Made by a program: the position numbers and the translations under genes | Shown: positions 1 through 64,000 of the stretch, piece by piece | How positions within the stretch are numbered: the first letter of the stretch is position 1 | How the letters are laid out: every line of letters starts with the position of its first letter | Notes under the pieces: model-generated | Database searches by the model: none | Seen by the model: the letters and a program-made list of their open reading frames with translations, nothing else | Told to the model about the DNA's origin: nothing | From: Bryobacterales bacterium | GTDB lineage: Bacteria; Acidobacteriota; Terriglobia; Bryobacterales; Bryobacteraceae | Length of the DNA stretch: 64,000 nt | Direction: 5' to 3' | NCBI GenBank assembly: GCA_016721425.1 | Contig: JADKID010000020.1 | Span: 20,549 to 84,548, forward strand

Positions 1-1257
<1,257 letters not shown>

Positions 1258-1347
1258 CGTGATGTTTGGGGGTTGTCTGGTTAGATAATATCGAGTTCCA
1301 CGCCGGTGCGCCGGAGTCGCATGGCTAGCGGCAGTGGGTGGAAGGGC

Positions 1348-2616
1348 TTAACCGGCTTTTTCGAGAAGCGCCCAGTTGATCTTTTGCGAGAGTACCATCT
1401 CCCGCGTGACGAGAAACTCCCGTACCTTCTTGTACGAGGGGAGGTAATACATCAGGTCCAGCATGAGCTCCTCCAGAATCATCCGGAGGCCGCGTGCACC
1501 CACCTTGCGCTGCATCGCGAGCTCAGCGATCGCCTCCAAGGCGTCATCGCTAAACTTCAGCTTAACATTTTCGAACTCAAACAGTTTCTGATACTGCTTG
1601 ATCACCGAGTTCTTCGGCTTGGTGAGGATCTGCACCAGCGCGGAGCGGTCCAGATCTTCCAGCACGCCGGCCACCGGCATGCGGCCGATGAATTCCGGGA
1701 TGAAGCCGTAGCGGATCAGATCCTCGGGCTGGAGCTGCTGCAGAAGCGTGATGTCCCGCTGCTGCACGCTGCGCAGCGAATCGCCGGCCCGATCCTCTTC
1801 AGATTTGAACCCGATGCTCTTCTTCCCGGCGCGCCGTCCGATGATCTTCTCCAGACCAACGAAGGCTCCGCCGCAGATGAAGAGGATGTTCGTCGTGTCC
1901 ACCGGCGTGAACTCCTGGTGCGGATGCTTGCGCCCGCCCTGCGGCGGCACATTGGCCACCGTACCTTCCAGGATCTTCAGCAATGCCTGCTGCACGCCCT
2001 CGCCGGATACGTCCCGCGTGATGGAGGGGTTCTCGTCCTTGCGCGAGATCTTGTCGATCTCGTCGATGTAGATGATGCCCGTCTGGCAACGCTGCACGTC
2101 CCAGTCCGAATTCTGCAGCAAGCGGAGAATGATGTTCTCCACGTCCTCGCCCACATAGCCCGCCTCGGTCAGCGTGGTGGCGTCCACGATGGCAAACGGC
2201 ACATCCAGAATCCGCGCCAGCGTCTGAGCCAACAGGGTCTTGCCCGTGCCCGTGGGGCCGATCAGCAGAATATTGGACTTCGCCACCTCTACCTCGCCCA
2301 CCCGCTGGCGGTTCATCTGAATCCGCTTGTAGTGGTTGTAGACGGCGACGGCCAACTTCTTCTTCACCGAGTCCTGCCCGATGACGTACTGATCGAGATA
2401 CTCTTTCAGTTCCAGCGGTTTAGGGAGCTTGTGCGGGGTGGTGTAGGGCTTTTCGGGACGGTCATCTTCCAGGATCGAGTTGCAGACGGCGATGCACTCG
2501 TCACAGATATAGGCGCGCGGATAGTCGCTGGGCGAAGAGATGAGCTTGCCGACGACATCCTGGCTTTTGTGGCAGAACGAACAACGAAGTGTTTCGTCGC
2601 TGGAAGAACGCTTCAC
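1348..2616 (-). CDS. clpX: ATP-dependent Clp protease ATP-binding subunit ClpX
   Basis: 422-aa ORF with an N-terminal zinc ribbon (CSFCHK...CDEC), Walker [16 protein letters not shown], Walker [11 protein letters not shown], and an IGF-loop-like KSIGFKS. It shows the canonical clpX-lon adjacency. Confidence 0.96.
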
Positions 2617-2892
2617 TAGTTATGACTCCACGCGGAGGGGTCGGTGAGGTGAATGACCCGCTACCACGATCCCGTGCCCTCATTATCTACCGAAACGGCG
2701 GAAGGTAGCAATCGGATTGCAACCTGAAATAGTACTCAGGTGCCGGGGTGTCAAAATGCTGGGCGCAGGGGTAACGATTCTCATTGCGGATGCGCCGATC
2801 TTTTGTGACAGAGCAAAAACACAGCCCCGCACCCGCCGCAGCCCCTGTTGTGTGCCCCGGTTTGCCGCTGATAAGCTCAGAAACAATCTCCT

Positions 2893-4461
2893 ATGAAACA
2901 CCTCCTCCGTCTCGCCGCCTGTACCGCCGCTCTAGCCCTGCTGGCGCCGGCCCAAGAGAAAGTCGACTACGACTCCATCTATAAGATCAAGCAGGAAGCC
3001 TTCCAGAACTCCAAAGTGATGGAGCACCTGTGGTACCTCACCGAGGTTCATGGACCCCGTCTAGCCGGATCCCCCAGCTACAAAGCCTCGGCCGATTGGG
3101 CCGTCAAGACGCTAAAGGGGTGGGGCATCGAGAACGCCCAACTCGAGCCTTGGACCGGCTTCGGCCGCGGCTGGGCCAACAAGAAGTTCGTGGCCGCCAT
3201 GACCGAGCCCAACTACACCCCCCTAGTGGGCTCGCCGCAGGCCTTCACGGCCTCCACCGAAGGCGTCATCTCCGGCGAGCCCATCATCGCCGTCCTCCGC
3301 ACTGACGAGGACCTCGCCAAGTGGAAAGGCAAGCTGGCCGGCAAGATCGTGCTGACAGACGCGCCGCGCGACATCCCGCTGCACGACAAGGCCGATAACC
3401 ACCGCTACACCGAGCAGGAACTGATAGATCTCACCGTTGCCCAGATCGGCGGCGGCGGCCGCCCGATGGCAGCGCCCGGCCAGCCCCCCATCAACTTCGT
3501 GCAGATGATGGGCTTCCGCCGCAAACTCACCGAGTTCCTCCGCGAGGAGAAGGTCGGCCTCATCATCGGCGGCAGCCGCGGCGACATGGGTACCTACTTC
3601 ACCTCCAACGGCGGCAGCCGCGACGTCAAGCAGCCCCAGACACCGCCCACCATGGTGGTCAGCACCGAGCAGTACAACCGCATCTACCGTCTGATCGACA
3701 AGAAAATTCCCGTCAAGCTCGAAGTGGAAATTCAGAATCAGTGGTTCGAGCCGGACACCAATACTTTTAATGTGGTTGCCGAAATCCCCGGCACCGGCAA
3801 GCACAAGGACGAGATCGTGATGATCGGCGGCCACCTCGATAGCTGGCACGCCGGTACGGGCGCCGCCGACAACGGTACGGGTACCGCCGTGATGCTCGAA
3901 GTGATGCGCATCATCAAGAAGCTCAACCTCAAGCTCGATCGCACCGTGCGCATCGGCCTGTGGGATGCGGAAGAAGAAGGGCTGCTCGGTTCACGCGCTT
4001 ACGTGACCAAGCACTTCGCCGACCGCGCCACCATGAAGACGCTGCCCGAATGGAACAAGCTGTCGGCCTACTACAATGTCGACAACGGCGCCGGCAAAAT
4101 CCGCGGCATCTACCTGCAGGGGAATGAATCCACCCGGCCGGTCTTTGAGGCGTGGATGGCTGCATTCAAGGATCTGGGCGCCGCCACGGTGACCATCCGC
4201 AACACCAGCGGCACTGATCACCAGAGCTTCGACGCAGTGGGCTTGCCCGGCTTCCAGTTTATCCAGGACCCGCTGGAGTACGATACCCGCGTTCACCACT
4301 CCAATATGGATGTGTACGATCGCGTGCCCCGCGCGGACATGATGCAGATGTCGGCCATCGTCGCCTCGTTGGTGGTGGAGACGGCGAACCGCGAGCAGAT
4401 GCTGCCCAGGAAGCCGAAGCCCGAGCCGCGGCCGGCGGGTCAGGGCGGAATGCCGTTCTAG
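2893..4461 (+). CDS. Secreted M28-family zinc aminopeptidase (with PA-like insert)
   Basis: 522-aa ORF with the signal peptide MKHLLRLAACTAALALLAPAQE. It carries the M28 metal-ligand blocks GGHLDSWHAGTGAADNGTG and WDAEEEGLLGSRAY. Confidence 0.85.
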   Translation: MKHLLRLAACTAALALLAPAQEKVDYDSIYKIKQEAFQNSKVMEHLWYLTEVHGPRLAGSPSYKASADWAVKTLKGWGIENAQLEPWTGFGRGWANKKFVAAMTEPNYTPLVGSPQAFTASTEGVISGEPIIAVLRTDEDLAKWKGKLAGKIVLTDAPRDIPLHDKADNHRYTEQELIDLTVAQIGGGGRPMAAPGQPPINFVQMMGFRRKLTEFLREEKVGLIIGGSRGDMGTYFTSNGGSRDVKQPQTPPTMVVSTEQYNRIYRLIDKKIPVKLEVEIQNQWFEPDTNTFNVVAEIPGTGKHKDEIVMIGGHLDSWHAGTGAADNGTGTAVMLEVMRIIKKLNLKLDRTVRIGLWDAEEEGLLGSRAYVTKHFADRATMKTLPEWNKLSAYYNVDNGAGKIRGIYLQGNESTRPVFEAWMAAFKDLGAATVTIRNTSGTDHQSFDAVGLPGFQFIQDPLEYDTRVHHSNMDVYDRVPRADMMQMSAIVASLVVETANREQMLPRKPKPEPRPAGQGGMPF

Positions 4462-4490
4462 TCGGATAGCCGACCGTAGTTTAGTAAAAA

Positions 4491-4533
4491 GGCGCCATTT
4501 TCCATGCGGGAGATGGCGCCTTCTTGTGTCTTT
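4491..4533 (+). terminator. Hairpin plus T-rich tail after the M28 peptidase; first copy of the cassette repeated upstream of each RCC1 paralog
   Basis: Perfect 8-bp stem GGCGCCAT (4491..4498) / ATGGCGCC (4513..4520) with a 14-nt loop. It is preceded by AAAAA and followed by TTCTTGTGTCTTT. Confidence 0.6.
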
Positions 4534-4552
4534 GGAGGTGATTCGACATAAT
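4524..4552 (+). promoter_or_regulatory. Putative sigma70-type promoter of RCC1 paralog 1, positioned for a leaderless mRNA
   Basis: TTGTGT (4524..4529), a 17-nt spacer, then CATAAT (4547..4552). The ATG at 4560 lies 7 nt after the -10 box, and no SD sequence sits at a usable distance. The same layout is conserved upstream of paralogs 2 and 3. Confidence 0.45.
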
Positions 4553-4559
4553 CAGGCCA

Positions 4560-7500
4560 ATGACTCCGAATCTGTCCGGCCGCATTGTCCTGCCACTCTT
4601 CTTCTCGCTCGCATTGGCCGCGGCCGTTCCACTGGCGCCGCCGAAGTCGGGCACGGTCTCGGTCGGCTTCCGTCACAGCCTCTGGCTGAAGCCGGATGGC
4701 ACCGTCTGGGCCTGGGGCGCGAACTCATCGGGCCAGTTAGGCGATGGCACCTATACGCGCAGGACGGCGCCGGTCCCAGTCGTCGGGCTGACCAGCGTCG
4801 CTGCCATTGCGACCGGGGACGACTGGAGCATCGCGCTCCGCACCGACGGCACCATTTGGAGTTGGGGCGCCAACCATCACACCGCGTCGCCCTACCCCGC
4901 CTCCCTTCCCATGCCCACGCCTCTACCTTGGGGCTCCGGCGTCATCGCCATCGCTGCCAGTCCAAGCCTGAACCTGGCACTGAAGGCTGACGGCACTATA
5001 TGGCGGTGGGCCGGCACTGGGTTTCCGCTCATGACCGGGCCGGTCTGTGCCCAGGTTAGCGGCTTGATCGCCTTGGCTCAGGGGGGGATGGAGGGGGTGG
5101 GGCACTCGGTTTTTCTGCATCAAGACGGGACAGTTTGGACGAGTGGGCGTAACGCGGGCGGAGTGTTGGGCGATGGCACCACCACCGATAGGGACCAACC
5201 GGCGCCGGTGCCAGGCCTCACAGGCGTCACGGCAATTGGAGCCGGACATTCCCACACCGTGGCCCTCAAAGCTGATGGTACGGTTTGGGTTTGGGGCGGG
5301 GGTACCGCCGGGCAGTTAGGTGATGGGGCTATGAACTTGGCACGTCTGACACCCAAGATCGTTCCAGGCCTCAGCGGTATACGGCGAATCGGGGCGAGGG
5401 AGAATGGCACGTTCGCACAGGCTCTCGACGGCAGAGTCTGGGATTGGGGCACCTTTTTCTATGGCGAGTTTGGTGGCGGGATCACGCGGATGGCGCCCGT
5501 CGAGCTGCCGTCGCTGGCCGGAGCGTTTGCCATCGCGGAAGGCGTCAACCATGGCACGTTCCTGCGCCCTGACGGAGCACTCATGGCGTGGGGCAACAAC
5601 GCCGAGGGTCAGCTCGGTGCGGGCACGGCCAACATCAAGCTCTGGCCGGAAGTGGCTTCGGCAACGTCCGGCGTCGCCGCCGTGGCGGCTGGCACAAAGT
5701 ACAGCACATTCGTGAAGAACGACGGCACGGTCCTGGAATGGGGCTATACGCACAATGGAAGCATGCTGCCTGTGCCGAACCCCATGCCTGGCCTATTGAA
5801 TGTAGTTGGCACAGCCCAGGGCAGCATTCACAGCTATGCACTGAAGAGTGATGGCACCGTCTGGTCCTGGGGGAATGATTACGCCGGGTCTCTCGGCGAC
5901 GGATCCTCAACCTACCGGCCATATCCGCAAGTAATAGCCGGTCTTGCCAACATCAAAGCGATTGCGTCCGGTGACTATTTCGGTGTCGCGCTGAGCACTT
6001 CGGGTGCCGTCTGGACATGGGGCCTAAACCAACTTGGTCAACTGGGCGACGGAACTACAGCCAATCGTTGGAGCCCAGCGCCGGTGCCGGGTTTATCCGG
6101 AGTCAAGGCGATCGCCGTTGCCGGACCGAACGTGCTGGCGTTGAAGGATGATGGCACAGTGTGTGGATGGGGCCAGAACCGGTTGGGCCAACTGGGCGAT
6201 GGCACCAGCGCGATGCGCACACTGCCCGTGATGGCCTTCGGCCTGGCTAACATCACCGCAATCGCCGGCAGCGATGAGACCAGTCTCGCGCTCGGATCCG
6301 ATGGAACGGTGTGGAGTTGGGGCGGTGATCATGGCCTCGGAATTGGGTACGTTCCTGGACAGCTGACCGGCATTAGCGGCGTCCGCGCCATCTGGGCTGG
6401 ATACCAGGCCAGATTTGCACAAACAACCGATGGCACCATGTGGGCTTGGGGCTCAAATTGGTACGGTAATCTCGGTGACGGTACTGGGCTGGACTCGGCA
6501 AACCGGATTGTCCGGCTGAGCAGTCTGCCTCTCAACATCGTCTCCGTGTCGAGTTCGTCCGGTAACAACCTGGCGATCACTGCCTCCGGCCAATTGTATG
6601 CATGGGGCTATGTCCCGAGTGCCCAATGGACCCTGATCAACGTATCCTCATGGCCTCCTCAACTCGTGGCCAACACCGGCGCCTACACCCTGGGGACCAC
6701 TGAGATTTTCGCCACCACCACCGCCGGTTCTCAATCGGTGACGCTAACTACCACTACGCCCAGCCGCCCCTGGGTGGCCGCCCGTGACAGCTACTGGCTC
6801 AGTGCCACGCCCACCAACGGCGCCAACAACACTTCGCTGATCGTGAGTTGGCAGCAGAATCTGTACCCTGAGAGCCGCACCGGCACGATCCGACTCGGCG
6901 GCCAGGCCGTTACCGTCACTCAAGCCGGAACGGGAGCATCGTACAAGATTTCCGGCCATGTCCTCCTGAACGGTGCGGGTCTTCAGGGTGTTCCGATCAT
7001 GCTTTTCGGCCCCCAGAACCCCATTCAGCTGACCGACCGTGCTGGCTACTACGAATTCAAGACTCTGAGTGCGGGTGGCGCATTTGGCGTCGCGCCCATA
7101 GCACCCAACCTCCGCTTTCTACCAGTCGGTTTGGTGTTGGTCTATTTAACGGACAATCAAACCGTGGACTTCACGGCGCAGCAAAACGCCACTGGTTTTG
7201 GCGTCAGCCGCACTAGTTTAGCTTTTGCCAGCACACCGAATGGAAGCGTCGCTACGCCGCCCCAGGAGTTGACTGTCACGCTCACCGGCACGGACCCGTT
7301 GCTCTGGAACGCGACGTCCAGCAAACCCTGGCTCTCGGTTTCACCAGGGGCGGGCTCCAGCACCGGCAAGCTGACGGTCTCCCTTGTCCCCGCCGCCTTG
7401 CCGAAGTTCGGCACCGATACGGCCATTATCACGATCACCGCACCCAACCTGCCGGGCGGCACAGCCACCGTCACTTGCACCCTGACCATCGCCGGTGTCA

Positions 7501-8705
7501 CCACCGCGCCGCCCTACGGCTCCTTCGACACGCCCGGCCCGGTTCTTACCGGCCTCTCCGGCGGAGTCGCCGTCACCGGTTGGGCGCTCGACGACATCGG
7601 TGTGCAATCCGTGAAGATCTGGCGCGACCGGATCGGCTCCGAGCAGACCTATCCGAACGGGCTCGTCTACATCGGCGACGCCCTCTTTGTCCCCGGCGCC
7701 CGGCCTGACGTCGAAGCGGCGCACCCCACCCGTCCCGCCAACTACAACGCCGGTTGGGGCTACATGATGCTCTCCAACGCCCTGCCGAAGACCACACCCA
7801 GCGGCACTATGGGCAGCGGCACATATCGCCTCCACGCCATCGCCACCGATGTCGAGGGCCAATCCGCCACCATCGGCACGAAGACGATTACCGTCGATAA
7901 CAGGGGCTCCAGCAAGCCCTTCGGCGCGGTTGACGCGCCCGCGCCCGGCGCCACCATCGAAGGCGCGGCCTACCCCAACTCGGGCTGGGCGCTTACCCCG
8001 CAACCGGACATCATTCCGATCGACGGCTCCACGTTCGGCGTCTACGTAGATGGCGTCAATTTGGGAAAGCCCGTCTACAACCAGTTCCGCCCCGATGTCG
8101 CCGGGATCTTCCCGGGCCTTGCCAACAGCGCCGGGTCGGGCGGCAGCTACGTGCTGGACACGACGAAGCTCACCAACGGGATGCACTCCATCGCCTGGAG
8201 TGTGGCGGACGACCAGGGTCACATCGACGGGATCGGCAGCCGCTTCTTCCACATCCTAAACAGCGGAAGCACGGCTGCCATCGCTGCGCCAATGCCGCAG
8301 CCGAGCCCGATGCTCCGTGCCATTCGCGGAAACCGCCTCTCCGCCGAGACCGCCGGCTACCGCACAGGCTACGACGAGCAGGCCCCGCTCGTGCCGCTGC
8401 CGGCGGACGCCATTGCCGTGGCAGAACTCGAACGCATCGAACTGCACCTGCCCCCATCGCCCGAGGGCGCCATCTGGTCCGCTGCTCTACGCGTGGGCGA
8501 AGAAGTCAGACCCCTGCCCATCGGCTCGACCTTCGACCCCGAAGCTGGCGTTTTCTACTGGCAGCTTGGCCCCGGATTCCTCGGAGACTACATATTTGAG
8601 TTTCGGGCTACGCCGGATGCGAAGTCGGTGCGCGTGCGCGTCCGGGTCGGTGTGGGCGTTGATCGAGTCGAACAGAACCGCCGATCAGGGCCGGTGCCGT
8701 TCTAG
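4560..8705 (+). CDS. Giant secreted RCC1-repeat (double beta-propeller) protein with BACON-like, CarboxypepD_reg-like and unassigned beta-sandwich modules; paralog 1
   Basis: 1381-aa ORF with a hydrophobic N-terminus ([25 protein letters not shown]). I count 14 blades of the type DG[TS][12 protein letters not shown]. These are followed by [21 protein letters not shown]...[18 protein letters not shown] (BACON-like), ISGHVLLNGAGLQGVPI...TDRAGYYEFKTLSAGG (CarboxypepD_reg-like), a second BACON-like module, and two P[YF]G..D.P...GWAL...RPDV modules. Confidence 0.9.
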   Translation: MTPNLSGRIVLPLFFSLALAAAVPLAPPKSGTVSVGFRHSLWLKPDGTVWAWGANSSGQLGDGTYTRRTAPVPVVGLTSVAAIATGDDWSIALRTDGTIWSWGANHHTASPYPASLPMPTPLPWGSGVIAIAASPSLNLALKADGTIWRWAGTGFPLMTGPVCAQVSGLIALAQGGMEGVGHSVFLHQDGTVWTSGRNAGGVLGDGTTTDRDQPAPVPGLTGVTAIGAGHSHTVALKADGTVWVWGGGTAGQLGDGAMNLARLTPKIVPGLSGIRRIGARENGTFAQALDGRVWDWGTFFYGEFGGGITRMAPVELPSLAGAFAIAEGVNHGTFLRPDGALMAWGNNAEGQLGAGTANIKLWPEVASATSGVAAVAAGTKYSTFVKNDGTVLEWGYTHNGSMLPVPNPMPGLLNVVGTAQGSIHSYALKSDGTVWSWGNDYAGSLGDGSSTYRPYPQVIAGLANIKAIASGDYFGVALSTSGAVWTWGLNQLGQLGDGTTANRWSPAPVPGLSGVKAIAVAGPNVLALKDDGTVCGWGQNRLGQLGDGTSAMRTLPVMAFGLANITAIAGSDETSLALGSDGTVWSWGGDHGLGIGYVPGQLTGISGVRAIWAGYQARFAQTTDGTMWAWGSNWYGNLGDGTGLDSANRIVRLSSLPLNIVSVSSSSGNNLAITASGQLYAWGYVPSAQWTLINVSSWPPQLVANTGAYTLGTTEIFATTTAGSQSVTLTTTTPSRPWVAARDSYWLSATPTNGANNTSLIVSWQQNLYPESRTGTIRLGGQAVTVTQAGTGASYKISGHVLLNGAGLQGVPIMLFGPQNPIQLTDRAGYYEFKTLSAGGAFGVAPIAPNLRFLPVGLVLVYLTDNQTVDFTAQQNATGFGVSRTSLAFASTPNGSVATPPQELTVTLTGTDPLLWNATSSKPWLSVSPGAGSSTGKLTVSLVPAALPKFGTDTAIITITAPNLPGGTATVTCTLTIAGVTTAPPYGSFDTPGPVLTGLSGGVAVTGWALDDIGVQSVKIWRDRIGSEQTYPNGLVYIGDALFVPGARPDVEAAHPTRPANYNAGWGYMMLSNALPKTTPSGTMGSGTYRLHAIATDVEGQSATIGTKTITVDNRGSSKPFGAVDAPAPGATIEGAAYPNSGWALTPQPDIIPIDGSTFGVYVDGVNLGKPVYNQFRPDVAGIFPGLANSAGSGGSYVLDTTKLTNGMHSIAWSVADDQGHIDGIGSRFFHILNSGSTAAIAAPMPQPSPMLRAIRGNRLSAETAGYRTGYDEQAPLVPLPADAIAVAELERIELHLPPSPEGAIWSAALRVGEEVRPLPIGSTFDPEAGVFYWQLGPGFLGDYIFEFRATPDAKSVRVRVRVGVGVDRVEQNRRSGPVPF

Positions 8706-8724
8706 TCCCATGAGCAGTCATTAA

Positions 8725-8760
8725 GAAGGCGTCGCCTTTGTCACGGAAGCGGCGCCCTTC
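8725..8760 (+). terminator. Imperfect hairpin after paralog 1 (degenerate copy of the 4491 cassette)
   Basis: GAAGGCGTCGCC ... GCGGCGCCCTTC forms an imperfect stem and is followed by TTGTGT. Its position matches that of the 4491 hairpin. Confidence 0.35.
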
Positions 8761-8790
8761 TTGTGTCCGGCCTTTCAGTAACGGGATAAT
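8761..8790 (+). promoter_or_regulatory. Putative promoter of RCC1 paralog 2 (leaderless layout)
   Basis: TTGTGT (8761..8766), an 18-nt spacer, then GATAAT (8785..8790). The ATG at 8798 lies 7 nt downstream. Confidence 0.4.
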
Positions 8791-8797
8791 CAGGCCG

Positions 8798-11700
8798 ATG
8801 ACTCTGCTTTGGTCCGGCCGCCTCGCTCTGCCCCTATTCTTCTCGCTCGCCGTTGCTGCCGCGGTTCCGCTTACGCCGCCTCCGAATGGCGCAGTCGCCG
8901 TCGGTGTCCAGCACAGCCTCTGGCTGAAACCCGACGGCACCGTCTGGGCGTGGGGCGCAAACACGAACGGGCAACTGGGTGATGGTACCCTGACGCGCCG
9001 GACCGCCCCCGTCCCGGTGGTGGGGCTCACCAGCATTGCCGCCATTGCGGCGGGCAACAATTGGAGCATGGCGTTGCGTACGGACGGCACGGTGTGGAGT
9101 TGGGGCGCCGGCAAGTACTGCGGGTTTCCCTTCCTGGAGACCGTGAAGGTCCCAACCAGGCTGGACGCTCTGAATGGCGCCGTTTCCATCGGGGCCGGCT
9201 CCATGCACGGCATGGCCGTCAAGCGCGACGGCACCGTCTGGTGGTGGGGCGGCAACCAATTTGGAGCACCGTGGCCGCAAGTGCTGCCCGGCGTCGCCGA
9301 CGCCGCGGCCGTGGCCGGCGGCTGGGCCCACTCGGCTCTCCTCCGCAAGGACGGCACCGTTTGGACCTGGGGCTTCAACGAGTACGGCCAGTTGGGCGAT
9401 GGTTCGAAGGCCGCGAAATCTCTACCCATTCTCGTCCCCGGTCTCACCGGCGTCGTAGCGATAGGCGCCGGTGAATTTCACACGGTGGCACTTCAAAGCA
9501 ATGGAACGGTGTGGAGTTGGGGGCAGAATCTGAGCGCGCAGGTGGGGATTCTCTATGCGCCGGACCAACTCGCCCCGGTGCGCGTCCCAGGCATCCCAGC
9601 CATGAGAAGGATCTGGACGGGCGGCTACGGTACATCTGCCCAGACCGCTGATGGGCGCGTCTTTGAGTGGGGCGGGTACTTCTCCGGAGAACTTGGCTAC
9701 GGTTCCTTTGACGTCGCGCCCTCCGAGCTGCCCGCGCTGGCCGGATCGCTGGCGCTCGCCCGAGGCTACGGGCATGGTATGGCTCTGCGCCCGGACGGCG
9801 CACCCGTGGCCTGGGGCAATAATGCGCACGGCCAGCTTGGCGATGGCAAGGCAGTGATTCGATTCTGGCCCGGACAGGTGGCGCCCCTGGCCGGCGTTGT
9901 TTCCGCCGCGGCCGGCGAGATGCACTCGGTAGCGGTGAAGGGGGACGGCACAGTCTGGGAATGGGGCCGCAAGGAGCGCGGATTCGGCTATCCCTCCGGG
10001 CCGCCCACGTCCATACCATCGGTCGTGAACGGAATCTCCGGCGCCGCAGCAGTTGCCGAGGGCGCCTTTCACACCTACGTTTTGAAAAGTGACGGCAGCG
10101 TCTGGTCCTGGGGATTCGACTACAACAATTCCACGGGCTGCCTGGGCGATGCGACGTCGCCGTACCGGCCGAGTCCTCTGCCCATTACCGGGCTCTCCAA
10201 CATCAAGACAATCCGTTCCGGACAGTATTTCGGCGTTGCATTGACCAAGACCGGCAGTGTCTGGACCTGGGGGCAGAACAACATCGGCCAGCTCGGCGAT
10301 GGTACTACTGCCAACCGTGCGGCGCCCGCGCCGGTTCCGGGCCTCTCCGGCATCACAGAGATCGCTACCGGCACCTATTCCGCCCTGGCCTTGCGCAACG
10401 ACGGAACGGTGTGGGCTTGGGGCTCTAATTCGTTCGGCCAGCTCGGCGATGGCACGTATACGGATAGCCCTTCGCCCCGGCTGGTTTCCGGACTGAACAG
10501 TGTCGTCGCCATCGCCAACAGCGAGACCATCAACCTCGCCTTGCGCCAGGACGGTACCGTTTGGGGATGGGGCGACCGCAACGGCCATGGACTCGGGGCC
10601 AGCCCTGTTCCCGTGCAGATTCCCGGCCTCAGCGGCGTCAAGGCCATCTGGGCGGGGTACGAGTCCCGTTTCGCCCAGAAGACCGACGGCTCAATCTGGG
10701 CCTGGGGCTCGAACAGATTTGGAAACCTGGGCGATGGTACAGGACTCGACTCCTTCTCTGGCCTTGTGCGGCCCGCGAATCTGGCGGCCAATACGGCCCT
10801 GATCACGGGATCCAATTCTCACGAGCTGTCAGTGACCGCCGCTGGGGAATTGTGGGCATGGGGTTACGTCCCCAGCGCCGATTGGTGGGGGGCTGAATTC
10901 TCGACGCTTACTCCGCAGCCCGTCCTCAACACCGGCGCCTATGCCCTAGCCACCTCTGAGATCCAGGCCACCGCCGCCGCCGGTTCCCAGTCGGTGGCGC
11001 TCACCGCCACGACGCCAAGCCGCCCCTGGGTGGCCGCCCGCGACAGCTACTGGTTGAGCGCCACCCCTACCAACGGCGCCAACAACACCATGCTCTCCGT
11101 CAGTTGGCAGCAGAACCCCTACCCGGAGAGCCGCACCGGCACCATTCGGCTCGGTGGCCAGGCCGTCACCGTCACTCAGGCCGGCACCGGCCAGTCGTAC
11201 ACCATCTCCGGGACCGTCACCAATGGCCCCGGCATCCCGGTGATGCTCACCGGCCCCCAAAACATCACCACCCTGACGGGCTCCGCCGGCCACTATCAAT
11301 TCCCAACCCTCGCCGCCGGTGGCGCCTTCGCTGTCACGCCCATCGCCCCCAACCTGGGGATCTCCCCGCCCAGCCGGGTGGTGAATTCCCTCTCCGCCAA
11401 CCAGACCTTCGACTTTGCTGCCTCTCAGAACGCTGTCAGCCTCGCCGTCGATCGCTCCGCACTCTATTTCGCCGGCAACGCGAACGGCTCCGTCGTCTCG
11501 CCGCCCCAGGAGCTCAGCGTCACCCTCACCGGCGTCTCGCCCCTTCTCTGGCTCGCAACCTCTAGCAAGCCGTGGCTATCCGTCACCGGCGCTGGCTCTT
11601 CCACCGGCAAGCTGACGGTCTCCCTTGTCCCCGCCGCCTTGCCGAAGTTCGGCACCGATACGGCCATTATCACGATCACCGCACCCAACCTGCCGGGCGG

Positions 11701-12915
11701 CACAGCCACCGTCACTTGCACCCTGACCATCGCCGGTGTCACCACCGCGCCGCCCTACGGCTCCTTCGACACGCCCGGCAAGATTCTCACCGGCCTCTCC
11801 GGCGGCATCGCCGTCACCGGTTGGGCGCTCGATGACCTCGGTGTCCAATCCGTGAAGATCTGGCGCGATCGCATCGGTTCGGAGCAGACCTATCCCAACG
11901 GGCTCGTCTACATCGGGGACGCCCTCTTTGTCCCCGGCGCCCGCCCCGACGTCGAAGCGGCTCACCCCACCCGCCCAGCCAACTACGGTGCGGGTTGGGG
12001 CTACATGATGCTCTCCAACGCCCTGCCGAAGACGACGCCCAGCGGCACCATGGGCAGCGGCACCTACCGCCTCCACGCCATTGCCACCGATGTCGAGGGC
12101 CAGTCCGCCACTATCGGCACGAAGACGATTACCGTCGATAACAGGGGCTCCAGCAAGCCTTTCGGCGCGGTTGACGCGCCCGCGCCCGGCGCCACCATCG
12201 AAGGCGCGGCCTACCCCAACTCGGGCTGGGCGCTCACCCCGCAGCCGGACCTCATCCCGATCGACGGCTCCACGTTCGGCGTCTATGTGGATGGCGTTAA
12301 TTTGGGCAAACCCGTCTACAACCAATTCCGCCCTGATGTCGCCGGGATCTTCCGGGCCTAGCCAACAGCGCCGGCTCCGGCGGCAGCTATGTGCTGGATA
12401 CGACGAAGCTCTCCAACGGGATGCACTCCATCGCCTGGAGCGTGGCCGACGACAAGGGCCACATCGACGGGATCGGCAGCCGCTTCTTCCACATCCTGAA
12501 CAGCGGAAGCACCGCCGCCATCGCATCGCCGATGCCGCAGCCGAGCCCGATGCTGCGCGCCATTCGCAGACACCGCCTCTCCGCCGAGACCGCCGGCTAC
12601 CGCACGGGCTACGACGCGGAGGCCCCGCTCGTGCCGCTGCCCGCGGACGCCATCACAGTGGCAGAACTGGAACGCCTCGAACTCCACCTGCCTGCAATGG
12701 CGGAGGGGGCAAACTGGTCCGCCGCACTCCGCGTTGGCGACGAGCTCAGAACTCTCCCCATCGGTTCCACGTGCGACGCCGAAGCCTGCATCTTCTACTG
12801 GCAACTCGGCCCGGGATTCCTGGGAGAGTTCGTGCTCGAATTCCGCCCGGCCCCCGACGCGGAGCCACTCCCGGTTCGCATCCGCGTGGGAGCGGGCGTG
12901 GCGCGAGTCGAGTAG
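8798..12915 (+). pseudogene. RCC1-repeat giant protein, paralog 2, interrupted by a 1-nt deletion near 12352
   Basis: The ORF-track pieces 8738..12361 and 12391..12915 are colinear with paralogs 1 and 3. I chose the start at 8798 ([25 protein letters not shown]) by conservation with the other two copies. Paralogs 1 and 3 read atcttcCCCgggcct (IFPGLA), whereas this copy reads atcttcCCgggccTAG (IFRA*). The downstream frame continues ANSAGSGGSYVLDTTKLSNGMHSIAW... Confidence 0.85.
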
Positions 12916-12981
12916 AACGCCGGCAAAACGACCCGGTTTCGCTAATAATGCGCCATTTTCCGTGTGGGAGTCGGCGCCTTA

Positions 12982-13010
12982 TTGTGTGATGGCAGGGAAT
13001 TCGACATAAT
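12982..13010 (+). promoter_or_regulatory. Putative promoter of RCC1 paralog 3 (leaderless layout)
   Basis: TTGTGT (12982..12987), a 17-nt spacer, then CATAAT (13005..13010). The ATG at 13018 lies 7 nt downstream. A weakened copy of the hairpin (GCGCC...GGCGC, 12950..12977) precedes it. Confidence 0.4.
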
Positions 13011-13017
13011 CAGACCG

Positions 13018-16000
13018 ATGACTCCGAATTGCGCCGGCTGCATTCTCCTGCCTGTCCTCTTCTCCTTCGCGCTGGGCGCGGCCCCGCTCACGCCGCCGCC
13101 GGAGGGTGCGGTCGCCGTGGGCGCTCAACACAGCCTCTGGCTCAAGCCCGACGGCTCCGTTTGGGCCTGGGGTGCGAACTTTGCAGGACAACTCGGCGAC
13201 GGCTCCTACCTCCGAAGGACCGCACCCGTCCCCGTTGTTGAGCTCAGCAGCATTGTCGCCATTGTCGCGGGTGATCACTGGAGCATGGCTCTCCGCTCGG
13301 ACGGTACGGTTTGGAGCTGGGGCTCCCACAACATGGCTGACTATCGTTCGCCGGGCTGGAAAGGCACTCCCAGTTTGCTATTTTCGCTACCCGGAACCAT
13401 TGCCGTTGCGGGAAATCCAACCTCAGGCAGAGCGATAACCGGCGACGGGCTCGTTTGGGAGTGGGCCGGTGATGGGACCGGACGCGCCACACTGCGACAG
13501 TTGACGGGAGTCAGCGAAATGGCAGCCGTCGTCAGCGGGACTGGGCACTTCGTTCTACTTCGCAGAGATGGCACAGTCTGGACTTCGGGTTCCAACCTCA
13601 GCGGGCAGTTGGGCGATGGCACCACCACGACAAGAAGCGAACTGATTCAGGTGCCGGGCCTGGCTGGCATCGCGGCTGTGGCTGCTGGACGGTCCCACAC
13701 GGTTGCGCTGAAGGCCGACGGCAGCGTTTTAGCCTGGGGTGATGGCCGTCTTTACCAGATAGGTGACGGTATCTGGGCCAACCACACTTCGCCGGTGCAG
13801 ATTGCGGGGCTGGCGCAGATTCAGCGTATCGTGGCTGGCGGAGACGGGACGGTAGCGGTCGAAACTGGCGGGCGGGTTTGGCAATGGGGTCAGGCCGCAT
13901 ACGGAGAGTTCAGTCGCGGAGGTTTCCGCCAGACGCCCACAGAGCAGCCCCAGCTCAATGGGATCAAGGCGCTCGCAATCGGTACGTCTCATTGCCTGGC
14001 CCTTGGCGTGGACGGCGCACCAGTGTCGTGGGGCAACAATGCGAACGGCCAGCTTGGTACTGGCTCCGCCATCATCCGCCTCTGGCCCGAACTCACTCCA
14101 GTGATCTCCGGCGTCGTATCAGCCGCGCCGGGCTTGATGCACAGCATGGTGGTGAAGAACGACGGCACGCTCTGGGAATGGGGCGACAGGAACTATGCCT
14201 ATTCCTTTGCACTTGGCGCGCCGGCGTCCGTTCCGTCGCAGGTGGCGGGGATATCCAATGTCGTCCTCGCCGCCGAGGGGGCGGGCCACAGCTACGCGCT
14301 CACCTCCGACGGCACGGTCTGGAGTTGGGGAGGAGACCCGCAGAACCTGGGCGTGCTGGGGCAAGGGCCTGCCATTCGAACCCTGTCCTCTCCGCAGCCT
14401 ATCGCCGGCCTGTCCGGCATCAAGTCGATCCTGTCCGGTCCCTACTTCGGGGCGGCGTTGAGCGATTCCGGAGAGGTGTGGACTTGGGGACAAAACCTGT
14501 ACGGTCAGCTCGGCGATGGTACGCTGACCAATCGGGATGCTCCCGTGCGTGTGCCCGGACTCCAGGGCGTCAAGGCCATCGCCTCCGGCAAGTATCATAT
14601 GCTCGCCCTTCTTGACGACGGAACGGTTTGGTCCTGGGGTTCCAACGGGAACCGGCGACTGGGCGACGGCACAACAACTTCCCGCGCAACACCGGGAAAG
14701 GTCCCCGTCGTGTCGGGCATCACGGCCATCGCTACCAGTGATATCGCTGGCCTCGCTCTGAAGTCCGACGGTACCGTCTGGGGCTGGGGAGGCGACTTCA
14801 GAGATTTCAGTGCCGCCCCTGGCCTCTTTCCCGCGCAAGTTCCTGGTCTGACCGGTATCCGTTCGATTTGGGCGGGTGATGGGGTGCGTTTCGTTCAGAG
14901 GGCCGACAATTCCGTTTGGGTTTGGGGGGCGAGCTCCTATGGAAATCTGGGGGATTCCAGCGGCTCGCTCTTTCAGTACGACCCGCCTGTCCGGGTAGCG
15001 AACCTCCCCGCTGATGTGACTTCGATCTCCGGCTTACTCGGTCACACTCTGGCGGTCACCAGCGCAGGGGAGTTGTGGTCCTGGGGCTACGTCCCCAGCG
15101 CCCAAATGTCGGACGCTGGGGATCTGGCGCCGGCGCCGCAACTTGTGGCGAACTCCGGCTCCTATGCGCTCAGCTCCTCCGAGATCGTGGCCTCATCCGC
15201 CGCCGGCTCGCAATCCGTGTCCCTCTCCACCGGCAACGACGTTCTTCCCTGGGCCGCGGTTCCGGATAGCGCTTGGCTGAGCGCCACGCCCGGCGCCGGG
15301 AATGGCAGCGCCACGCTCACCCTCAATTGGCCGCAGAACCAACGCCCCGAGAGCCGGATCGCGACGATCCGCGTCGGTGGCGAGGCGGTGATAGTGACTC
15401 AGGCCGGAACAGGACCCACCTACTCGATTTCCGGCACTGTCCGCGCCAATGGTGCCGGCGTACCTGGAGTTGCTGTCACGCTCAGCGCTTCACTGGACTT
15501 CGCCTCATCTCAGCCGAGCTCTAGAATCAGTAAACTGACCGACTCCTCCGGCCATTACGAGTTCACTACGCTCACCGCTGGCGGAAGTTTCTACGTGACA
15601 CCCATCGCCAACACCTTGAGGTTCACGCCGGATAGCGCAAGCGCGGGGCCTCTCGCGGCCAACCAAATCTTGGACTTCACGGTTTTCCAGGAGCCTACAA
15701 CGCTGGCTGTCGATCGCACCAGTCTCCAATTCGCCAGTAACCAGGGCCGGTCCATCGTCACACCGCCCCAGGAACTTACCGTCAGACTGACCGGCGGCGC
15801 CCCTCTGGTTTGGAACGCGGTCTCCAGCAAGCCCTGGCTCACCGTCACCCCCTCTACCGGGTCCGCCAGTGGCAAAGCGCTGGTCTCCCTGGTATCTTCG
15901 AACCTGCCCAAGACCGGCGCCGACAGCGCAACCATCACGATCACTACCCCAAACCTTCCCAACGGGGCTGTTACGGTGAAATGCACCCTGACCATCGCCG

Positions 16001-17181
16001 GCGCCGCCACCGCGCCGCCCTACGGCTCCTTCGACACGCCCGGCAAGATTATCACCGGCCTCTCCGGCGGCATCGCCGTCACCGGTTGGGCGCTCGATGA
16101 CCTCGGTGTCCAATCCGTGAAGATCTGGCGCGATCGCATCGGTTCGGAGCAGACCTATCCCAACGGGCTCGTCTACATCGGGGACGCCCTCTTTGTCCCC
16201 GGCGCCCGCCCCGACGTCGAAGCGGCTCACCCCACCCGCCCCGCCAACTACACAGCCGGTTGGGGCTACATGATGCTCTCCAACGCCCTGCCGAAGATGA
16301 CGCCCAGCGGCACCATGGGCAGCGGCACCTACCGCCTCCACGCCATTGCCACCGATGTCGAGGGCCAGTCCGCCACTATCGGCACGAAGACGATTACCGT
16401 CGATAACAGGGGCTCCAGCAAGCCCTTCGGCGCGGTGGATGCGCCCGCGCCAGGCGCCACCATCGAAGGCGCGGCCTACCCCAACTCGGGCTGGGCGCTC
16501 ACCCCGCAGCCGGACCTCATCCCGATCGACGGCTCCACGTTCGGCGTCTACGTAGATGGCGTCAATTTGGGAAAGCCCGTCTACAACCAATTCCGCCCTG
16601 ATGTCGCCGGGATCTTCCCGGGCCTAGCCAACAGCGCCGGCTCCGGCGGCAGCTATGTGCTGGATACGACGAAGCTCTCCAACGGGATGCACTCCATCGC
16701 CTGGAGCGTGGCCGACGACAAGGGTCACATCGACGGGATCGGCAGCCGCTTCTTCCACATCCTAAACAGCGGAAGCACGGCTGCCATCGCTGCGCCAATG
16801 CCGCAGCCGAGCCCGATGCTGCGGGCCATTCGCAGACACCGCCTCTCCGCCGAGACCGCCGGCTACCGCACGGGCTACGACGCGGAGGCCCCGCTCGTGC
16901 CGCTGCCCGCGGACGCCATCACAGTGGCAGAACTTGAACGCCTCGAGCTGCACCTGCCGCCAGCGCCCGAGGGCGCCATCTGGTCCGCCGCACTCCGCGT
17001 CGGCGAGGAGCTCAGACCTCTCCCAATCGGCTCCACCTTCGACGCCGAAGCCTGCATCTTCTACTGGCAACTCGGCCCGGGATTCCTGGGAGAGTTCGCA
17101 CTAGAATTCCGCTCGGCCCCGGACTCCGCTCCGCTCCCGGTTCGCATCCGCGTCGCCGCCTGGACGTCCCGAACGCAGTAA
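13018..17181 (+). CDS. RCC1-repeat giant protein, paralog 3
   Basis: The ORF track gives 12964..17181. I prefer the start at 13018 (MTPNCAGCILLPVLFSFALGAAPL), which aligns with the starts of paralogs 1 and 2. The module order is the same as in paralog 1, and the C-terminal ~450 aa are nearly identical to paralogs 1 and 2. Confidence 0.9.
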   Translation: MTPNCAGCILLPVLFSFALGAAPLTPPPEGAVAVGAQHSLWLKPDGSVWAWGANFAGQLGDGSYLRRTAPVPVVELSSIVAIVAGDHWSMALRSDGTVWSWGSHNMADYRSPGWKGTPSLLFSLPGTIAVAGNPTSGRAITGDGLVWEWAGDGTGRATLRQLTGVSEMAAVVSGTGHFVLLRRDGTVWTSGSNLSGQLGDGTTTTRSELIQVPGLAGIAAVAAGRSHTVALKADGSVLAWGDGRLYQIGDGIWANHTSPVQIAGLAQIQRIVAGGDGTVAVETGGRVWQWGQAAYGEFSRGGFRQTPTEQPQLNGIKALAIGTSHCLALGVDGAPVSWGNNANGQLGTGSAIIRLWPELTPVISGVVSAAPGLMHSMVVKNDGTLWEWGDRNYAYSFALGAPASVPSQVAGISNVVLAAEGAGHSYALTSDGTVWSWGGDPQNLGVLGQGPAIRTLSSPQPIAGLSGIKSILSGPYFGAALSDSGEVWTWGQNLYGQLGDGTLTNRDAPVRVPGLQGVKAIASGKYHMLALLDDGTVWSWGSNGNRRLGDGTTTSRATPGKVPVVSGITAIATSDIAGLALKSDGTVWGWGGDFRDFSAAPGLFPAQVPGLTGIRSIWAGDGVRFVQRADNSVWVWGASSYGNLGDSSGSLFQYDPPVRVANLPADVTSISGLLGHTLAVTSAGELWSWGYVPSAQMSDAGDLAPAPQLVANSGSYALSSSEIVASSAAGSQSVSLSTGNDVLPWAAVPDSAWLSATPGAGNGSATLTLNWPQNQRPESRIATIRVGGEAVIVTQAGTGPTYSISGTVRANGAGVPGVAVTLSASLDFASSQPSSRISKLTDSSGHYEFTTLTAGGSFYVTPIANTLRFTPDSASAGPLAANQILDFTVFQEPTTLAVDRTSLQFASNQGRSIVTPPQELTVRLTGGAPLVWNAVSSKPWLTVTPSTGSASGKALVSLVSSNLPKTGADSATITITTPNLPNGAVTVKCTLTIAGAATAPPYGSFDTPGKIITGLSGGIAVTGWALDDLGVQSVKIWRDRIGSEQTYPNGLVYIGDALFVPGARPDVEAAHPTRPANYTAGWGYMMLSNALPKMTPSGTMGSGTYRLHAIATDVEGQSATIGTKTITVDNRGSSKPFGAVDAPAPGATIEGAAYPNSGWALTPQPDLIPIDGSTFGVYVDGVNLGKPVYNQFRPDVAGIFPGLANSAGSGGSYVLDTTKLSNGMHSIAWSVADDKGHIDGIGSRFFHILNSGSTAAIAAPMPQPSPMLRAIRRHRLSAETAGYRTGYDAEAPLVPLPADAITVAELERLELHLPPAPEGAIWSAALRVGEELRPLPIGSTFDAEACIFYWQLGPGFLGEFALEFRSAPDSAPLPVRIRVAAWTSRTQ

Positions 17182-17186
17182 ACTCG

Positions 17187-17642
17187 ATGGCAATGGAGAA
17201 AGAGGTGCTCGAATTCACGGCCCAGTACTTCGGAGTGAATTCGGAAAGCCTCTCGCTCCGGACTCGTCCCTATCCGGATCTCTGCCTGGATGACACCCGC
17301 ATGGAGGCATTTCTCTGGCGCTTCAGCCAGCATTTCGGCGTGTCCTTTCCAAAGCTCAATAACCGCCAATCGGTGGCGTATCTGGCGCGTCTGGCCCTTG
17401 GTTCCAGAGTAGGCGCGCTTTTTGGGTGCCGACCGCGCCTGGCCTTGGGCTCAGTGGCGGCGGCAGCTTCCGGAACTCCGACGTCACCCGCCTCAGCCCC
17501 TGGCTCACCCTCGCCGACCTCACCCGGGCCGCTACCCGCGCGGCGCCCCGTCCAGGATTGTCCGGTACACCGTCTCATACCGCGGAATAATCTTCGACGT
17601 GCAGAAACGCGTCTCCGCCGTCTCCCGCGCCGCCCAGCGTAG
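17187..17642 (+). CDS. Hypothetical small protein; only the first ~60 aa look protein-like
   Basis: 151-aa ORF starting 6 nt after paralog 3. The N-terminus is MAMEKEVLEFTAQYFGVNSESLSLRTRPYPDLCLDDTRMEAFLWRFSQHFGVSFPKL, and the remainder is low-complexity Pro/Ala/Arg. There is no SD sequence. The last ~110 nt overlap the convergent GT4 gene. Confidence 0.3.
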   Translation: MAMEKEVLEFTAQYFGVNSESLSLRTRPYPDLCLDDTRMEAFLWRFSQHFGVSFPKLNNRQSVAYLARLALGSRVGALFGCRPRLALGSVAAAASGTPTSPASAPGSPSPTSPGPLPARRPVQDCPVHRLIPRNNLRRAETRLRRLPRRPA

Positions 17643-18647
17643 CCGGTTCCGCAGCGCCCCGTCCGTCAGGATCTCCAGCACCCGCTTGGCCTGCGAAGCC
17701 ACGTCGCCCACCTCTTCCAGGTAGCCGTCCTGGCCGTGCGTGATCAACTCCGGCACGCCGCCTACGCGCGTCGCCACCGGGATCACGCCGCACGCCATCG
17801 CCTCCAGCGCCGCCAGGCCGAAAGACTCCATCCGGCTCGGCAGCAGGAGCACGTCCGCCTGCGGGATTAGCTTCTCAATGTGATTCTGCTTGCCCAGGAA
17901 CTTCACGTGATCGTGCACGCCCAGTTCAAACGCCAGCCGCTCCGCCGCGCTCTGGTCCGGCCCATCGCCGGCCATCCACAACTCACAATCCACGTGCTTC
18001 CGCACCCGCTCCAGGATCTGCACGCAATCCGTCACACGCTTCACTTCCCGGAAGTTCGAGATGTGCAGCAGCCGCGGCCGCCCCTCGTGCGGCTCCTTCG
18101 CCATGCGGTAGAGATCGCAGTTCACGAAGTTGTGCACCACGTGAATCGGGTTCTGCACGCCAAACACCTCCACCGTCTGCTGCCGCAGATTCTCGCTGAT
18201 GGAGGTCACTCCATCGGACTGCTCAATCGAGAACTTCGTGATCGGGAAATACGCCCGGTCCGTCCCCACCAGCGTGATGTCCGTTCCGTGCAGAGTCGTG
18301 ATGTAGGGCAGACGCCGCTTGCCCGCCAGCATCGCCCGCGCCATGTAGGCCGACGCCGAATGAGGGATCGCATAGTGGACGTGCAGCAGATCCAGATCCT
18401 GCCACTCGGCGATCTCCGCCATCCGCGACGCCAGCGCCAGATCGTAGGGCGGGTACTGGAATAGCGGGTAGTTGGAGACCTCCACCTCGTGGTAGTAGAT
18501 CCGCGGCGTGCCTGGATCCAGACGGATCGGATTGGCGTAGGTGATGAAGTGGATCTCGTGACCGCGCGCCGCCAACTCCATGCCGAGCTCCGTGGCGACA
18601 ATGCCCGATCCGCCGTAAGTGGGATAGCACGTGATGCCGATTCGCAT
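17532..18647 (-). CDS. bshA: GT4-family glycosyltransferase, BshA-like (N-acetyl-alpha-D-glucosaminyl L-malate synthase candidate)
   Basis: 371 aa. From memory, the N-terminus MRIGITCYPTYGGSGIVATELGMELAARGHEIHFITY closely resembles Bacillus BshA (MKIGITCYPSVGGSG...). A GT-B C-terminal block LPSRMESFGLAALEAMACGVIP is present. Confidence 0.7.
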   Translation of the reverse strand: MRIGITCYPTYGGSGIVATELGMELAARGHEIHFITYANPIRLDPGTPRIYYHEVEVSNYPLFQYPPYDLALASRMAEIAEWQDLDLLHVHYAIPHSASAYMARAMLAGKRRLPYITTLHGTDITLVGTDRAYFPITKFSIEQSDGVTSISENLRQQTVEVFGVQNPIHVVHNFVNCDLYRMAKEPHEGRPRLLHISNFREVKRVTDCVQILERVRKHVDCELWMAGDGPDQSAAERLAFELGVHDHVKFLGKQNHIEKLIPQADVLLLPSRMESFGLAALEAMACGVIPVATRVGGVPELITHGQDGYLEEVGDVASQAKRVLEILTDGALRNRLRWAARETAETRFCTSKIIPRYETVYRTILDGAPRG

Positions 18648-18651
18648 AGTC

Positions 18652-19632
18652 CTATTTTCGCCAGATCAACTCGCCGTAGCCGATCCGCCCATGGATATTC
18701 TCCGCCGGATGCGCCACGTCGCCGCCGCCAAACCACACCCGCACGCGATCCTCTTCCGGCAACACCGTCGCGTCGCACACCACCTGCGAGTTCCACGCCT
18801 CGGCTCCGGAGATCACCACGCCCGTGCGCGTCCAGTGTACGCCATCGGCGGATTTCACCAGCCCCATGCGCCGCTGCTCATTCCGCGCACGCCCTGTATA
18901 GAGCATCCACCACGCGCCGTGCGCGTTCCACACCGCCGGCTCGCCCAGCCCGTTCTCATCCCAGGCGCCCTGCTCGCCCAACTCCAGCACCGGCGCGCCC
19001 GTCAACTTGGTCCACTGCCGGCCATCGTTCGAGACAGCCACGCCCAGCCTCTGCCGCCGCGCGCGGTCCTCGCCCAGATAGTACAGGTACATCTGCCCGC
19101 CCGCCTGCACCACATAGGGATCGGCCGTGGCGCGCTCGTCCCACGCGCCGCGCGGCCCCAGCGCCAATACCGGCGCCGCTTCGCGAGTCCACACCTTCGC
19201 GTCTTCGGAATGGGCCAGGCCGATCTGGGGCGGATTTCCGGCCTGATAGAAATAGAGCAGTTCGCCCTGAAACACAATGCCCGCGCCGTTCGCAGCGATG
19301 TAGCCGCTCTCCCACGAACCGTTCCGGGGAGAAATCACCCGCCTAGCCCCACTCCACGCCAGGCCGTCCTCGGAGATCGCGGATTCCGTGTGCCAGGTCT
19401 TCCCGTCATACACCGAATAGAGGTTCAGCAGTGAATCGCGCCACTTCACCACCGACGGATTCAACGTGTCCACTGCCTCTGCCCGCAGTACCACCCCGCT
19501 GCGTGGCTGCCATTCATAGTGACCCGCCTGCGCCGTTTCCTCCGCGGGCAGCGTGAAGCTCGCATAGTGGCCGCATCCTGTCAGAATCAGGGCGAGCCCC
19601 GCGGCGAGAATATGCGGCGCGGCGCTTCTCAT
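18652..19632 (-). CDS. Lipoprotein with a five-bladed beta-propeller glycosidase-like fold (GH43/GH32/GH130 clan type)
   Basis: 326 aa with the lipobox LILTGCG. It has repeated S.DG..W blade motifs (SEDGLAWS, SEDAKVWT, SNDGRQWT, SADGVHWT). It overlaps the upstream kinase gene by 4 nt and sits 4 nt from bshA. Confidence 0.6.
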   Translation of the reverse strand: MRSAAPHILAAGLALILTGCGHYASFTLPAEETAQAGHYEWQPRSGVVLRAEAVDTLNPSVVKWRDSLLNLYSVYDGKTWHTESAISEDGLAWSGARRVISPRNGSWESGYIAANGAGIVFQGELLYFYQAGNPPQIGLAHSEDAKVWTREAAPVLALGPRGAWDERATADPYVVQAGGQMYLYYLGEDRARRQRLGVAVSNDGRQWTKLTGAPVLELGEQGAWDENGLGEPAVWNAHGAWWMLYTGRARNEQRRMGLVKSADGVHWTRTGVVISGAEAWNSQVVCDATVLPEEDRVRVWFGGGDVAHPAENIHGRIGYGELIWRK

Positions 19633-20786
19633 AGCGGCAAGGCGATCCGCAGTTGCGAGCCTTGGCCCGGACGCGACGTCAGCACCAGCGAGCCATCGAG
19701 CGAGCGCACGCGCCGTTGAATGCTCTGTGGCCCCATGCCCAGCAGCTCCAGTTCGTCCAGGTCAAACGCACCCGCGAACGCGAATCCCGTTCCGTCGTCT
19801 TCCACGTCGATCTGCAGCGCGCCGTTCCTCCGCGCCACTGAAACCGCCACGCGCGACGCGCCCGAGTGCTTCCACACGTTGTTCAAAGACTCGCGCACGA
19901 TCTGCACAATGTCCGTAGATGCCTCGATGTCGTCGTGCATGGCGCCCGGATCCACCTGAAACGTGGCCGGAATCCCGCTGTCCTTCTGAAAAAATCCCAC
20001 CGTCGCGCGCAGCGCCGTCGCCAGCCCCGCCCCGTCCACTTCCACCGGCCTCATGTTCCGCACAAACGTGCGCACCTCGGTCACCTGGCTGTTGCACACC
20101 TCGCGCAACTGCCGCAGCTCTTCCATGCCGGTCTCGTGATTGCGCTCCAGCATCTTGCGCACAATCTCCAGCCGCATCTGCACACTGATGAAGCCCTGCA
20201 ACGGGCCGTCGTGAAAATCCGCAGCGATCCGTTCCCGCTCTGCTTCCCGCGCCAACTGCGATTCCATCCGGTAATGAACGGCTTGCCGCGATGCCGCCGA
20301 TAGACGCGCCAGAATGCTCTGCTTCTGCAACGCCACGATGCAGCCAAACATGCCGAGTACCAGCAGCATGGGCTGGAGCCGCTCTGCATTCGGAGACTGG
20401 ATGGAGATTAGGAACGCCAGGCTGAGTACGGTCGTCAGCAGCACTTCCCGCCAGTCCTGCAATGTCGAGATAGCAACGAAGAGATAGAAGGCCGCCAGCA
20501 GACTCAGCCAGAACGAAGTGGCATCGCCCAAAGCCACGCACAGCAGAAACGTACTCAGATCCAGGCAGAGCTGCAGGATTCCGTAGCGGTCCACGCGCTC
20601 CGGCCAGCGCCAGAAGATCGACACCAGGCTGTAGACCACCAGGGTGGACGCCAAAAGAATCCACGTGGCCGGTGTCGTTCCGCTCGATGCCAGCACCACC
20701 CAGAGACACGCCGAACCCACCAGCGCCCGCATGAAGCTGAGGTAGCGCCGCCACAGGTACGGCAGGACAATTTGGTCGGCTACCAC
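19629..20786 (-). CDS. Membrane sensor histidine kinase, HisKA_3 (NarX/LiaS-type) class
   Basis: 385 aa with several N-terminal TM helices. It has the H-box ERERIAADFHDGPLQ and HATPase_c motifs ESLNNVWKHSGA and EDDGTGF. Confidence 0.88.
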   Translation of the reverse strand: MVADQIVLPYLWRRYLSFMRALVGSACLWVVLASSGTTPATWILLASTLVVYSLVSIFWRWPERVDRYGILQLCLDLSTFLLCVALGDATSFWLSLLAAFYLFVAISTLQDWREVLLTTVLSLAFLISIQSPNAERLQPMLLVLGMFGCIVALQKQSILARLSAASRQAVHYRMESQLAREAERERIAADFHDGPLQGFISVQMRLEIVRKMLERNHETGMEELRQLREVCNSQVTEVRTFVRNMRPVEVDGAGLATALRATVGFFQKDSGIPATFQVDPGAMHDDIEASTDIVQIVRESLNNVWKHSGASRVAVSVARRNGALQIDVEDDGTGFAFAGAFDLDELELLGMGPQSIQRRVRSLDGSLVLTSRPGQGSQLRIALPL

Positions 20787-20806
20787 GGGTGATACCTCTT
20801 CCGCGA

Positions 20807-21343
20807 CTAGCGCACGTACAGATACAGCGTGTGGCTGCGGCCCTCGCCGTCATCCTCCACGTGCTCTTCCTTCACTGGAGTCCAGCCCTGGAACATAAAG
20901 TCGTGGGCCACAATGCGTGTGCCCGGCTTCAGTTGCTTTTCCAACATCGGCCGGATCTTGTCGTTCGAACTGGGCAGCAGATAAACCGCCAGCATGTGAG
21001 CGGGCGAGAAATCCTGTTTCAGAATGTCCCCGTGGATGATGCGCGCACGCTTCTCCAGCCCCAGAGCCTTGATCCGGTCTGAAGACTGCTTGTACAGATC
21101 GGCGTCGTACTCCACGCCTGTGGCGTCGGCCTTGAATTTGTCGGCCGCCATGATTACCACGCGCCCATCGCCGGAGCCCAGGTCAAACATCTTCTCGCCC
21201 GGTTTGAGTCCGCCCAGCTTCAACATACGTTCCACCACCGTCTCCGGCGTGGGGTAGTAGGGGGCCAGTTTCTCCGTGTTCTTCTTCTCCTGTGCCAACA
21301 GCGGCAGCAATGCGGCAGCCAGCAGTAACAGTCGGCGGGTCAT
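20807..21343 (-). CDS. Class I SAM-dependent methyltransferase with N-terminal signal peptide
   Basis: I prefer the ATG at 21343 (MTRRLLLLAAALLPLLAQE), which has a GAGGAGAG-type SD upstream, over the ORF-track start at 21604, which overlaps the upstream gene. Motif I is FDLGSGDGRVV. Confidence 0.75.
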   Translation of the reverse strand: MTRRLLLLAAALLPLLAQEKKNTEKLAPYYPTPETVVERMLKLGGLKPGEKMFDLGSGDGRVVIMAADKFKADATGVEYDADLYKQSSDRIKALGLEKRARIIHGDILKQDFSPAHMLAVYLLPSSNDKIRPMLEKQLKPGTRIVAHDFMFQGWTPVKEEHVEDDGEGRSHTLYLYVR

Positions 21344-21366
21344 AGGCAGGAATCTCTCCTCTTCGA

Positions 21367-23262
21367 TTATTGCGCGACGATCATGCGGACACGATTGCTC
21401 GGTGTGCCCGCCGCTTCCAGCAACAACTCCGAGGCGCCAGCGTTGAGCAGTTCCGGCAGTTGGAGCTCCACCAGGTAATAGCCGATATAGCCCGGCGCCA
21501 GTGTGGCGCGCGTCACTTCCAGGGGGATTGTGTCGAGCGAGGCGCGCATCGCCGCGGTAACCCTCGGGGCATCCTCCAGCGGTGCAGCCAGGCCCGTGGG
21601 CCATGCCGGCTGCACTCGACCGAGTCCGCTCATCAGGATCTGCACACGCATCCCCGGCCGCGCCGGGTGCATCGCGTCCAACTGCACTCCGCTGTCGGCA
21701 TCGATCAACATCGGCGAGCCGTCCCGGTCAATCAGGATCGATGGCGCTACGCTCTGCAACGGCAGCCCGAACGCAACCCTGCCCTGCGCCGAGGTGACAA
21801 TCAGTTGCAGTGAATCGCCCGCGCTCTCAAAGGGGATCTGGATCTGCGATTCCTGGTCGCTCGCTGCCAGCACCGGCGCCTGCACGCTGTTCGCCATAGC
21901 GCCAGTCACGCGAGCGCCCAGCACGCTGAGCAGCGCTCCCGGCGCCGCCGCGCGCATGCCGTAGTCGGCCGAGTGCACCACCTGCGGCTGCCTGTTTCTG
22001 TGCGGCGCCAGTGTCGCGTATACACCATAGCCGTCCAACGCCGCCAGTAGCAGATGCCCCGCATCGTCCAGCCGTACGTCCCTCGCCGGAGCCTCCGGCA
22101 AGCCCGCACTGAATGCCTGCCACGGCGTCGCTGGCGCCGGCGCGCGCAGATCGCCGAGCGTGAAGTAGATCCCCTGCTGCGCGGCGACATAGATAGCGCC
22201 CGTGGCACGGTCTCCCGCCACTCCGTATGCCGGGCCGTCGGGCAGGTTGGACGAAAGATCGTCCCAGAATCCGCCTCCGTTCAACGTTCTCAGCAGACGC
22301 GGCGCGCCCTTCTCTATTGAGGAAATGGCGGCTAACGCGAAACCGCGGTCCGCCGGATCGATCCAGATTCGCGCAACAGCGCCGGAATTCGGCTGCGCCG
22401 CCGTCGCCCGCCAGGATTGGCCGCCATCCGGGCTTACCCATAACCGCCCATCGGCCGCGCCCGCATAGGTGGTCTCGCCGGACTGCGCCACGGCTGTAAT
22501 CTCGGCGTCGAAAAGCTGGGAAAGCGTTCGGCGCACCTGCCGCTCCGCCGTCAGGCTCGTCGCCGGCAGCCTCTGCCAGCCCACGCGCTGTCCGGGCGTC
22601 CATTCCAACTCGCGCAGATCGCTCGCCTCCGCGCCCACCGCGATCCGCAGGCCCCGCGCACCGCTCGGCGCCGCCAGAATCCGCCGCACCGGCAGGTTGG
22701 GCAGCCCTTCGTTCACGCCCTGCCAGGAGAGTCCGCCGTCCGCCGAGAGCCACACGCCCGTTGCCGTCGCCGCGGCCAGCCTCATCGCGTCCGTCGGGTC
22801 GATAGTGATGTCGCGCACCGCGCCGCCCAGCAACGAACTGCCTCGGAACGCCGTCAAATTCGTCCAGTTCAAGCCGCCATCGTCACTCCGCCAGGCGTCT
22901 TCACCGGCGGCGTAAACTACACCCGGATTGCTGGCCGCTGCCCGCAGCACCGCGCCGGCCTCGGGAGCCACGAATTCCGCCGGCGCGGCGGACGCCACAG
23001 TGGGGGCTGCGCCAGTCTCTGCCTGCCAGGCTTCCAGGTCAGCCGACGAGAACGAGCGTCCACCCGGCAACTGCACAAAGAGCCGTCCGTCGGCGCCAAA
23101 CCACACCCGCTCCGCGGGCCCGCCCGCCGGTGACGCCAAGCCCAGCAACTGCGTCGAGTTACCAATCCGCCGCCATTGGGCAGACGCCGTCGGCATCAGC
23201 GTCACCAGGGCCAGTAGCCCCACCGTCGCTGCCCGATTCCGGATTGTGTCCCGCTGACTCAT
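21367..23262 (-). CDS. Secreted BNR/Asp-box (Ycf48/sialidase-like) beta-propeller protein with a Solibacter-type C-terminal domain
   Basis: Asp-box motifs SDDGGLNWT, SADGGLSWQ and SPDGGQSWR are present. From memory, the C-terminal ~200 aa (AAPGALLSVLGARV...QIQIPFES...LAPGYIGYYLVELQLP...SNRVRMIVAQ) resemble TIGR03437 (Soli_cterm). I prefer the start at 23262 (MSQRDTIRNRAATVGLLALVTLMPTASAQ); the ORF-track start is 23340. Confidence 0.75.
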   Translation of the reverse strand: MSQRDTIRNRAATVGLLALVTLMPTASAQWRRIGNSTQLLGLASPAGGPAERVWFGADGRLFVQLPGGRSFSSADLEAWQAETGAAPTVASAAPAEFVAPEAGAVLRAAASNPGVVYAAGEDAWRSDDGGLNWTNLTAFRGSSLLGGAVRDITIDPTDAMRLAAATATGVWLSADGGLSWQGVNEGLPNLPVRRILAAPSGARGLRIAVGAEASDLRELEWTPGQRVGWQRLPATSLTAERQVRRTLSQLFDAEITAVAQSGETTYAGAADGRLWVSPDGGQSWRATAAQPNSGAVARIWIDPADRGFALAAISSIEKGAPRLLRTLNGGGFWDDLSSNLPDGPAYGVAGDRATGAIYVAAQQGIYFTLGDLRAPAPATPWQAFSAGLPEAPARDVRLDDAGHLLLAALDGYGVYATLAPHRNRQPQVVHSADYGMRAAAPGALLSVLGARVTGAMANSVQAPVLAASDQESQIQIPFESAGDSLQLIVTSAQGRVAFGLPLQSVAPSILIDRDGSPMLIDADSGVQLDAMHPARPGMRVQILMSGLGRVQPAWPTGLAAPLEDAPRVTAAMRASLDTIPLEVTRATLAPGYIGYYLVELQLPELLNAGASELLLEAAGTPSNRVRMIVAQ

Positions 23263-23401
23263 CGTCTGCGTCCATTCTACCCGAGAATATCGCCCAGTCT
23301 TCGCATTAAGATTACGTAGGCCGCTGATTTTGTTATACAATCTGCCTTCGGCCTACTGTTTGCATCGCAGTTTTGGTGATAGAGTAGGTCTGTAGGACTT
23401 C

Positions 23402-24214
23402 ATGCAGTTGGTCCAGTCCCAGAGTTTCGGCAATCTTCTCGCCGCGGCGGCGCTGGCAGCCTTCCTTGTGCCTTCGGCACAGGCCCAGTTTTCGTTCGCC
23501 GGCGACAGCGCTGCCAAAGTCGTCACGTTGCAGGGCAGCGTGTCCCTGGCGCGCGATACCGCGCTTTGGGCATTGGCGGCCGGCGATACCATCCAGGTGC
23601 GGCAAGTCATTGTCACTGGTCCCGACGGCTACGCCGCCTTCCAGGTTTCAGACGGCAGCACTTTCGAGGTTTTTCCGAGCTCCCGCGTGACCTTCCGCGC
23701 CAATCCGGGCAGCCTCCGGGATCTTGTCGATGTCTGGCTTGGGCGCATCCGTGTCCATGTCCAGCGCCCCGGCGGCCAGCCTAATCCGAATAAGGTGCAC
23801 ACACCCACCGCCGTCATCTCCGTTCGCGGCACCACATTTGACGTGGGCGTCGATGACGACGACGAAACCACTCGTGTCGCCGTCGAAGAAGGCCAGGTTG
23901 CGGTGGAGCACCGGTTGATGCCGCGCGAAGGCGATCCCAGAGTTCTGAACGGCGGCGACGAGCTCGTTGTCTACCGTAACTCGCCGCTGGCTGCCACGCG
24001 CCGCGTCGACAAGGGCCGTATCATGCAGTACGTGGCCGATGCCGTCTACCAGATCATGTTGCGCACGCCGCGCCTACCCGGTGGTGGCGGTGGCACTGGC
24101 GGCAGCACTGGCGGCAGCGTCCCCACTGGCACCCCAGCCCCCACTCCGCTGCCCGGCGATACTGGAGCCACACCGCCTCCTCCTCCGCCGCCTCCTCCTC
24201 CGCCCGGTAACTAA
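23402..24214 (+). CDS. Secreted FecR-domain-like protein with a Gly-rich and poly-Pro C-terminal tail
   Basis: 270 aa with a signal peptide ending SAQAQ. The FecR-like core reads GDTIQVRQVIVTGPDGYAAFQVSDGSTFEVFPSSRVTF...ISVRGTTFDV. The tail is GGGGGTGGSTGG...TPPPPPPPPPPPGN. Confidence 0.6.
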   Translation: MQLVQSQSFGNLLAAAALAAFLVPSAQAQFSFAGDSAAKVVTLQGSVSLARDTALWALAAGDTIQVRQVIVTGPDGYAAFQVSDGSTFEVFPSSRVTFRANPGSLRDLVDVWLGRIRVHVQRPGGQPNPNKVHTPTAVISVRGTTFDVGVDDDDETTRVAVEEGQVAVEHRLMPREGDPRVLNGGDELVVYRNSPLAATRRVDKGRIMQYVADAVYQIMLRTPRLPGGGGGTGGSTGGSVPTGTPAPTPLPGDTGATPPPPPPPPPPPGN

Positions 24215-24218
24215 CCTC

Positions 24219-25004
24219 GTGCTTCATCGGCTCAGCCTGCTGCTCGCACTCTCAGTGCCGCTCTGTGCCCAGAGCCCGTGGCTCACCCTGTTCGACGGCA
24301 AGACCCTCAACGGACTTGTCGATCCGTGGAAGGGCGTTCCGCCTGGCGGTTCCTGGGTCATTGAGAACGGTGCGCTGAAAGTCAATCCGAAGCCGCGCAT
24401 CGCCGAGGATCTGGTTACTGAGAGAGAGTACGGAGACTTTGAGTTGGAGTTCGAATGGAAGGTCTCGCCCGGCGGCAACACCGGAGTGAAGTACCGCATC
24501 CAGCGTATCCTCTTTGTCGCCGCCGACAAGACCAAGCCTGGTCCGGGCGGTTTTGAGGGCATGTTGGGCCGCGAAATGGCAAACCCCTCCAGTGATCGCG
24601 CTCACCTCTCCCCCACGTCCAGTGGGTTCGAGTACACCATCGGATTCGAGTGCCAGTTGATCGACGACGAGCGTCATCCCGATGCTCGCCGCGATGAGGC
24701 CCACAAGACCGGCGCCCTCTACTCGTTCATCCCCCCCGCCCGCCGCGCCGCGAAACCCGCCGGCGAATGGAACACGGCCCGCATCCTGGTCCGTGGCGCC
24801 GCCTTTGAGCACTGGATCAATGGTGTCCAGGTATTGGCCGGACGGCTGGACGACTCCGCCGTGCACGCCGGCGCCGCCGCTCGCTGGGCTGCCGCTCCGC
24901 TTATCCGGGAGATGCTCACCAAGCCGCGCCCCGCTGGCCCGATCACCTTCCAGCACCACGGCGACGAAGTCTGGTTCCGCGCCATGCGCATCCGAACCTT
25001 CTGA
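24219..25004 (+). CDS. DUF1080 (3-keto-disaccharide hydrolase family) secreted protein
   Basis: I chose the GTG start at 24219 (VLHRLSLLLALSVPLCAQS signal), in frame with ORF 23967..25004. Typical DUF1080 blocks are present: WLTLFDGKTLNG, WVIENGAL, REYGDFELEFEWKVSPGGNTGV, HKTGALYSFIPP, GEWNTARI, and ITFQHHGDEVWFRAMRI. Confidence 0.85.
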   Translation: MLHRLSLLLALSVPLCAQSPWLTLFDGKTLNGLVDPWKGVPPGGSWVIENGALKVNPKPRIAEDLVTEREYGDFELEFEWKVSPGGNTGVKYRIQRILFVAADKTKPGPGGFEGMLGREMANPSSDRAHLSPTSSGFEYTIGFECQLIDDERHPDARRDEAHKTGALYSFIPPARRAAKPAGEWNTARILVRGAAFEHWINGVQVLAGRLDDSAVHAGAAARWAAAPLIREMLTKPRPAGPITFQHHGDEVWFRAMRIRTF

Positions 25005-25041
25005 CCCATCCGCCCCGCACTCTCGCTACACTGGTCCATAA

Positions 25042-25560
25042 GTGATCTTCGCTACTCTCATCGGCCTGCTTCTGGTGCAGGCTCCCGGCATCGCTCCCGA
25101 TTGGGATCTCAAACCCCAGGTCGACAAGATCGGCCCGGAGGTTCAGCGCCTGCGTCCCCTTCTGGATCAGTTGCAGCCTGAAAAATGGCTCGCCGCCGGA
25201 GCGCCCGCCGCCTACGAAAAGCAGTACAAGGATTGCCTCACCAACATCGGCTACGTCCAGAACGCCGCCGGGCGCCTGGCCGCTCAGCCCGCCAAACTCA
25301 CCCTGGCCGTCGAGACTCTGGTCCGGCTGGAGACTCTCATTCAACTCTCCACCAGCGTCAGCCAGGCCGTCCGCCGCTACCAGAATCCAGCCGTCGCCGA
25401 ACTGCTCGAAAGCGAGATCAGCGCCGCCGGAGCCAGCCGAGATTGGCTGCGCCAGCACGTGTCAGATCTCTCCGCGCTCCGGGAGAAAGAGCTGGAAGTC
25501 TCCGAGCAGGAGGCGCAACGCTGTCGCGCGCAGACCCTGAAACAGGGAGGAAAGAAGTGA
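25042..25560 (+). CDS. Hypothetical protein (N-terminal hydrophobic segment, helical remainder)
   Basis: 172-aa ORF with a GTG start. Its stop overlaps the start of the next ORF (GTGA at 25557..25560). Confidence 0.55.
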   Translation: MIFATLIGLLLVQAPGIAPDWDLKPQVDKIGPEVQRLRPLLDQLQPEKWLAAGAPAAYEKQYKDCLTNIGYVQNAAGRLAAQPAKLTLAVETLVRLETLIQLSTSVSQAVRRYQNPAVAELLESEISAAGASRDWLRQHVSDLSALREKELEVSEQEAQRCRAQTLKQGGKK

Positions 25561-25745
25561 ATCCTCAACCACCGCCTGCGCCCGTCAAGCACTGGGTCTG
25601 CAGTATCTGTAGTGAAGCCTCGGAGCGTATTTGCGTCTGGTGTACCAAGGACGCCTGCGAAAACCACCTCTGCGCCAAGTGCCTCCGGTGTAGCGATTGC
25701 TGCGAGTGCGACATGGTTCGCGAACGGAGCATGTCCAACCGATGA
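25557..25745 (+). CDS. 62-aa cysteine-rich (11 Cys) putative zinc-binding miniprotein
   Basis: The GTG at 25557 sits 6 nt after a GGGAGG SD. The translation is VNPQPPPAPVKHWVCSICSEASERICVWCTKDACENHLCAKCLRCSDCCECDMVRERSMSNR. Its stop TGA (25743..25745) overlaps the ATG (25742) of the PIG-L gene. In the ORF track it appears only as the tail of 25185..25745. Confidence 0.5.
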   Translation: MNPQPPPAPVKHWVCSICSEASERICVWCTKDACENHLCAKCLRCSDCCECDMVRERSMSNR

Positions 25746-26512
25746 CCGAACGCATCCTTTGTATTCACGCCCATCCCGATGACGCCGAGCTGCTCGCCGG
25801 CGGAACCCTCGCGCTGCTGGCCAGCCGCGGCCACCAGGTCATCATTGCCACCATGACTGCTGGCGATTGCGGCACCGCCGAATATACCCCGGAGGAGATC
25901 TCCGCCATCCGTCTCGGTGAAGCCGGCCGCGCCGCTGCCCGAATCGGCGCTGAGCATCACTGGCTGGGCTTCGCCGATCTCGCCATCTTCCTCGATGACT
26001 CCTCGCGCCGCCGCGTCACCGCCGCCATTCGACGTTTTCGCCCCGGTATCGTCCTCACCGCCTCGCCTGCCGATTACCACTGCGACCACGAGGCCACCTC
26101 CAAGCTCGTCATGGATGCCTGTTTCGGTTGCTCCGCGCCCAACTACTACACCCACACGTACGACCCCGCCGGCGCCCTCGATCGCATCCCTCACCTGTAC
26201 TTCGTGGATCCCGTCGAAGGCACGGATCGCGAAGGCCGCCCCATCACTCCCGAGTTCGTCGTGGATGTCGCCGCTCAGATGGACGCCAAGCGTGCCATGC
26301 TTCTCGATCACGAGAGCCAGCGTGCCTGGCTGCGCAAACAGCACGGCATGGATAACTTCGTCGGCTCCATGGAAGAGTGGACCCACGCCCGCGGTGCCCT
26401 GGCCGGTATCCAGTGGGGCGAGGGATTCCGCCAGTACTCCGGCCACGCCTACCCCCGCACCCCGCTATTGCAGGAACTTCTCGCCGGCGCCGTTCACCGT
26501 CTGGCGAAGTAG
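25742..26512 (+). CDS. PIG-L/LmbE-family N-acetylglucosaminyl deacetylase (BshB-like candidate)
   Basis: Start MTERILCIHAHPDDAELLAGG, containing the family-defining HPDD motif. A downstream block reads PADYHCDHEATSKL. Confidence 0.8.
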   Translation: MTERILCIHAHPDDAELLAGGTLALLASRGHQVIIATMTAGDCGTAEYTPEEISAIRLGEAGRAAARIGAEHHWLGFADLAIFLDDSSRRRVTAAIRRFRPGIVLTASPADYHCDHEATSKLVMDACFGCSAPNYYTHTYDPAGALDRIPHLYFVDPVEGTDREGRPITPEFVVDVAAQMDAKRAMLLDHESQRAWLRKQHGMDNFVGSMEEWTHARGALAGIQWGEGFRQYSGHAYPRTPLLQELLAGAVHRLAK

Positions 26513-27750
26513 AGCTGGACCGCACGCTCCAAGTCGGGCTTAGTCACTTGAACCGGACGAGTCTCATACTGGCTGATCGCTGAAATGATGTTCAGAATGT
26601 CCAACGGATAGCAGGCGCGCAACTCCGTGCGCCCGTTGGAGAGGCACAGGTTGCGCAAATACTCGGCGGAGTCGTACTCCGTGGGTACGTTGCGCGATGT
26701 CACCACGCGCTGGTAAATCATGTCGAACACCTGCGGCGATACCGGCTCGATCTCGATCTTGTTCTGAATGCGGCGCAGGAACGCTTCGTCCGCCAGGTCC
26801 GACGGGTCCAGGTTCGTCGAAAACACTACCAGCAGCTCAAACGGGATCTGGAACTTCACGCCGTATCTCAGTGTCAGGTAGTCCACGCGCCGGTCCAACG
26901 GCACAATCCAGCGGTTCAGCAGGTCGCGCGGGCTCATCAGCTGCCGGCCAAAGTCGTCAATGATGAAAATGCCGTTGTTGGCCTTCATCTGCATCGGTCC
27001 TGCGTAAATGCCCGACGATTCGTCCAGGCGCAACTCCAGCATGGAGGGCACCAGTTCGCCGCCCACCACCAGGCACGGCCGTTTGCACAATACCCAGCGC
27101 GGATCCAGGTTCTCGTCGTCCAGCTCGATCCGGTGATGCACAACCGGGTCATACAGGCTGATGATCTGGTTGTCCACTTCCACCGCGAATGGGATCAACA
27201 CGGCGTCCTGATAGACCCGCAGCATCCGTTCCGCAATCGAAGTCTTGCCATTGCCCGATGGCCCGTACAGGAAGATCGAATTCTGCGAGATCAACGCTGG
27301 CCCCAGTTGATCCAGCAACCGGTCCGGCACCACCAGATCCGCGAACGCCGAGCGCAGCGCTCTCCGGTCGATATTCAGCCGCGCCGATTGCCGCTTCGTC
27401 GCCGCGTGATAATCCTTCAACGCCACCGGACACGCGCCCGCATACTGCGAAATCTGAAACCGGTCCGATGCCAGTTGCTTGCCCGCCTGCGAGAGAACGA
27501 ACTGATAGTCGTTCCCGATCATGCCCTTCACTTCGATGATCTGCTGCTGCCGCAACTGCTTGAACACCTGATCGATAATCGGGATCGACAGCCGCAACGA
27601 ATGCGACAGGCCAGCCTGCGTCGTGAACCCCTCCAGCGCCAGCCGCCGCAGCATCAGGTCCGTCACCAGAGACTGCGAGATGCCCAACTCCGTCAGGTTC
27701 TGGGGGACGGACGGAGCGAAGTTCGTGCGCGGGCCGGAGAGAGATGTCAT
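26494..27750 (-). CDS. AAA-type P-loop ATPase with an N-terminal winged-helix-like region
   Basis: 418 aa with Walker A LYGPSGNGKTSIAE and Walker B IFIIDDFGRQ. It overlaps the convergent PIG-L gene by 19 nt. Confidence 0.7.
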   Translation of the reverse strand: MTSLSGPRTNFAPSVPQNLTELGISQSLVTDLMLRRLALEGFTTQAGLSHSLRLSIPIIDQVFKQLRQQQIIEVKGMIGNDYQFVLSQAGKQLASDRFQISQYAGACPVALKDYHAATKRQSARLNIDRRALRSAFADLVVPDRLLDQLGPALISQNSIFLYGPSGNGKTSIAERMLRVYQDAVLIPFAVEVDNQIISLYDPVVHHRIELDDENLDPRWVLCKRPCLVVGGELVPSMLELRLDESSGIYAGPMQMKANNGIFIIDDFGRQLMSPRDLLNRWIVPLDRRVDYLTLRYGVKFQIPFELLVVFSTNLDPSDLADEAFLRRIQNKIEIEPVSPQVFDMIYQRVVTSRNVPTEYDSAEYLRNLCLSNGRTELRACYPLDILNIISAISQYETRPVQVTKPDLERAVQLYFARR

Positions 27751-27778
27751 GACATCATCTCTATCGGCCGGATAAGGG

Positions 27779-28723
27779 TCAGGGTTTAGGCGGTTTGATG
27801 CCCGGGATGTGGCCGTTGAACTTGAACGGCGAGGGCTTGTACTCTCCCACGATGTCCACCCGGCTGTTCGCCTTGATCTTCTTCTCCAGGCCCAGCGCCC
27901 AGTAGCAGGCGTTCACCGTCATCCGCCGGACCCCCTCATTCAGCAGATCCTGCGAGGAGCCCATCGTCGTCGTGAACACCCGCCCATGCGTCTCCCGCGT
28001 CCACGCCACAGGCATCATCGGCTCGTTCTTCTCGCCCGCCACCGGCGGGTCCGTGGGCTGCATGCCAGTCAATACCTGCCCCAAGACCAGCGTTTGGCAA
28101 CCGGACGGCAGCGGCAGCTTGGCCTTGTATACGTCGGTTGGCCCCCAGATTCCGTTCGCGCCACTGCCAATCCCCCGCAGGATCGGATGCTTCCCTTGCC
28201 CCGGCGCCACCACGCCCCGCGTGCTCTCCACCGCGTGCTTGCCATGATGGCCGATCCAGGTTTCACCCAGGATCTGACGCCCGAATCCGCCGTCCCACTC
28301 CTTGCTGTTGTAGTTCCAGCGCTTGTACGTCGGGCTCGTCTTGAAGTTAAATGCGTGGGTCGAGGTGCGCCACGCCACAATCGGCTTGCCGGCCTCCACC
28401 CATTCCGCGATGTACTTCATCTGCTCATCCGGCAGGTCGCGGAATCGCAGGCACATCATTAGCAGGTCCGCTTGCGCCAGCGCTTCCAGGCCAGGCAGAT
28501 TGTCCGCCTGGTTGGGGTTGATGGTCCCGTCCTTTTTATCGATCGCGTACAGCACGGTGCATCGGAATCCGTGATGCGTCGTGAGGATCTTCGCCAGTTG
28601 CGGCAGCGCCTCCTCGGATCGATACTCTTCATCGCCGCTGACCAGGACAATGTGCTTGCCTTTGCCCGGTGAGGCGGCGGTCAGAGGGGCAGCAAGTGTA
28701 AGCAGAAACTGGAGGCGCGTCAT
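27779..28723 (-). CDS. ThuA-like (class I glutamine amidotransferase-like fold) secreted protein
   Basis: 314 aa with a signal peptide. The block HIVLVSGDEEYRSEEALPQLAKIL...LPGLEALAQADLLMMCLRFRDLPDEQM is typical of ThuA-domain proteins (from memory). Confidence 0.65.
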   Translation of the reverse strand: MTRLQFLLTLAAPLTAASPGKGKHIVLVSGDEEYRSEEALPQLAKILTTHHGFRCTVLYAIDKKDGTINPNQADNLPGLEALAQADLLMMCLRFRDLPDEQMKYIAEWVEAGKPIVAWRTSTHAFNFKTSPTYKRWNYNSKEWDGGFGRQILGETWIGHHGKHAVESTRGVVAPGQGKHPILRGIGSGANGIWGPTDVYKAKLPLPSGCQTLVLGQVLTGMQPTDPPVAGEKNEPMMPVAWTRETHGRVFTTTMGSSQDLLNEGVRRMTVNACYWALGLEKKIKANSRVDIVGEYKPSPFKFNGHIPGIKPPKP

Positions 28724-28760
28724 GTCGCCTCCAGTTTATGCCCGCCCGGCGGTTCGCTGC

Positions 28761-29516
28761 TCAGCGATTCAACGTGAAGTTCACCGAGATGATGGTGTCC
28801 ACTTCAATCGGATCCCCGTTCAACATCGTTGGCCGGTACCGCCACAGCCGCACAGCATCCATCGCCGCCTGCACCAGCAGCGGATGCCCGCTCACCAGTT
28901 GCAGTTGCTGAATTGTGCCTGCGGTTCCGATCACAGCCTGGAACACCACCTTGCCCTCCACCCGCATCGAGCGCGCGATCGCCGGATACTCCGGGATCTT
29001 GCGGCTGATCACCAGCGCGTCCTGCACATTGCCGCCTACCCGCGTGCGCACAATCGGCTTGGCCCGCTCCGGTTCTTTCACCACCACCACCGGCACCGGC
29101 GGCGCCTCCGTGCGCGTCATGCTGCGAACCAGGCTATCCACTACGCCGCCGCCGCCCTGGCCCGTGAAAATGCTGCCAGCCACACCCACTCCCACGGTTG
29201 CTCCGTCCGGCGGCTCCTCAATATGGGCCACCTTGCTGGGAATCGAGGCCGGCATGATCAGTACACCGTCCCGCAGTTGCCGCAGCGCTCGCGTGATGGT
29301 CCCCGTGACCGGCGTCGACGGAGGCGGAGCCGGAGCCGGCGAGGGTGGCGCCAGAAACAGCGTGTTGCCCATCATCGCTGTGGGGAGAAGATCCGGATTG
29401 AGGAGAGGGATCAGGACTCCTGTCCCGATCACGCTCACCTGAAGCAGAAGAGAAAGCGCCACTGGTGCGCCGCGGTGCGTCGTCGCCGTCGCCTGCACAA
29501 AGCTCTGCTCAAACAT
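28761..29516 (-). CDS. tonB: Energy transducer TonB
   Basis: 251 aa with an N-terminal TM anchor and the Pro-rich linker PPSPAPAPPPSTP. The C-terminal TonB domain reads PEYPAIARSMRVEGKVVFQAVIGTAGTIQQLQLVSGHPLL...AVRLWRYRP. Confidence 0.85.
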   Translation of the reverse strand: MFEQSFVQATATTHRGAPVALSLLLQVSVIGTGVLIPLLNPDLLPTAMMGNTLFLAPPSPAPAPPPSTPVTGTITRALRQLRDGVLIMPASIPSKVAHIEEPPDGATVGVGVAGSIFTGQGGGGVVDSLVRSMTRTEAPPVPVVVVKEPERAKPIVRTRVGGNVQDALVISRKIPEYPAIARSMRVEGKVVFQAVIGTAGTIQQLQLVSGHPLLVQAAMDAVRLWRYRPTMLNGDPIEVDTIISVNFTLNR

Positions 29517-29642
29517 AGGACTAACCTCTTTCTTTTGGTTGTCTACTGCTGAGCGCGGGCGCCTGCGCTTTTCATTTCCTGCCCGATTGGACTCCGCCGC
29601 CCCGGCTTTGTTCCCAGTAACAAAACCGATACAATTTCGACC

Positions 29643-30701
29643 ATGACCACGCGCCGCTCATTCAATCTGATGACCGCCAGCGCCACAGCCGCCTTTGCCG
29701 CCCCTGCGCGCCGCCCGCTCGATCCGCTGCCGCCCGGCATCAAGCTCAGCGTGCAGTTGCCCACCGAGCCCTCCGACGACGATCTCACCTTCGTCCGCCA
29801 GCTCGGCGTCCATTGGGTCAACATTCCCACCGGCGGCGCAGCCTCCACAGTCGAGAATTTCAAGCGCCTCAAAGCCAAGGTGGAATCCGTCGGGCTCCAG
29901 GTCTGGAACATCGGCAACAGCAACGTGCACAACATGCCGCAGGTCACCCTGAACCTGCCCGGCCGCGAAGCAAAAATCGCCGAATACAAACAATACCTGC
30001 GCAACCTCGCCGCGGCCGGCATCTACTACACCACCTACGCCCACATGGGCAATGGCATCTGGAGCAGTGAGCGCGAACTCACGCGCGGCGGCGCCTCATC
30101 GCGCGCCTTCGATGCCTCCAAAAACCCCAAGGGCTACTGGATCAAAGATGTCTTCGAGGGCGAACTCTCCCACGGCCGCCGCTTCACCGAAAACGAGATC
30201 TGGGACAACTACGAATACTTCATCCGCCAGGTTGTCCCCGTCGCCGAAGAGCTCGGCATCCGCATCGGTATTCATCCCGACGATCCGCCCGCGGTTGAGC
30301 TCGGTGGCGTGCCGCGCTGCATCTTCTCCAACTTCGAGGGCTACCGCCGCGCGCTCGAAATCGCCAACTCACCGAGCGTCGGCATGTGCCTCTGCTGCGG
30401 CTGCTGGCTGGAAGGCGGCAAACGCATGGGACGCTCCGCGGAGGACACAATCAAGTACTTTTCGGGTCAAAACAAGCTGTTTAAGGTGCATTTGCGCAAC
30501 GTAAACGCGCCCATGCCGCACTTCGTGGAAACCTTCATCGACGATGGCTACTACGATACCTCCAAGATCATCCGCGCCCTCAAGGACGTCGATTTCCGAG
30601 GCAATCTCATCGCTGATCACATCCCCGGCATGGTCGGCGGCCGCTATGCCGGCTTCGCCTACGCCATCGCCTACATGAAGGCCATGCTGGTGATGGCATG
30701 A
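29643..30701 (+). CDS. Mannonate dehydratase (UxuA)-family TIM-barrel protein with a Tat-like signal
   Basis: 352 aa with the N-terminus MTTRRSFNLMTASATAAFAAP. From memory, the block VPVAEELGIRIGIHPDDPP...GVPRCI parallels E. coli UxuA [29 protein letters not shown]. Confidence 0.65.
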   Translation: MTTRRSFNLMTASATAAFAAPARRPLDPLPPGIKLSVQLPTEPSDDDLTFVRQLGVHWVNIPTGGAASTVENFKRLKAKVESVGLQVWNIGNSNVHNMPQVTLNLPGREAKIAEYKQYLRNLAAAGIYYTTYAHMGNGIWSSERELTRGGASSRAFDASKNPKGYWIKDVFEGELSHGRRFTENEIWDNYEYFIRQVVPVAEELGIRIGIHPDDPPAVELGGVPRCIFSNFEGYRRALEIANSPSVGMCLCCGCWLEGGKRMGRSAEDTIKYFSGQNKLFKVHLRNVNAPMPHFVETFIDDGYYDTSKIIRALKDVDFRGNLIADHIPGMVGGRYAGFAYAIAYMKAMLVMA

Positions 30702-31369
30702 GCGAGTTTCAGCACGCGGCGCGCCAGCAGACCAGCCTGCTCGCGCCCCTGGAGAAGAAGGCGCTGCTATGGCTGGCCGCCAACATGCCGCCGTGGATCA
30801 ACTCCGATCACCTCACAGCGCTGGGCTTTCTCTCCATGGTCGCTGCCGGCTTCGCCTACTGGTACTCCGCCGTCGATCGCCCGCTGGGCCTCGCGCTGGT
30901 GGTGGTGTTCCTGATACTGAACTGGTTCGGCGATAGTCTCGATGGCACCGTCGCCCGCCAGCGCAACCTTCAGCGCCCGCGCTACGGCTTCTATATCGAT
31001 CACATCCTCGATAGCATCGGCTCCGTCTTTCTCATCGGCGGCCTGGGTCTCTCCGGCCTCATGAGTCCGGCCATCGCCGCCGCGCTGCTCATCGCCTATC
31101 TGCTGCTCAGCATCGAGGCCTTCCTCACCACTTACTGCATCGGTAAGTTCCAGATTAACGCCGGCTTGTTCAGCCCCACGGAGCTCCGCGTCCTGCTCAT
31201 CATCGGCAACGCCTGCATCTTCTGGTGGCCCATGGTGGATCTCTTTGGCCGGCAGTACAAGCTCTACGATGTCGGCGGTGTTTGCGGGGCGGTTGGGATG
31301 CTGGCCATCCTGCTCTACTTCACCGTCACCCACACCGTGCAGCTCTATCGCGAAGAGACTAAGTGGTGA
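30698..31369 (+). CDS. CDP-alcohol phosphatidyltransferase family protein
   Basis: 223 aa and polytopic. The signature D-x2-DG-x2-AR...G-x3-D-x3-D is present as GDSLDGTVARQRNLQRPRYGFYIDHILD. It overlaps the upstream gene by 4 nt. Confidence 0.88.
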   Translation: MSEFQHAARQQTSLLAPLEKKALLWLAANMPPWINSDHLTALGFLSMVAAGFAYWYSAVDRPLGLALVVVFLILNWFGDSLDGTVARQRNLQRPRYGFYIDHILDSIGSVFLIGGLGLSGLMSPAIAAALLIAYLLLSIEAFLTTYCIGKFQINAGLFSPTELRVLLIIGNACIFWWPMVDLFGRQYKLYDVGGVCGAVGMLAILLYFTVTHTVQLYREETKW

Positions 31370-31764
31370 AGCTGGGCTCGCGCTGGTTGAAGTTCAATGC
31401 TGTGGGCCTGATGGGCGTGGGCGTCCAACTCTCCGCTCTCTGGCTCTACACCAACGTGTTCGGTTGGCACTACCTGGTGGCTACTGCGCTGGCCGTGGAA
31501 ACCGCTGTGCTGCACAACTACGTCTGGCACATGGCGTGGACGTGGCGGGATCGCGCCGGTGACGGCCAGTCGCCGGCCTCGCGTCTCGTGCGCTTCCACC
31601 TCGGCAACGGGCTGGTGTCGCTCCTCGCCAACCTGGCGCTCATGCGCTTCTTCGCCGGTGTGATGCACCTACCGCTCATGACCGCCAACGTTCTCAGCAT
31701 CACCATCACGTCACTGCTCAACTTCGTCATCGGTGAGTTCTGGGTGTTCGCGCGTCCCCGCTGA
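31363..31764 (+). CDS. GtrA-family membrane protein
   Basis: 133 aa with 4 TM segments. The sequence FNAVGLMGVGVQLSALWLYT...VLHNYVWHMAWTW is typical of GtrA. It overlaps the phosphatidyltransferase gene by 7 nt. Confidence 0.8.
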   Translation: MVKLGSRWLKFNAVGLMGVGVQLSALWLYTNVFGWHYLVATALAVETAVLHNYVWHMAWTWRDRAGDGQSPASRLVRFHLGNGLVSLLANLALMRFFAGVMHLPLMTANVLSITITSLLNFVIGEFWVFARPR

Positions 31765-31786
31765 AGGGCTCTTTCACAGGGCGAGC

Positions 31787-32287
31787 CTAGAATCTGCCTG
31801 CATCGACCTTGGCGACGACCTCAGCAGTGACCTCGTCGTAGCTCAGTATGCGCTTGCCTTTGTGGTCCTTCAGGAAATCCTGGGCATCTTCCCTGGTGGC
31901 CAGCGGCACGAGCTCGTGCCCCATCGGCCCCATGACGTCCGCACCGATCACGTAGAGCGCCTTACGGGCGTCGATCTTCTCAAGATTGTAGAAATCCGTG
32001 ACGACGATCAGCCGGATGTTCTCGCGTTTCCGCTTGGGCGCATACTTCTGCAAGGCCTGCAGGAACTTAAACATATCTTTGGCGCCATCGAAATGATGAG
32101 TGTGCCCATCGTTCCACACGACGCTGGCGGTCCAGTTCGGATATTTGCTGACAAGCATCCCGCAGACCGGGCAAAGATCCATCGGTCCAGGCTTGGGAGC
32201 GGACGGCGGTGCGGCGCCGCTAGCCACGCCGGCCCACGGCGCCGCACAGAGCGCGAGCAAAAGCGTTGCTGCGGCCAGGCGGATCAC
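31787..32287 (-). CDS. NosL-family (copper-chaperone-like) protein
   Basis: 166 aa with a signal peptide. It has the motif CPVCGM followed by a WNDGHTHHFDG block. Confidence 0.75.
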   Translation of the reverse strand: MIRLAAATLLLALCAAPWAGVASGAAPPSAPKPGPMDLCPVCGMLVSKYPNWTASVVWNDGHTHHFDGAKDMFKFLQALQKYAPKRKRENIRLIVVTDFYNLEKIDARKALYVIGADVMGPMGHELVPLATREDAQDFLKDHKGKRILSYDEVTAEVVAKVDAGRF

Positions 32288-32883
32288 TATTCCGGCTTCT
32301 TCTGCATGCGCTTGAGCCGCTCTTCGCGATTCTTGCGGCTCATGGCAACCGATTCCGCAATGTCCGTGTAGGCAGCCAGCAGCGCCTTGTCAAAATCGCC
32401 GATTTCGCCACCGTTGGCGGCCTTGGAGGCTTCGGCTGCCGCCACGGTGCTGTAGGCGACCTTGCTGCGTCGGGTCATCACTCCGCGGAGCGAACTGCCA
32501 ATGAGAAAGCTCGCCTTCTCGGCGTCGGCCAAAGGCTTGATCTCCTCCGCGGATGCGTTGTCGCCCACCCAGATCGCCTTGGTTCCACGTCCCAGGTTGA
32601 GCGACAGGCTGGTGGCGGCGCAGCGAATCGAGCAAACGCCTTCGGCTGTGTCATCTCCATAGTGGACGAGCATGCGGGAATGGTGAAACCTCTTGCGATC
32701 CATGCCGCAGTAGTTGCACTTCTGGTACTTCTCGATGTCGTTTACCTGCGGCTCAGCGTCGGTCGGCTTCTTCGCAGCCGGCGCCATCATGCCGCTGCCG
32801 TGCTGCGCTTCCAGCGCGGTGGATGCCAGGATGACGGTCCCGGCCGTGGCAAGAGAGAGATGGAGCACTTCTCGACGTTTCAT
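32287..32883 (-). CDS. Second NosL-like protein (Tat-like signal)
   Basis: 198 aa. The motif CNYCGMDRKRFHHSRML has the same C-x2-CGM core as its neighbour. Its stop abuts the start of the downstream NosL gene. Confidence 0.6.
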   Translation of the reverse strand: MKRREVLHLSLATAGTVILASTALEAQHGSGMMAPAAKKPTDAEPQVNDIEKYQKCNYCGMDRKRFHHSRMLVHYGDDTAEGVCSIRCAATSLSLNLGRGTKAIWVGDNASAEEIKPLADAEKASFLIGSSLRGVMTRRSKVAYSTVAAAEASKAANGGEIGDFDKALLAAYTDIAESVAMSRKNREERLKRMQKKPE

Positions 32884-33025
32884 AGGACATTCCCTTCAAC
32901 AGACTGCAATCTGCCCTGCCTCACAGGGCACCCAATCTCGCAATATTAGCGGATTTGTGGAGGCTATACCCGTGGCAAATTGTCGCACGGGCCTCCCGGA
33001 TCAACCCGCGCGATGGGAACACACT

Positions 33026-34027
33026 CTACGATCCGAGGAGGATGAGGCTAGACCTCACGATCATCACCGTGGCGGCGGCGGCGAAAATGGCGAAGCCGGC
33101 GAGCGCAATCGCCGAGAGCCGCCCAGAAACTTGCGGAACGATATCCCTCAGGCTTGGCACGCCGGCGAAGGGTCGCACCGCCCCGGCGCCGAGTCCTGCG
33201 GCCGTGGCGGCGAACAGGGGCAAGTAGAGCCAATAGCCCTGGAAGTGATACTCCGGTTTGAGCAGGCAGAACGGGCAGTGATGGTGCGGATGCTCGTAGA
33301 CGTAAAGGGACACGAAGGAAAGAATGCCCGCGATGGCCCCGGCGAATGCGGCCAGGCTGGCCAGCGCCACGACGTAGCCGCCTCGCTTTCTCAGCGCGCC
33401 GTAGCCGGCGGCGGCGATCGCCACGAAGAGCGTGCCGTAGAAGACGATCATGGCCGGCAACGGGGCAAGCGTGGAAAGGTCACCCGAAAGTCCCTTGGCC
33501 GCGCCGGAGAAGAGTCTGGCGCAACACGACGTGATGACGTCGGCCCGGAGGCCGAGAAAGTAATGTAACTCCAGGGTGAAGGTCGCCAGCAGCGCCGGCG
33601 CCATGCCCAGCAGTAAGGCGTACTTAACGCGAACCAGGGGATAGTCCGGAGCTTGAATATCGACGTGGTGGATCGCTAGCCACATGGCCGCCAGGAAGAA
33701 CACCGCTATCTGAGCGGTCAATGCCGGCAGTCCGTAGGCGTTGACATTGAGGGCGCCGGCCGCGCACATGGCGCCCACAAACAGCGCCGCCATCTTATCG
33801 GCGTTGAAGACGAACAGCAGCAGAGCCAGAAACTGCGTGGCTAGGACTAAGCTCAGCAGCGTCGACATCAAATACGTACGCCGCTCCAGCACCAACTGTC
33901 GCTCGCTGCCGCTGGCGAGATTCCAGTGCCGGATCACGGCAAGGGCGAATGGCGCAATTGCCAACATCATGGCAACGTTCGCCGCCGATGCCAGCAGGAG
34001 CGCGATGATCGCGGGCTGGAACAACAT
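33026..34027 (-). CDS. Polytopic membrane protein of unknown function with a His/Cys cluster
   Basis: 333 aa with about 8 hydrophobic helices. The motif YEHPHHHCPFCLLKPEYH is encoded at about 33245..33292, and there is also a TSCCA motif. Its start abuts the stop of the ABC ATPase gene. Confidence 0.6.
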   Translation of the reverse strand: MLFQPAIIALLLASAANVAMMLAIAPFALAVIRHWNLASGSERQLVLERRTYLMSTLLSLVLATQFLALLLFVFNADKMAALFVGAMCAAGALNVNAYGLPALTAQIAVFFLAAMWLAIHHVDIQAPDYPLVRVKYALLLGMAPALLATFTLELHYFLGLRADVITSCCARLFSGAAKGLSGDLSTLAPLPAMIVFYGTLFVAIAAAGYGALRKRGGYVVALASLAAFAGAIAGILSFVSLYVYEHPHHHCPFCLLKPEYHFQGYWLYLPLFAATAAGLGAGAVRPFAGVPSLRDIVPQVSGRLSAIALAGFAIFAAAATVMIVRSSLILLGS

Positions 34028-34705
34028 TCAGGCGTCCCCTACAATCCGGCCGTCGCGCAAGGCCACCAAGCGCTGCACAACCGGCGATTCAATCACTAGC
34101 GGGTCGTGGCTAGTGAGCAGAATCGTTCGCCTCTGTACGGCCAGTGTCTCCAGAATGTCCAGAAACTCCTTTGAGAGCGCCGTGTCCAGATTGGCGGTCG
34201 GCTCGTCGGCAATGAGCACCGCGGGATCGTTGATGAGGGCGCGGGCGATGGCCACCCGCTGCTGCTCGCCGCCGGAGAGCCACTCCACGCGGGCCTTGCT
34301 GCGGTGGCTGAGCCGGAGCGAGTTCAGTAGCGATTCGGCGCGATCCTGCAGCGCGCGCCAGTCGCCTCCCAACGGATAGGCGGGCAGCATCACGTTTTCC
34401 ACCGCCGACAGTCCCCGGATCAGATTGAACTGCTGGAAGATGAAACCAAACGTGCGGCGGCGGATTCCCGTCAGGAATCGTTCCGGCAGGCCGGAGATGT
34501 CGCGGCCCTCCAGGCGCACCCGGCCGCTGGTTGGCCTCGCCAGGCAGCCCAGTACCGTCAGCAGCGTCGTCTTGCCGGAGCCACTCGGCCCGAAGAAGAC
34601 CGTCACTTTCTCCGAAGGGAGCGTGAGATTGATGTCACGGAGAGCCCAGAATTCGTTATCGCGTCCCTGGTTGAAAGCTTTGTGAATGCCTGTCAGTTCA
34701 ATCAT
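34028..34705 (-). CDS. ABC transporter ATP-binding protein (MacB/LolD-like)
   Basis: 225 aa with Walker A GPSGSGKTT, signature LSGGEQQR, and Walker B VLIADEPT. Confidence 0.93.
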   Translation of the reverse strand: MIELTGIHKAFNQGRDNEFWALRDINLTLPSEKVTVFFGPSGSGKTTLLTVLGCLARPTSGRVRLEGRDISGLPERFLTGIRRRTFGFIFQQFNLIRGLSAVENVMLPAYPLGGDWRALQDRAESLLNSLRLSHRSKARVEWLSGGEQQRVAIARALINDPAVLIADEPTANLDTALSKEFLDILETLAVQRRTILLTSHDPLVIESPVVQRLVALRDGRIVGDA

Positions 34706-34707
34706 GG

Positions 34708-35853
34708 CTAGCCGCGCATTACGGAATCAGGATCGGTCACCGCGGCGCGCCAGATCGGCACGATCGTGGCCAACGCATACGGGAAAACAGTAAAGAAGAA
34801 CAGCGTCGCAAGCTGAAACCCATCCACCACGGGAGTGAGCTCAAAGCGAGGATACAGCACCGACCAGCCCTTCAGGACAGGCTCAAACAGCGCCGAGGAA
34901 AAGCGGAATACGTGCAGGTAAGCGGCGATATATCCCCCTAGAAACGCTGTCAGCGAGATCAGAGTACCCTCCCACAGCTTCATCCGGATCACGTCGCCCG
35001 TTTCCCATCCAATCGCCTTGAGTATGCCGATCTCGCGCTTTTCATCGGCCGAAAGGCCAGATGCCTTCTCCAGGGCGAAAATGCCGAACGCGATCATGGC
35101 GCCCGAGAGCAGAACCAGTACGATCCCCTCGCGCCAGTTGAAGATCGAGTCATAGGTGCGCAGGATGTCCTGACGCAGGATCGCTCGCGAGTCCGGCAGC
35201 CGGCTGGCTAGCTTCGCGGCGATCGTGTTCAGCTCCTGCGGATTGGCGACTGTGAGCGCGATGTCCGTGTATTGCCCGGCAGGGTAGTCGAAAAACGCAC
35301 GAAAGTCCTCCTCGCACATCAACACCAAGTCGGCGCTGACCAGCTCTGACTCCTCCGGGAAGACGCTGGAGATGGTGAAGGCAAAGAGCTTGCCGGAATA
35401 GGACTGGAACCACACCTGGGCGTTGACAGAGCGCCCCAGTGACCGGGCCAGCGCCGCGCCCACCGCGATCCGCCCGGGCCCCACCATCGTCCCAGCGTCT
35501 GCCGGCGGCGCCATGACCGTGTAGTTGGCCTTCTGCGCGGGGTCATAGTAGTAGCCCCACAGGCGGCCTTCCTTCTTCTGCACGCCCCGAATTCGCCCGA
35601 TCTTGTCCAGGTAGCTCGACGGAATCAGGTCGTGGCGGCCCGCCATCATGCGCTGCACAATCACGTCTGGCGAGCGTGCCAGCACCAGCGCTGCTTCCCG
35701 CCGCAGCGCGTGTGTAAACAGCATTACGGAGGCCAGTAGGAACACGATGAGCGTGTAGACGAAAAGGAGAGTGAGGCTCTTCACCTTTCGCCGTGCCAAT
35801 GAGGCTAGCGTGAAGTCAATCAGGTACTTCTGTTTTTCGATCCAGGTTTGCAT
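34708..35853 (-). CDS. ABC transporter permease, FtsX/MacB-type
   Basis: 381 aa with one N-terminal TM, a large extracytoplasmic domain, and a C-terminal FtsX-like 3-TM bundle (GILKAIGWETGDV...). It sits 2 nt upstream of the ATPase gene. Confidence 0.85.
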   Translation of the reverse strand: MQTWIEKQKYLIDFTLASLARRKVKSLTLLFVYTLIVFLLASVMLFTHALRREAALVLARSPDVIVQRMMAGRHDLIPSSYLDKIGRIRGVQKKEGRLWGYYYDPAQKANYTVMAPPADAGTMVGPGRIAVGAALARSLGRSVNAQVWFQSYSGKLFAFTISSVFPEESELVSADLVLMCEEDFRAFFDYPAGQYTDIALTVANPQELNTIAAKLASRLPDSRAILRQDILRTYDSIFNWREGIVLVLLSGAMIAFGIFALEKASGLSADEKREIGILKAIGWETGDVIRMKLWEGTLISLTAFLGGYIAAYLHVFRFSSALFEPVLKGWSVLYPRFELTPVVDGFQLATLFFFTVFPYALATIVPIWRAAVTDPDSVMRG

Positions 35854-36214
35854 GGTGGAGTGCTGAGGCTGATGGCGGCGGCAGCAGGGAGCCGCTGGGA
35901 AAGTGCTCGAGGGCGGCAGGATGATCCTGGAAAGCGCTATGCAGATCGGCCTGCGAAAGATGGCGGGCGTAGCGAGCCTCTGTGAACAGGCACAGATCGG
36001 TCAGCCCCAGCCGTCCCGCCAGGCCGGCTTCCCGGATCAGTCCCTGCTCGCGCCGGGAGCGCAGCCACGCGGCATCGGCAAACGTCATCAGGAACAATCC
36101 GCCGGCCAGGCCAAGAAAGGCCAGCGCACGGTGGGACCTTCTGGCCATCTTCGGATGGCCGGATCCGAGTCCTTCTGCCGCAGGTTCAGGTTGCTTCGGT
36201 TCTTCATCGCGCAT
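35816..36214 (-). CDS. Hypothetical single-pass membrane protein
   Basis: 132-aa ORF that overlaps the permease start by 38 nt. A more likely start is the ATG at 36148 (MARRSHRALAFLGLAGGLFLMTF). Confidence 0.4.
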   Translation of the reverse strand: MRDEEPKQPEPAAEGLGSGHPKMARRSHRALAFLGLAGGLFLMTFADAAWLRSRREQGLIREAGLAGRLGLTDLCLFTEARYARHLSQADLHSAFQDHPAALEHFPSGSLLPPPSASALHHANLDRKTEVPD

Positions 36215-36299
36215 AGGTAGACTTATCCTGAGTCAGAATGGAGCGCAAACTCGATCCGGTGATTCCGGCACCGGCAAAACATCTGCCGTTCGGGCAGGA

Positions 36300-36740
36300 C
36301 TACACTGCGGGCGGCGGGCGTTGAAAGAGAGCGAAGCCAATATCCGCGGAGGCCCGCGGAGGAACGGTGCGGATCTGAACGCGCGATACGGGAGGTGCCA
36401 GCCTCATCGCCGACTGGCCTCTAGCCAGGGCGGCCGTCACCGCAGTGGGCAGGGCAGACACTACGCCGCAACCCAGGCCGCATCGTGAGGCGAACTTCCA
36501 ACGTGGGGCATCCACTCCCACGGAACGGGCTTTGCGGCAACAACAGGCGCCGGACTTTTTGCAGCACTCCATGCCGCAGGTCCCCTCTTCGAGTGGGAAC
36601 GGCACGGGGCTAATTGGCGACAGTATCGAGAGGATCAGCACGGCCGTCGGTGCAAGGCCGCGGAATCCGCAGACAGCAGCGGAGAAACACTCTCCCGCCG
36701 CATCTCGCCATCTCCAAAAAACGGATGTCGAGTCTGGCAT
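36300..36740 (-). CDS. Hypothetical Cys-rich protein
   Basis: 146-aa ORF with a hydrophobic segment (LAPTAVLILSILSPISPVPF) followed by CGMECCKKSGACCCRK...RCGLGCG. It contains several rare codons, and I recognise no homology. Confidence 0.25.
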   Translation of the reverse strand: MPDSTSVFWRWRDAAGECFSAAVCGFRGLAPTAVLILSILSPISPVPFPLEEGTCGMECCKKSGACCCRKARSVGVDAPRWKFASRCGLGCGVVSALPTAVTAALARGQSAMRLAPPVSRVQIRTVPPRASADIGFALFQRPPPAV

Positions 36741-36893
36741 CTTTCCTCTCGGCTCAGCTTATCATGCCGCCCAATCTTGCCTTGTGCCAACCTAGGCCGC
36801 TCAGGGCACTGATCTTCCGCGGTGAACTGTCTCTCCAGCACGCCCGCAACTGAGATGTATTGCCGCCAGGGGGAACCCCCAAGGAGAGCTGCA

Positions 36894-37234
36894 ATGCCCG
36901 CCATCGATCGCCGCTCGCTACGTCTTGCTCTGGGAGCGGCTGCAGTGCCGCTGCCGGTGTTTGCCGCCGAACCCTGGGCCAAGAACTGATGGTGCCAAAC
37001 GGCGTAGGTCTCTGCCAGGAGAACTGCGAATCAGAACGCGGCGTCATGAGTGACGCCCGCGCAGGTTCCCGCGACATGGGCGGCGCGCCCGTCTTCACCG
37101 TCAAATTCGCCCGCACTCACCCGATCGAGTTGGACGACGCAGAGGTGGAGTTCGCCACCAGGCTCGGCGCGAGGCCGATCCGAAAGAAGCTGAAGCTGAA
37201 AGAAATGTTCTTCCAGGGCAGGCTGGCTCTCTAA
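36894..37234 (+). pseudogene. Internally deleted, frame-broken remnant of a paralog of the 37291..38130 gene
   Basis: SD AAGGAGAG plus the ATG at 36894 encode MPAIDRRSLRLALGAAAVPLPVFAAEPWAKN*, with a stop at 36987..36989. This matches the signal peptide of the downstream gene. In another frame, 37087..37234 encodes APVFTVKFARTHPIELDDAEVEFATRLGARPIRKKLKLKEMFFQGRLAL*, which matches the downstream gene's C-terminus. The upstream motif cgcaactgagatRtattgccg is also duplicated (36846 and 37241). Confidence 0.7.
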
Positions 37235-37290
37235 CGCCCTCGCAACTGAGATATATTGCCGTCATGGGGAATTCCCCCGGGAGAATCGCT

Positions 37291-38130
37291 ATGTTAGCCG
37301 TTGACCGCCGCTCGCTACTTCTTGCTTTGGGAGCGGCTGCCGTGCCGCTGCCGGTGTTTGCAGCCGATCCATGGGTGAAAGAGTTTTCCGAGTGGACCGA
37401 GAAGGACGTCCTGAAGATCATGCAGGACTCGCCATGGGCGAAGAACGCCTCGGTGCCGCTGGGTATGCCCGGTGGCGGAGGAGGCGGCGGACGCGGCGGC
37501 AGGGGCGGCGGCAGGGGCGGTGGGGGTGGCGGCGGTAACCTGGGGGACGCCAGCGCCGGCGCTGGCGGCGGCATGGGCGGAGGCGGCAATATGGGCGGCG
37601 GACCTCCCGGTAGCCAGGGCGGCGGTGATATGTCGCCCGCTGGCGGCAACGCACCTTCCCTCAATTTCCTGATCCGCTGGCAGAGCGCCGCGCCCGTCAA
37701 GGCCGCCATGGTGCGTGCCAAGTTGGGCAAAGAGGCCGATACGTCGGCGCAGGCCAAGGCCTTCATCGAGAAAAACGAGGAGGACTACGTGTTGGCGATG
37801 ATCATGCCACCGATGCCCGGCATGGGCGGGGCAGCCCCGGCTGGTCCGGGCGGCGGCGAGCGCAAGGGTCCCCCGGGCGGCGGCCCTGACGCCGAAAAGC
37901 GCGTGGTCGAGGCCACTACACTCTCCTGGAAGGGCCACGAAGGCGTTCATCCCAGCAAGGTCATCATGCCGAAGGAGAACGCCCCCTATTTCATCTTCCA
38001 TTTCGCCAAGACTCATCCCATCGAACTGGAAGACAAGGAAGTGGAGTTCGCCTCCAAGCGCGGCAATATGGAAATCAAGAAGAAGTTCAAGCTCAAGGAT
38101 ATGGTCTACCAGGGCAAGCTGGCCCTGTAA
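37291..38130 (+). CDS. Secreted protein with a long Gly/Arg-rich low-complexity core and a conserved C-terminal domain
   Basis: I prefer the start at 37291 (MLAVDRRSLLLALGAAAVPLPVFAADPW), by analogy with the remnant copy; the ORF-track start is 37264. The core reads GGGGGGGRGGRGGGRGGGGGGGNLG...GGGMGGGGNMGGGPPGSQGGG. The C-terminus reads FHFAKTHPIELEDKEVEFASKRGNMEIKKKFKLKDMVYQGKLAL. Confidence 0.75.
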   Translation: MLAVDRRSLLLALGAAAVPLPVFAADPWVKEFSEWTEKDVLKIMQDSPWAKNASVPLGMPGGGGGGGRGGRGGGRGGGGGGGNLGDASAGAGGGMGGGGNMGGGPPGSQGGGDMSPAGGNAPSLNFLIRWQSAAPVKAAMVRAKLGKEADTSAQAKAFIEKNEEDYVLAMIMPPMPGMGGAAPAGPGGGERKGPPGGGPDAEKRVVEATTLSWKGHEGVHPSKVIMPKENAPYFIFHFAKTHPIELEDKEVEFASKRGNMEIKKKFKLKDMVYQGKLAL

Positions 38131-38135
38131 CGAAT

Positions 38136-39581
38136 CTACGGCTGGGCGTTGACGCCCATTCGCCGCGTCAACGCCTCGCCGATGGAAAACTCGTATAGCG
38201 CCAGCGAGCGGAAGTAGTCGCTCAAGGCCGACACCTCGCGGATCTCCGTGTCAAACGCCGCCTGCTCCCGCAGGTTCACGAGGAACAACGTGCCCTCGCC
38301 CAGCTCAAAGCGCACCCTCTCCGCCGTCTCCAACTGGCGCGCTACCTCCACCTCTTCCCGTAGCACCTGTGCCCGCCTCCACGCCGCTACCAGCGCGGAA
38401 TAGGCGTCCCGCACCTCCGCCACCACCTGATCCCTGGCGAATCGCTCCCGCTGGTCAAACTGCGTGATCCGCGCCAGCGCCGCCTGATCCCGGCCCTTGG
38501 CCGATCTCCGTTGCAGCGGCATGTCGAAGATCAGCGCCAGCTCCAGCTCATCCGGGCCGCGCCGCACCACCCTGTCGCCCAGCTCCCGCGTATAGCTCAG
38601 CGCCACGTCCATGTTCGGCATCAACTGATTCCGCGCCAGCTTGCGATCAATCTCCACCTGCCCGCGCTGCATCGCAAACCTCTGCATCTCCGGACGCCGC
38701 TTCACTGCCAGCTCGATGTCCTCCATCATGCGCTGCTCGTCCCACGCCCGCAGGGCAGGGAAGGCCGGCGGTAGCATCGCGGCGGGCGGCAATCGCGGGT
38801 CGCCCTTGTCATCGCGCAGGAACAGAGAAAGCTCAATCGCCGCCAACTGCAAGGCGCGTTCCAGTTCGATCACCTGAGCCCGCCGTGTCAGGATCGCGCG
38901 CAGATTGTCGGTCACGTCAATCTGCGGAATCTGCCCGAGCCGCGTGGCCTCCTTGAGCTGCTGATCCCGCAACTCCGCCACCTTCAACACGGCCAGCGCA
39001 GCCTGGTGCCGCCGGCCCGCCGCCAGCCAGTCGTAGTAGCGCCTCGTCGCCAGTTGCACTATCAGCAGCCGCTGCTGATCCACGCCCAGGTTCGCAATAC
39101 GCCTGCCTAGCGTCGCCTTCTGCAACTCGGCCCGCCGCGAATCGATCGCCCGGTCGCGCAACGCCGGCATCCGCACCCCGGCCTTGTATTCGCCGCCGCC
39201 GTCCGTCTGCCGCTTCCCTTCGTAGGTGGGATAGGAGCCCCGCCCCAGGGTATAGCCCGTAAAGTAGCTCATGCCTTGAAACTGCGTCGCCTGCTCCACG
39301 CCGGCCTTGTAGTAGTCATTCCGGTAGTAGCCCAGGTAGTCACCCTCGTAGCCGCCCTTCAGCGCCACATCAAACCGGCTCTCCGCCACCGTGATATCGG
39401 CGTCGGCAATCACCTTGTCCTGCATCGCCACCAGCAGCGGCGGATAGTGGCGATCCACTGACGCCAGCACCTCCGCCAACTGCAGCCACGAAGCCGCTGC
39501 CGCTTCCACCCTCGGCGCCGGTACGCCCTGGCACCAGGCCAGCGCCGCCCACCCCCACAGAATCACTGCGCGGCGCATCAC
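38136..39581 (-). CDS. TolC-family outer membrane efflux protein
   Basis: 481 aa with a signal peptide and two long coiled-coil/beta repeats typical of OEP proteins. Its start overlaps the stop of the HlyD gene. Confidence 0.8.
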   Translation of the reverse strand: MMRRAVILWGWAALAWCQGVPAPRVEAAAASWLQLAEVLASVDRHYPPLLVAMQDKVIADADITVAESRFDVALKGGYEGDYLGYYRNDYYKAGVEQATQFQGMSYFTGYTLGRGSYPTYEGKRQTDGGGEYKAGVRMPALRDRAIDSRRAELQKATLGRRIANLGVDQQRLLIVQLATRRYYDWLAAGRRHQAALAVLKVAELRDQQLKEATRLGQIPQIDVTDNLRAILTRRAQVIELERALQLAAIELSLFLRDDKGDPRLPPAAMLPPAFPALRAWDEQRMMEDIELAVKRRPEMQRFAMQRGQVEIDRKLARNQLMPNMDVALSYTRELGDRVVRRGPDELELALIFDMPLQRRSAKGRDQAALARITQFDQRERFARDQVVAEVRDAYSALVAAWRRAQVLREEVEVARQLETAERVRFELGEGTLFLVNLREQAAFDTEIREVSALSDYFRSLALYEFSIGEALTRRMGVNAQP

Positions 39582-40879
39582 TTCTTCTTCTCCTTCGCAC
39601 CCTTCACGCCCGCTTCACTGTCGGCAATGATCGGCGGGAATCCGTTAAACCGCCGCCACAGTTCCCAGCCCAGCGGCACCGTGCGCAACAGCACCCAGCC
39701 CTTGGCCTGCACGCCCTGGCGTAGATAGTTCTGCGACGGCCACGCCTCGTCGGCCGGGTCCGGCACAATCAGGATCCGGAACTTCCCGTCTTTCGTGTCC
39801 GTGGCGTCCACCATCTTCACCAACCCGCCAAACGTGCCGACAGCCACCGACGGCCAGCCCACAAACTGGATGGCCGGCCAGCCGTTGAATTGCAGCCGTA
39901 CCTTGTCGCCCGCGTACACCAGAGGCATGTCTACTCCGTTGAGCCAGAGCTCAACCGTCGGATCGTAGTTGTCCGGTACAAATTGCACCAGCGGCTCGCC
40001 GGATTTCAGCAGCTCGCTGTTCGGCTGCGCCAGCAGGCGCAACACCGTGCCGGCGCGCGGCGCGCGGACCTTCATCGTCTCCTGCCTCGCTAGCCGGCCG
40101 TCTATGCGCTGCAGCTCCGCCCGGATGTTGGCCACCTCGGCCCGCGCCAGATTCAGCGCCGCCCGTTCGCCCTCAATCGCAGCCTCGCCGTCGGCCTGCA
40201 CCTTCAACAGATCATCGTCAATAGCCCGCTTCTCATTCCGCGCCGCGCTCAATGCCGCCCGCGCTCGCCGCACCTCGGCCTCGGCCGTGGCATGCTCCTG
40301 CTGCGCCAACTCCACCGTCCGTTGGCTCGTCAACCCGCTCTTCATCAGGCCCCTCTGCCGGTCCAGATTCAAGCGCGCCGCTGTCAGTCTCTCTTCCGCG
40401 CCCGTCTGCGCCTGCTCGTTTTGCGTGATACGGTCGATCGCCATCTGCACCCGGCTGCGCGCCGCGTTGATGGCGTTGGTGCGCGACTCCTCCAGCCGCC
40501 CCAGGCGATCCTGATGCGCGCTCACCCGGCTCTCGCCGTTCCCCTTCCGGTCACTCACCGCCGCGCGCTCGTTGCCGATTCGCTCCAGGATCTTCGGGTC
40601 GTTGTCCGTCAGCTCGACGATCAGGTCGCCGGATTTCACCTTGGTGCCTTCCGTCACGTGCCACGTCAGTACCCGGCCCTCCACCGGCGCGCTGAGCGTT
40701 TGCGTTCGCTCCAGCGGAGTCAGCGCTGATACATCGCCCATGCCGGAGACGCTCTGCTGCCACGGCGTAAATACCAGGGCGACGCCAAAAACTATGAAAA
40801 GTACGGTGAGGATCACCGCCAGAGTCCGCGCCGAACGCGATGAGCCCACGAACTCCATGGCCGGCAACTGATTCGTCAT
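39578..40879 (-). CDS. HlyD-family membrane fusion protein
   Basis: I prefer the start at 40879 (MTNQLPAMEFVGSS...) because its ATG overlaps the TGA of the upstream ABC gene (ATGA); the ORF-track start is 40930. The protein has a TM anchor, a lipoyl-like hairpin, a long coiled coil, and a C-terminal beta-barrel. Confidence 0.85.
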   Translation of the reverse strand: MTNQLPAMEFVGSSRSARTLAVILTVLFIVFGVALVFTPWQQSVSGMGDVSALTPLERTQTLSAPVEGRVLTWHVTEGTKVKSGDLIVELTDNDPKILERIGNERAAVSDRKGNGESRVSAHQDRLGRLEESRTNAINAARSRVQMAIDRITQNEQAQTGAEERLTAARLNLDRQRGLMKSGLTSQRTVELAQQEHATAEAEVRRARAALSAARNEKRAIDDDLLKVQADGEAAIEGERAALNLARAEVANIRAELQRIDGRLARQETMKVRAPRAGTVLRLLAQPNSELLKSGEPLVQFVPDNYDPTVELWLNGVDMPLVYAGDKVRLQFNGWPAIQFVGWPSVAVGTFGGLVKMVDATDTKDGKFRILIVPDPADEAWPSQNYLRQGVQAKGWVLLRTVPLGWELWRRFNGFPPIIADSEAGVKGAKEKKK

Positions 40880-42571
40880 CGCCTCACCTCCACGACCGAA
40901 CGGTTGCTCAGTTGAAACACCGTTCCGCAACGGTCCAGCACATCCTGGCTGTGGCTCACCATGATCAGCGTCCAGGGCATCTTCGGATCAAAGAGGAACG
41001 CGAGCAGCATCTCGCGTTCCGGCAGGTCGTCCAGCAGGTCGACACACTCATCCAGGATCAGCAGACGCGGCTTGTGCACCAGCGCCCGTGCCAGTTCCAA
41101 CTGCACTCGCTGGCCGGGCGATAGCGGCAGCCCGCCCGTCCTGAGTTGGGTGTGAACACCATCCGGCAATTGCGAGACGCCCTGCAGCAGGCCAACCTGA
41201 GCCAGCGCCGCCCTCGCATCCAGCGTGTCGAGCTTCTCATCGCCCAGACGCAGATTCTCCAACACCGTTCCTTCGAAGATCTCGGCGTGGCGAACTAGCG
41301 CAACCTGGCTCCGCAGATCGCCCAGCCGGAGGTCCCGCACGTCCCGCCCGTCGATCTCCACCACGCCCTCGCGAGGCGCCTTCAGGCCGTATAGCAGATC
41401 CAGCATCGTACTCTTGCCCGGAGCCGGTCCCTCCCACGATGGCAACCCGCGCGCCCGCCTCCAGGCGCATGTTGACGCCCTCCAGGATCCTGCCCCGAAT
41501 CCCGGCTGTCACCACCACATCTCGCAGCTCAATCGTCGCGCCCCGATCCCCGCGCGGCAGCCCCTCGCCCGTGGTCCGCTCCACCGGCAGATCTTCGATG
41601 TAGCCCAGCTTGTCCGTCGCCGCCATCAGGTCGTAAAAAGTCTCCAGGTGCTTGCCCAGCTTGGTGAAGCCGCTCACCACCAGCGCCACTACCAGTTCAG
41701 CGGCCACCAGTTGGCCCAAGGTCAATTGCCGGTCGATCACCAGCCATCCGCCCACCCCCAACAGCACGGCGCTCGCTACGGCCTGGAGCAGGAAGGAGCC
41801 CACAATCTGCCGCATCAGTATCCGAAAGTGCTTGCCCCGGTAACTGAGGTATTCCGTGACGTACTGGTCGGTCTTCTGCATCGCCAGAACCGCTCCGGCC
41901 GGACGCTTGAACGCCACTTGATGGCGGGCCACCTCCTCTAGCCAGGCTACTAGCGCGTACTTCGCCTTAGACTCCTTCACACTCGTCGGGATGGCCCCAG
42001 TGCCCAGCGGGAAAATCACCACCAGGATCGAGAGCAGCAGGATCACGTCAAACGCCAGCAGCCATGGATGGTAAACCGCCAGCAGAATCATGCCAATCAC
42101 GGTTTGAAACACCACCGAAAGTCCGTCCACCAGCAGGCTTGCCGCCGCCTTCTGCACCGTCACCACATCCAGAAAGCGGTTCACCAACTCTGGCCCGTGC
42201 TGCTCCTCAAATGCCACCGGATCGGCGCCAATCAGCTTGCCCGTGGAGGAGCCCGCAATCCGCACGAAAACCCGCCGCTGGATCAACTCCACCACCCACT
42301 GCCTGTAGGCGTTGAGCACCGCCACAAAACACAGCGCCACAAAGACAAGCAGTGTCAGAATCACCAGTGGCTGCAACAGGGTTCCGAACGCCACCGTATT
42401 GACAACCGCCTGCACCGCTACCGGCAGCACCAGCGAGACAACTCCGATGGCGGCCGAATAGATGACGGCAATCCATAGCTCCGTGTATTCCAGACGGAGC
42501 ATCGCTTTCAAACGCTGCCACGGGTGGACGCCATGATATTCCGTTGGGGAGGTAGAGACTACGTGGGGCAC
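40876..42571 (-). pseudogene. Fused ABC exporter (6-TM domain plus ATPase, no peptidase domain) with a 1-nt frameshift inside Walker A
   Basis: ORF 41237..42571 ends its meaningful sequence at ...ARVAIVGGTGSG and then reads nonsense. ORF 40876..41445 carries ...GKSTMLDLLYGL..., the signature LSPGQRVQ, and Walker B LLILDECVD. The minus strand reads GGC TCC GGG C AAG AGT, where GGC TCC GGC AAG AGT (GSGKS) is expected. This corresponds to an extra base in the plus-strand C run at 41417..41419. Confidence 0.85.
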
Positions 42572-42630
42572 TATGGGAAAGATGCTCGAGGCCTATGGTC
42601 GGATTCTGCAATGTTCACATATTCAGACAT

Positions 42631-42659
42631 TTGACTTTATTGGTGCGAGGGTTCATACT
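42631..42659 (+). promoter_or_regulatory. Putative sigma70-type promoter in the AT-richer divergent region between the ABC exporter and the ArsR gene
   Basis: TTGACT (42631..42636), a 17-nt spacer, then CATACT (42654..42659). An imperfect palindrome, ATGTTCACATATTCAGACAT (42611..42630), lies immediately upstream. Confidence 0.3.
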
Positions 42660-42724
42660 AACGGCTACGGAGGGCAGGGCCCATTCCAAACCGAGCGATC
42701 ATTGCAAAAGAACTGGCGAGCCTG

Positions 42725-43045
42725 TTGAACGCCCTGTCGCACCCTCACCGCGTGCGCATTGTCGAGGAACTGCGGGACCGCGAGCTGGACGTGAACTCCA
42801 TCCAGGAGATTCTCGGCATCAGCCACTCCGCCGTCTCCCAGAACTTGTCCGTCCTGCGGTCCCACCATCTGGTGCGCGAGCGCCGCGACGGACGCCGGGT
42901 TATCTACGCGCTGGTTGCGCCGCCGCTGGCCGCCTGGCTAATGGGAGGACTTCAGTTTCTGGAAGGCCAACTGGTGGACGCTGAGAATCTACGGGCCGTG
43001 GCGGAGCAAGTCAAGGACATCTGGGGCGGGCCCTCGGGCGGTTAA
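42725..43045 (+). CDS. ArsR/SmtB-family transcriptional regulator
   Basis: 106 aa with a TTG start. The frame is open from 42662 but contains no canonical upstream start. The wHTH reads LSHPHRVRIVEELRDRELDVNSIQEILGISHSAVSQNLSVLRSHHLVRERRDGRRVIYAL. Confidence 0.85.
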   Translation: MNALSHPHRVRIVEELRDRELDVNSIQEILGISHSAVSQNLSVLRSHHLVRERRDGRRVIYALVAPPLAAWLMGGLQFLEGQLVDAENLRAVAEQVKDIWGGPSGG

Positions 43046-43863
43046 CCCTCCTCCACCATCCGGTATACCTCGCGCTTCGGCAGGCCGCGCTCCTTCGCCA
43101 CCGCCTTGATGGCGTCCATCCGCGAGAGCCCCGACGCCTCCAGCCGCTTGACTGCTACCGGCGCCGGCTCATCCGTCTCTACCTTGCGCTCGCCCTTGCC
43201 CACCAGCACGGTAAACTCGCCCTTCACCGCGTCGCGCTTCTCCAGCGCCGCCCGCACCTCGGACGCCTTGCCGCGCAGAAACTCCTCGTGCAGCTTGGTC
43301 AGTTCGCGCGCCGCCACCACAGGCGGGTCACCTAGCGTCTCCTCAATATCCCGCAGCGTCTCCACAATGCGGTGAGGCGCCTCGTAGAATGCCATCGTCA
43401 TCTCTTCGCCGGCCAGCGTTTCCAGCCATCGCCGCCGCTCGCCCTGCTTGCGCGGGAAAAATCCGCAGAATCGAAATTCGTCTGTCGGCAGCCCCGACGC
43501 GCAAAGCGCGGTGACCACCGCGGAAACGCCCGGAATCGGCACGACGGCGAAGCCGCGCTCCACCGCCGAGCGCACCACACGGAAGCCGGGATCAGAAATC
43601 AGCGGCGTACCCGCGTCTGATACGATGGCGACGCTCAGCCCCGATTCCAGCCAGCCGAGGATCTCCTCCGTGCGCGACGCCTCGTTGTGTTCGTGGTAGC
43701 TGACCGGATGGCCGCCAATGCCAAAATGGTCCAGCAGTTTGCGCGTCTGCCGTGTGTCTTCGCACGCGATTCGCGACGCGGTGCGCAGTGTCTCCACCGC
43801 GCGGTAGGTCATGTCGCCGAGGTTGCCGATCGGCGTTGCGACGATATAGAGAACTCCGGGCAT
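43042..43863 (-). CDS. rsmI: 16S rRNA (cytidine1402-2'-O)-methyltransferase RsmI
   Basis: I prefer the start at 43863 (MPGVLYIVATPIGNLGDMTYRAVETLRTASRIACEDTRQTRKLL), the typical RsmI N-terminus; the ORF-track start is 44016. Confidence 0.9.
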   Translation of the reverse strand: MPGVLYIVATPIGNLGDMTYRAVETLRTASRIACEDTRQTRKLLDHFGIGGHPVSYHEHNEASRTEEILGWLESGLSVAIVSDAGTPLISDPGFRVVRSAVERGFAVVPIPGVSAVVTALCASGLPTDEFRFCGFFPRKQGERRRWLETLAGEEMTMAFYEAPHRIVETLRDIEETLGDPPVVAARELTKLHEEFLRGKASEVRAALEKRDAVKGEFTVLVGKGERKVETDEPAPVAVKRLEASGLSRMDAIKAVAKERGLPKREVYRMVEEG

Positions 43864-43956
43864 CAAGTCTATCTTATTCGCCTGGGCGCTCTTCGGTTGA
43901 TGAAAACGGCGCTGCCCGACGATAAGGGTACAGAGAGACGTGTCGAGAGATGAACT

Positions 43957-45171
43957 ATGCTTGAATATTCTGGGCAGGCAAGCGAGACATTGCACATGGA
44001 ACCTCGAACATCCCAAGCCGAGTTCGGCAGAGAGACCGATTCGCCGGCTGGTACCGCATATCGGTGGGACGTGCCCGGCCGGTCCGCCACGATCTTTATC
44101 GACTATGACCTGGTGGATCGCCTGGGTTTTGAGATCATGCGCGGCTTTGGGGCCGTGCCGAAGCGCGGCGCCGAGGTGGGGGGCATCCTGCTAGGTAGCG
44201 CCGAGATGGGCGATCGCATGGTGGTCCGGATCGAGGACTTTGTCGGCGTGCCCTGCGAGCATCTCCGCGGTCCTTCCTATGTTCTCTCTGAGAAGGACAT
44301 GCAGGCTTTTGACGAAGCTCTGGAGCGGTGGAGACCTGCCCCGGACAAGCGGATCTACGTCGTGGGCTACTTCCGCAGCAACACTCGCGATGCGCTCCAA
44401 TTGAGCCCTGAGGATCTGGAGATTCTGGAGACCCGTTTCCCCGGCTCCAGCGCGGTCTGCTTGCAGGTGAAACCTTATGCCACCCGCGCCAGTGAGGCCA
44501 CGTTTTTCATTCGCGAAAACGGTCAGTTTCCCACCGAGTGCCGTCCCGCCGCCTTCGCCTTTCGCCGCAAGGAAATGGGAGGCGGCAAGCCCGCCCGGAG
44601 GCCCCGTGGAGCCGAGGACGGGGGGCTGGACTCGGCGCGAGAAGCCGAATCGGTCTCCCCCGGCGTACCGGCTACCGGGTCCGTCCCTGTCTTTTCCGCA
44701 CCAGCCTTCAGTTCGCCGCCCGGCGTACCTCTGGCCCCCGCCGCCGTTCCTCTGGCCCCCGCCGCCAGGCCCCGCACCGGATGGTTCTGGATCCCCCTGT
44801 CGTTCATCTTCCTGCTGCTTGGCGTCGTAATGGGCTTTCAAATCGCCCTCACCTACCGCAACCAACAACCGCTCACCGCCGCCTCCGATCCCTACGCACT
44901 CGATCTGAGCGTCGTCCAGTTTGGCGATAGCCTCCACCTGAAATGGAATACCGAGGCCGCCGCCTTCGGCACAGCACGCCGCGGTGTGCTCCATATCCAG
45001 GACGGCGACAACCAAAAAGAGGTTGAACTCAAGCAGGAGGACCTCACCCGCGGCGGCGCGCTCTACCGCAACTCCTCCTCCAATGTGAAGTTCCGCCTCG
45101 AGGTCTTTCCCCGCGATCGCAACAGCGTTGTCGAGTCCGTCGAACTGCGGTTGCTCGATACCCGGAAGTAA
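43957..45171 (+). CDS. Membrane protein with an N-terminal MPN/JAB-like domain lacking the metal-binding motif
   Basis: 404 aa containing GAEVGGILLGS...RIYVVGYFRSNTRDALQLSPEDLEIL, where a JAMM protease would have H-x-H...D. This is followed by a Pro-rich linker, one TM helix (WFWIPLSFIFLLLGVVMGFQIAL), and a ~120-aa C-terminal domain. An alternative start is M14 at 43996. Confidence 0.55.
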   Translation: MLEYSGQASETLHMEPRTSQAEFGRETDSPAGTAYRWDVPGRSATIFIDYDLVDRLGFEIMRGFGAVPKRGAEVGGILLGSAEMGDRMVVRIEDFVGVPCEHLRGPSYVLSEKDMQAFDEALERWRPAPDKRIYVVGYFRSNTRDALQLSPEDLEILETRFPGSSAVCLQVKPYATRASEATFFIRENGQFPTECRPAAFAFRRKEMGGGKPARRPRGAEDGGLDSAREAESVSPGVPATGSVPVFSAPAFSSPPGVPLAPAAVPLAPAARPRTGWFWIPLSFIFLLLGVVMGFQIALTYRNQQPLTAASDPYALDLSVVQFGDSLHLKWNTEAAAFGTARRGVLHIQDGDNQKEVELKQEDLTRGGALYRNSSSNVKFRLEVFPRDRNSVVESVELRLLDTRK

Positions 45172-45189
45172 ACCGCTACAATAGCGGAA

Positions 45190-45981
45190 GTGCAGGAAGA
45201 GAACCTCTCCGCGGAGACTACGCCCGAACTACCGCCCGTTGCGCCCTATGCCGAGCCGCCCAGAGGCGCCATCGCGGAATGGACCGTTACGGTTCTGCTC
45301 CTGCTGTTTGGTACCACCACCCTCGTCCAGGCCTTCGTCATCCCAACGGGGTCCATGGAAGACAACATGCTCATCGGCGACCACCTTCTTGTGGACAAAC
45401 TCGCCTATGCCCCGCCCGGCGCCGTCAGCAAATACCTGCTGCCCTACACACCCGTCAAGCGCGGCGATATCATCGTCTTCCGCTTCCCCGTCGACATCCG
45501 CCAGACCTTCGTCAAACGAGTGATTGGCATCCCCGGTGATCGCATCCGCCTCTCCAGTAAGCAGGTCTTCCTCAATGGCAAGTCCCTGGACGAGCCGTAT
45601 AAGTTCAACAAAACCAGCTACATCGATTCCTACCGCGACAACTTTCCCACCGCGCCGAATACCCGGGTCGACGATCGCGCCCTCGATATGTTGGAAAAAC
45701 ACGTCACCGAGGGCGACGTCGTCGTGCCGCCCGATTGCTACTTCGCCATGGGCGACAATCGCGATTCCTCCCTCGATTCCCGCTACTGGGGCTTTGTCCC
45801 GCGCGCCAATATTATCGGCAAGCCTCTCATCGTCTACTGGTCCTACGACGCCCCTACTGACAGACTTGTCAATTCCGGCTTCGATCTGGAACACATCAAG
45901 GACTTGGCCCGTAACTTCTTTACGAAGACCCGCTGGAATCGCACTCTGATGCTGATTCGCGGCCATGAAGTGAAAAACTGA
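45190..45981 (+). CDS. lepB: Signal peptidase I
   Basis: 263 aa with catalytic Ser box PTGSMEDNM, Lys box KRVIGIPGDRI, and GDNRDSSLDSRYWGFVP. Confidence 0.93.
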   Translation: MQEENLSAETTPELPPVAPYAEPPRGAIAEWTVTVLLLLFGTTTLVQAFVIPTGSMEDNMLIGDHLLVDKLAYAPPGAVSKYLLPYTPVKRGDIIVFRFPVDIRQTFVKRVIGIPGDRIRLSSKQVFLNGKSLDEPYKFNKTSYIDSYRDNFPTAPNTRVDDRALDMLEKHVTEGDVVVPPDCYFAMGDNRDSSLDSRYWGFVPRANIIGKPLIVYWSYDAPTDRLVNSGFDLEHIKDLARNFFTKTRWNRTLMLIRGHEVKN

Positions 45982-45982
45982 A

Positions 45983-46795
45983 ATGAAACAAAAAGCTCCC
46001 AAGGCCAAATCGCCTGAGGCCGTGAAGCCTGGCGACGCTGTCAAGCCCGTCAAGGCCGATTTCCCCGAGCAGGTCCGCTCCTTCGTCGCTGAATGGAGCG
46101 TCACCATCATCCTCCTCCTGTTTGGCACCACCACCCTCCTCCAGGCTTTCGTGGTCCCCACCGGCTCCATGGAAGATACCGTGCTCATCGGCGATCATAT
46201 GTTCGTCGATAAGCTCTCCTATTCGCCCGCTGGCCCTGTCAGCAAGTACCTCCTGCCCTACACGCCCGTCCAGCGCGGCGACATCATCGTCTTCAAATGG
46301 CCCATCGACACGCGGCAAAACTACGTCAAACGCGTCGTCGGCGTGCCAGGCGACCGCATCAAGCTCGTCAACAAAGACCTCTACCTGAACGGTAAAAAGG
46401 TGACCGAGCCCTATGTCGTCCACAAAAGCCCCATGCTCGATTCCTATCGCGACAACTTCCCCACGGAGCCGAACACCCGCCTGGAGGATCCGGCCATCCG
46501 CATGCTCGCCGACAACGTGAAGGACGGCGAGGTCACCGTGCCGCCCGATCACTACTTCGCCATGGGCGACAATCGCGACAACTCGCTGGATTCCCGCTAC
46601 TGGGGCTTTGTCCCGCGTGGCAACATCGTCGGCAAGCCGGCCATCATCTTCTGGTCCTACGATGCCACCACGGAAGAGCTGGCCAATCCCAACATCATCT
46701 CCATCACGCACATCATCGATCTGGCGACGAACTTCTTCTCCAAAACGCGCTGGAACCGGACGTTCATGATTCCGCGCCGCTACCCCTTAGCCTAA
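45983..46795 (+). CDS. lepB: Signal peptidase I (second tandem paralog)
   Basis: 270 aa with PTGSMEDTV, KRVVGVPGDRI and GDNRDNSLDSRYWGFVP. It starts 1 nt after the first copy's stop. Confidence 0.93.
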   Translation: MKQKAPKAKSPEAVKPGDAVKPVKADFPEQVRSFVAEWSVTIILLLFGTTTLLQAFVVPTGSMEDTVLIGDHMFVDKLSYSPAGPVSKYLLPYTPVQRGDIIVFKWPIDTRQNYVKRVVGVPGDRIKLVNKDLYLNGKKVTEPYVVHKSPMLDSYRDNFPTEPNTRLEDPAIRMLADNVKDGEVTVPPDHYFAMGDNRDNSLDSRYWGFVPRGNIVGKPAIIFWSYDATTEELANPNIISITHIIDLATNFFSKTRWNRTFMIPRRYPLA

Positions 46796-47877
46796 TGTCC
46801 AATCAGCACTACCACGCACTCATCCTCGCCGGCGGTCGCGGCACTCGCTTCTGGCCGCGCAGCCGCAAGTCCAAGGCCAAACAGGTCCTCGATTTTCTAG
46901 GTCAGGGCACGCTGATTCAGCAGACGGCTGAGCGGTTGGTTCCGGTGGTTTCGCCCGAAAACATCTGGGTCCTCACCAACGATCATCTCCGCGCCGAGAT
47001 CATCCGCCAGCTGCCGCAGGTGCCCAAGCGCCAGATCATCTCCGAGCCCGCCGGCCGCAATACCGCGCCCGCCATCGGCCTGGCCGCCAAGATCCTCCAG
47101 GATGTCGATCCCGACGCCGTGATGGGTGTCTTCCCCTCCGATCACGTCGTCGCCAAGCCGGCCGCCTTCCGCAAGACCATTCAGGCCGCCTACCGCGCCG
47201 CCGCCAAGGGCCAGATGGCCCTGCTCGGTCTGCAGCCCCGGTGGGCCGAGACCGGGTTCGGCTATATCGAGTTTCCCAAGGGCGCCATGAAGCCGGGATC
47301 GCTCGTCCCCGTGCCCGTCGTACGCTTCCGCGAGAAACCCGATGCCAGTACCGCCAAGAAGTTCGTCCAGGCGGGCCACTTCTGCTGGAACGGCGGCATG
47401 TTCTTCTGGCGCGCCGATATCTTCTCCGCCGAGCTGTGGCACCACCTGCCGAAAACGGCGGCGCTGCTCGATAGCCTACCCAAGTTTGGTTCACGCCAGT
47501 TCAACGCGCAATTGGCCGAAGTGTTTCCGCAGTGCGAGAACATCAGCGTGGATTTCGCCGTGCTCGAAAAGTCCGAAGATGTGGTGGGCATCGCTGCCGG
47601 CGACATCGGCTGGGACGACGTGGGCAGCTTCTCCGCGGTCTACGAATTGATGGACAAAGACGGCGATGACAACGCTTCGCGCGGCGACTCCCTGATCTCC
47701 GATGCGCGCGGCAACTACATCGACGCTCCCGGCAAGCTCGTCGCTCTGCTCGGCGTCGAAGATCTCATCATCGTCGACACGCCCGACGCCCTGCTCATCA
47801 CCCGCCGCGACCTCTCGCAAAAAGTCGGCGACCTCGTCAAGCTTCTCGAAAAGTCCGGCCGCGATAACCTGTTGTAG
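46795..47877 (+). CDS. manC: Mannose-1-phosphate guanylyltransferase
   Basis: 360 aa with the nucleotidyltransferase N-terminus ALILAGGRGTRFWPRSR. The family blocks GVFPSDH and GFGYIE are present. Confidence 0.88.
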   Translation: MSNQHYHALILAGGRGTRFWPRSRKSKAKQVLDFLGQGTLIQQTAERLVPVVSPENIWVLTNDHLRAEIIRQLPQVPKRQIISEPAGRNTAPAIGLAAKILQDVDPDAVMGVFPSDHVVAKPAAFRKTIQAAYRAAAKGQMALLGLQPRWAETGFGYIEFPKGAMKPGSLVPVPVVRFREKPDASTAKKFVQAGHFCWNGGMFFWRADIFSAELWHHLPKTAALLDSLPKFGSRQFNAQLAEVFPQCENISVDFAVLEKSEDVVGIAAGDIGWDDVGSFSAVYELMDKDGDDNASRGDSLISDARGNYIDAPGKLVALLGVEDLIIVDTPDALLITRRDLSQKVGDLVKLLEKSGRDNLL

Positions 47878-49206
47878 ATGCCTCTCACTCGCCGGTCGTT
47901 CCTCGCCGCTCCGGCGCTTCTCCAGGCCCGCGGCGATAGGCCCAACGTCATGGTCATCCTCCTCGATGACCTCGGCTGCCGTGACCTCGGCTACCTGGGC
48001 GCCGCCGACCTCAAGACGCCCCACATCGACGCCCTCGCCCGCGGCGGCGTGCGCTTCCCCAACTGGTATTCCAACGCGCCCGTCTGTGCTCCATCCCGCG
48101 CCGCCATCCTCTCCGGCCGCTACCCCGTTCGTGCCGGCGTGCCCGACAATGGCGGCAGGCTCACGCCCGGTATGCCCATCCTGGGCTCGCTCTTCCGCCA
48201 GGCCGGCTACCGCACCGCCGCCATCGGTAAATGGCATCTCGGCAGCGACGATCAAACCTGCCCCAACGCCCACGGCTTCGAGAACTTCTACGGATTCCAC
48301 TCCGGTTGCGTCGATTTCTACTCCCACCGCTACTACTGGGGCGACCCGCGCATCCCCAACTACCACGACCTCTGGCGCAACCGCACCGAGATCTTCGAGG
48401 ACGGCCGCTACCTCACCGAGCGCATCGCTGAGGAGACCGTCGCCTTTCTCGATCGCAGCCGCAAAGAGCCCTTCTGCGCCTACGTCGCCTTCAACGCGCC
48501 CCACTACCCCATGCACGCGCCGGAAAAGTACGTCAGCCGCTTCCCCCATCTGCCGCCCGAGCGCCGCACCTACGCCGCCATGCTCGCCGCCGTGGATGAC
48601 GGTGTCGGCGCCATCCGCCGTGCCCTTGCCGCTAACGGGCAATTGGAAAACACAGTGCTCTTTTTCCTCGGCGACAACGGCGCCACCACCGAAAAGCGCG
48701 CCGGGCTGAACGGCGAGTACGCCACCGCCGGCGACAACGGGCCATTCAAGGCCTTCAAATTCAGCGTCTTTGACGGCGGCGTGCATGTGCCGGCGTTTCT
48801 CCACTGGCCGGCGCGCGGCCTAAAACCCGCCGAGCCGCGCGCTGCCGTCCAATCGATGGACATCCTGCCCACCGCCCTCGCTGCGGCCGGCCTCGCCGCT
48901 CCCACCGGCCTCGACGGCGGTTCGCTGCTGCCCCTGCTGGAGGGCGGCTCCGCACCCCACGATGCACTCTTCTGGAATCAGGGCGGCCAACTGGCCGTGC
49001 GCCGCGGCCCGTGGAAACTGGTCATCAATGGCAAGCTCCACGACCGCCGGCCCGAAGGCGGCCAGGCGCTCGCCGGCGACGATGTACTCTGGCTTGCCAA
49101 TCTCGACGACGATCCCGGCGAGAGCCGCAACCTGCGCCGCCAGCAGCCCAAACTCGTCGACGAGCTCGCCACGCAGGCTACCGCCTGGCGGGACAAGCTC
49201 AACTAA
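47878..49206 (+). CDS. Arylsulfatase-family sulfatase (formylglycine-dependent)
   Basis: 442 aa containing NVMVILLDDLG and the C-x-P-S-R motif within CAPSRAAILSGRYP. It starts immediately after the manC stop. Confidence 0.9.
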   Translation: MPLTRRSFLAAPALLQARGDRPNVMVILLDDLGCRDLGYLGAADLKTPHIDALARGGVRFPNWYSNAPVCAPSRAAILSGRYPVRAGVPDNGGRLTPGMPILGSLFRQAGYRTAAIGKWHLGSDDQTCPNAHGFENFYGFHSGCVDFYSHRYYWGDPRIPNYHDLWRNRTEIFEDGRYLTERIAEETVAFLDRSRKEPFCAYVAFNAPHYPMHAPEKYVSRFPHLPPERRTYAAMLAAVDDGVGAIRRALAANGQLENTVLFFLGDNGATTEKRAGLNGEYATAGDNGPFKAFKFSVFDGGVHVPAFLHWPARGLKPAEPRAAVQSMDILPTALAAAGLAAPTGLDGGSLLPLLEGGSAPHDALFWNQGGQLAVRRGPWKLVINGKLHDRRPEGGQALAGDDVLWLANLDDDPGESRNLRRQQPKLVDELATQATAWRDKLN

Positions 49207-49212
49207 CGCGCC

Positions 49213-50732
49213 CTACTCCCGGCACTCGAAGTTCTTTGCGTCCTCCGGGTCGCCTTGGCCCTTGTAGTGGGCGTGCTTCGGATACGCGCACAGCGGGCGG
49301 CTGCGCCCCGGGAATGCCCGCCCCGTCGCGATCACGGCGTCCGGGGCCGTCTTCTTCTCCACCCAATCGACGATAGCCGTCAACATGTCAAAGCGGTCCA
49401 GCGCCGCCGCCCCGCCGCCGCAGTGGCCCATCCCCGGCGCCAGGAACAGCCGGCTCCAATCGGCGACCGATTCCTTGCCCAGCTTTCCGTAGTACTCCAC
49501 GGTGTCCTTCGCGGAAAACCACGGATCGCTCACGCCGTGATAAAAATGAGCTTTCCGTTGCGGCCTGAAAACGTATTGAGCCTCGTAAAGGTGGAATCGA
49601 TCAGCGGCTGTTCCGCCTCAATCGCCTCCCGGTCCACATCCTGCTGCGTCGGCGGCTCGCGCGGTCCAACAGGACTGGGCCCAGGGTTCAGTAGCCCCGG
49701 GATGCCCGTTTTCGCGGCAATTCCCGTGTCGAAGAAGAACCCCGGATAGACCTGCATGCCCCTCGAATCTTTCGGCCCCGCAAAGCCCTTCTTGATAGCA
49801 CCGGCCTGCTCCACCGAAAGGCAACCCTCGGCCTTCGGCCCATTGCACACCAGCGCCATCGGATCGAAATCGCAGCCCGAGGTATGGAAGATCATCCCGT
49901 CCTCCAAGCCATCCTTCGCGTCGCAGCGCTTCAGCAGCGAGTCCATCACCAGCTTCTTGTCACTCTCGGAAAGCGCACCACCAGGGATCGGCTTCCCTTC
50001 CGAATCCTTGGGCGCAATCCTGTTCAGTGCCACTGCCACCCAGCGGTCCGCCAGATTCGAAAACCCCGTCCGCATCGCCGGCGCGCCGGACACCACGCCG
50101 TCAAAGTATGTGGGATACCGCTGCGTCATGATCATCCCCTCGCGCCCACCCGTCGAGCAACCCACGTAGTAGGAATACGAGGCCGCCGCCCCGTAGTACG
50201 CCGCGATGATCTGCTTGGCCGTCTCGGCCACGCGCCCAATCGCTTGATACGAAAAATCGAGCATCGCCTGCTGGTCGCTCAGGAAACTCCCGTCAAACGC
50301 CCCCTTGCCCTTGTGGCCCGTATCCGTCGTTACCACCGCGAAGCCCCTGGCCAGGCCCGGAGTTATCCCGGCCGCCTGCGCGCCCATCGGCGGCGCCACC
50401 GAGCCATTCAGCCCGCCGCCGCCCTGCATCAGAAAATCGTGGTTCCAGTTCTCCGGCAGCGCCAACGCGAAGCCGATGCCGTATTCCACACCACCCACGC
50501 CCGTGCGGCGGTTGATCACTCCGTCTGCCCGGCAATAGGCAGGCAGCGCGTTGGCCGCGGGCAGCCACTCCGCCTTCGTCATCTCCAGGGCGACGCCCGG
50601 AATCTTTAGCTTCGCCAAATCAGCGCACTGGCTCGCGCCCGGTTTCCCGTTCGTTTGAGCCATGCCGCTCGCCGCGCAGATAAGCGCGCATACAATCGAC
50701 CGTCCAATGTACATCAAGGCGCCTCCATTCAA
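49213..50732 (-). pseudogene. Tannase/feruloyl-esterase-family hydrolase with a 1-nt frameshift
   Basis: ORF 49530..50732 has the nucleophile block GCSTGGREG and ends ...NGKLIFITA*. ORF 49213..49533 continues (V)SDPWFSAKDTVEYY...PGMGHCGGG...RPLCAYP. The minus strand reads ATT TTT ATC ACG GCG TGA, where ATT TTT TAT CAC GGC GTG (IFYHGV) is expected. The plus-strand A run at 49542..49546 has 5 A where 6 would restore the frame. Confidence 0.85.
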
Positions 50733-50745
50733 TTTCGCAGCCAGG

Positions 50746-52095
50746 CTAACTGCCCGGCGTCAGCCGCATCAGCACGGACGCATGCGGCGCCAGCTTGAAA
50801 ATCTGCCCGCCCCTCACCGCGCCCAGATCCTTCTTCGTCCAAAGATCCCGCACCCGGCAGTTCTCTGGCAGCACCAGTTCAGACCACCGCACTGCCACCT
50901 CTTCGGCCGCGTCGCCGGTGTTGAATACGGCCAGATACTTCGCCTGGCCGCCGGGCGCGTCCGATGTCCACGCGATCTGATTCCCGCGGGCGAACAACTG
51001 CCTGCTCGCCGTGCCTCTCTGGTTCACCGCCAGCACCTCCTCGTTCGTCAGCAGCGCCAGCGTGAATTCGTCGTTGTCCGGTAGATTCCCGCCAACCATG
51101 AGCGGCGAGCGCCCGATGCACCACAGGTTCATCAGCGTGTACTGCTCGTCCGGCGTGAGCAGCGACATCCGCGGATTGCCCCGCTCGGCGCGAATGCCGA
51201 TCTTGCCCAGAGGTAGCATGTCGGCGTCCGGCCAGTTGCCCGGCTTCACGAAGGGCGCCCACTGCGCCATGTTCGGGAACTGCTTCTTGAGATCCACCCA
51301 ACGGTCCCAAAAGTCGTCCGAAATGCGCCACATCTGCGCATTTTTGGCGATAAAATCCGCCTTTTCGACACCTCTCGTGCCCGGTGAGAGGCTCAGCACA
51401 ATCGGCCGGCGGGACTTCCCGATCGCCTTGCTCAACGCCGCGATCTCCGTGCTGTGATCGCCCTTCGGCCCAACGCCGAACATATCGTCTGCCTTGATGA
51501 AGTCCACACCCCACGCCGCATACATCTGCACGATGCCGTCGTAGTATTCCTGCCCGCCCGGCCTGCTCACGTCCACGCCGTACATATCCGGATTCCACGG
51601 GCAGATCGATTCCTGGTTCGCGATGTCCGCGGCCCGGACTCCGCTGCCAAACACAGGCAGATTCGCCTTCACCGCCGCCCGCGGAATGCCGCGCATGATA
51701 TGGATGCCGAACTTCAGCCCCTTCGAATGGACATACGCTGCCAGCGCCTCGAACCCCTTGCCGCCCGCCGAGGAAGGGAAGCGGTTGGGAGCCGGGATCA
51801 GCCGCCCATTGGCGTCCATCGCCAGATCCGCCACCGGGCGGTACCCGTGCGTCTTAGGGTTCTGCTCCGCCCACTGAATATCCACGACCACATACTGCCA
51901 CCCGGCCTTCGCCATGTGCTTCGCCATGTAATCGGCGTTGGCCTTCACCTCCGACTCAGTCACGGTGGTGCCGAACGAATCCCAGCTGTTCCACCCCATC
52001 GGCGGAGTCGGCGCCAGCCTCGCTTGCGTCCACGCCGGCACCGCGAGCGCCGCCATCAACACGGCGGACGGGCCTATCCTGCTTGCTGATTTCAT
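50746..52095 (-). CDS. Alpha-galactosidase, GH27 family, secreted
   Basis: I prefer the start at 52095 (MKSASRIGPSAVLMAALAVPAWTQA); the ORF-track start is 52128. The sequence PPMGWNSWDSFGTTVTESEV...GWQYVVVDIQW...DFIKADDM matches GH27. Confidence 0.85.
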   Translation of the reverse strand: MKSASRIGPSAVLMAALAVPAWTQARLAPTPPMGWNSWDSFGTTVTESEVKANADYMAKHMAKAGWQYVVVDIQWAEQNPKTHGYRPVADLAMDANGRLIPAPNRFPSSAGGKGFEALAAYVHSKGLKFGIHIMRGIPRAAVKANLPVFGSGVRAADIANQESICPWNPDMYGVDVSRPGGQEYYDGIVQMYAAWGVDFIKADDMFGVGPKGDHSTEIAALSKAIGKSRRPIVLSLSPGTRGVEKADFIAKNAQMWRISDDFWDRWVDLKKQFPNMAQWAPFVKPGNWPDADMLPLGKIGIRAERGNPRMSLLTPDEQYTLMNLWCIGRSPLMVGGNLPDNDEFTLALLTNEEVLAVNQRGTASRQLFARGNQIAWTSDAPGGQAKYLAVFNTGDAAEEVAVRWSELVLPENCRVRDLWTKKDLGAVRGGQIFKLAPHASVLMRLTPGS

Positions 52096-52140
52096 CTCTG
52101 ACGTCTCCCTCGGACTTCTGCACTGCAACCGCGGAGCCGC

Positions 52141-52656
52141 TCACCGCGACCAACCCCATGAGTTGCCGCAGCCCGCGATCAACCCGGCCAGCGTATCAAA
52201 TCCTTGGATCCGGGCTGCCGCCTTGGCCTGCGCTTCGGGAGAGAAGTTCCACGCGCTGCCCGGTGCGCGCACCACTTCCAGAAGGATCTGCCGGAATTGC
52301 TCCACATCCACGTTCCGGATGCGCCGCAACTCCAGGTGCACCCGATACTGCGACGTGCCCAGGTCCTGCCACGAGTGGGGCCTGTCCAATGAAGTCGTCT
52401 TCCGGACAGTATACAGTCCGCCGGCGGAATCAATGATCTGTAGTTCGGTGTAATTGAGTCCGCTGGCGCCCGTTGTGGTGGTCAGGTTCAATTCCGAATC
52501 CCGCACCGCAATTGTGCTACCGCCTCCGGCCAGCACCACCGGATACCTCAGCTCGATAGATGTGCCAGGTTTCGCCGGGGCCTGCGGCTTGGACCCGCAC
52601 CCGGTCAGCAGCGCCACCACAGCGCCAAACTTCCTCAGGTTACGGAACAGCCCCAT
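52141..52656 (-). CDS. Hypothetical lipoprotein
   Basis: 171 aa with the lipobox ALLTGCG. I recognise no domain. Confidence 0.6.
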   Translation of the reverse strand: MGLFRNLRKFGAVVALLTGCGSKPQAPAKPGTSIELRYPVVLAGGGSTIAVRDSELNLTTTTGASGLNYTELQIIDSAGGLYTVRKTTSLDRPHSWQDLGTSQYRVHLELRRIRNVDVEQFRQILLEVVRAPGSAWNFSPEAQAKAAARIQGFDTLAGLIAGCGNSWGWSR

Positions 52657-52698
52657 AGCCGTCCAGCATAGCCCAGGAGCCGGCCGCAGTCCTGCGCC

Positions 52699-54249
52699 CT
52701 ACTTCTCCAGTAGAAAATGCCCGGCGATCATCGCGTCAATCCCGCTCGAGTAGAAACTCCGCACCGCATCCCGTGGATTGCACACCAGCGGCGCCCCCAG
52801 CAGATTGAACGAAGTGTTGTACAGCACCGGCAACCCCGTCTTCTGGCCCCACGCCATCAGCAGCTTGTGGAACAGCGGATTCTCCGCTGCGTCCACCGTG
52901 TGCACGCGCACCAGTCCATCGCCCAGCACCGCGCTCTCAAACGTTTTGCGGTGCGCCGGCTTGGCCCGTCCCACGGTCGCCAGATACCGCGCGTTCGCGC
53001 CCACCTCGAAATACTCCGGCGCCAGTTCCACCGGCACCGACGCCGCGAACTTCCGGAACGGCTCGCGGTGCTTGATGTACACGTTTAGATTCTCGGTCGA
53101 GTAGCGGTTCAACGGCGAGGCCAGAATCGAGCGATTCCCCAGCGCCCGCGACCCAAACTCCATCCGGCCCTGCATCCACGCCACGATCTTGTCCGACGCC
53201 AGTTGATCCACCGCCGCGCCCAGCAGCTCTTCCGTCGTCAGCAGATACCGGAAGCCCAGCTTGCAGTTCTCCAGCACCCGTTTGATCTCTTCCGGGCTGA
53301 ACTCCGGCCCCAGACCCACGGTCTCCATCGCGTGCCGTTCATCGCGCCCGTGCACCGTATGCCACGCGTAATAGGCAGCCCCAATCGCCGTCCCGCTGTT
53401 GCCCGCCGCCGGCTGCACAAACACCTGCTTCCACTTGCCGCTGTTCTCAAGCGACGCTACCAGCAGCCCGTTCAGCGCCAGCCCGCCGGCCAGGCACAGG
53501 TTCTCGCCGTCGCCCGCCAGTTCCGCCACCATCTCTTCTACTGCCTGTTGCAGGCTGGCCGCAATCGCCGGCTTCATCGCCGCCGGAATCGCCGCGCCAT
53601 CCTCCAGCCCCAGCGTCTCGTAGAGCTTTGCGCTAAACCCGCCGCCGCCCACGCGCCCCGCGTCAAACCAGCTGCGGTCCAGCCGCATCCCCGCCAGCAT
53701 CGCCCGGAACGTCGCCGCATAGATCGGCGAGCCTGACGTCGAAAGCCACTGCACCTTGTGCTCGTCCGCGTTCGCGTGGAACCCCAACAGCTCCGTCACG
53801 CGGCTGTACAGATCGCCCAGCGAATCCGGATAGCTGATCTCATGATTCAAAGTGATCTGCGAACCCTCGGCCTGCCACCGCGCTCCGCAGCGGAAATCAC
53901 CCGCCCGGTCCAGCGTCAATACGGTCGCCCGGCCGAATGGCGAAGCATAATAGGCCGATGCCGCGTGCGCATGATGGTGTTCCACGGAAACAATCCGCGC
54001 ATTGGGGCAGAGATTGCGCATCGCTACCTGGACGTGGTGGCCGCCCGCCAACTCCGGAAAGGGACGGGCCAGGGCGATGGTCTCCACGTCGGCGGTGGTG
54101 GCGTTGGCCAGTTGCAGCGCCGCCAGTATCGCTTCCTTGGTGTTGGCGGAGCCGAGCTTCACCTGCTCCACCGCCGCCACAATCTTGCCGTCCACGAGCA
54201 CGGCGCACGCGGGATCTGTCGTGAGGCCGCCGAGTCCGACGATGACCAT
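52699..54249 (-). CDS. Carbamoyltransferase (NodU/CmcH family)
   Basis: I prefer the start at 54249 (MVIVGLGGLTTDPACAVLVDGKIVAAVEQ); the ORF-track start at 54384 would overlap glnS. The motif HHHAHAASAYYASPF is present. Confidence 0.88.
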   Translation of the reverse strand: MVIVGLGGLTTDPACAVLVDGKIVAAVEQVKLGSANTKEAILAALQLANATTADVETIALARPFPELAGGHHVQVAMRNLCPNARIVSVEHHHAHAASAYYASPFGRATVLTLDRAGDFRCGARWQAEGSQITLNHEISYPDSLGDLYSRVTELLGFHANADEHKVQWLSTSGSPIYAATFRAMLAGMRLDRSWFDAGRVGGGGFSAKLYETLGLEDGAAIPAAMKPAIAASLQQAVEEMVAELAGDGENLCLAGGLALNGLLVASLENSGKWKQVFVQPAAGNSGTAIGAAYYAWHTVHGRDERHAMETVGLGPEFSPEEIKRVLENCKLGFRYLLTTEELLGAAVDQLASDKIVAWMQGRMEFGSRALGNRSILASPLNRYSTENLNVYIKHREPFRKFAASVPVELAPEYFEVGANARYLATVGRAKPAHRKTFESAVLGDGLVRVHTVDAAENPLFHKLLMAWGQKTGLPVLYNTSFNLLGAPLVCNPRDAVRSFYSSGIDAMIAGHFLLEK

Positions 54250-54253
54250 ACTG

Positions 54254-55975
54254 CTACTTCGCCGCCTTTCCAGACTGGTTCTTCTCGATCTTTGCCCACG
54301 TGTCGCGCAGCCCCAAAGTGCGGTTGAATACCGCCCGCTCCGGCGTACTGTCGCGGTCCACGCAGAAATAGCCCATCCGCTCAAACTGGAACTTGTCGCC
54401 CGCCTTCGCGCTCCCCAGGCTCGGCTCCAGCTTCGCGCCCTGGAGCACTTCCAGCGATTTCGGATTGATGTTCTCGGTCCAGTCCTGTCCGCGCGATGAA
54501 TCGTTCGGATCTTCCGTCAAAAAGAGGTTTTCGTACAGCCGCAACTCGGCTTCAATCGCGTGCCGCGCCGATACCCAGTGGATCGTGGACTTCACCTTGC
54601 GCCCGTCCGGCGTATTGCCGCCGCGCGTCGCCGGGTCGTACGTGCAGTGCACTTCCACCACTTCGCCCGCCTCGTTCTTTACCACCGATGTGCACGTCAC
54701 CAGATATCCATACCGCAGCCGCACTTCGCGCCCCGGCGAGAGCCGGTAATAGTTCTTCGGCGGATCCTCACGGAAATCGTCCTGCTCAATGTAGAGCACC
54801 TTCGAGAACGGCACCTGCCGCGTCCCGGCCGTGGCGTCTTCCGGATTGTTCACCGCCTCCATCATCTCCACCTGCTCATCCGGGTAGTTGTCGATCACTA
54901 CCTTCAGCGGGCGCAGCACCGCCATCACACGCGCCACGCGCTTGTTCAGATCCTCGCGCACCGCATGTTCCAGCAGGCCCAGCTCGTTGATGCCGTTTGT
55001 CTTCGAAACCCCGATCCGCGAGCAGAACGTCCGCAGCGCCTCCGGTGTGAAGCCGCGCCGCCGCACGCCGCTCAGCGTCGGCATCCGCGGATCGTCCCAA
55101 CCGTCCACCACGCCGTCCTGCACCAGCTTCAGCAGCTTGCGCTTGCTCAGCAGCGTGTACGTCAGGTTCAACCGGTCAAACTCAATCTGCTGCGGCGCAA
55201 AGATCCCCAGCGATTGGATGTACCAGTCGTACAGCGGCCGGTGATCCTCAAACTCCAGCGTGCAGATCGAGTGCGTGATGCCTTCAATCGAATCGCACTG
55301 CCCGTGCGTGTAGTCGTACATCGGATAGATGCACCACTTGCTGCCCGTCCTGTGATGATCGGCGTGCAGAATCCGGTACATCACCGGATCTCGCATATTC
55401 AGATTCGCCGACGCCATGTCCACCTTCGACCGCAGGGTCCGCGAGCCGTCCGGAAACTCGCCGGCCTTCATGCGCTCAAACAGATCCAGGTTCTCTGCAA
55501 TCGAGCGGTTCCGGTACGGGCTCTCTTTGCCCGGTTCCGTCAACGAGCCGCGCGTCTCCCGCAACTGCTCCGCATTCAGGTCGCAGACATACGCCTTCCC
55601 GGCCTGGATCAACTGCACCGCCCATAAATAGAGCTGATCGAAATAATCCGACGCGTAGAACAGCCGGTCTTCCCAATCGCCGCCCATCCAGTGCACGTCC
55701 TCGATGATCGAATCCACATACTCCACCTCTTCCTTGGTGGGGTTGGTATCGTCGAATCGCAGGTTGAACTTGCCGTTAAACTCCTGCGCCAGCCCGAAAT
55801 TCAGGCAGATCGATTTGGCGTGGCCCAGGTGCAGATAGCCATTCGGCTCCGGCGGAAAGCGCGTATGCACCCGTCCGCCATTCTTGCCGCTGGCGATGTC
55901 CGCAATTACGATGTCCCGGACGAAGTTCGACTGGCGCGCGGGTCCCGCCGCAGTCTCATCAATAGGCATGGTCAT
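54254..55975 (-). CDS. glnS: Glutamine--tRNA ligase
   Basis: 573 aa containing FVRDIV...[28 protein letters not shown] (HIGH region) and LLSKRKL (KMSKS-type). The C-terminal anticodon-binding domains are present. Confidence 0.95.
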
Positions 55976-55976
55976 G

Positions 55977-57416
55977 TTAGTTTCTCAGCTTCCGAACGGC
56001 CTGATCGATGCGGACGAGGCAAGTCTCGCGGCCCAGTACTTCCAAGGTTTCAAACAACGGCGGGGCCACCTTGCGCCCGCAAACCGCAACTCGAATCGGC
56101 TGGAACATCTGGCCCGCCTTCACGCCGAGCGCCGTGGCCTCGGCCCGAAGAACGGAGTCCAGCCCGTCATGCGTAAACTCGGCGCTCTCCAGAGCCACCC
56201 GCGCCCGCTCCAGCACGCGCAGCGCCATCGCCGCGTCGCCCTTCTGCGGCGTCAGTTCGCCCGTGTCGTAGTCCGCCAGTTCCGCCACAAAGAAGAAATC
56301 TGCCACTGTCAGAACATCGTTCAACGTCTTGATCCGCTCCTGGATCAGCGGCGTGATCTTCAGCAGCTTCTCCGGCGCAATCTCAAACCCCGCGGCGGCC
56401 ACCACCGGCGCCAGATGCGCCGCCAGTTCCTCCACCGGTAACGCGTAGATCGCCTGCGAGTTCAGCCACAGCGCCTTCGGGTCAATCGGGTCTTCCTCGC
56501 TGAAGTTCACCACCGCGTTCGAGCGGTTCACGCCCTCAAACGAAAACACCTCGATCAACTCCTGCCGCGTCATCTTCTCCCGGTCGTCCTTCGGGCTCCA
56601 GCCCAGCAGGCACAGGAAGTTCACATAGCTGTGCGGCAGAAAACCGGCGTCCTTGTAGGTCATCACCGACACCACCGGACCGTGCTTTCGCTTCGAGAGC
56701 TTCGCCCCGTCCGGCGCAATCAGCAACGGCAGATGCGCAAACAGCGGCGAATCCACGCCCAGCGCCTCAAAGATCAGAATGTGCTTGAACGTGTTCGAAA
56801 GATGATCCTGCCCGCGCACCACGTGCGAGATCCGCAGATCCGCGTCATCCACGCACGACGCGTGATGATACGTCGGCGCGCCGTTGGAGCGCAGCAAGGC
56901 AAAGTCCTCGATGTCGTCGCAAGCCTTCGATTGCGCCCCGTACACCAGATCCTCAAACTCCACCCGCCGCTCCGTCTCGCGAGGCACACGGAAGCGCAGC
57001 ACAAACGGCTCACCGGCCGCCGCCCGCCGCTCGCTCTCTTCCGCCGAAAGCGCCCGCATCTCCGGATTGCACAGCCACGCGCCCGCCTCGGAGCTCCGCT
57101 CCTCCGGCGCCGCGTTCATCGGCGTGAAGTCCCGATAAGCATAGCCGCGTGCGAAAATCTCCCAGGCTTTCACCCGGTACAGCTCCAGCCGGTCGCTCTG
57201 CTGGTAAAACTCATCCCAGCCGAGATCCAGCCAGTTGAGCCCGTTGAAAATGGAGTCCAGTGACGCCTGCGTGTTCCGCTCGACATCGGTGTCGTCGATA
57301 CGCAAGATCATGGCGCCCTTCTGCCTTCGCGCGAAGAGCCAATTGAAAATGAAAGTCCGGGCGCTGCCGATATGCAGGTAGCCCGTGGGGGAAGGAGCGA
57401 ATCGAACTCGAACCAT
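55977..57416 (-). CDS. gltX: Glutamate--tRNA ligase
   Basis: 479 aa starting [30 protein letters not shown], with KLSKRK. Its stop lies 1 nt before the glnS ATG. Confidence 0.95.
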
Positions 57417-57483
57417 TAACTTACTAGTGTACCTGATGGGGCTTTCGCGGCGGATTTGCTACCCTGAAAGTTCCACTCACACC

Positions 57484-58527
57484 ATGCCTCTGTTCGGATC
57501 TCTTTATGGCCGCTGGATGAGCCGGTGGGAACAACGGCTCTGCTTCGCGGCTACCAATCGTGTTGTGCGCCCCTTCGATTGGGGCCTCGAATGGGCCAAT
57601 CACTGGCCGGTCGCCCACTCGCATCCGCGCAACGGGCACGACCCCCTCGGCTGGCTGCTCGAGCTCAGCCAGGCCGCCATCCGCGATAGCCAGGCCTTCT
57701 TCCAGCACACGGCCCCCACAGACGCCCAGCTCTCCGGCAACTTGCTCCGCTTCTCCTCCAACGTCATCACGCCCTACGCCGAAAACAACGTCGTTCATGG
57801 CCAGTGGTTCCCCGGCAAGGACCCCAAACGCGCCGTCCTCGTCCTCCCCCACTGGAATGCGCCCCACGACGCCCACAACGCCCTCGCCCGCGCCTTCCAG
57901 AAATTCGGCCCCTCCGCCCTGCGCCTCAGCCTGCCTTATCACGACTACCGCATGCCCGCCGAGCTCCAGCGCGCCGATTACGCTGTCAGCTCCAACGTCG
58001 CCCGCACCATCGACGCCACCCGCCAGGCCGTCCTCGATATCCGCGCCGCCGCCGATTGGCTCCAGACCCAGGGCGCCGAGCGCATCGCCATCGTCGGCAC
58101 CAGCCTCGGCTCCTGTCACGCCTTCCTCGCCAGCGCCCACGACGCCCGCTTCCGCGTCAACGCCTTCAACCACTGCTCCACCTACTTCGCCGACGTCGTC
58201 TGGACCGGCCTCTCCACCATCCACGTCAAACAGGGCCTCGAAGGCCGCGTCGATCTCGACGCCCTCCGCAAAATCTGGATGGCCATCAGCCCCAGCGTCT
58301 ACTTCGATCGCTACGCCGCCCACAAGAAGAAGTCACTCTTCCTCTACGCCCAGTACGACACGACCTTCCTCCCCGAGCTCTCCCGCGAGACCATCGCCAT
58401 GTGCCGCCAATACGAGCTCGATTTCAAAGAGGTGGTCCTCCCCTGCGGCCATTACACCCTGGGCGAATCCCCGTTCAAGTTCATGGACGGCTACCACCTG
58501 GTGAACTTCGTCCTCCGCAACCTCTAA
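57484..58527 (+). CDS. Alpha/beta-fold hydrolase
   Basis: I prefer the start at 57484 (MPLFGSLYGRW...); the ORF-track start at 57385 overlaps gltX. The nucleophile elbow is IVGTSLGSCHAF. Confidence 0.7.
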   Translation: MPLFGSLYGRWMSRWEQRLCFAATNRVVRPFDWGLEWANHWPVAHSHPRNGHDPLGWLLELSQAAIRDSQAFFQHTAPTDAQLSGNLLRFSSNVITPYAENNVVHGQWFPGKDPKRAVLVLPHWNAPHDAHNALARAFQKFGPSALRLSLPYHDYRMPAELQRADYAVSSNVARTIDATRQAVLDIRAAADWLQTQGAERIAIVGTSLGSCHAFLASAHDARFRVNAFNHCSTYFADVVWTGLSTIHVKQGLEGRVDLDALRKIWMAISPSVYFDRYAAHKKKSLFLYAQYDTTFLPELSRETIAMCRQYELDFKEVVLPCGHYTLGESPFKFMDGYHLVNFVLRNL

Positions 58528-58604
58528 CGCCAACTCCCCGCCTCCCCTCACTCTCCAACCCCCACCCAGCTCCCCCTCACTCTCCAACCACCTGCATTCG
58601 TGGG

Positions 58605-58643
58605 GCGGGCCCCCCGGCCCGCAGCGACACCCCCTGGTGTCGC
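58605..58643. terminator. Two adjacent perfect GC-rich hairpins in a convergent intergenic region (bidirectional terminator or REP-like element)
   Basis: The first hairpin is GCGGGCC-CCCC-GGCCCGC (58605..58622). The second is GCGACACC-CCCT-GGTGTCGC (58624..58643). Confidence 0.5.
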
Positions 58644-58733
58644 GAGCTCCCCAACTGCCGCCGCAACATCGCATACACACGGCCTCCGCCATTCCACCCA
58701 ATCTCCAGACAGATTCCCGCTTCCGGAACCCCG

Positions 58734-59756
58734 TTAAGCCAACGTCTCCGCCCCTACCCGCACCAGCACTTTCCCCTGATTCGCCCCCGAAAACAGCTTC
58801 AGCAGCGCCGCCGGAGCCAGTTCCAGCCCCTCCGACACATCCAGCCGGTACTTCAACCGCCCGGCCAGGTGCCACCCGATCAGCTTTTCCGCCGCCTCCT
58901 GAGCCCGCCCCCAGTAATCCGACACGATGAACCCCTGCATCCGCCCCCGGCGTATCAACAGATTCGCCAGATTCGCCGGTCCCGGCTCCGGCCCAGTGGC
59001 GTTGTATTGCGAGATCATCCCGCATAGCGCAATCCGCGCCCCCAGATTGATCCGCCCCAGAACAGCCTCCAGCGTCCGCCCGCCCACGTTCTCAAAATCC
59101 ACGTCGATCCCCTCCGGACACGTCCGCCGGAGCCCCGCCGCCACGTCCTCCGCCTTGTAGTCGATCACCGCATCCGCGCCCAGCTCCTCCAGTAACCACC
59201 GGCACTTCTCCGCGCCCCCTGCAATCGCCACCACGCGCAGCCCCAGATTCTTCCCGATCTGCACCGCCAGCGAGCCCACCGCGCCCGCCGCCGCCGATAC
59301 CACCAGCGTCTCCCCCTCCTTCGCCTGCGCCACCTCCGTCAGCCCAAAGTACGCCGTCAACCCGATGTGCCCCAGCAGCCCGAAATGCGCGCTCAGCGGC
59401 AGGGGAATCGGAGGCATCTTCGCCAATCCCTTAGCCGGACCCGTGTAGTATCGCTGCCAGCCCAGCAGCCCCTGCACAATGTCGCCCGCCTGCAACGAGG
59501 CGTCGCGCGACTCCTCCACCTGCCCGATGCACCCGCCCCGCATCACCGACCCCAACGCCAGCTTCGGCAGATAGCTGTCCGCGTCGTTCATCCAGATCCG
59601 GTTGGTCGGGTCGATCGAGAGCCAGATGCTCCGCACCCGCACTTCGCCCTCCGCCAGAGCCGGCAGCGCGGACTCCCGCCACTCGAAGTTCTCAGCGCTG
59701 GGCAAACCCGCGGGACGCGATACCAGATGCCAGGCGGCGTTCATTGTGGTGCTCAT
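58734..59756 (-). CDS. NADP-dependent oxidoreductase, medium-chain dehydrogenase/reductase family (YncB/PTGR1-like)
   Basis: I prefer the start at 59756 ([26 protein letters not shown]). The cofactor block is [37 protein letters not shown]. Confidence 0.85.
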
Positions 59757-59846
59757 GGAGTCTTCAGTGTAAACCCGTGCGCCAGCCTCCGATTTCTCTT
59801 GCCAAGGCGGTATCAATGTGATATCACTTTAATAGCGGAGGTTTTG

Positions 59847-60731
59847 ATGTTGAAAGAGAAAGTCATCACAGCCATGTCGGGTATCCCGATGTTGCTGTTC
59901 ACCCTGGCCATGCTGGTGCTGCCCGTCGTGGGTATCGTCTATGCGGCCAAAACCGCCGAATACGGCCAGAAACCCGTTGTCGCCATCGTCGCCTGGATCC
60001 TCGTCTGGGTCGTTGATATCATCTGCCTGTGCGGCTTCTTCTCCGTGCAGCCCAACAACGGCGTCGTCCTGACCCTCTTCGGACAATATGTGGGCACGGT
60101 GGTGGAACCCGGGCTCAAGTTCGCCAACCCCTTCTACACCAAGAAGGCCATCTCCAAGCGCGTCCGCAACTTCGAGACCTCCAAGCTGAAGGTCAACGAT
60201 CAGGACGGCAATCCCATCGAGATCGCGGCCGTCGTCGTCTGGAAAGTCGTCGATACCGCCGACGCGATGTTCCAGGTCGATAACTACGAAAACTACGTCC
60301 ACGTCCAAAGCGAGGCGGCCGTCCGCAACCTCGCCACGGCCTACCCCTACGACTCCCACGAGGATCACATCGTCTCCCTCCGCGGCCACACCGCCGTGGT
60401 TGCCGAGCAGCTCAAGACCGAAATTCACGACCGTCTCGCCGTCGCCGGCGTCGAGGTCATCGAGGCCCGCCTCTCCTACCTCGCATACGCCCCCGAAATC
60501 GCCGCCGCCATGCTGCGCCGGCAACAGGCCTCGGCCATCATCGCAGCCCGCCAGAAGATCGTCGAAGGCGCCGTCGGCATGGTCGAAATGGCCCTCGACG
60601 CACTGGCCGAAAAGAACGTCGTGACCCTCGATGGCGAACAGCGTGCCTCCATGGTGCAGAACCTCCTCGTGGTCCTCTGCTCCGAGTCGGCCGCCCAGCC
60701 CGTGCTCAACGCTGGCACCCTCCACCACTAA
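59847..60731 (+). CDS. SPFH/Band-7 domain membrane protein
   Basis: I chose the start at 59847 ([20 protein letters not shown]...) with a GGAG SD at 59837. Two TM helices precede the SPFH core ([24 protein letters not shown]...[26 protein letters not shown]). Confidence 0.85.
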
Positions 60732-60740
60732 AGAGAAGTC

Positions 60741-60932
60741 ATGGCAGAGCGCAAGTCATTCCTGGTCCGCATCGACGGCGACGTCCTCAACGCGCTGAAA
60801 AAGTGGGCCGACGATGACTTGCGCTCCCTCAACGGCCAGATGGAGTATCTCCTTCGCAAGGCCCTCCGCGACCGCGGCCGGCTGAAAACACAAGACCCGC
60901 CGGATGACGACCAACCTCCACCGCCCGACTGA
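60741..60932 (+). CDS. Arc/MetJ-type ribbon-helix-helix small protein
   Basis: 63 aa. MAERKSFLVRIDGDVLNALKKWADDDLRSLNGQMEYLLRKALRDRG fits the beta-strand/helix/helix Arc pattern (K.F.LRI...L...A....RSLN.....LL). The C-terminal tail is acidic and Pro-rich. Confidence 0.65.
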   Translation: MAERKSFLVRIDGDVLNALKKWADDDLRSLNGQMEYLLRKALRDRGRLKTQDPPDDDQPPPPD

Positions 60933-61006
60933 CGCAGGATGCCTGCTAGACACGGCGTCATTGATCACCTGGACGTACGCCCGACCCGCACCGGCAGAGC
61001 AACCCA

Positions 61007-61058
<52 letters not shown>

Positions 61059-61375
61059 CGAGGAGACCCAAACCCGTTCAGCACCCAGCAAAAGCCCACC
61101 GGCAGCGATGGCCGCGTGATGGTTGAATTCATAGACCTCGCCCGTATCGCCACCGATGGCGCCGACAACCGCGAGGCAATGGAAGAGGCCATCGGGTTGT
61201 GTTCCGGGGGAGGAGATCCCAACCCTAGGCGGGGCGCGGTCCCGGCCACCGGCTCGCCGAAACTCGCCCACCTCGATGCGCGAGCAACCAGTCGACAACT
61301 CCGAGCTGGGCCGAAACCGCCGCGGCCCCCCCCGCCACTGGTAACCACCACCCCAGACCCACTAGAATAAGGCCC

Positions 61376-63721
61376 ATGCAGGATTACGAGAAGCTCGGCG
61401 CATTCTACCTCGGCCGCCTCAAGGACTCCCCCGATACCCTCCTCTACGACAGCAAGGATCTCGTCACCCACGCCGTCTGCGTCGGCATGACGGGCTCCGG
61501 TAAAACCGGCCTCTGCCTCGGGCTCCTCGAAGAGGCCGCCATCGACGGCATCCCCGCCATCGTCATCGATCCCAAGGGCGATCTCGCCAACCTCCTGCTC
61601 ACCTTCCCCAACCTCGCCCCCGCCGATTTCGAGCCCTGGGTTAACTCCGACGAGGCCCGCAACAAAGGCCTCTCCGTCCCCGATTTCGCCGCCGCCGAGT
61701 CCGCCAAATGGCAAAAAGGCCTCGCCCAGTGGGATCAGGACGGAGCCCGTATCGCGCGCATGCGCGCCGCCTGTGACCTCGCCGTCTACACCCCCGGCTC
61801 CGACGCCGGCATCCCCGTCTCCATCATGAAGTCGTTCGCGGCCCCCGACGCCAAGATCCTAGCCGATCGCGAAGCCCTCCGCGATCGCATCGCCGCCACC
61901 GCCACCTCGCTCCTCTCCCTTGCCGGCATCGATGCCGATCCCGTCCAGTCCCGCGAGCACATCCTCCTCTCCACCATCCTCGATACCGCTTGGCGCGCCG
62001 GCGCCGATCTCGATCTCGCCGCCATTATCGCCCAGGTTCAGAAACCCGCCTTCACCAAGGTGGGCGTCATGGATCTCGATTCCTTCTACCCCGCCAAGGA
62101 TCGCTTCGGCCTCGCCATGGCCCTCAATAACCTCCTCGCCTCCCCCGGCTTCGAGGCCTGGCTCACCGGCGACGCCCTCGACATCGATGCCATGCTTTGG
62201 ACCCCCCAGGGCAAGCCCAAAATCTCCATCTTCTGCATCGCCCACCTCAACGACAGCGAGCGCATGTTCTTCGTCTCGCTCCTCCTCAACCAGACCCTCA
62301 GCTGGGTCCGCGCCCAGAGCGGCACCTCGTCCCTTCGCGCCATTCTCTACATGGACGAGATCTTCGGCTACTTCCCCCCCGTCGCCAATCCCCCGTCCAA
62401 GAAACCCCTGCTCACTCTCCTGAAACAGGCCCGCGCCTTCGGCCTCGGCGTCGTCCTCGCCACCCAGAACCCCGTCGATCTCGATTACAAAGGCCTCGCC
62501 AATACCGGCACCTGGTTCATCGGCCGCCTCCAGACCGAGCGCGACAAAGCCCGCGTCCTGGAAGGCTTGGAGGGCGCGGTATCAGCCGCCGGCGGCAAGT
62601 TCGACCGCAACGAGATGGAGCAGATCCTCGCCGGCCTCGGCAACCGCATCTTCCTCATGAACAACGTCCATGAGGATCGCCCCGTCCTCTTCCAGACCCG
62701 CTGGACCCTCTCCTACCTCCGCGGCCCCATGGCCCGCCCGGAAATCCAGCGCCTCATGGCCGCCCGCAAGAGCGAATCGCCCGCAGGCTCCGCCGCCGAG
62801 GAAGCCCCCGCCTCCGCCGCGGCATCGGACGGATCCTCCGCCGCCCCCATCCTCCCCGCCGAGATCACCCAGCTCTTCGCCCCCCTCACCGGTTCGGTCC
62901 TCCAATACGAGCCCAAGGTCCTCGGAGCCGCCCAGATCCACTTCGCCGACCCCAAGCTCGGCATCGACGCCGTCCGCGACGCCGTCTACGTCTGCCCCAT
63001 CACCGACGCCGCCGTCCCCGTCGATTGGACCCAGGCCGAAGAGTGCGATACCGCCCTCAGCGACTTCGAGAAAACACCCACCGACGGCGCCACCTTCACC
63101 GAGCCCGCGTCCCCCGCCGCCAAGGCCAAAAACTACGCCGTCTGGCAGAAGTCCTTCGGCACCTGGCTCTACCAGACCCAGTCCCTCGAACTCCTCCGCA
63201 GCCCAGTCACTGGCGAAGTCTCCAGAATGGGCGAGAACGAGCGCGACTTCCGCCTCCGCACCGAGCACGCCGCCCGCGAGGCCCGCGACGAACAGGTCGA
63301 GCGCCTCCGCGGCAAATACCAGCCCAAGCTCCAGACCCTCAACGACCGCCTCCAGCGCGCCCACGCCAAGCTCGAACAGGAAAAGCAGCAGGCCTCCTCC
63401 CAGACCCTGCAATCGGTCATCTCCATCGGGTCATCGCTCTTAGGCGCCTTCATGGGCCGCAAAACCATCAGCGCCGCCAACATCAACCGCATCGGCACCG
63501 CCGCCCGCTCGGCGAGCCGCATCGGCAAGGAGCGCGGCGACGTCGGCCTGGCCGAGGAAACCGTCGAGAGCCTCCAGCAGCAGATCCAGGACCTCAGCGC
63601 GGAGCTAGAGCAGGAAATCGCCACCATCCCCGCCCCCGCCCAGGAAGCCCTGGAAACCATCACCGTCAAGGCCAAAAAAACCAACATCACCGTCCAGTTG
63701 GTAGCCTTGGCCTGGGTCTAA
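61376..63721 (+). CDS. HerA/FtsK-like P-loop NTPase (DUF87/DUF853-like) with a long coiled-coil C-terminal extension
   Basis: 781 aa with Walker A VGMTGSGKTGL followed by IVIDPKGDLANL. It has the Walker B-like ILYMDEIFGYF and VVLATQNPVDLDYKGLANTGTWFIGRL. The C-terminal ~300 aa are Ala/Glu/Gln-rich and helical. Confidence 0.75.
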   Translation: MQDYEKLGAFYLGRLKDSPDTLLYDSKDLVTHAVCVGMTGSGKTGLCLGLLEEAAIDGIPAIVIDPKGDLANLLLTFPNLAPADFEPWVNSDEARNKGLSVPDFAAAESAKWQKGLAQWDQDGARIARMRAACDLAVYTPGSDAGIPVSIMKSFAAPDAKILADREALRDRIAATATSLLSLAGIDADPVQSREHILLSTILDTAWRAGADLDLAAIIAQVQKPAFTKVGVMDLDSFYPAKDRFGLAMALNNLLASPGFEAWLTGDALDIDAMLWTPQGKPKISIFCIAHLNDSERMFFVSLLLNQTLSWVRAQSGTSSLRAILYMDEIFGYFPPVANPPSKKPLLTLLKQARAFGLGVVLATQNPVDLDYKGLANTGTWFIGRLQTERDKARVLEGLEGAVSAAGGKFDRNEMEQILAGLGNRIFLMNNVHEDRPVLFQTRWTLSYLRGPMARPEIQRLMAARKSESPAGSAAEEAPASAAASDGSSAAPILPAEITQLFAPLTGSVLQYEPKVLGAAQIHFADPKLGIDAVRDAVYVCPITDAAVPVDWTQAEECDTALSDFEKTPTDGATFTEPASPAAKAKNYAVWQKSFGTWLYQTQSLELLRSPVTGEVSRMGENERDFRLRTEHAAREARDEQVERLRGKYQPKLQTLNDRLQRAHAKLEQEKQQASSQTLQSVISIGSSLLGAFMGRKTISAANINRIGTAARSASRIGKERGDVGLAEETVESLQQQIQDLSAELEQEIATIPAPAQEALETITVKAKKTNITVQLVALAWV

Positions 63722-63734
63722 GTCGTCTTCCAAC

Positions 63735-63784
63735 CCCTCTTCGGAGGGCGGGCCCCCTGGCCCGCACGGGGCCTCCCGGCCCCG
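63735..63784. terminator. Cluster of three consecutive GC-rich hairpins in a convergent intergenic region
   Basis: The hairpins are CCCTC-TTCG-GAGGG (63735..63748), GCGGGCC-CCCT-GGCCCGC (63748..63765), and CGGGGCC-TCCC-GGCCCCG (63767..63784). The middle one has the same stem as the hairpin at 58605. Confidence 0.5.
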
Positions 63785-63792
63785 TCGAAACC

Positions 63793-64000
63793 CTAACGAA
63801 TCTTCGTAGTCTGGTGCGCCGCCAGCCGCCACCCCCCACCCTGCCTCACCCACAGATGCAAAATCATCAAATGATCGTCAAACGGCCCGGCGTCATTCCG
63901 CCCCGTCATCCGCGCGATGCTATGCGCCACCGCCGAATCCCCATACCGCACCACCTGCGTGCTCTCGTGCGTCACGGAATCATACCGCTGCTTCCCGCCC
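63793..64000 (-). CDS. SnoaL/DUF4440-like (NTF2-fold) protein, C-terminal part (5' end beyond the right edge)
   Basis: The stop codon is at 63793..63795. The frame stays open to the window edge and reads ...GKQRYDSVTHESTQVVRYGDSAVAHSIARMTGRNDAGPFDDHLMILHLWVRQGGGWRLAAHQTTKIR, a typical DUF4440 C-terminal pattern. Confidence 0.5.
   Translation of the reverse strand, partial: GGKQRYDSVTHESTQVVRYGDSAVAHSIARMTGRNDAGPFDDHLMILHLWVRQGGGWRLAAHQTTKIR

Follow-up and report, generated by a model that had tools for sequence, protein, structure and literature searches.

The three paralogous genes described here, which lie head to tail in a 64,000-nucleotide stretch of DNA (the window), are best explained as a recombining, lineage-specific tandem family encoding three Sec-exported, non-enzymatic binding proteins with interchangeable heads on a shared C-terminal module, a reading judged about 55% probable. 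Each protein would be built on a single chassis comprising a signal peptide, two RCC1-like propellers that form a variable binding head, an Ig-like spacer and the C-terminal module. The module would be a shared device for display, anchoring, sorting or assembly, and the heads would act as interchangeable recognition units, with the cell presenting three binding specificities on one tail. Gene conversion homogenises the tails, and other segments are exchanged as well, producing mosaic genes. Each copy would have a promoter-like unit of its own driving transcription, and the mRNA may be leaderless.

The list of open reading frames (ORFs), their translations and a tblastn search agree with the original prediction of three same-strand paralogues, one of them frameshifted, and no genes are interleaved in the array. 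With copy 1 as the query, exactly three copies were found in the 64-kb window; copy 1 shares 66.6% amino acid identity with copy 2 over aa 1-1184 and 62.8% with copy 3. The host is a soil/sludge acidobacterium, and the contig comes from a MAG.

4560..8705, + strand: copy 1 (head type A), intact, 1381 aa, identical to P0123 (IPP47_19395)
8798..12915, + strand: copy 2 (head type B), carrying a 1-bp deletion; P0127 (IPP47_19400) is the truncated product
13018..17181, + strand: copy 3 (head type C), intact, 1387 aa counted from the conserved ATG, identical to P0121 (IPP47_19410)

Copy 2 is split into ORFs 8738..12361 and 12391..12915 because one C has been lost from a CCC run. The frame breaks after base 12351, where copies 1 and 3 read TCTTCCCGGG and copy 2 reads TCTT-CCGGG; 3' of the deletion the frame is otherwise intact and reaches the normal stop. 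Copy 2 has presumably either been newly inactivated or contains a homopolymer sequencing error.

All copies share one domain order: signal peptide, 14 RCC1 blades, BACON, a CarboxypepD_reg-like domain, BACON_2 and a C-terminal module of ~380 aa. In copy 1 these are placed as follows.

4560..4625, + strand: signal-peptide-like N-terminus, from the translation, with the cut before VP predicted by rule
4647..6689, + strand: head of 14 RCC1 blades in two 7-bladed propellers (Pfam, blade count, AF2, Foldseek)
6768..6926, + strand: BACON (PF13004, aa 737-789, 25.0 bits, at the cut-off)
6948..7184 (approximate), + strand: CarboxypepD_reg-like beta-sandwich, aligned to the copy 3 region
7203..7481, + strand: BACON_2 (PF19190, aa 882-974, 38.7 bits)
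7512..8648, + strand: C-terminal module, three beta-sandwiches (aa ~985-1113, 1121-1232 and 1266-1363 in the AF2 model)

The predicted signal-like N-terminus is borne out by the translation of copy 1, in which an n-region Arg, a hydrophobic core and an A-A-A motif are as expected for a type I signal peptide. The predicted two propellers of seven blades also hold. WD40_RLD is matched in Pfam at 5.7e-114 and 9.3e-123, with RCC1 and RCC1_2 matching too, and each copy has 14 blades, of which, in copy 1, 13 were found by motif search and one is degenerate (near aa 189). Foldseek matches to the AF2 model of the head (pLDDT 81, pTM 0.76) are HERC2 RLD1 (TMt 0.74), UVR8 and RCC1, all single domains of ~360 aa that each cover half of the head, which amounts to two 7-bladed propellers. 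The order of the spacer domains was likewise correctly called from the letters: against a cut-off of 25 bits, BACON scores 25.0 and 31.4 and BACON_2 38.7 and 53.8, while CarboxypepD_reg (PF13620) matches in copy 3 only (aa 803-861, 24.5 bits, below its cut-off of 32.3). The C-terminus, read earlier as two units of ~130 aa plus a final ~120 aa, is modelled by AF2 as three beta-sandwich domains (pLDDT 87, pTM 0.86).

The array occupies a fixed slot in the order ClpX, M28 peptidase, array, small ORF, GT4, GH and HisK. The databases searched contain only four close relatives of the orthogroup other than itself, which makes for a thin picture at the level of populations.

2893..4461, + strand: M28 peptidase, upstream synteny anchor outside the array (Pfam Peptidase_M28, 4.2e-35)
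17187..17420, + strand: small ORF, 6 nt past the copy 3 stop; its counterpart at this place in L001 shares 74% aa identity over 80 aa
17532..18647, - strand: GT4 glycosyltransferase, downstream synteny anchor outside the array (Pfam; 99% aa identity to L001)

L001 (Paludibaculum sp.) and L004 have one gene each between M28 peptidase and GT4, and the L110 contig has no RCC1 gene directly after its M28 gene. The M28 peptidase, a neighbour in both L001 and L004, is 96% (pS 0.26) and 90% (pS 0.44) identical to theirs in amino acid sequence; flanking genes overall show 92-100% aa identity and pS 0.20-0.30 to L001, and pS 0.39-0.56 to L004. The small ORF, possibly a real lineage-specific gene, is absent in L004 and has no Pfam match; where it ends on the 3' side is uncertain, since a T5/T6 run difference puts it out of frame with L001. 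Synteny is conserved around the locus, which itself is a hypervariable slot, and the three-gene array is lineage-specific, with a single copy in relatives.

This setting bears on glycan capture, in which BACON domains and propellers would bind polysaccharides to feed carbohydrate metabolism and three copies would serve three substrates, as in the surface glycan-binding proteins of PULs. Both BACON and BACON_2 are present, an NCBI record names an orthologue 'BACON domain-containing carbohydrate-binding protein', and the window contains GT4, GH32/43/130-like, sulfatase, UxuA and ThuA-like genes. However, the neighbouring GT4, GH and kinase genes lie on the opposite strand and are kept with one or three copies, so they do not co-vary with the array, and no transporter or regulator is coupled to it. 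Whole head lineages are also replaced between genomes with 92-100% identical flanks, a pattern commoner in conflict proteins than in substrate binders. RCC1-like propellers are known as protein-binding scaffolds; no sugar-binding role is known for BACON, and in one solved enzyme the domain reportedly acts as a spacer. Glycan capture is accordingly considered unlikely.

The contrast of a diversified head on a homogenised tail is confirmed in kind and redrawn in extent. DNA identity between copies is 45-65% over the 5' 3 kb versus 90-99% over the last ~1.1 kb, as opposed to uniform divergence, with an overall tail identity of about 93-95% and up to 100% over 120-nt windows. The near-identical part covers ~350-385 codons (7347-8501 in copy 1, 11588-12861 in copy 2, 15973-17127 in copy 3) and not the last ~700 aa initially described as conserved: the 240-aa stalk of BACON, CarboxypepD_reg-like domain and BACON_2 is a mosaic (77% aa identity between copies 1 and 2, 57-58% from copy 3 to both), and divergence returns in the last 45-80 codons (68-79% aa identity between copies). 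The first ~100 aa, also described as conserved, are only moderately so (61-71% over aa 1-120), and the head divergence, correctly noticed but placed in blades ~2-9, spans blades 3-14.

7347..8501, + strand: gene-converted block of copy 1, 92.8% identical to copy 2 over 1104 nt and 92.6% to copy 3 over 1035 nt
11588..12861, + strand: gene-converted block of copy 2, 95.1% identical to copy 3 over 1155 nt
15973..17127, + strand: gene-converted block of copy 3, from the same conversion analysis as the other two

Three identical runs were detected: 178 nt between copies 1 and 2 (7361-7538, P=0.0002), 190 nt between copies 2 and 3 (11787-11976 in copy 2 coordinates, P=0.0014) and a third of 100 nt (P=0.03). 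Their length within ~7% divergence marks them as conversion tracts. The tail near-identity stems from repeated gene conversion and not from stronger constraint, contrary to the idea that the tail is more constrained than the head. Between species it is no more so: the array tails share only 65-67% aa identity with the L004 tail (pN 0.21-0.23) and are thus less conserved than head B (75%). Copies can be gained or lost through unequal crossing-over within the tails that they share.

The same contrast, together with the single copy in relatives and a head pN (0.30-0.33 among copies) far above that of the flanking genes (0.00-0.12), might suggest a recent triplication in place, after which the propellers came under very fast diversifying selection while strong purifying selection held the tail. 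The difference lies at synonymous sites, however, with pS 0.63-0.67 (saturated) among heads versus 0.10-0.23 among tails (tail pN 0.01-0.03), so protein-level selection cannot explain it. Head B is closer to the single orthologous gene of L004 (75% aa and 73-87% DNA identity) and head C to L006/P0122 (73% aa and 68-85% DNA identity) than the two are to each other (52-56%), and the pS of 0.44 between head B and L004 equals the flank baseline. Head A stands only a little nearer to L001 (65% aa identity), with a pS of 0.62 well above that baseline. Synonymous saturation precludes a head dN/dS between copies, and the dN/dS between the copy 2 and L004 heads is <1 (about 0.2-0.4), which falls short of demonstrating diversifying selection. 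Taken with the conversion tracts and the between-species tail divergence, these results leave such a triplication hardly probable at all.

Heads A, B and C are instead old lineages whose differences did not arise in place from a recent triplication, and the suggestion of recent diversification falls. Heads B and C are each nearer to another genome's gene than to any in the array, head A less clearly so. The proposal that segments are exchangeable finds support in the single-copy Paludibaculum gene, which is a mosaic of a copy 1-like head, a stretch 96% identical in DNA to copy 2 at aa 786-818 and a last 45 codons 94% identical to copy 3.

An assembly artefact, in which metagenome assembly strung together strain variants of one hypervariable gene or duplicated a single gene so that the true number is one, would fit the single-copy relatives, the MAG origin of the contig and tails similar enough over ~1.1 kb to mislead an assembler; two homopolymer-length frame problems within 5 kb show in addition that the consensus is not error-free. 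Yet the heads differ by 35-55% in DNA over 3 kb, which argues against a duplicated collapse, and the tails differ at 57-79 positions that are patchy and copy-specific. Unique sequence brackets each junction within about 350 nt, made up of the final 45-80 codons of one copy, which are diverged, a spacer of 93-103 nt that has a hairpin variant of its own and the diverged 5' end of the next copy. Single-copy genomes lack this tail-to-hairpin junction, their tail being followed by the small ORF and GT4, and tandems of module genes recur at 14 other loci in unrelated assemblies. An artefactual array is therefore exceedingly improbable. Assembly across the near-identical tails of ~1.1 kb could in principle have scrambled the heads with respect to the 3' ends.

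Each copy is preceded by a hairpin and promoter-like boxes.

4489..4522, + strand: hairpin of copy 1, 15-bp, GC-rich and terminator-like (terminator-like match, consensus fold)
4524..4552, + strand: promoter-like boxes of copy 1 (TTGTGT, 17 nt, CATAAT, 7 nt, ATG), without a Shine-Dalgarno
8726..8758, + strand: hairpin of copy 2 (consensus fold)
8761..8790, + strand: promoter-like boxes of copy 2 (TTGTGT, 18 nt, GATAAT, 7 nt, ATG)
12947..12980, + strand: hairpin of copy 3 (consensus fold)
12982..13010, + strand: promoter-like boxes of copy 3 (TTGTGT, 17 nt, CATAAT, 7 nt, ATG)

The hairpin consensus fold is common to all three copies and to L001, L004 and L006, whereas L110, which lacks the RCC1 gene, has no such hairpin following its M28 gene. 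The complete unit (hairpin and TTGTGT-N17/18-(C/G)ATAAT-N7-ATG) occurs three times in the window versus 0 expected and is conserved in orthologues, in keeping with a promoter-like box for each copy as first proposed. All three copies keep this unit and the signal peptide, unlike promoterless silent cassettes, which weighs against antigenic or phase variation, whereby one or two copies would be expressed, the frameshifted copy 2 would be a silent donor that CCC/CC slippage turns on and off, and gene conversion would shuffle segments so as to alter the surface exposed. The homopolymer frameshift with an otherwise intact downstream frame, the conversion tracts and mosaic genes, and the hypervariability of the locus between close relatives speak for such switching. 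However, a three-C run is far shorter than known contingency tracts, conversion was detected in the tail rather than the variable head, there is no recombinase or invertase next to the array, and a second homopolymer discrepancy nearby suggests simple sequencing error. Switching of this kind is considered very unlikely.

The shared tail of the proposed binding proteins is not the private constant stalk originally envisaged but a C-terminal module that a very large family has in common. The module has no match in Pfam, NCBIfam, PHROGs, PADLOC or PDB sequences, and Foldseek returns generic Ig/FN3 matches only. It gave 1234 matches in the candidates scored, whose N-terminal domains vary; it is found in at least 573 loci of species-representative genomes, several per genome, and in 6711, 4201 and 2431 cluster representatives at E<=1e-3, 1e-10 and 1e-30, respectively. 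It is always C-terminal, the end lying 23-75 aa (median 32) past the last motif, and signal-peptide-like N-termini are present in 78 of 90 family members. Of 45 members scanned, 25 have BACON_2 ahead of the module and only one has an enzyme domain; their heads range over NHL, SBBP, BNR/Sortilin, LVIVD, FG-GAP, LRR and others. Two to three module genes stand in tandem at 14 of 78 loci, with tails up to 86-92% identical. The module is a signature, obligately placed at the C-terminus, that marks thousands of secreted proteins, mainly of Acidobacteriota, whose heads are many different propellers, solenoids and Ig arrays; it is the hallmark of a large, undescribed secreted-protein family.

No conserved partner gene (sortase-like or secretion component) was found beside the 78 family loci, which weakens the case for a dedicated sorting pathway. 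The module is also rich in invariant polar residues (R, D, N, H, Y and S) and could equally be a ligand-binding or catalytic unit instead of an anchor. There is an analogy of position with RCC1-head proteins of other phyla: P0154 and P0158 end in a T9SS sorting domain (PF18962), and P0214 carries a dockerin (PF00404).

Our best overall reading of the array, to which we give a probability of about 0.55, is a set of independently promoted, modular exported proteins with old heads and gene-converted tails, located in a recombining slot. A tblastn search with copy 1 as the query identifies exactly three paralogous genes in the window, all on the + strand. They are listed here with the conserved unit that precedes each gene and the near-identical block toward each 3' end.

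4489-4559, + strand, conserved 5' unit upstream of copy 1
4560-8705, + strand, copy 1, 1381 aa
7347-8501, + strand, near-identical block of copy 1
8726-8797, + strand, conserved 5' unit upstream of copy 2
8798-12915, + strand, copy 2, frame broken by the loss of one C from a CCC run just after base 12351
11588-12861, + strand, near-identical block of copy 2
12947-13017, + strand, conserved 5' unit upstream of copy 3
13018-17181, + strand, copy 3, 1387 aa
15973-17127, + strand, near-identical block of copy 3

Database entries identical to the three array products are hypothetical proteins IPP47_19395, IPP47_19400 and IPP47_19410, encoded on a 145,972-bp contig of a Bryobacterales MAG that, judging by its IPxxx locus-tag series, was probably assembled from long reads. 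Relatives are already named ‘RCC1 family protein’ or ‘BACON domain-containing protein’ in database records. Judged from the translations, the N-terminus of each product is signal-peptide-like (R, then a segment ending at a cleavage site, placed by rule, before VP). The reading frame of copy 2 past the deletion is open as far as the normal stop. A small ORF at 17187-~17420 (+ strand) starts 6 nt past the copy 3 stop, has no Pfam match even at E<=10, and shares 74% aa identity over 80 aa with the same position in L001, a locus from a Paludibaculum MAG; L004, the locus of a second assembly, does not have it. The frame of its hydrophobic C-terminal part is shifted by a run of T5 in the window versus T6 in L001. 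Because this is the second homopolymer discrepancy, <5 kb from the copy 2 frameshift, consensus errors are suggested. Cassette-type antigenic variation, in which copy 2 would be a silent donor, is accordingly improbable: besides the T5/T6 discrepancy, the C-run in copy 2 is short and all copies keep their promoter-like units.

These units consist of a 15-bp GC-rich hairpin followed by TTGTGT, 17-18 nt, (C/G)ATAAT, 7 nt and ATG. The original prediction assigned each copy its own promoter-like box, and this is borne out by the occurrence of the unit three times in the window versus zero expected. The form TTGYGT-N17/18-(C/G)ATAAT-N7-ATG is also present in orthologues at three other loci.

~9925-10000 of L001, conserved 5' unit
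~9895-9960 of L004, conserved 5' unit
~3258-3323 of L006, which encodes P0122, a relative of copy 3, conserved 5' unit

The start ATG of the others reads ATA in L004, and L006 keeps the unit though it has no co-directional upstream gene. The unit is lacking both after the M28 peptidase gene of L110, a metagenome contig, and upstream of other family members. Since it precedes the orthologues, including L006, and is missing from L110 and the other members, the unit belongs to the gene of this RCC1 orthogroup. Each copy probably carries its own terminator-like stem and promoter, and a leaderless transcript is possible because there is no Shine-Dalgarno sequence and the -10-like box lies 7 nt from the ATG. 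The promoter-like reading is based on the conservation of the boxes and not on a sigma-70 consensus scan, which did not call them and showed no enrichment (2 found, 1.8 expected). Rfam, searched with 1-20000, assigns the hairpin to no credible RNA family, and its covariation is weak (2 of 15 pairs compensatory).

Pfam agrees with the earlier assignment of RCC1 blades and BACON-like modules. The heads match PF25390 (WD40_RLD; 381.6 and 410.6 bits, cut-off 150), PF00415 (RCC1; ~220 bits, cut-off 21.7) and PF13540 (RCC1_2; 189 and 220 bits, cut-off 22), and 14 blades are counted per copy, consistent with the seven ~50-aa repeats of an RCC1 propeller. An AlphaFold (AF2) model of aa 1-747 (pLDDT 81, pTM 0.76) matches UVR8, the HERC2 RLDs and RCC1 in Foldseek at E values of 1e-22 to 1e-29. 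The best matches span ~340-360 residues each (TMt 0.74 for HERC2 RLD1), and the head is read as two 7-bladed propellers because each match to a single RCC1-like domain covers half of it. In the spacer, BACON just reaches its cut-off of 25 in copy 1 (25.0 bits) and scores 31.4 bits in copy 3, while BACON_2 scores 38.7 and 53.8 bits (cut-off 25). The CarboxypepD_reg-like module proposed previously falls short of the Pfam gathering score, being detected only in copy 3 at 24.5 bits versus a cut-off of 32.3; SdrD_B reaches 21.5 bits (cut-off 29.7). A beta-sandwich of the general CarboxypepD_reg kind between the BACON domains is plausible.

The predicted contrast between a variable head and a constant stalk is real at the DNA level: the first ~3 kb is 45-65% identical between copies, compared with 90-99% for ~1.1 kb close to the 3' end. 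The constant part, however, measures ~350-385 codons rather than 700 aa. The final 45-80 codons diverge again, and the BACON/CPD-like/BACON_2 stalk is a mosaic in which copies 1 and 2 share 77% aa identity and copy 3 is 57-58% identical to both. Among copies, the tail has a pS of 0.10-0.23 and a pN of 0.01-0.03. The same tails compared with that of L004 show 65-67% aa identity (pN 0.21-0.23, pS 0.53), which is less conserved than the copy 2 head type. The tail is therefore homogenised and not specially constrained, because selection at the protein level cannot produce a within-gene contrast at synonymous sites. Identical runs of 178 nt between copies 1 and 2 (P=0.0002), 190 nt between copies 2 and 3 (P=0.0014) and 100 nt between copies 1 and 3 (P=0.03) lie amid ~5-7% divergence, which implies several independent conversion tracts. 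Homogenisation is local to the array, since family members elsewhere in the same genomes have tails that are only ~50-56% identical. An assembly artefact, which would make the copies spurious, is very improbable given that the heads and junctions are unique and that tandem arrays recur elsewhere.

The genes surrounding the array occur in the order ClpX, M28 peptidase, the slot, small ORF, GT4, GH-like, HisKA_3 kinase, methyltransferase and BNR protein. This neighbourhood is kept in L001 and L004, each of which has one gene in the slot. The BNR/Sortilin-like repeat protein (21367-23340, - strand, 631-657 aa) adjoins the slot in both loci as well, with 93% aa identity to L001 and 83% to L004, and is a further neighbour gene of the secreted-propeller type. 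Flanking genes provide the baseline for divergence: relative to L001 they have 92-100% aa identity and a pS of 0.20-0.30, and relative to L004 a pS of 0.39-0.56. Compared with these flanks, the slot gene stands out by its extreme divergence.

Heads differ between copies with a saturated pS of 0.63-0.67 and a pN of 0.30-0.33. Copies 2 and 3 each have their nearest relative in another genome and not in the array. Copy 2 shares 73-87% DNA identity over aa 80-786 with the single gene of L004, and the two heads (aa 1-735) have 75% aa identity and a pS of 0.44; because this value equals the flank baseline, the L004 gene is a vertical orthologue of copy 2. Copy 3 is 68-85% identical at the DNA level to the relative in L006, which lies in a different genomic context. 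The gene nearest to copy 1, in L001, shows only 65% aa identity and a pS of 0.62 versus the 0.2-0.3 baseline. A recent triplication followed by fast divergence under positive selection is contradicted by the synonymous saturation and the cross-genome relationships of the heads, and we consider it highly unlikely; the measurable comparison, copy 2 with L004, gives an omega of about 0.2-0.4, which does not demonstrate diversifying selection. The array is instead composed of three anciently separated head types, and the type present differs among related genomes whose flanks are almost identical.

The single gene of L001 is itself a mosaic. Its head resembles that of copy 1, it is 96% identical to copy 2 at aa 786-818 and 80-89% on to aa 937, and it is 94% identical to copy 3 across the last 45 codons. 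Such a pattern is expected if unequal crossing-over in shared segments expands and collapses arrays. The slot can also be empty or rearranged in a relative, as L110 has neither the hairpin nor an RCC1 gene after M28. On this contig (Ga0105047_10379709), bases 525-1416 hold the M28 gene at 86-88% DNA identity, followed by unrelated sequence. The metagenome scan with the M28 peptidase otherwise returned mostly distant relatives without RCC1 genes, and only L110 was informative.

The ‘constant stalk’ is not peculiar to the array: the tail is the C-terminal module of a large undescribed family with thousands of clusters. Searches of Pfam, NCBIfam, PHROGs, PADLOC and PDB sequences (for PDB with both a single sequence and a profile) gave no match to the last ~400 aa. 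The module is modelled confidently as three beta-sandwich domains (pLDDT 87, pTM 0.86), for which Foldseek searches of PDB and BFVD return only generic Ig/FN3 arrays. Its motifs (PFGxx..., KPFGxIDTP, GWALT, YRxDIA, DGIGSRYF and FYWQPGPGF) lie at the extreme C-terminus and are present in all three copies. Searched on its own, the module retrieves >1200 proteins that are 45-56% identical to it and vary widely in their N-terminal domains, and a profile search of 1.84 billion cluster representatives yields 6711 proteins at E<=1e-3, 4201 at E<=1e-10 and 2431 at E<=1e-30. In species-representative genomes, a pattern scan located at least 573 module loci. Among the matches listed, Bryobacterales and Aminicenantes have several to a dozen loci per genome, and others come from MAGs that carry the labels Omnitrophota, Deltaproteobacteria, Deferrimicrobium and Clostridia/Eubacteriales.

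The module always closes the protein, with 23-75 aa from the final motif to the end (96 members confirmed C-terminal), and signal-peptide-like N-termini are found in 78 of 90 full-length proteins. In 45 scanned members, BACON_2 precedes the module in 25, an enzyme domain occurs in one, and the heads include NHL, SBBP, BNR/Sortilin, LVIVD, FG-GAP, LRR, He_PIG, DUF11 and fn3. Part of the module is also usable as an internal repeat, because P0241, P0242, P0268, P0342 and P0343 hold 4-9 internal profile matches, the best stretch of which covers positions ~6-300 or the full module. When ORFs at 78 module loci were called and clustered by all-against-all BLAST, no conserved neighbour gene emerged; the best cluster, an ABC ATPase, is present at only 8 loci. 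Tandem same-strand pairs or triplets make up 14 of the 78 loci, some with tails that are 86-92% identical. Tandem pairs in Aminicenantes, Bryobacterales and Paludibaculum MAGs (L031, L034, L035 and L051) show this range at the DNA level, with the upstream 1.5 kb at background. Tails may thus be homogenised locally throughout the family.

Several other classes of locus were considered for the array and rejected. No template/variable repeat pair of a diversity-generating retroelement is present in the window, where the repeats found are paralogous genes, and the scanned window genes include no reverse transcriptase; the heads differ across 3 kb, with saturated synonymous sites. A polymorphic toxin/CDI locus does not fit a constant C-terminus with a varying N-terminal head and no toxin domains in Pfam, and the small ORF after copy 3 has no family match and is lacking in L004. 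PADLOC gives no anti-phage defence match for copies 1 and 3, and a prophage reading was also rejected. Elsewhere in the window, direct repeats of 82-153 nt at 36799-38132 are 72-81% identical, with spacings of 396-397 and 896 nt. They mark a degenerate second copy of the 3' end of the gene at 37264-38130, which encodes a signal-peptide-bearing, glycine-rich protein ending ...THPIELEDKEVEFA...KLAL. A 300-nt direct repeat with 75% identity (45251-45550 versus 46065-46364) indicates two adjacent paralogous genes, 45190-45981 and 45983-46795. An exporter cluster at 38136-42571 (- strand), ~21 kb from the array, has OEP, HlyD-like and ABC_membrane genes in a row; nothing ties it to the RCC1 proteins, whose signals are of the Sec type.

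We hold the evolutionary anatomy of the array with high confidence and its functional reading only tentatively. The array proteins are Sec-signal-bearing, non-enzymatic and modular, with old and distinct double-propeller heads; gene conversion homogenises their tails, and the slot shifts copy number and trades segments between lineages. Known RCC1-like propellers serve as protein-binding scaffolds. Those of the array would form the recognition surface, the BACON and CPD-like domains would act as spacers, and the obligately C-terminal module may be a common display, anchoring, sorting or assembly device, by positional analogy with the T9SS and dockerin domains that end RCC1-head proteins elsewhere. 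That entire head types are replaced between genomes whose flanks are almost the same suggests a function subject to conflict or to differences in niche, involving phage, predators, neighbours or particles. A role in glycan capture is unlikely, as the genomic context gives it no support.

More speculatively, the module could mark the cargo of an undescribed display, anchoring or secretion route in Acidobacteriota (Bryobacterales, Aminicenantes) and other phyla and double as a recombination handle, since every cargo gene has the ~1.1-kb 3' block in common. Recombination through this block could duplicate, delete and exchange whole binding heads at hot spots, the array among them, which would give these bacteria a modular, rapidly re-assortable set of extracellular recognition proteins. 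Acidobacteriota rank with the most abundant bacteria of soil and sludge, and to our knowledge almost nothing is known of their cell surface. The locus is a clean, quantified case of tail gene conversion, old head lineages and copy-number change within conserved synteny, and it shows how one large secreted protein family evolves in this phylum. New sorting systems have been found before through obligately C-terminal conserved domains. A module that occurs in thousands of clusters, with several to a dozen genes in a genome, and that is not in Pfam, NCBIfam or PDB is a concrete target for localisation and deletion studies, although the finding alone reveals no new mechanism.

Literature searches returned no description of the head/spacer/module architecture or of the module. 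Bacterial RCC1-repeat proteins, BACON domains and concerted evolution of surface-protein paralogues are already known kinds; relative to the literature and libraries searched, the module family, its pairing with swappable propeller heads and the quantified recombining slot are not described. The array heads have their repeat family and fold in common with RCC1, the HERC2 RLDs, UVR8 and RPGR. Those proteins are intracellular and eukaryotic with one propeller per functional unit, whereas in the array proteins a bacterial signal peptide is followed by two tandem propellers, which are joined to Ig-like domains and the module. Streptomyces BLIP-II is a secreted bacterial RCC1-type propeller that serves as a protein-binding scaffold. 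Legionella RCC1-repeat effectors and predicted-extracellular RCC1 giants of Oscillospiraceae have also been described (bioRxiv 10.1101/2023.11.21.568195). In all three groups an RCC1-type propeller acts outside the producer's cytoplasm, the likeness to the array heads, but they have no sequence-level orthology to the array and their export routes differ (type IV secretion in Legionella). BACON_2 with a triple beta-sandwich C-terminus, the tandem array and the conversion pattern are found in the array and not in these proteins.

The layout of T9SS CTD, dockerin and PEP-CTERM cargo is alike, with a Sec signal, variable head, Ig-like spacers and a conserved last domain. RCC1-head proteins of Bacteroidia (P0154, P0158) end in a T9SS domain (PF18962), a beta-sandwich as is the module fold, and a clostridial one (P0214) has a dockerin (PF00404). 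The analogy is one of position only, as the module is ~380 aa in three domains versus 70-100 aa for known sorting domains. No Pfam or NCBIfam model of T9SS CTD, PEP-CTERM, LPXTG, GlyGly-CTERM, dockerin or SLH matches the last ~400 aa, and the proteins end soon after the last beta-sandwich with no hydrophobic helix, transmembrane segment or PEP motif there. Helicobacter babA/babB, Neisseria opa and Anaplasma msp2 are surface-protein families with concerted evolution and segmental gene conversion. Like the array, they have conserved ends, a variable part, conversion tracts, mosaics and copy-number differences between close relatives. They belong to host-associated pathogens with demonstrated antigenic variation, whereas the array is that of an environmental acidobacterium in which conversion is seen in the constant tail and the heads are whole double propellers.

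Follow-up and report, generated by a model that had tools for sequence, protein, structure and literature searches.

Patchwork identity in the C-terminal modules of three tandem RCC1-propeller paralogs of a Bryobacterales bacterium

Duplicated genes of bacteria such as tufA/tufB and the rRNA operons undergo non-reciprocal homologous recombination, which keeps the paralogs within a genome closer to each other than to their orthologs. In these cases whole genes are homogenised and purifying selection is strong. Short-tract non-reciprocal transfer is also the basis of cassette-based antigenic variation in Neisseria pilE/pilS and Borrelia vlsE, where it gives rise to mosaics of surface-protein genes; these systems comprise one expression site and silent cassettes that lack a promoter, and the variable region is what conversion diversifies. 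In H. pylori, the 3' segments of babA/babB and homA/homB are described as being in concerted evolution (Pride & Blaser 2002, cited in PMC3960876). In these genes, the 5' and middle regions cluster between strains and the 3' segment within a strain, the pattern is attributed to RecA-dependent intragenomic recombination, and chimeric genes and copy-number/locus variation are reported (PMC3960876).

The locus analysed here lies in a window of 64,000 nt from a Bryobacterales MAG (GCA_016721425.1, JADKID010000020.1:20549-84548). It is an array of three tandem paralogs on the same strand, c1, c2 and c3 (IPP47_19395-19410), encoding large secreted propeller proteins. Concerted evolution is a well-known phenomenon, and this array adds one more case of the textbook type. 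Unlike in tufA/tufB, homogenisation is limited to one module of a multidomain gene, the remainder of which is at saturated divergence. The array resembles pilE/pilS and vlsE in that short-tract transfer between repeated homologous segments produces mosaics, but its three genes are all full length, each with a leader and start codon of its own, and it is the constant region that is homogenised. A cassette-type antigenic variation locus was rejected, given that 3/3 copies are complete and carry a conserved leader, a start codon and a signal peptide, and that the constant region is exchanged.

Both H. pylori babA/babB and the present array follow the same logic, with a ligand-binding part that varies and a C-terminal part that is homogenised. 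However, the H. pylori proteins are Hop-family beta-barrel OMPs, whereas the present one is an unrelated RCC1 propeller/BACON/Ig-like secreted protein; those loci are dispersed and this array is tandem. Moreover, that case was shown experimentally and in many strains, compared with one MAG and comparative evidence here, and the present lineage is an environmental one of the Acidobacteriota, with no host-interaction context.

Gene array and protein architecture

Copy c1 (4560..8705, + strand; IPP47_19395, protein P0123) encodes 1381 aa, as deduced from the ORF and its translation. It presents a signal-peptide-like N-terminus, RCC1-like propellers (aa ~30-710), a BACON domain (737-789), a beta-sandwich, a BACON_2 domain (882-974) and a ~400-aa C-terminal Ig-like module. 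Copy c3 (13018..17181, + strand) has the same architecture and encodes 1387 aa, 100% identical to IPP47_19410 (P0121) of a Bryobacterales MAG; its start was placed at the ATG at 13018 instead of the GTG at 12964 of the mechanical ORF. Copy c2 (8798..12915, + strand) shares this architecture too, but it reads as two ORFs because of a 1-nt deletion, CC at 12352-12353 versus CCC in c1 and c3. Its first frame ends in a stop at 12361 and the homologous frame is open up to 12915; with the missing base put back there are 0 stops. The deposited product is the truncated 1187-aa protein IPP47_19400 (P0127). The frameshift site sits within a tract that is otherwise identical to c3 (12311-12458). It could be a residual homopolymer error, in which case this stretch is not error-free. 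The host bacterium is uncultured, from soil/sludge.

Regarding the Pfam matches, the propeller and BACON domains reach or exceed the curated cut-offs (gathering scores of 150 bits for WD40_RLD, 21.7 for RCC1 and 25 for BACON_2), as in bacterial RCC1-like repeat and BACON domain proteins. WD40_RLD scored 381.6 and 410.6 bits and RCC1 220-221 bits in 7-8 stretches, so that multiple repeats support an RCC1-like repeat beta-propeller (PF00415 / PF13540 / PF25390). For the BACON families (PF13004, PF19190), BACON_2 reached 38.7 and 53.8 bits and BACON 31.4 in c3 and 25.0 in c1, the latter exactly at the cut-off. The E-values in c1 are 5.7e-114 (WD40_RLD), 2.8e-66 (RCC1), 9.9e-10 (BACON_2) and 1.8e-5 (BACON). 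A related protein carries the NCBI name 'BACON domain-containing carbohydrate-binding protein [Paludibaculum sp.]'.

Profile searches assigned the ~400-aa C-terminal module to no Pfam or NCBIfam family, with only sub-threshold Big_7 and Big_13 matches in Pfam; it is predicted to be a chain of Ig-like beta-sandwiches. This module recurs in >1300 proteins, conserved at 45-58% aa identity and joined to many unrelated heads (PPC, cohesin, GH18, FN3, YD repeats). A C-terminal sorting or anchor domain (T9SS Por_Secre_tail, PEP-CTERM) was rejected, since there was no NCBIfam match and the C-termini are hydrophilic (...RRSGPVPF, ...GVARVE, ...WTSRTQ).

The homogenised block and its identical tracts

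The first-pass annotation had proposed that recombination homogenises the stalk and stops short of the propeller. The propeller is indeed spared, but only the last ~1.1-1.25 kb of the genes is homogenised and not the whole stalk, that is, the end of BACON_2 and the C-terminal module. According to sliding identity, the block in c1 spans 7347..8600 (+ strand), with 90-100% nt identity to c2 from 7347/7361 and to c3 from ~7501, and identity to both decays after ~8440. In c2 and c3 it spans 11588..12840 (+ strand; containing the frameshift site) and 16007..17098 (+ strand), respectively. The block begins within the last part of the second BACON domain, ~700 nt past the propeller. Divergence at the level of the propeller extends over BACON1, the CarboxypepD_reg-like domain and most of BACON_2, the exception being a stretch in BACON1 (6666..6900, + strand; c2 10922-11160) with 82-84% nt identity between c1 and c2 versus ~60% to c3 (dS of 0.72 and 1.1-1.2, respectively), which represents an older c1-c2 exchange tract that has partly decayed.

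The propellers and most of the stalk present 45-70% nt identity among the copies, and propeller dS is saturated (1.5-2.2). By contrast, dS over 7539-8440 is 0.10 for c2-c3, 0.23 for c1-c3 and 0.30 for c1-c2. With this drop of ~10-fold, dS in the C-terminal part is much lower than elsewhere in these genes, as gene conversion predicts. A signature of GC-biased conversion was not found, block GC3 (0.84-0.86) being equal to the genome baseline (0.80-0.88).

Within the block, the identical pair switches along the sequence. In 7361..7538 (+ strand) c1 is identical to c2 (11602-11779) over 178 nt and c3 differs at 46 sites, whereas in 11787..11976 (+ strand) c2 is identical to c3 (16052-16241) over 190 nt and c1 differs at 16 sites, mostly synonymous (between c1 and c2, 15 nt differences fall in synonymous codons and 2 in non-synonymous ones). 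The non-adjacent copies c1 and c3 are identical in 8016..8083 (+ strand; 16522-16589), with 5 differences in c2; the 47 nt first noticed there (8037-8083 and 16543-16589) extend to 68 nt. The first-pass annotation had described these three tracts, all of which proved exact, and two further switches that were borne out as well: c3 tracks c2 again from 16590 (c2 is identical to c3 over 12311-12458, disregarding the deletion in c2) and later matches c1 against c2 over 100 nt (8215..8314, + strand; 16721-16820), where c2 differs at 7 sites. Other exact tracts comprise 126, 98, 107 and 110 nt for c2 and c3, and 74 nt for c1 and c2.

The 167 variable sites in 7361-8600 were classed by the odd copy among c1, c2 and c3, and 20,000 permutations were run. 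The odd-copy patterns form 41 runs versus 111.4±5.6 expected (permutation minimum 88; p<5e-5), and 40 versus 67.3±4.2 (p<5e-5) with the first tract excluded. When only the sites with c1 or c2 as the odd copy are considered, there are 19 runs versus 42.9±4.1 (z=-5.9). Maximum chi-square on the three-way alignment was significant in 3/3 pairs. Spatial clustering of discordant sites thus exceeds permutation, as expected from gene conversion.

These results bear on sequence constraint without recombination, in which purifying selection, codon bias, an overlapping antisense gene or RNA structure would keep the modules alike. The conservation of the module across its many host proteins and the long antisense ORFs overlapping the block (7341-8252, 11576-12526, 15505-16590) would be consistent with it. 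Nevertheless, constraint lowers the number of differences and can neither cluster them by lineage nor switch the identical pair, and the clustering tests already contradict it. The homogenised sites are the synonymous ones; since the C-terminal differences are mostly synonymous, the similarity cannot be put down to amino-acid constraint. Identity to distant homologs is only ~50%, which indicates that the module tolerates change. Furthermore, no Pfam match was obtained for the antisense ORFs, which are to be expected in DNA of 64% G+C, and an Rfam search gave no match. This explanation is therefore hardly conceivable.

An artefact of assembly, polishing or consensus, with a strain-chimeric consensus or reads mis-assigned among repeats that are 92-100% identical, also has to be considered, given that the source contig belongs to a MAG. 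The IPP47 locus-tag series presumably corresponds to a Nanopore-plus-Illumina activated-sludge MAG project. The pipeline of the activated-sludge project consisted of CANU, Racon and Medaka twice, followed by Racon with Illumina reads (PMC8012365). The deletion in the CCC run of c2 is a typical long-read error, there is no second assembly of the strain in the collections searched, and the clusters of all three proteins contain one sequence each, from a single contig. However, several switch points lie between discordant sites 2-5 nt apart (e.g. 7733/7736), and these cannot result from a graph path that switches within a shared identical stretch. With 121 variable sites over 7539-8600, one every ~9 nt on average, reads are placed without ambiguity outside the identical tracts, and within the tracts there are no differences to alter. 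Each 4.2-kb unit would also be phased by long reads with an anchor in the divergent propellers. Four flanking genes are intact over their full length and collinear with the orthologs, which indicates that the assembly is not generally poor. Although an artefact could make patches, it would not produce the ~10-fold drop in dS or the region-wise tree incongruence, and the pattern recurs in an independent genome and assembly (see below). An artefact is thus very improbable.

Comparison with other genomes

Neighbour-joining trees are incongruent among regions. The propellers pair with partners from other genomes (c1 with P0124, c2 with P0125 and c3 with P0122, 100% bootstrap each), whereas in the C-terminal module c1, c2 and c3 form one clade (100%). 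In the middle region c2 pairs with P0124 (100%), and in the tail c3 does so (83%). In the C-terminal module the mutual aa identity of the three copies is 95-99%, compared with 89/77/65% to P0124/P0122/P0125. The paralogs are thus closer within the genome in this module and the reverse holds outside it, the pattern of concerted evolution.

Three sequences give only one unrooted topology, so outgroups were added for the single-tree test. The informative four-taxon sites fall into 3 mutually incompatible splits in contiguous blocks (10-13 runs versus 30-35 expected), and clustering was significant (p<5e-5) with each of three different outgroups. In the first tract, 14 consecutive sites favour (c1,c2)/(c3,outgroup), and a block at 8219-8285 favours (c1,c3)/(c2,outgroup). 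A single tree for all segments therefore fails, in agreement with the original view that simple divergence after duplication does not account for the patchwork.

Moreover, a second, unrelated genome (GCA_029973955.1) carries two tandem copies and one on another contig, whose propellers are 41-69% nt identical and whose C-terminal ~800 nt are 88-99% identical, with a significant mosaic (51 runs versus 87±5.2, p<5e-5). This is an independent replication of both the regional homogenisation and the mosaic.

The syntenic locus holds one copy in each of two related genomes, L010 and L013. Calibrated on the flanking genes, the dS baseline is 0.25-0.37 between the window and L010 and 0.65-0.79 between the window and L013. 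The mutual divergence of the three C-terminal modules does not exceed the L010 baseline. Since the c2 propeller differs from L013 by a dS of 0.60, at baseline, this type of head predates the species split.

These single copies would also fit a recent tandem triplication after which the heads were replaced, the C-terminal modules being alike because the copies are young. The propellers, with the stalk in c1 and c3, would have been replaced through homologous recombination with divergent alleles of other strains or species, for which the conserved 5' leader/signal region and the C-terminal module provided the homology arms, and the patchwork would stem from staggered import end-points and imported patches. 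In fact, each head is far closer to a relative in another genome than to those of its own array, and the L010 head differs from that of c1 by a dS of 1.64, far above the genome baseline, so that heads were replaced or are very old types. The 5' ~250 nt of the copies are relatively conserved too (70-88%). L010 has the odd-copy state at ~1/3 of the sites, in clusters, and some patches may therefore stem from other strains or from old shared polymorphism.

On the other hand, past 7539 two copies share their state against the third and the outgroup with changing pairings, which requires exchange among the copies in any case, and the c2-L013 value is what vertical descent predicts. The low propeller GC3 is common to the family in all genomes and is not a mark of recent import, and the second genome homogenises its dispersed copy as well. 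Furthermore, the c1/c2 and c2/c3 junctions differ, which indicates two separate duplication events. The c1/c2 junction is marked by 8684..8705 (+ strand), where the 22 nt at the end of c1 match the final 23 nt of the M28 peptidase gene upstream (4439-4461), stop codon included; alignment showed that this gene end is conserved in L010 and L013. Head replacement as the whole explanation is unlikely, and it overlaps with gene conversion without excluding it.

Proposed mechanism and the repeat unit

Repeated short-tract intragenomic gene conversion confined to the C-terminal module is the best explanation, with a probability of roughly three in four. The runs tests, the dS drop, the tree incongruence and the four-taxon blocks all support the repeated short-tract recombination proposed at first. 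The three copies would be old duplicates, or at least old sequence types, whose last part has been overwritten repeatedly by short non-reciprocal events of homologous recombination among them, presumably with RecA-type enzymology. Conversion tracts of ~50-190 nt in every pair of copies, even the non-adjacent c1 and c3, would leave a patchwork with a switching identical pair. Past position 7539 of c1 there are only 8 sites private to c3, which shares its state with c2 at 75 and with c1 at 29. Being almost never the odd copy, c3 could be the main donor or the main recipient.

Concerning the boundary, the propellers and most of the stalk would stay distinct because their divergence presumably prevents recombination from being seeded there, and selection may also act against exchange in these parts. 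High identity would permit conversion, and conversion would in turn maintain high identity. Near-identical direct repeats could be substrates for unequal crossing-over too, which fits the copy-number difference with the two related genomes and the closest relative, a chimeric single gene.

A further idea, tentative and rather doubtful, is that the locus is a modular 'head-swapping' site where divergent RCC1-propeller heads are exchanged between Paludibaculum-like populations. As the module is fused to so many unrelated heads, it could serve as a general chassis for such swapping. If so, the homology arms would be the 5' leader/signal region, which is conserved, and the C-terminal module, which is homogenised; heads would be stacked into tandem arrays and collapsed to chimeric single genes via unequal crossing-over, and C-terminal concerted evolution would not be neutral but would keep the cassette system recombination-competent.

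Upstream of c1 there is a terminator-like hairpin (4489..4522, + strand) with a folding energy of -25.4 kcal/mol, and weaker homologous hairpins precede c2 (8726-8759, -16.5 kcal/mol) and c3 (12947-12980, -13.3 kcal/mol). A conserved leader ending ATAATCAG(G/A)CCGATG comes after each hairpin. Since hairpin and leader are conserved upstream of every copy, the repeat unit includes the intergenic region.

Organization of the array and its C-terminal module

The array is formed by three tandem paralogs on the + strand: c1 (4560-8705, 1381 aa, IPP47_19395), c2 (8798-12915) and c3 (13018-17181, 1387 aa), the last being 100% identical to IPP47_19410, annotated as 'MAG: Bryobacterales bacterium'. A search for a fourth copy of the gene within the 64-kb window found none. 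Each protein has a hydrophobic, signal-peptide-like N-terminus and approximately 680 aa of RCC1-like repeats (Pfam WD40_RLD, 382-411 bits; RCC1, ~220 bits). C-terminal to these repeats lie a BACON domain, a CarboxypepD_reg-like sandwich (sub-threshold) and then BACON_2, and the Pfam and NCBIfam searches gave no family for the last ~400 aa.

The c2 gene is interrupted by a 1-nt deletion, with CC at 12352-12353 where c1 and c3 present CCC (context TCTTCC[C]GGGCC). It is thus split into ORFs 8738-12361 and 12391-12915, so the first frame ends at 12361 and the homologous frame is open to 12915. When the missing base is put back, c2 contains 0 stops. The tract around the deletion matches c3 at every other position, and no stop interrupts the frame after it; the frameshift therefore either arose very recently or reflects a homopolymer sequencing error. 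The deposited record contains it, as the deposited c2 product is truncated (IPP47_19400, 1187 aa).

Regarding the C-terminal ~400 aa, an AlphaFold2 model built on a 41-sequence alignment (pLDDT 85.5, pTM 0.80) predicts a chain of Ig-like beta-sandwiches. Foldseek with this predicted structure retrieved only generic tandem Ig/FN3-like proteins with low TM-scores, and the PDB sequence search with the module returned nothing. More than 1300 proteins contain the module, with 45-58% identity, attached to a variety of N-terminal heads that include PPC, cohesin, GH18, FN3, YD repeats and RCC1. Across the 41 diverse proteins of its alignment (window 7350-8702 and homologs), 40 columns are invariant. 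A shared chassis for anchoring or assembly is its likely role, and it merits study as an uncharacterised, widespread unit common to many different heads. These unrelated heads were found in Bryobacterales, Aminicenantes and others. Moreover, the same MAG encodes at least two further module carriers, IPP47_05225 and a BACON protein, which show ~50% identity and are not homogenised with the three paralogs.

Mosaic of identical tracts in the homogenised block

The first-pass annotation had described identical tracts of 178 nt (c1/c2), 190 nt (c2/c3) and 47 nt (c1/c3). All three are exact, and the third really extends over 68 nt. Further exact tracts were found between c2 and c3 (126, 98, 107 and 110 nt), c1 and c3 (100 nt) and c1 and c2 (74 nt); the c1/c3 tracts indicate that the exchange involves non-adjacent copies. 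Patch boundaries fall, for example, at 7538/7539, 7733/7736, 8015/8045, 8083/8084, 8214/8219 and 8314/8315. Sliding nucleotide identity is 45-70% across the propellers and the greater part of the stalk (the part C-terminal to the propeller), 82-84% at 6666-6900 for c1-c2 only, and 90-100% from 7347/7361 (c1-c2) or ~7501 (c3) to ~8440, beyond which it falls off. The homogenised block therefore occupies the C-terminal ~1.1-1.25 kb (c1 7347-8600, c2 11588-12840, c3 16007-17098). The earlier interpretation as short-tract gene conversion was supported, and its boundary, which placed the whole stalk within the homogenised part, had to be corrected.

The variable sites of 7361-8600 were sorted by the odd copy, that is, the one differing from the other two, and their runs were compared with permutations. 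The mosaic was confirmed by both the exact tracts and this clustering: 41 runs were observed versus 111.4±5.6 under permutation (p<5e-5), 40 versus 67.3±4.2 without the big first block, and 19 versus 42.9 (z=-5.9) in the binary series of c1-odd and c2-odd sites. The maximum chi-square was also significant in all pairs. Past 7539, only 8 sites are private to c3, which agrees with c2 at 75 sites and with c1 at 29; it would therefore be the principal donor or the principal recipient. A 3SEQ-style maximum-descent test with c3 as the child of c1 and c2 (7539-8600) gave p=1. This statistic looks for one recombinant segment, and the 75:29 imbalance overwhelms it; the runs tests were used instead.

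According to Nei-Gojobori estimates, dS among the three paralogs is 1.5-2.2 in the propellers, and over 7539-8440 it is 0.10 (c2-c3), 0.23 (c1-c3) and 0.30 (c1-c2), with dN of 0.008-0.027. In the 190-nt tract shared by c2 and c3, 15 of the nucleotide differences between c1 and c2 fall in synonymous codons and 2 in non-synonymous ones. Pure sequence constraint, by which the block would be alike without any exchange, was rejected by the clustering tests. Amino-acid constraint is unable to erase synonymous divergence or to cluster the differences by lineage, and the antisense ORFs across the block have no family match. An antisense gene or RNA element over the block was also discarded, as these ORFs have no Pfam match and the tRNA and Rfam searches of the window gave zero matches. 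GC-biased gene conversion was rejected too, the GC3 of the block (0.84-0.86) being that of the genome baseline (0.80-0.88). Propeller GC3 (0.69-0.76) lies below this baseline. The low-GC3 regions are 4810-6650, 9050-10900 and 13270-15130 in the window, and the same regions show it in the related loci L007, L009, L010 and L013; this low GC3 occurs in all genomes examined and characterises the family, and is not a sign of recent import.

The most likely explanation of the mosaic is repeated short-tract gene conversion among the three paralogs. The tracts would measure ~50-190 nt between bounding discordant sites, the partners would be direct repeats 4.2-8.5 kb apart, and conversion would be limited to the part still alike enough to recombine.

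Relatives, tree incongruence and a second array

Three sequences allow one unrooted topology, so relatives were needed for a tree test. The search with full-length c3 provided P0122 (74% to c3), P0124 (Paludibaculum sp.), P0125 and P0126. Scans of genome and metagenome contig collections with c1 gave only distant relatives (33-49% identity), and when only the C-terminal module was used as query, the proteins encoded in the window were not retrieved and the best match was 54%. P0004 and P0139, both singletons, contribute no information on arrays. Two loci, L010 (GCA_036504135.1) and L013 (ERZ21831265), are syntenic with the window and carry one gene copy each, with an M28 peptidase upstream and a GT4 glycosyltransferase, a GH-like gene, a histidine kinase and a methyltransferase downstream. 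The flanking genes are 92-94% identical in nucleotides between the window and L010 (dS 0.25-0.37) and 84-86% between the window and L013 (dS 0.65-0.79).

Incongruence was assessed with region-wise protein identities and NJ bootstraps. The propellers paired as (c1,P0124), (c2,P0125) and (c3,P0122), each with 100%; the middle region gave (c2,P0124) with 100%, the C-terminal module (c1,c2,c3) with 100%, and the tail (c3,P0124) with 83%. These identities and groupings are mutually incompatible. The c2 propeller has a dS of 0.60 with L013, which is at baseline, and this head type therefore predates the species split. The divergence among the three C-terminal modules does not exceed the window-L010 baseline.

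Four-taxon parsimony-informative sites in the block define three incompatible splits, each in contiguous stretches. In c1 coordinates, these are (c1,c2) at 7385-7498, (c2,c3) at 7596-8010, (c1,c3) at 8045-8048, (c2,c3) at 8084-8159, (c1,c3) at 8219-8273 and (c2,c3) at 8315-8436, with more blocks downstream. For each of three outgroups, 10-13 runs were obtained versus 30-35 expected (p<5e-5). As the incompatible splits are clustered, a single tree for every segment, which the first-pass annotation had named as grounds for abandoning its reading, does not explain the block. Polarising the conversions with L010 as outgroup gave a mixed, clustered outcome and no direction.

Furthermore, in an unrelated genome (GCA_029973955.1), L007 contains a tandem pair of homologs (8174-11989 and 12040-15861), and a separate contig (L015) contains a third. 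Among the three, nucleotide identity is 41-69% in the propellers and 88-99% in the C-terminal ~800 nt, and the three-way site patterns form 51 runs versus 87±5.2 (p<5e-5). Homogenisation of the module thus recurs in the family, and an accident of one assembly is unlikely as its cause. In L007, copy A has an in-frame stop at ~9986 and is called as two genes, and upstream, beside a 129-aa RCC1 fragment, there is a 67-nt remnant (7976-8042) that shares 95.5% identity with the 3' end of copy B; the stop and the remnant suggest a decayed additional copy.

The IPP47 MAGs presumably come from a Nanopore/Illumina activated-sludge project. The pipeline of that MAG project is described in PMC8012365. 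An assembly or polishing artefact, in which the identical tracts would come from the reconstruction of the repeats, is nevertheless very improbable: some switch points are merely 2-5 nt apart, the dS contrast and the tree incongruence count against it, the flanking genes are intact, and the same pattern appears in the second genome.

Origin of the array and significance

The repeat unit takes in the intergenic region, every copy being preceded by a terminator-like hairpin and by a leader of conserved sequence (…ATAATCAG(G/A)CCGATG). The hairpin upstream of c1 (4489-4522, -25.4 kcal/mol) has a strong stem, and those upstream of c2 (8726-8759, -16.5 kcal/mol) and c3 (12947-12980, -13.3 kcal/mol) are weaker. 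L010 and L013 have this element ahead of their single-copy genes too. The last 22 nt of c1 (8684-8705, stop included) duplicate the end of the M28 peptidase gene (4439-4461), a copy that, judged by its sequence, marks the c1/c2 duplication junction. At the c2/c3 junction, the end of c2 is joined to sequence just past the M28 stop. As both junctions differ, the array arose from at least two events.

The copy number at the locus is 1-3 among genomes with 92-94% identical flanks. The L010 gene (10001-14077; Paludibaculum sp.) has a c1-like 5' end (80-88% nt), a c2-like middle (80-96% nt, dS 0.36), a C-terminal module about equally like c1, c2 and c3, and a c3-like tail (92-94% nt, dS 0.41). Its head differs from that of c1 with a dS of 1.64, far above the genome baseline of 0.25-0.37. 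This chimera may have arisen when unequal crossing-over collapsed an array, or it may be a route taken by short-read assembly across the repeats. The observation on the chimeric single gene also concerns L011 and L012.

A recent triplication followed by the import of heads would account for both the cross-genome affinities of the heads and the variation in copy number, and it overlaps with the gene-conversion reading. However, the alternating blocks would still require exchange among the copies, and the c2/L013 calibration and the differing junctions fit it more poorly, which makes this scenario rather unlikely.

That bacterial paralogs undergo gene conversion is well established, and this case, which leaves the knowledge of the mechanism unchanged, is a new, well-documented example of a known phenomenon. 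It is an unusually clean and quantifiable instance of partial-gene concerted evolution in Bryobacterales (Acidobacteriota), which are environmental and seldom cultured. The boundary of exchange lies inside a multidomain gene, with a near-identical ~400-aa Ig-like module and presumed ligand-binding propellers at saturated divergence. Whole-protein trees of this family will be chimeric, and its annotation and phylogeny call for caution. The pattern resembles the concerted evolution of 3' segments in babA/babB and homA/homB of H. pylori, although those proteins are unrelated to the ones studied here. In H. pylori, RecA-dependent intragenomic recombination makes the 3' segment cluster within the strain, and the 5' and middle segments group between strains (PMC3960876). 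A cassette-type antigenic-variation locus was rejected, since all three paralogs are complete genes and the exchanged part is the constant one.

Two further observations concern the surroundings of the array. Just past it, a small ORF (17187-17642) with no Pfam match is 86% identical in DNA to L010 14089-14490 and only 59% in protein, which suggests that the frame differs or that the region is non-coding. Finally, the + strand ORFs 76-1284 and 1306-2619, also with no Pfam match, show GC1 of 0.81-0.82 and GC3 of 0.61, the inverse of real genes here; the real gene is probably opposite them on the - strand, e.g. 1348-2616.
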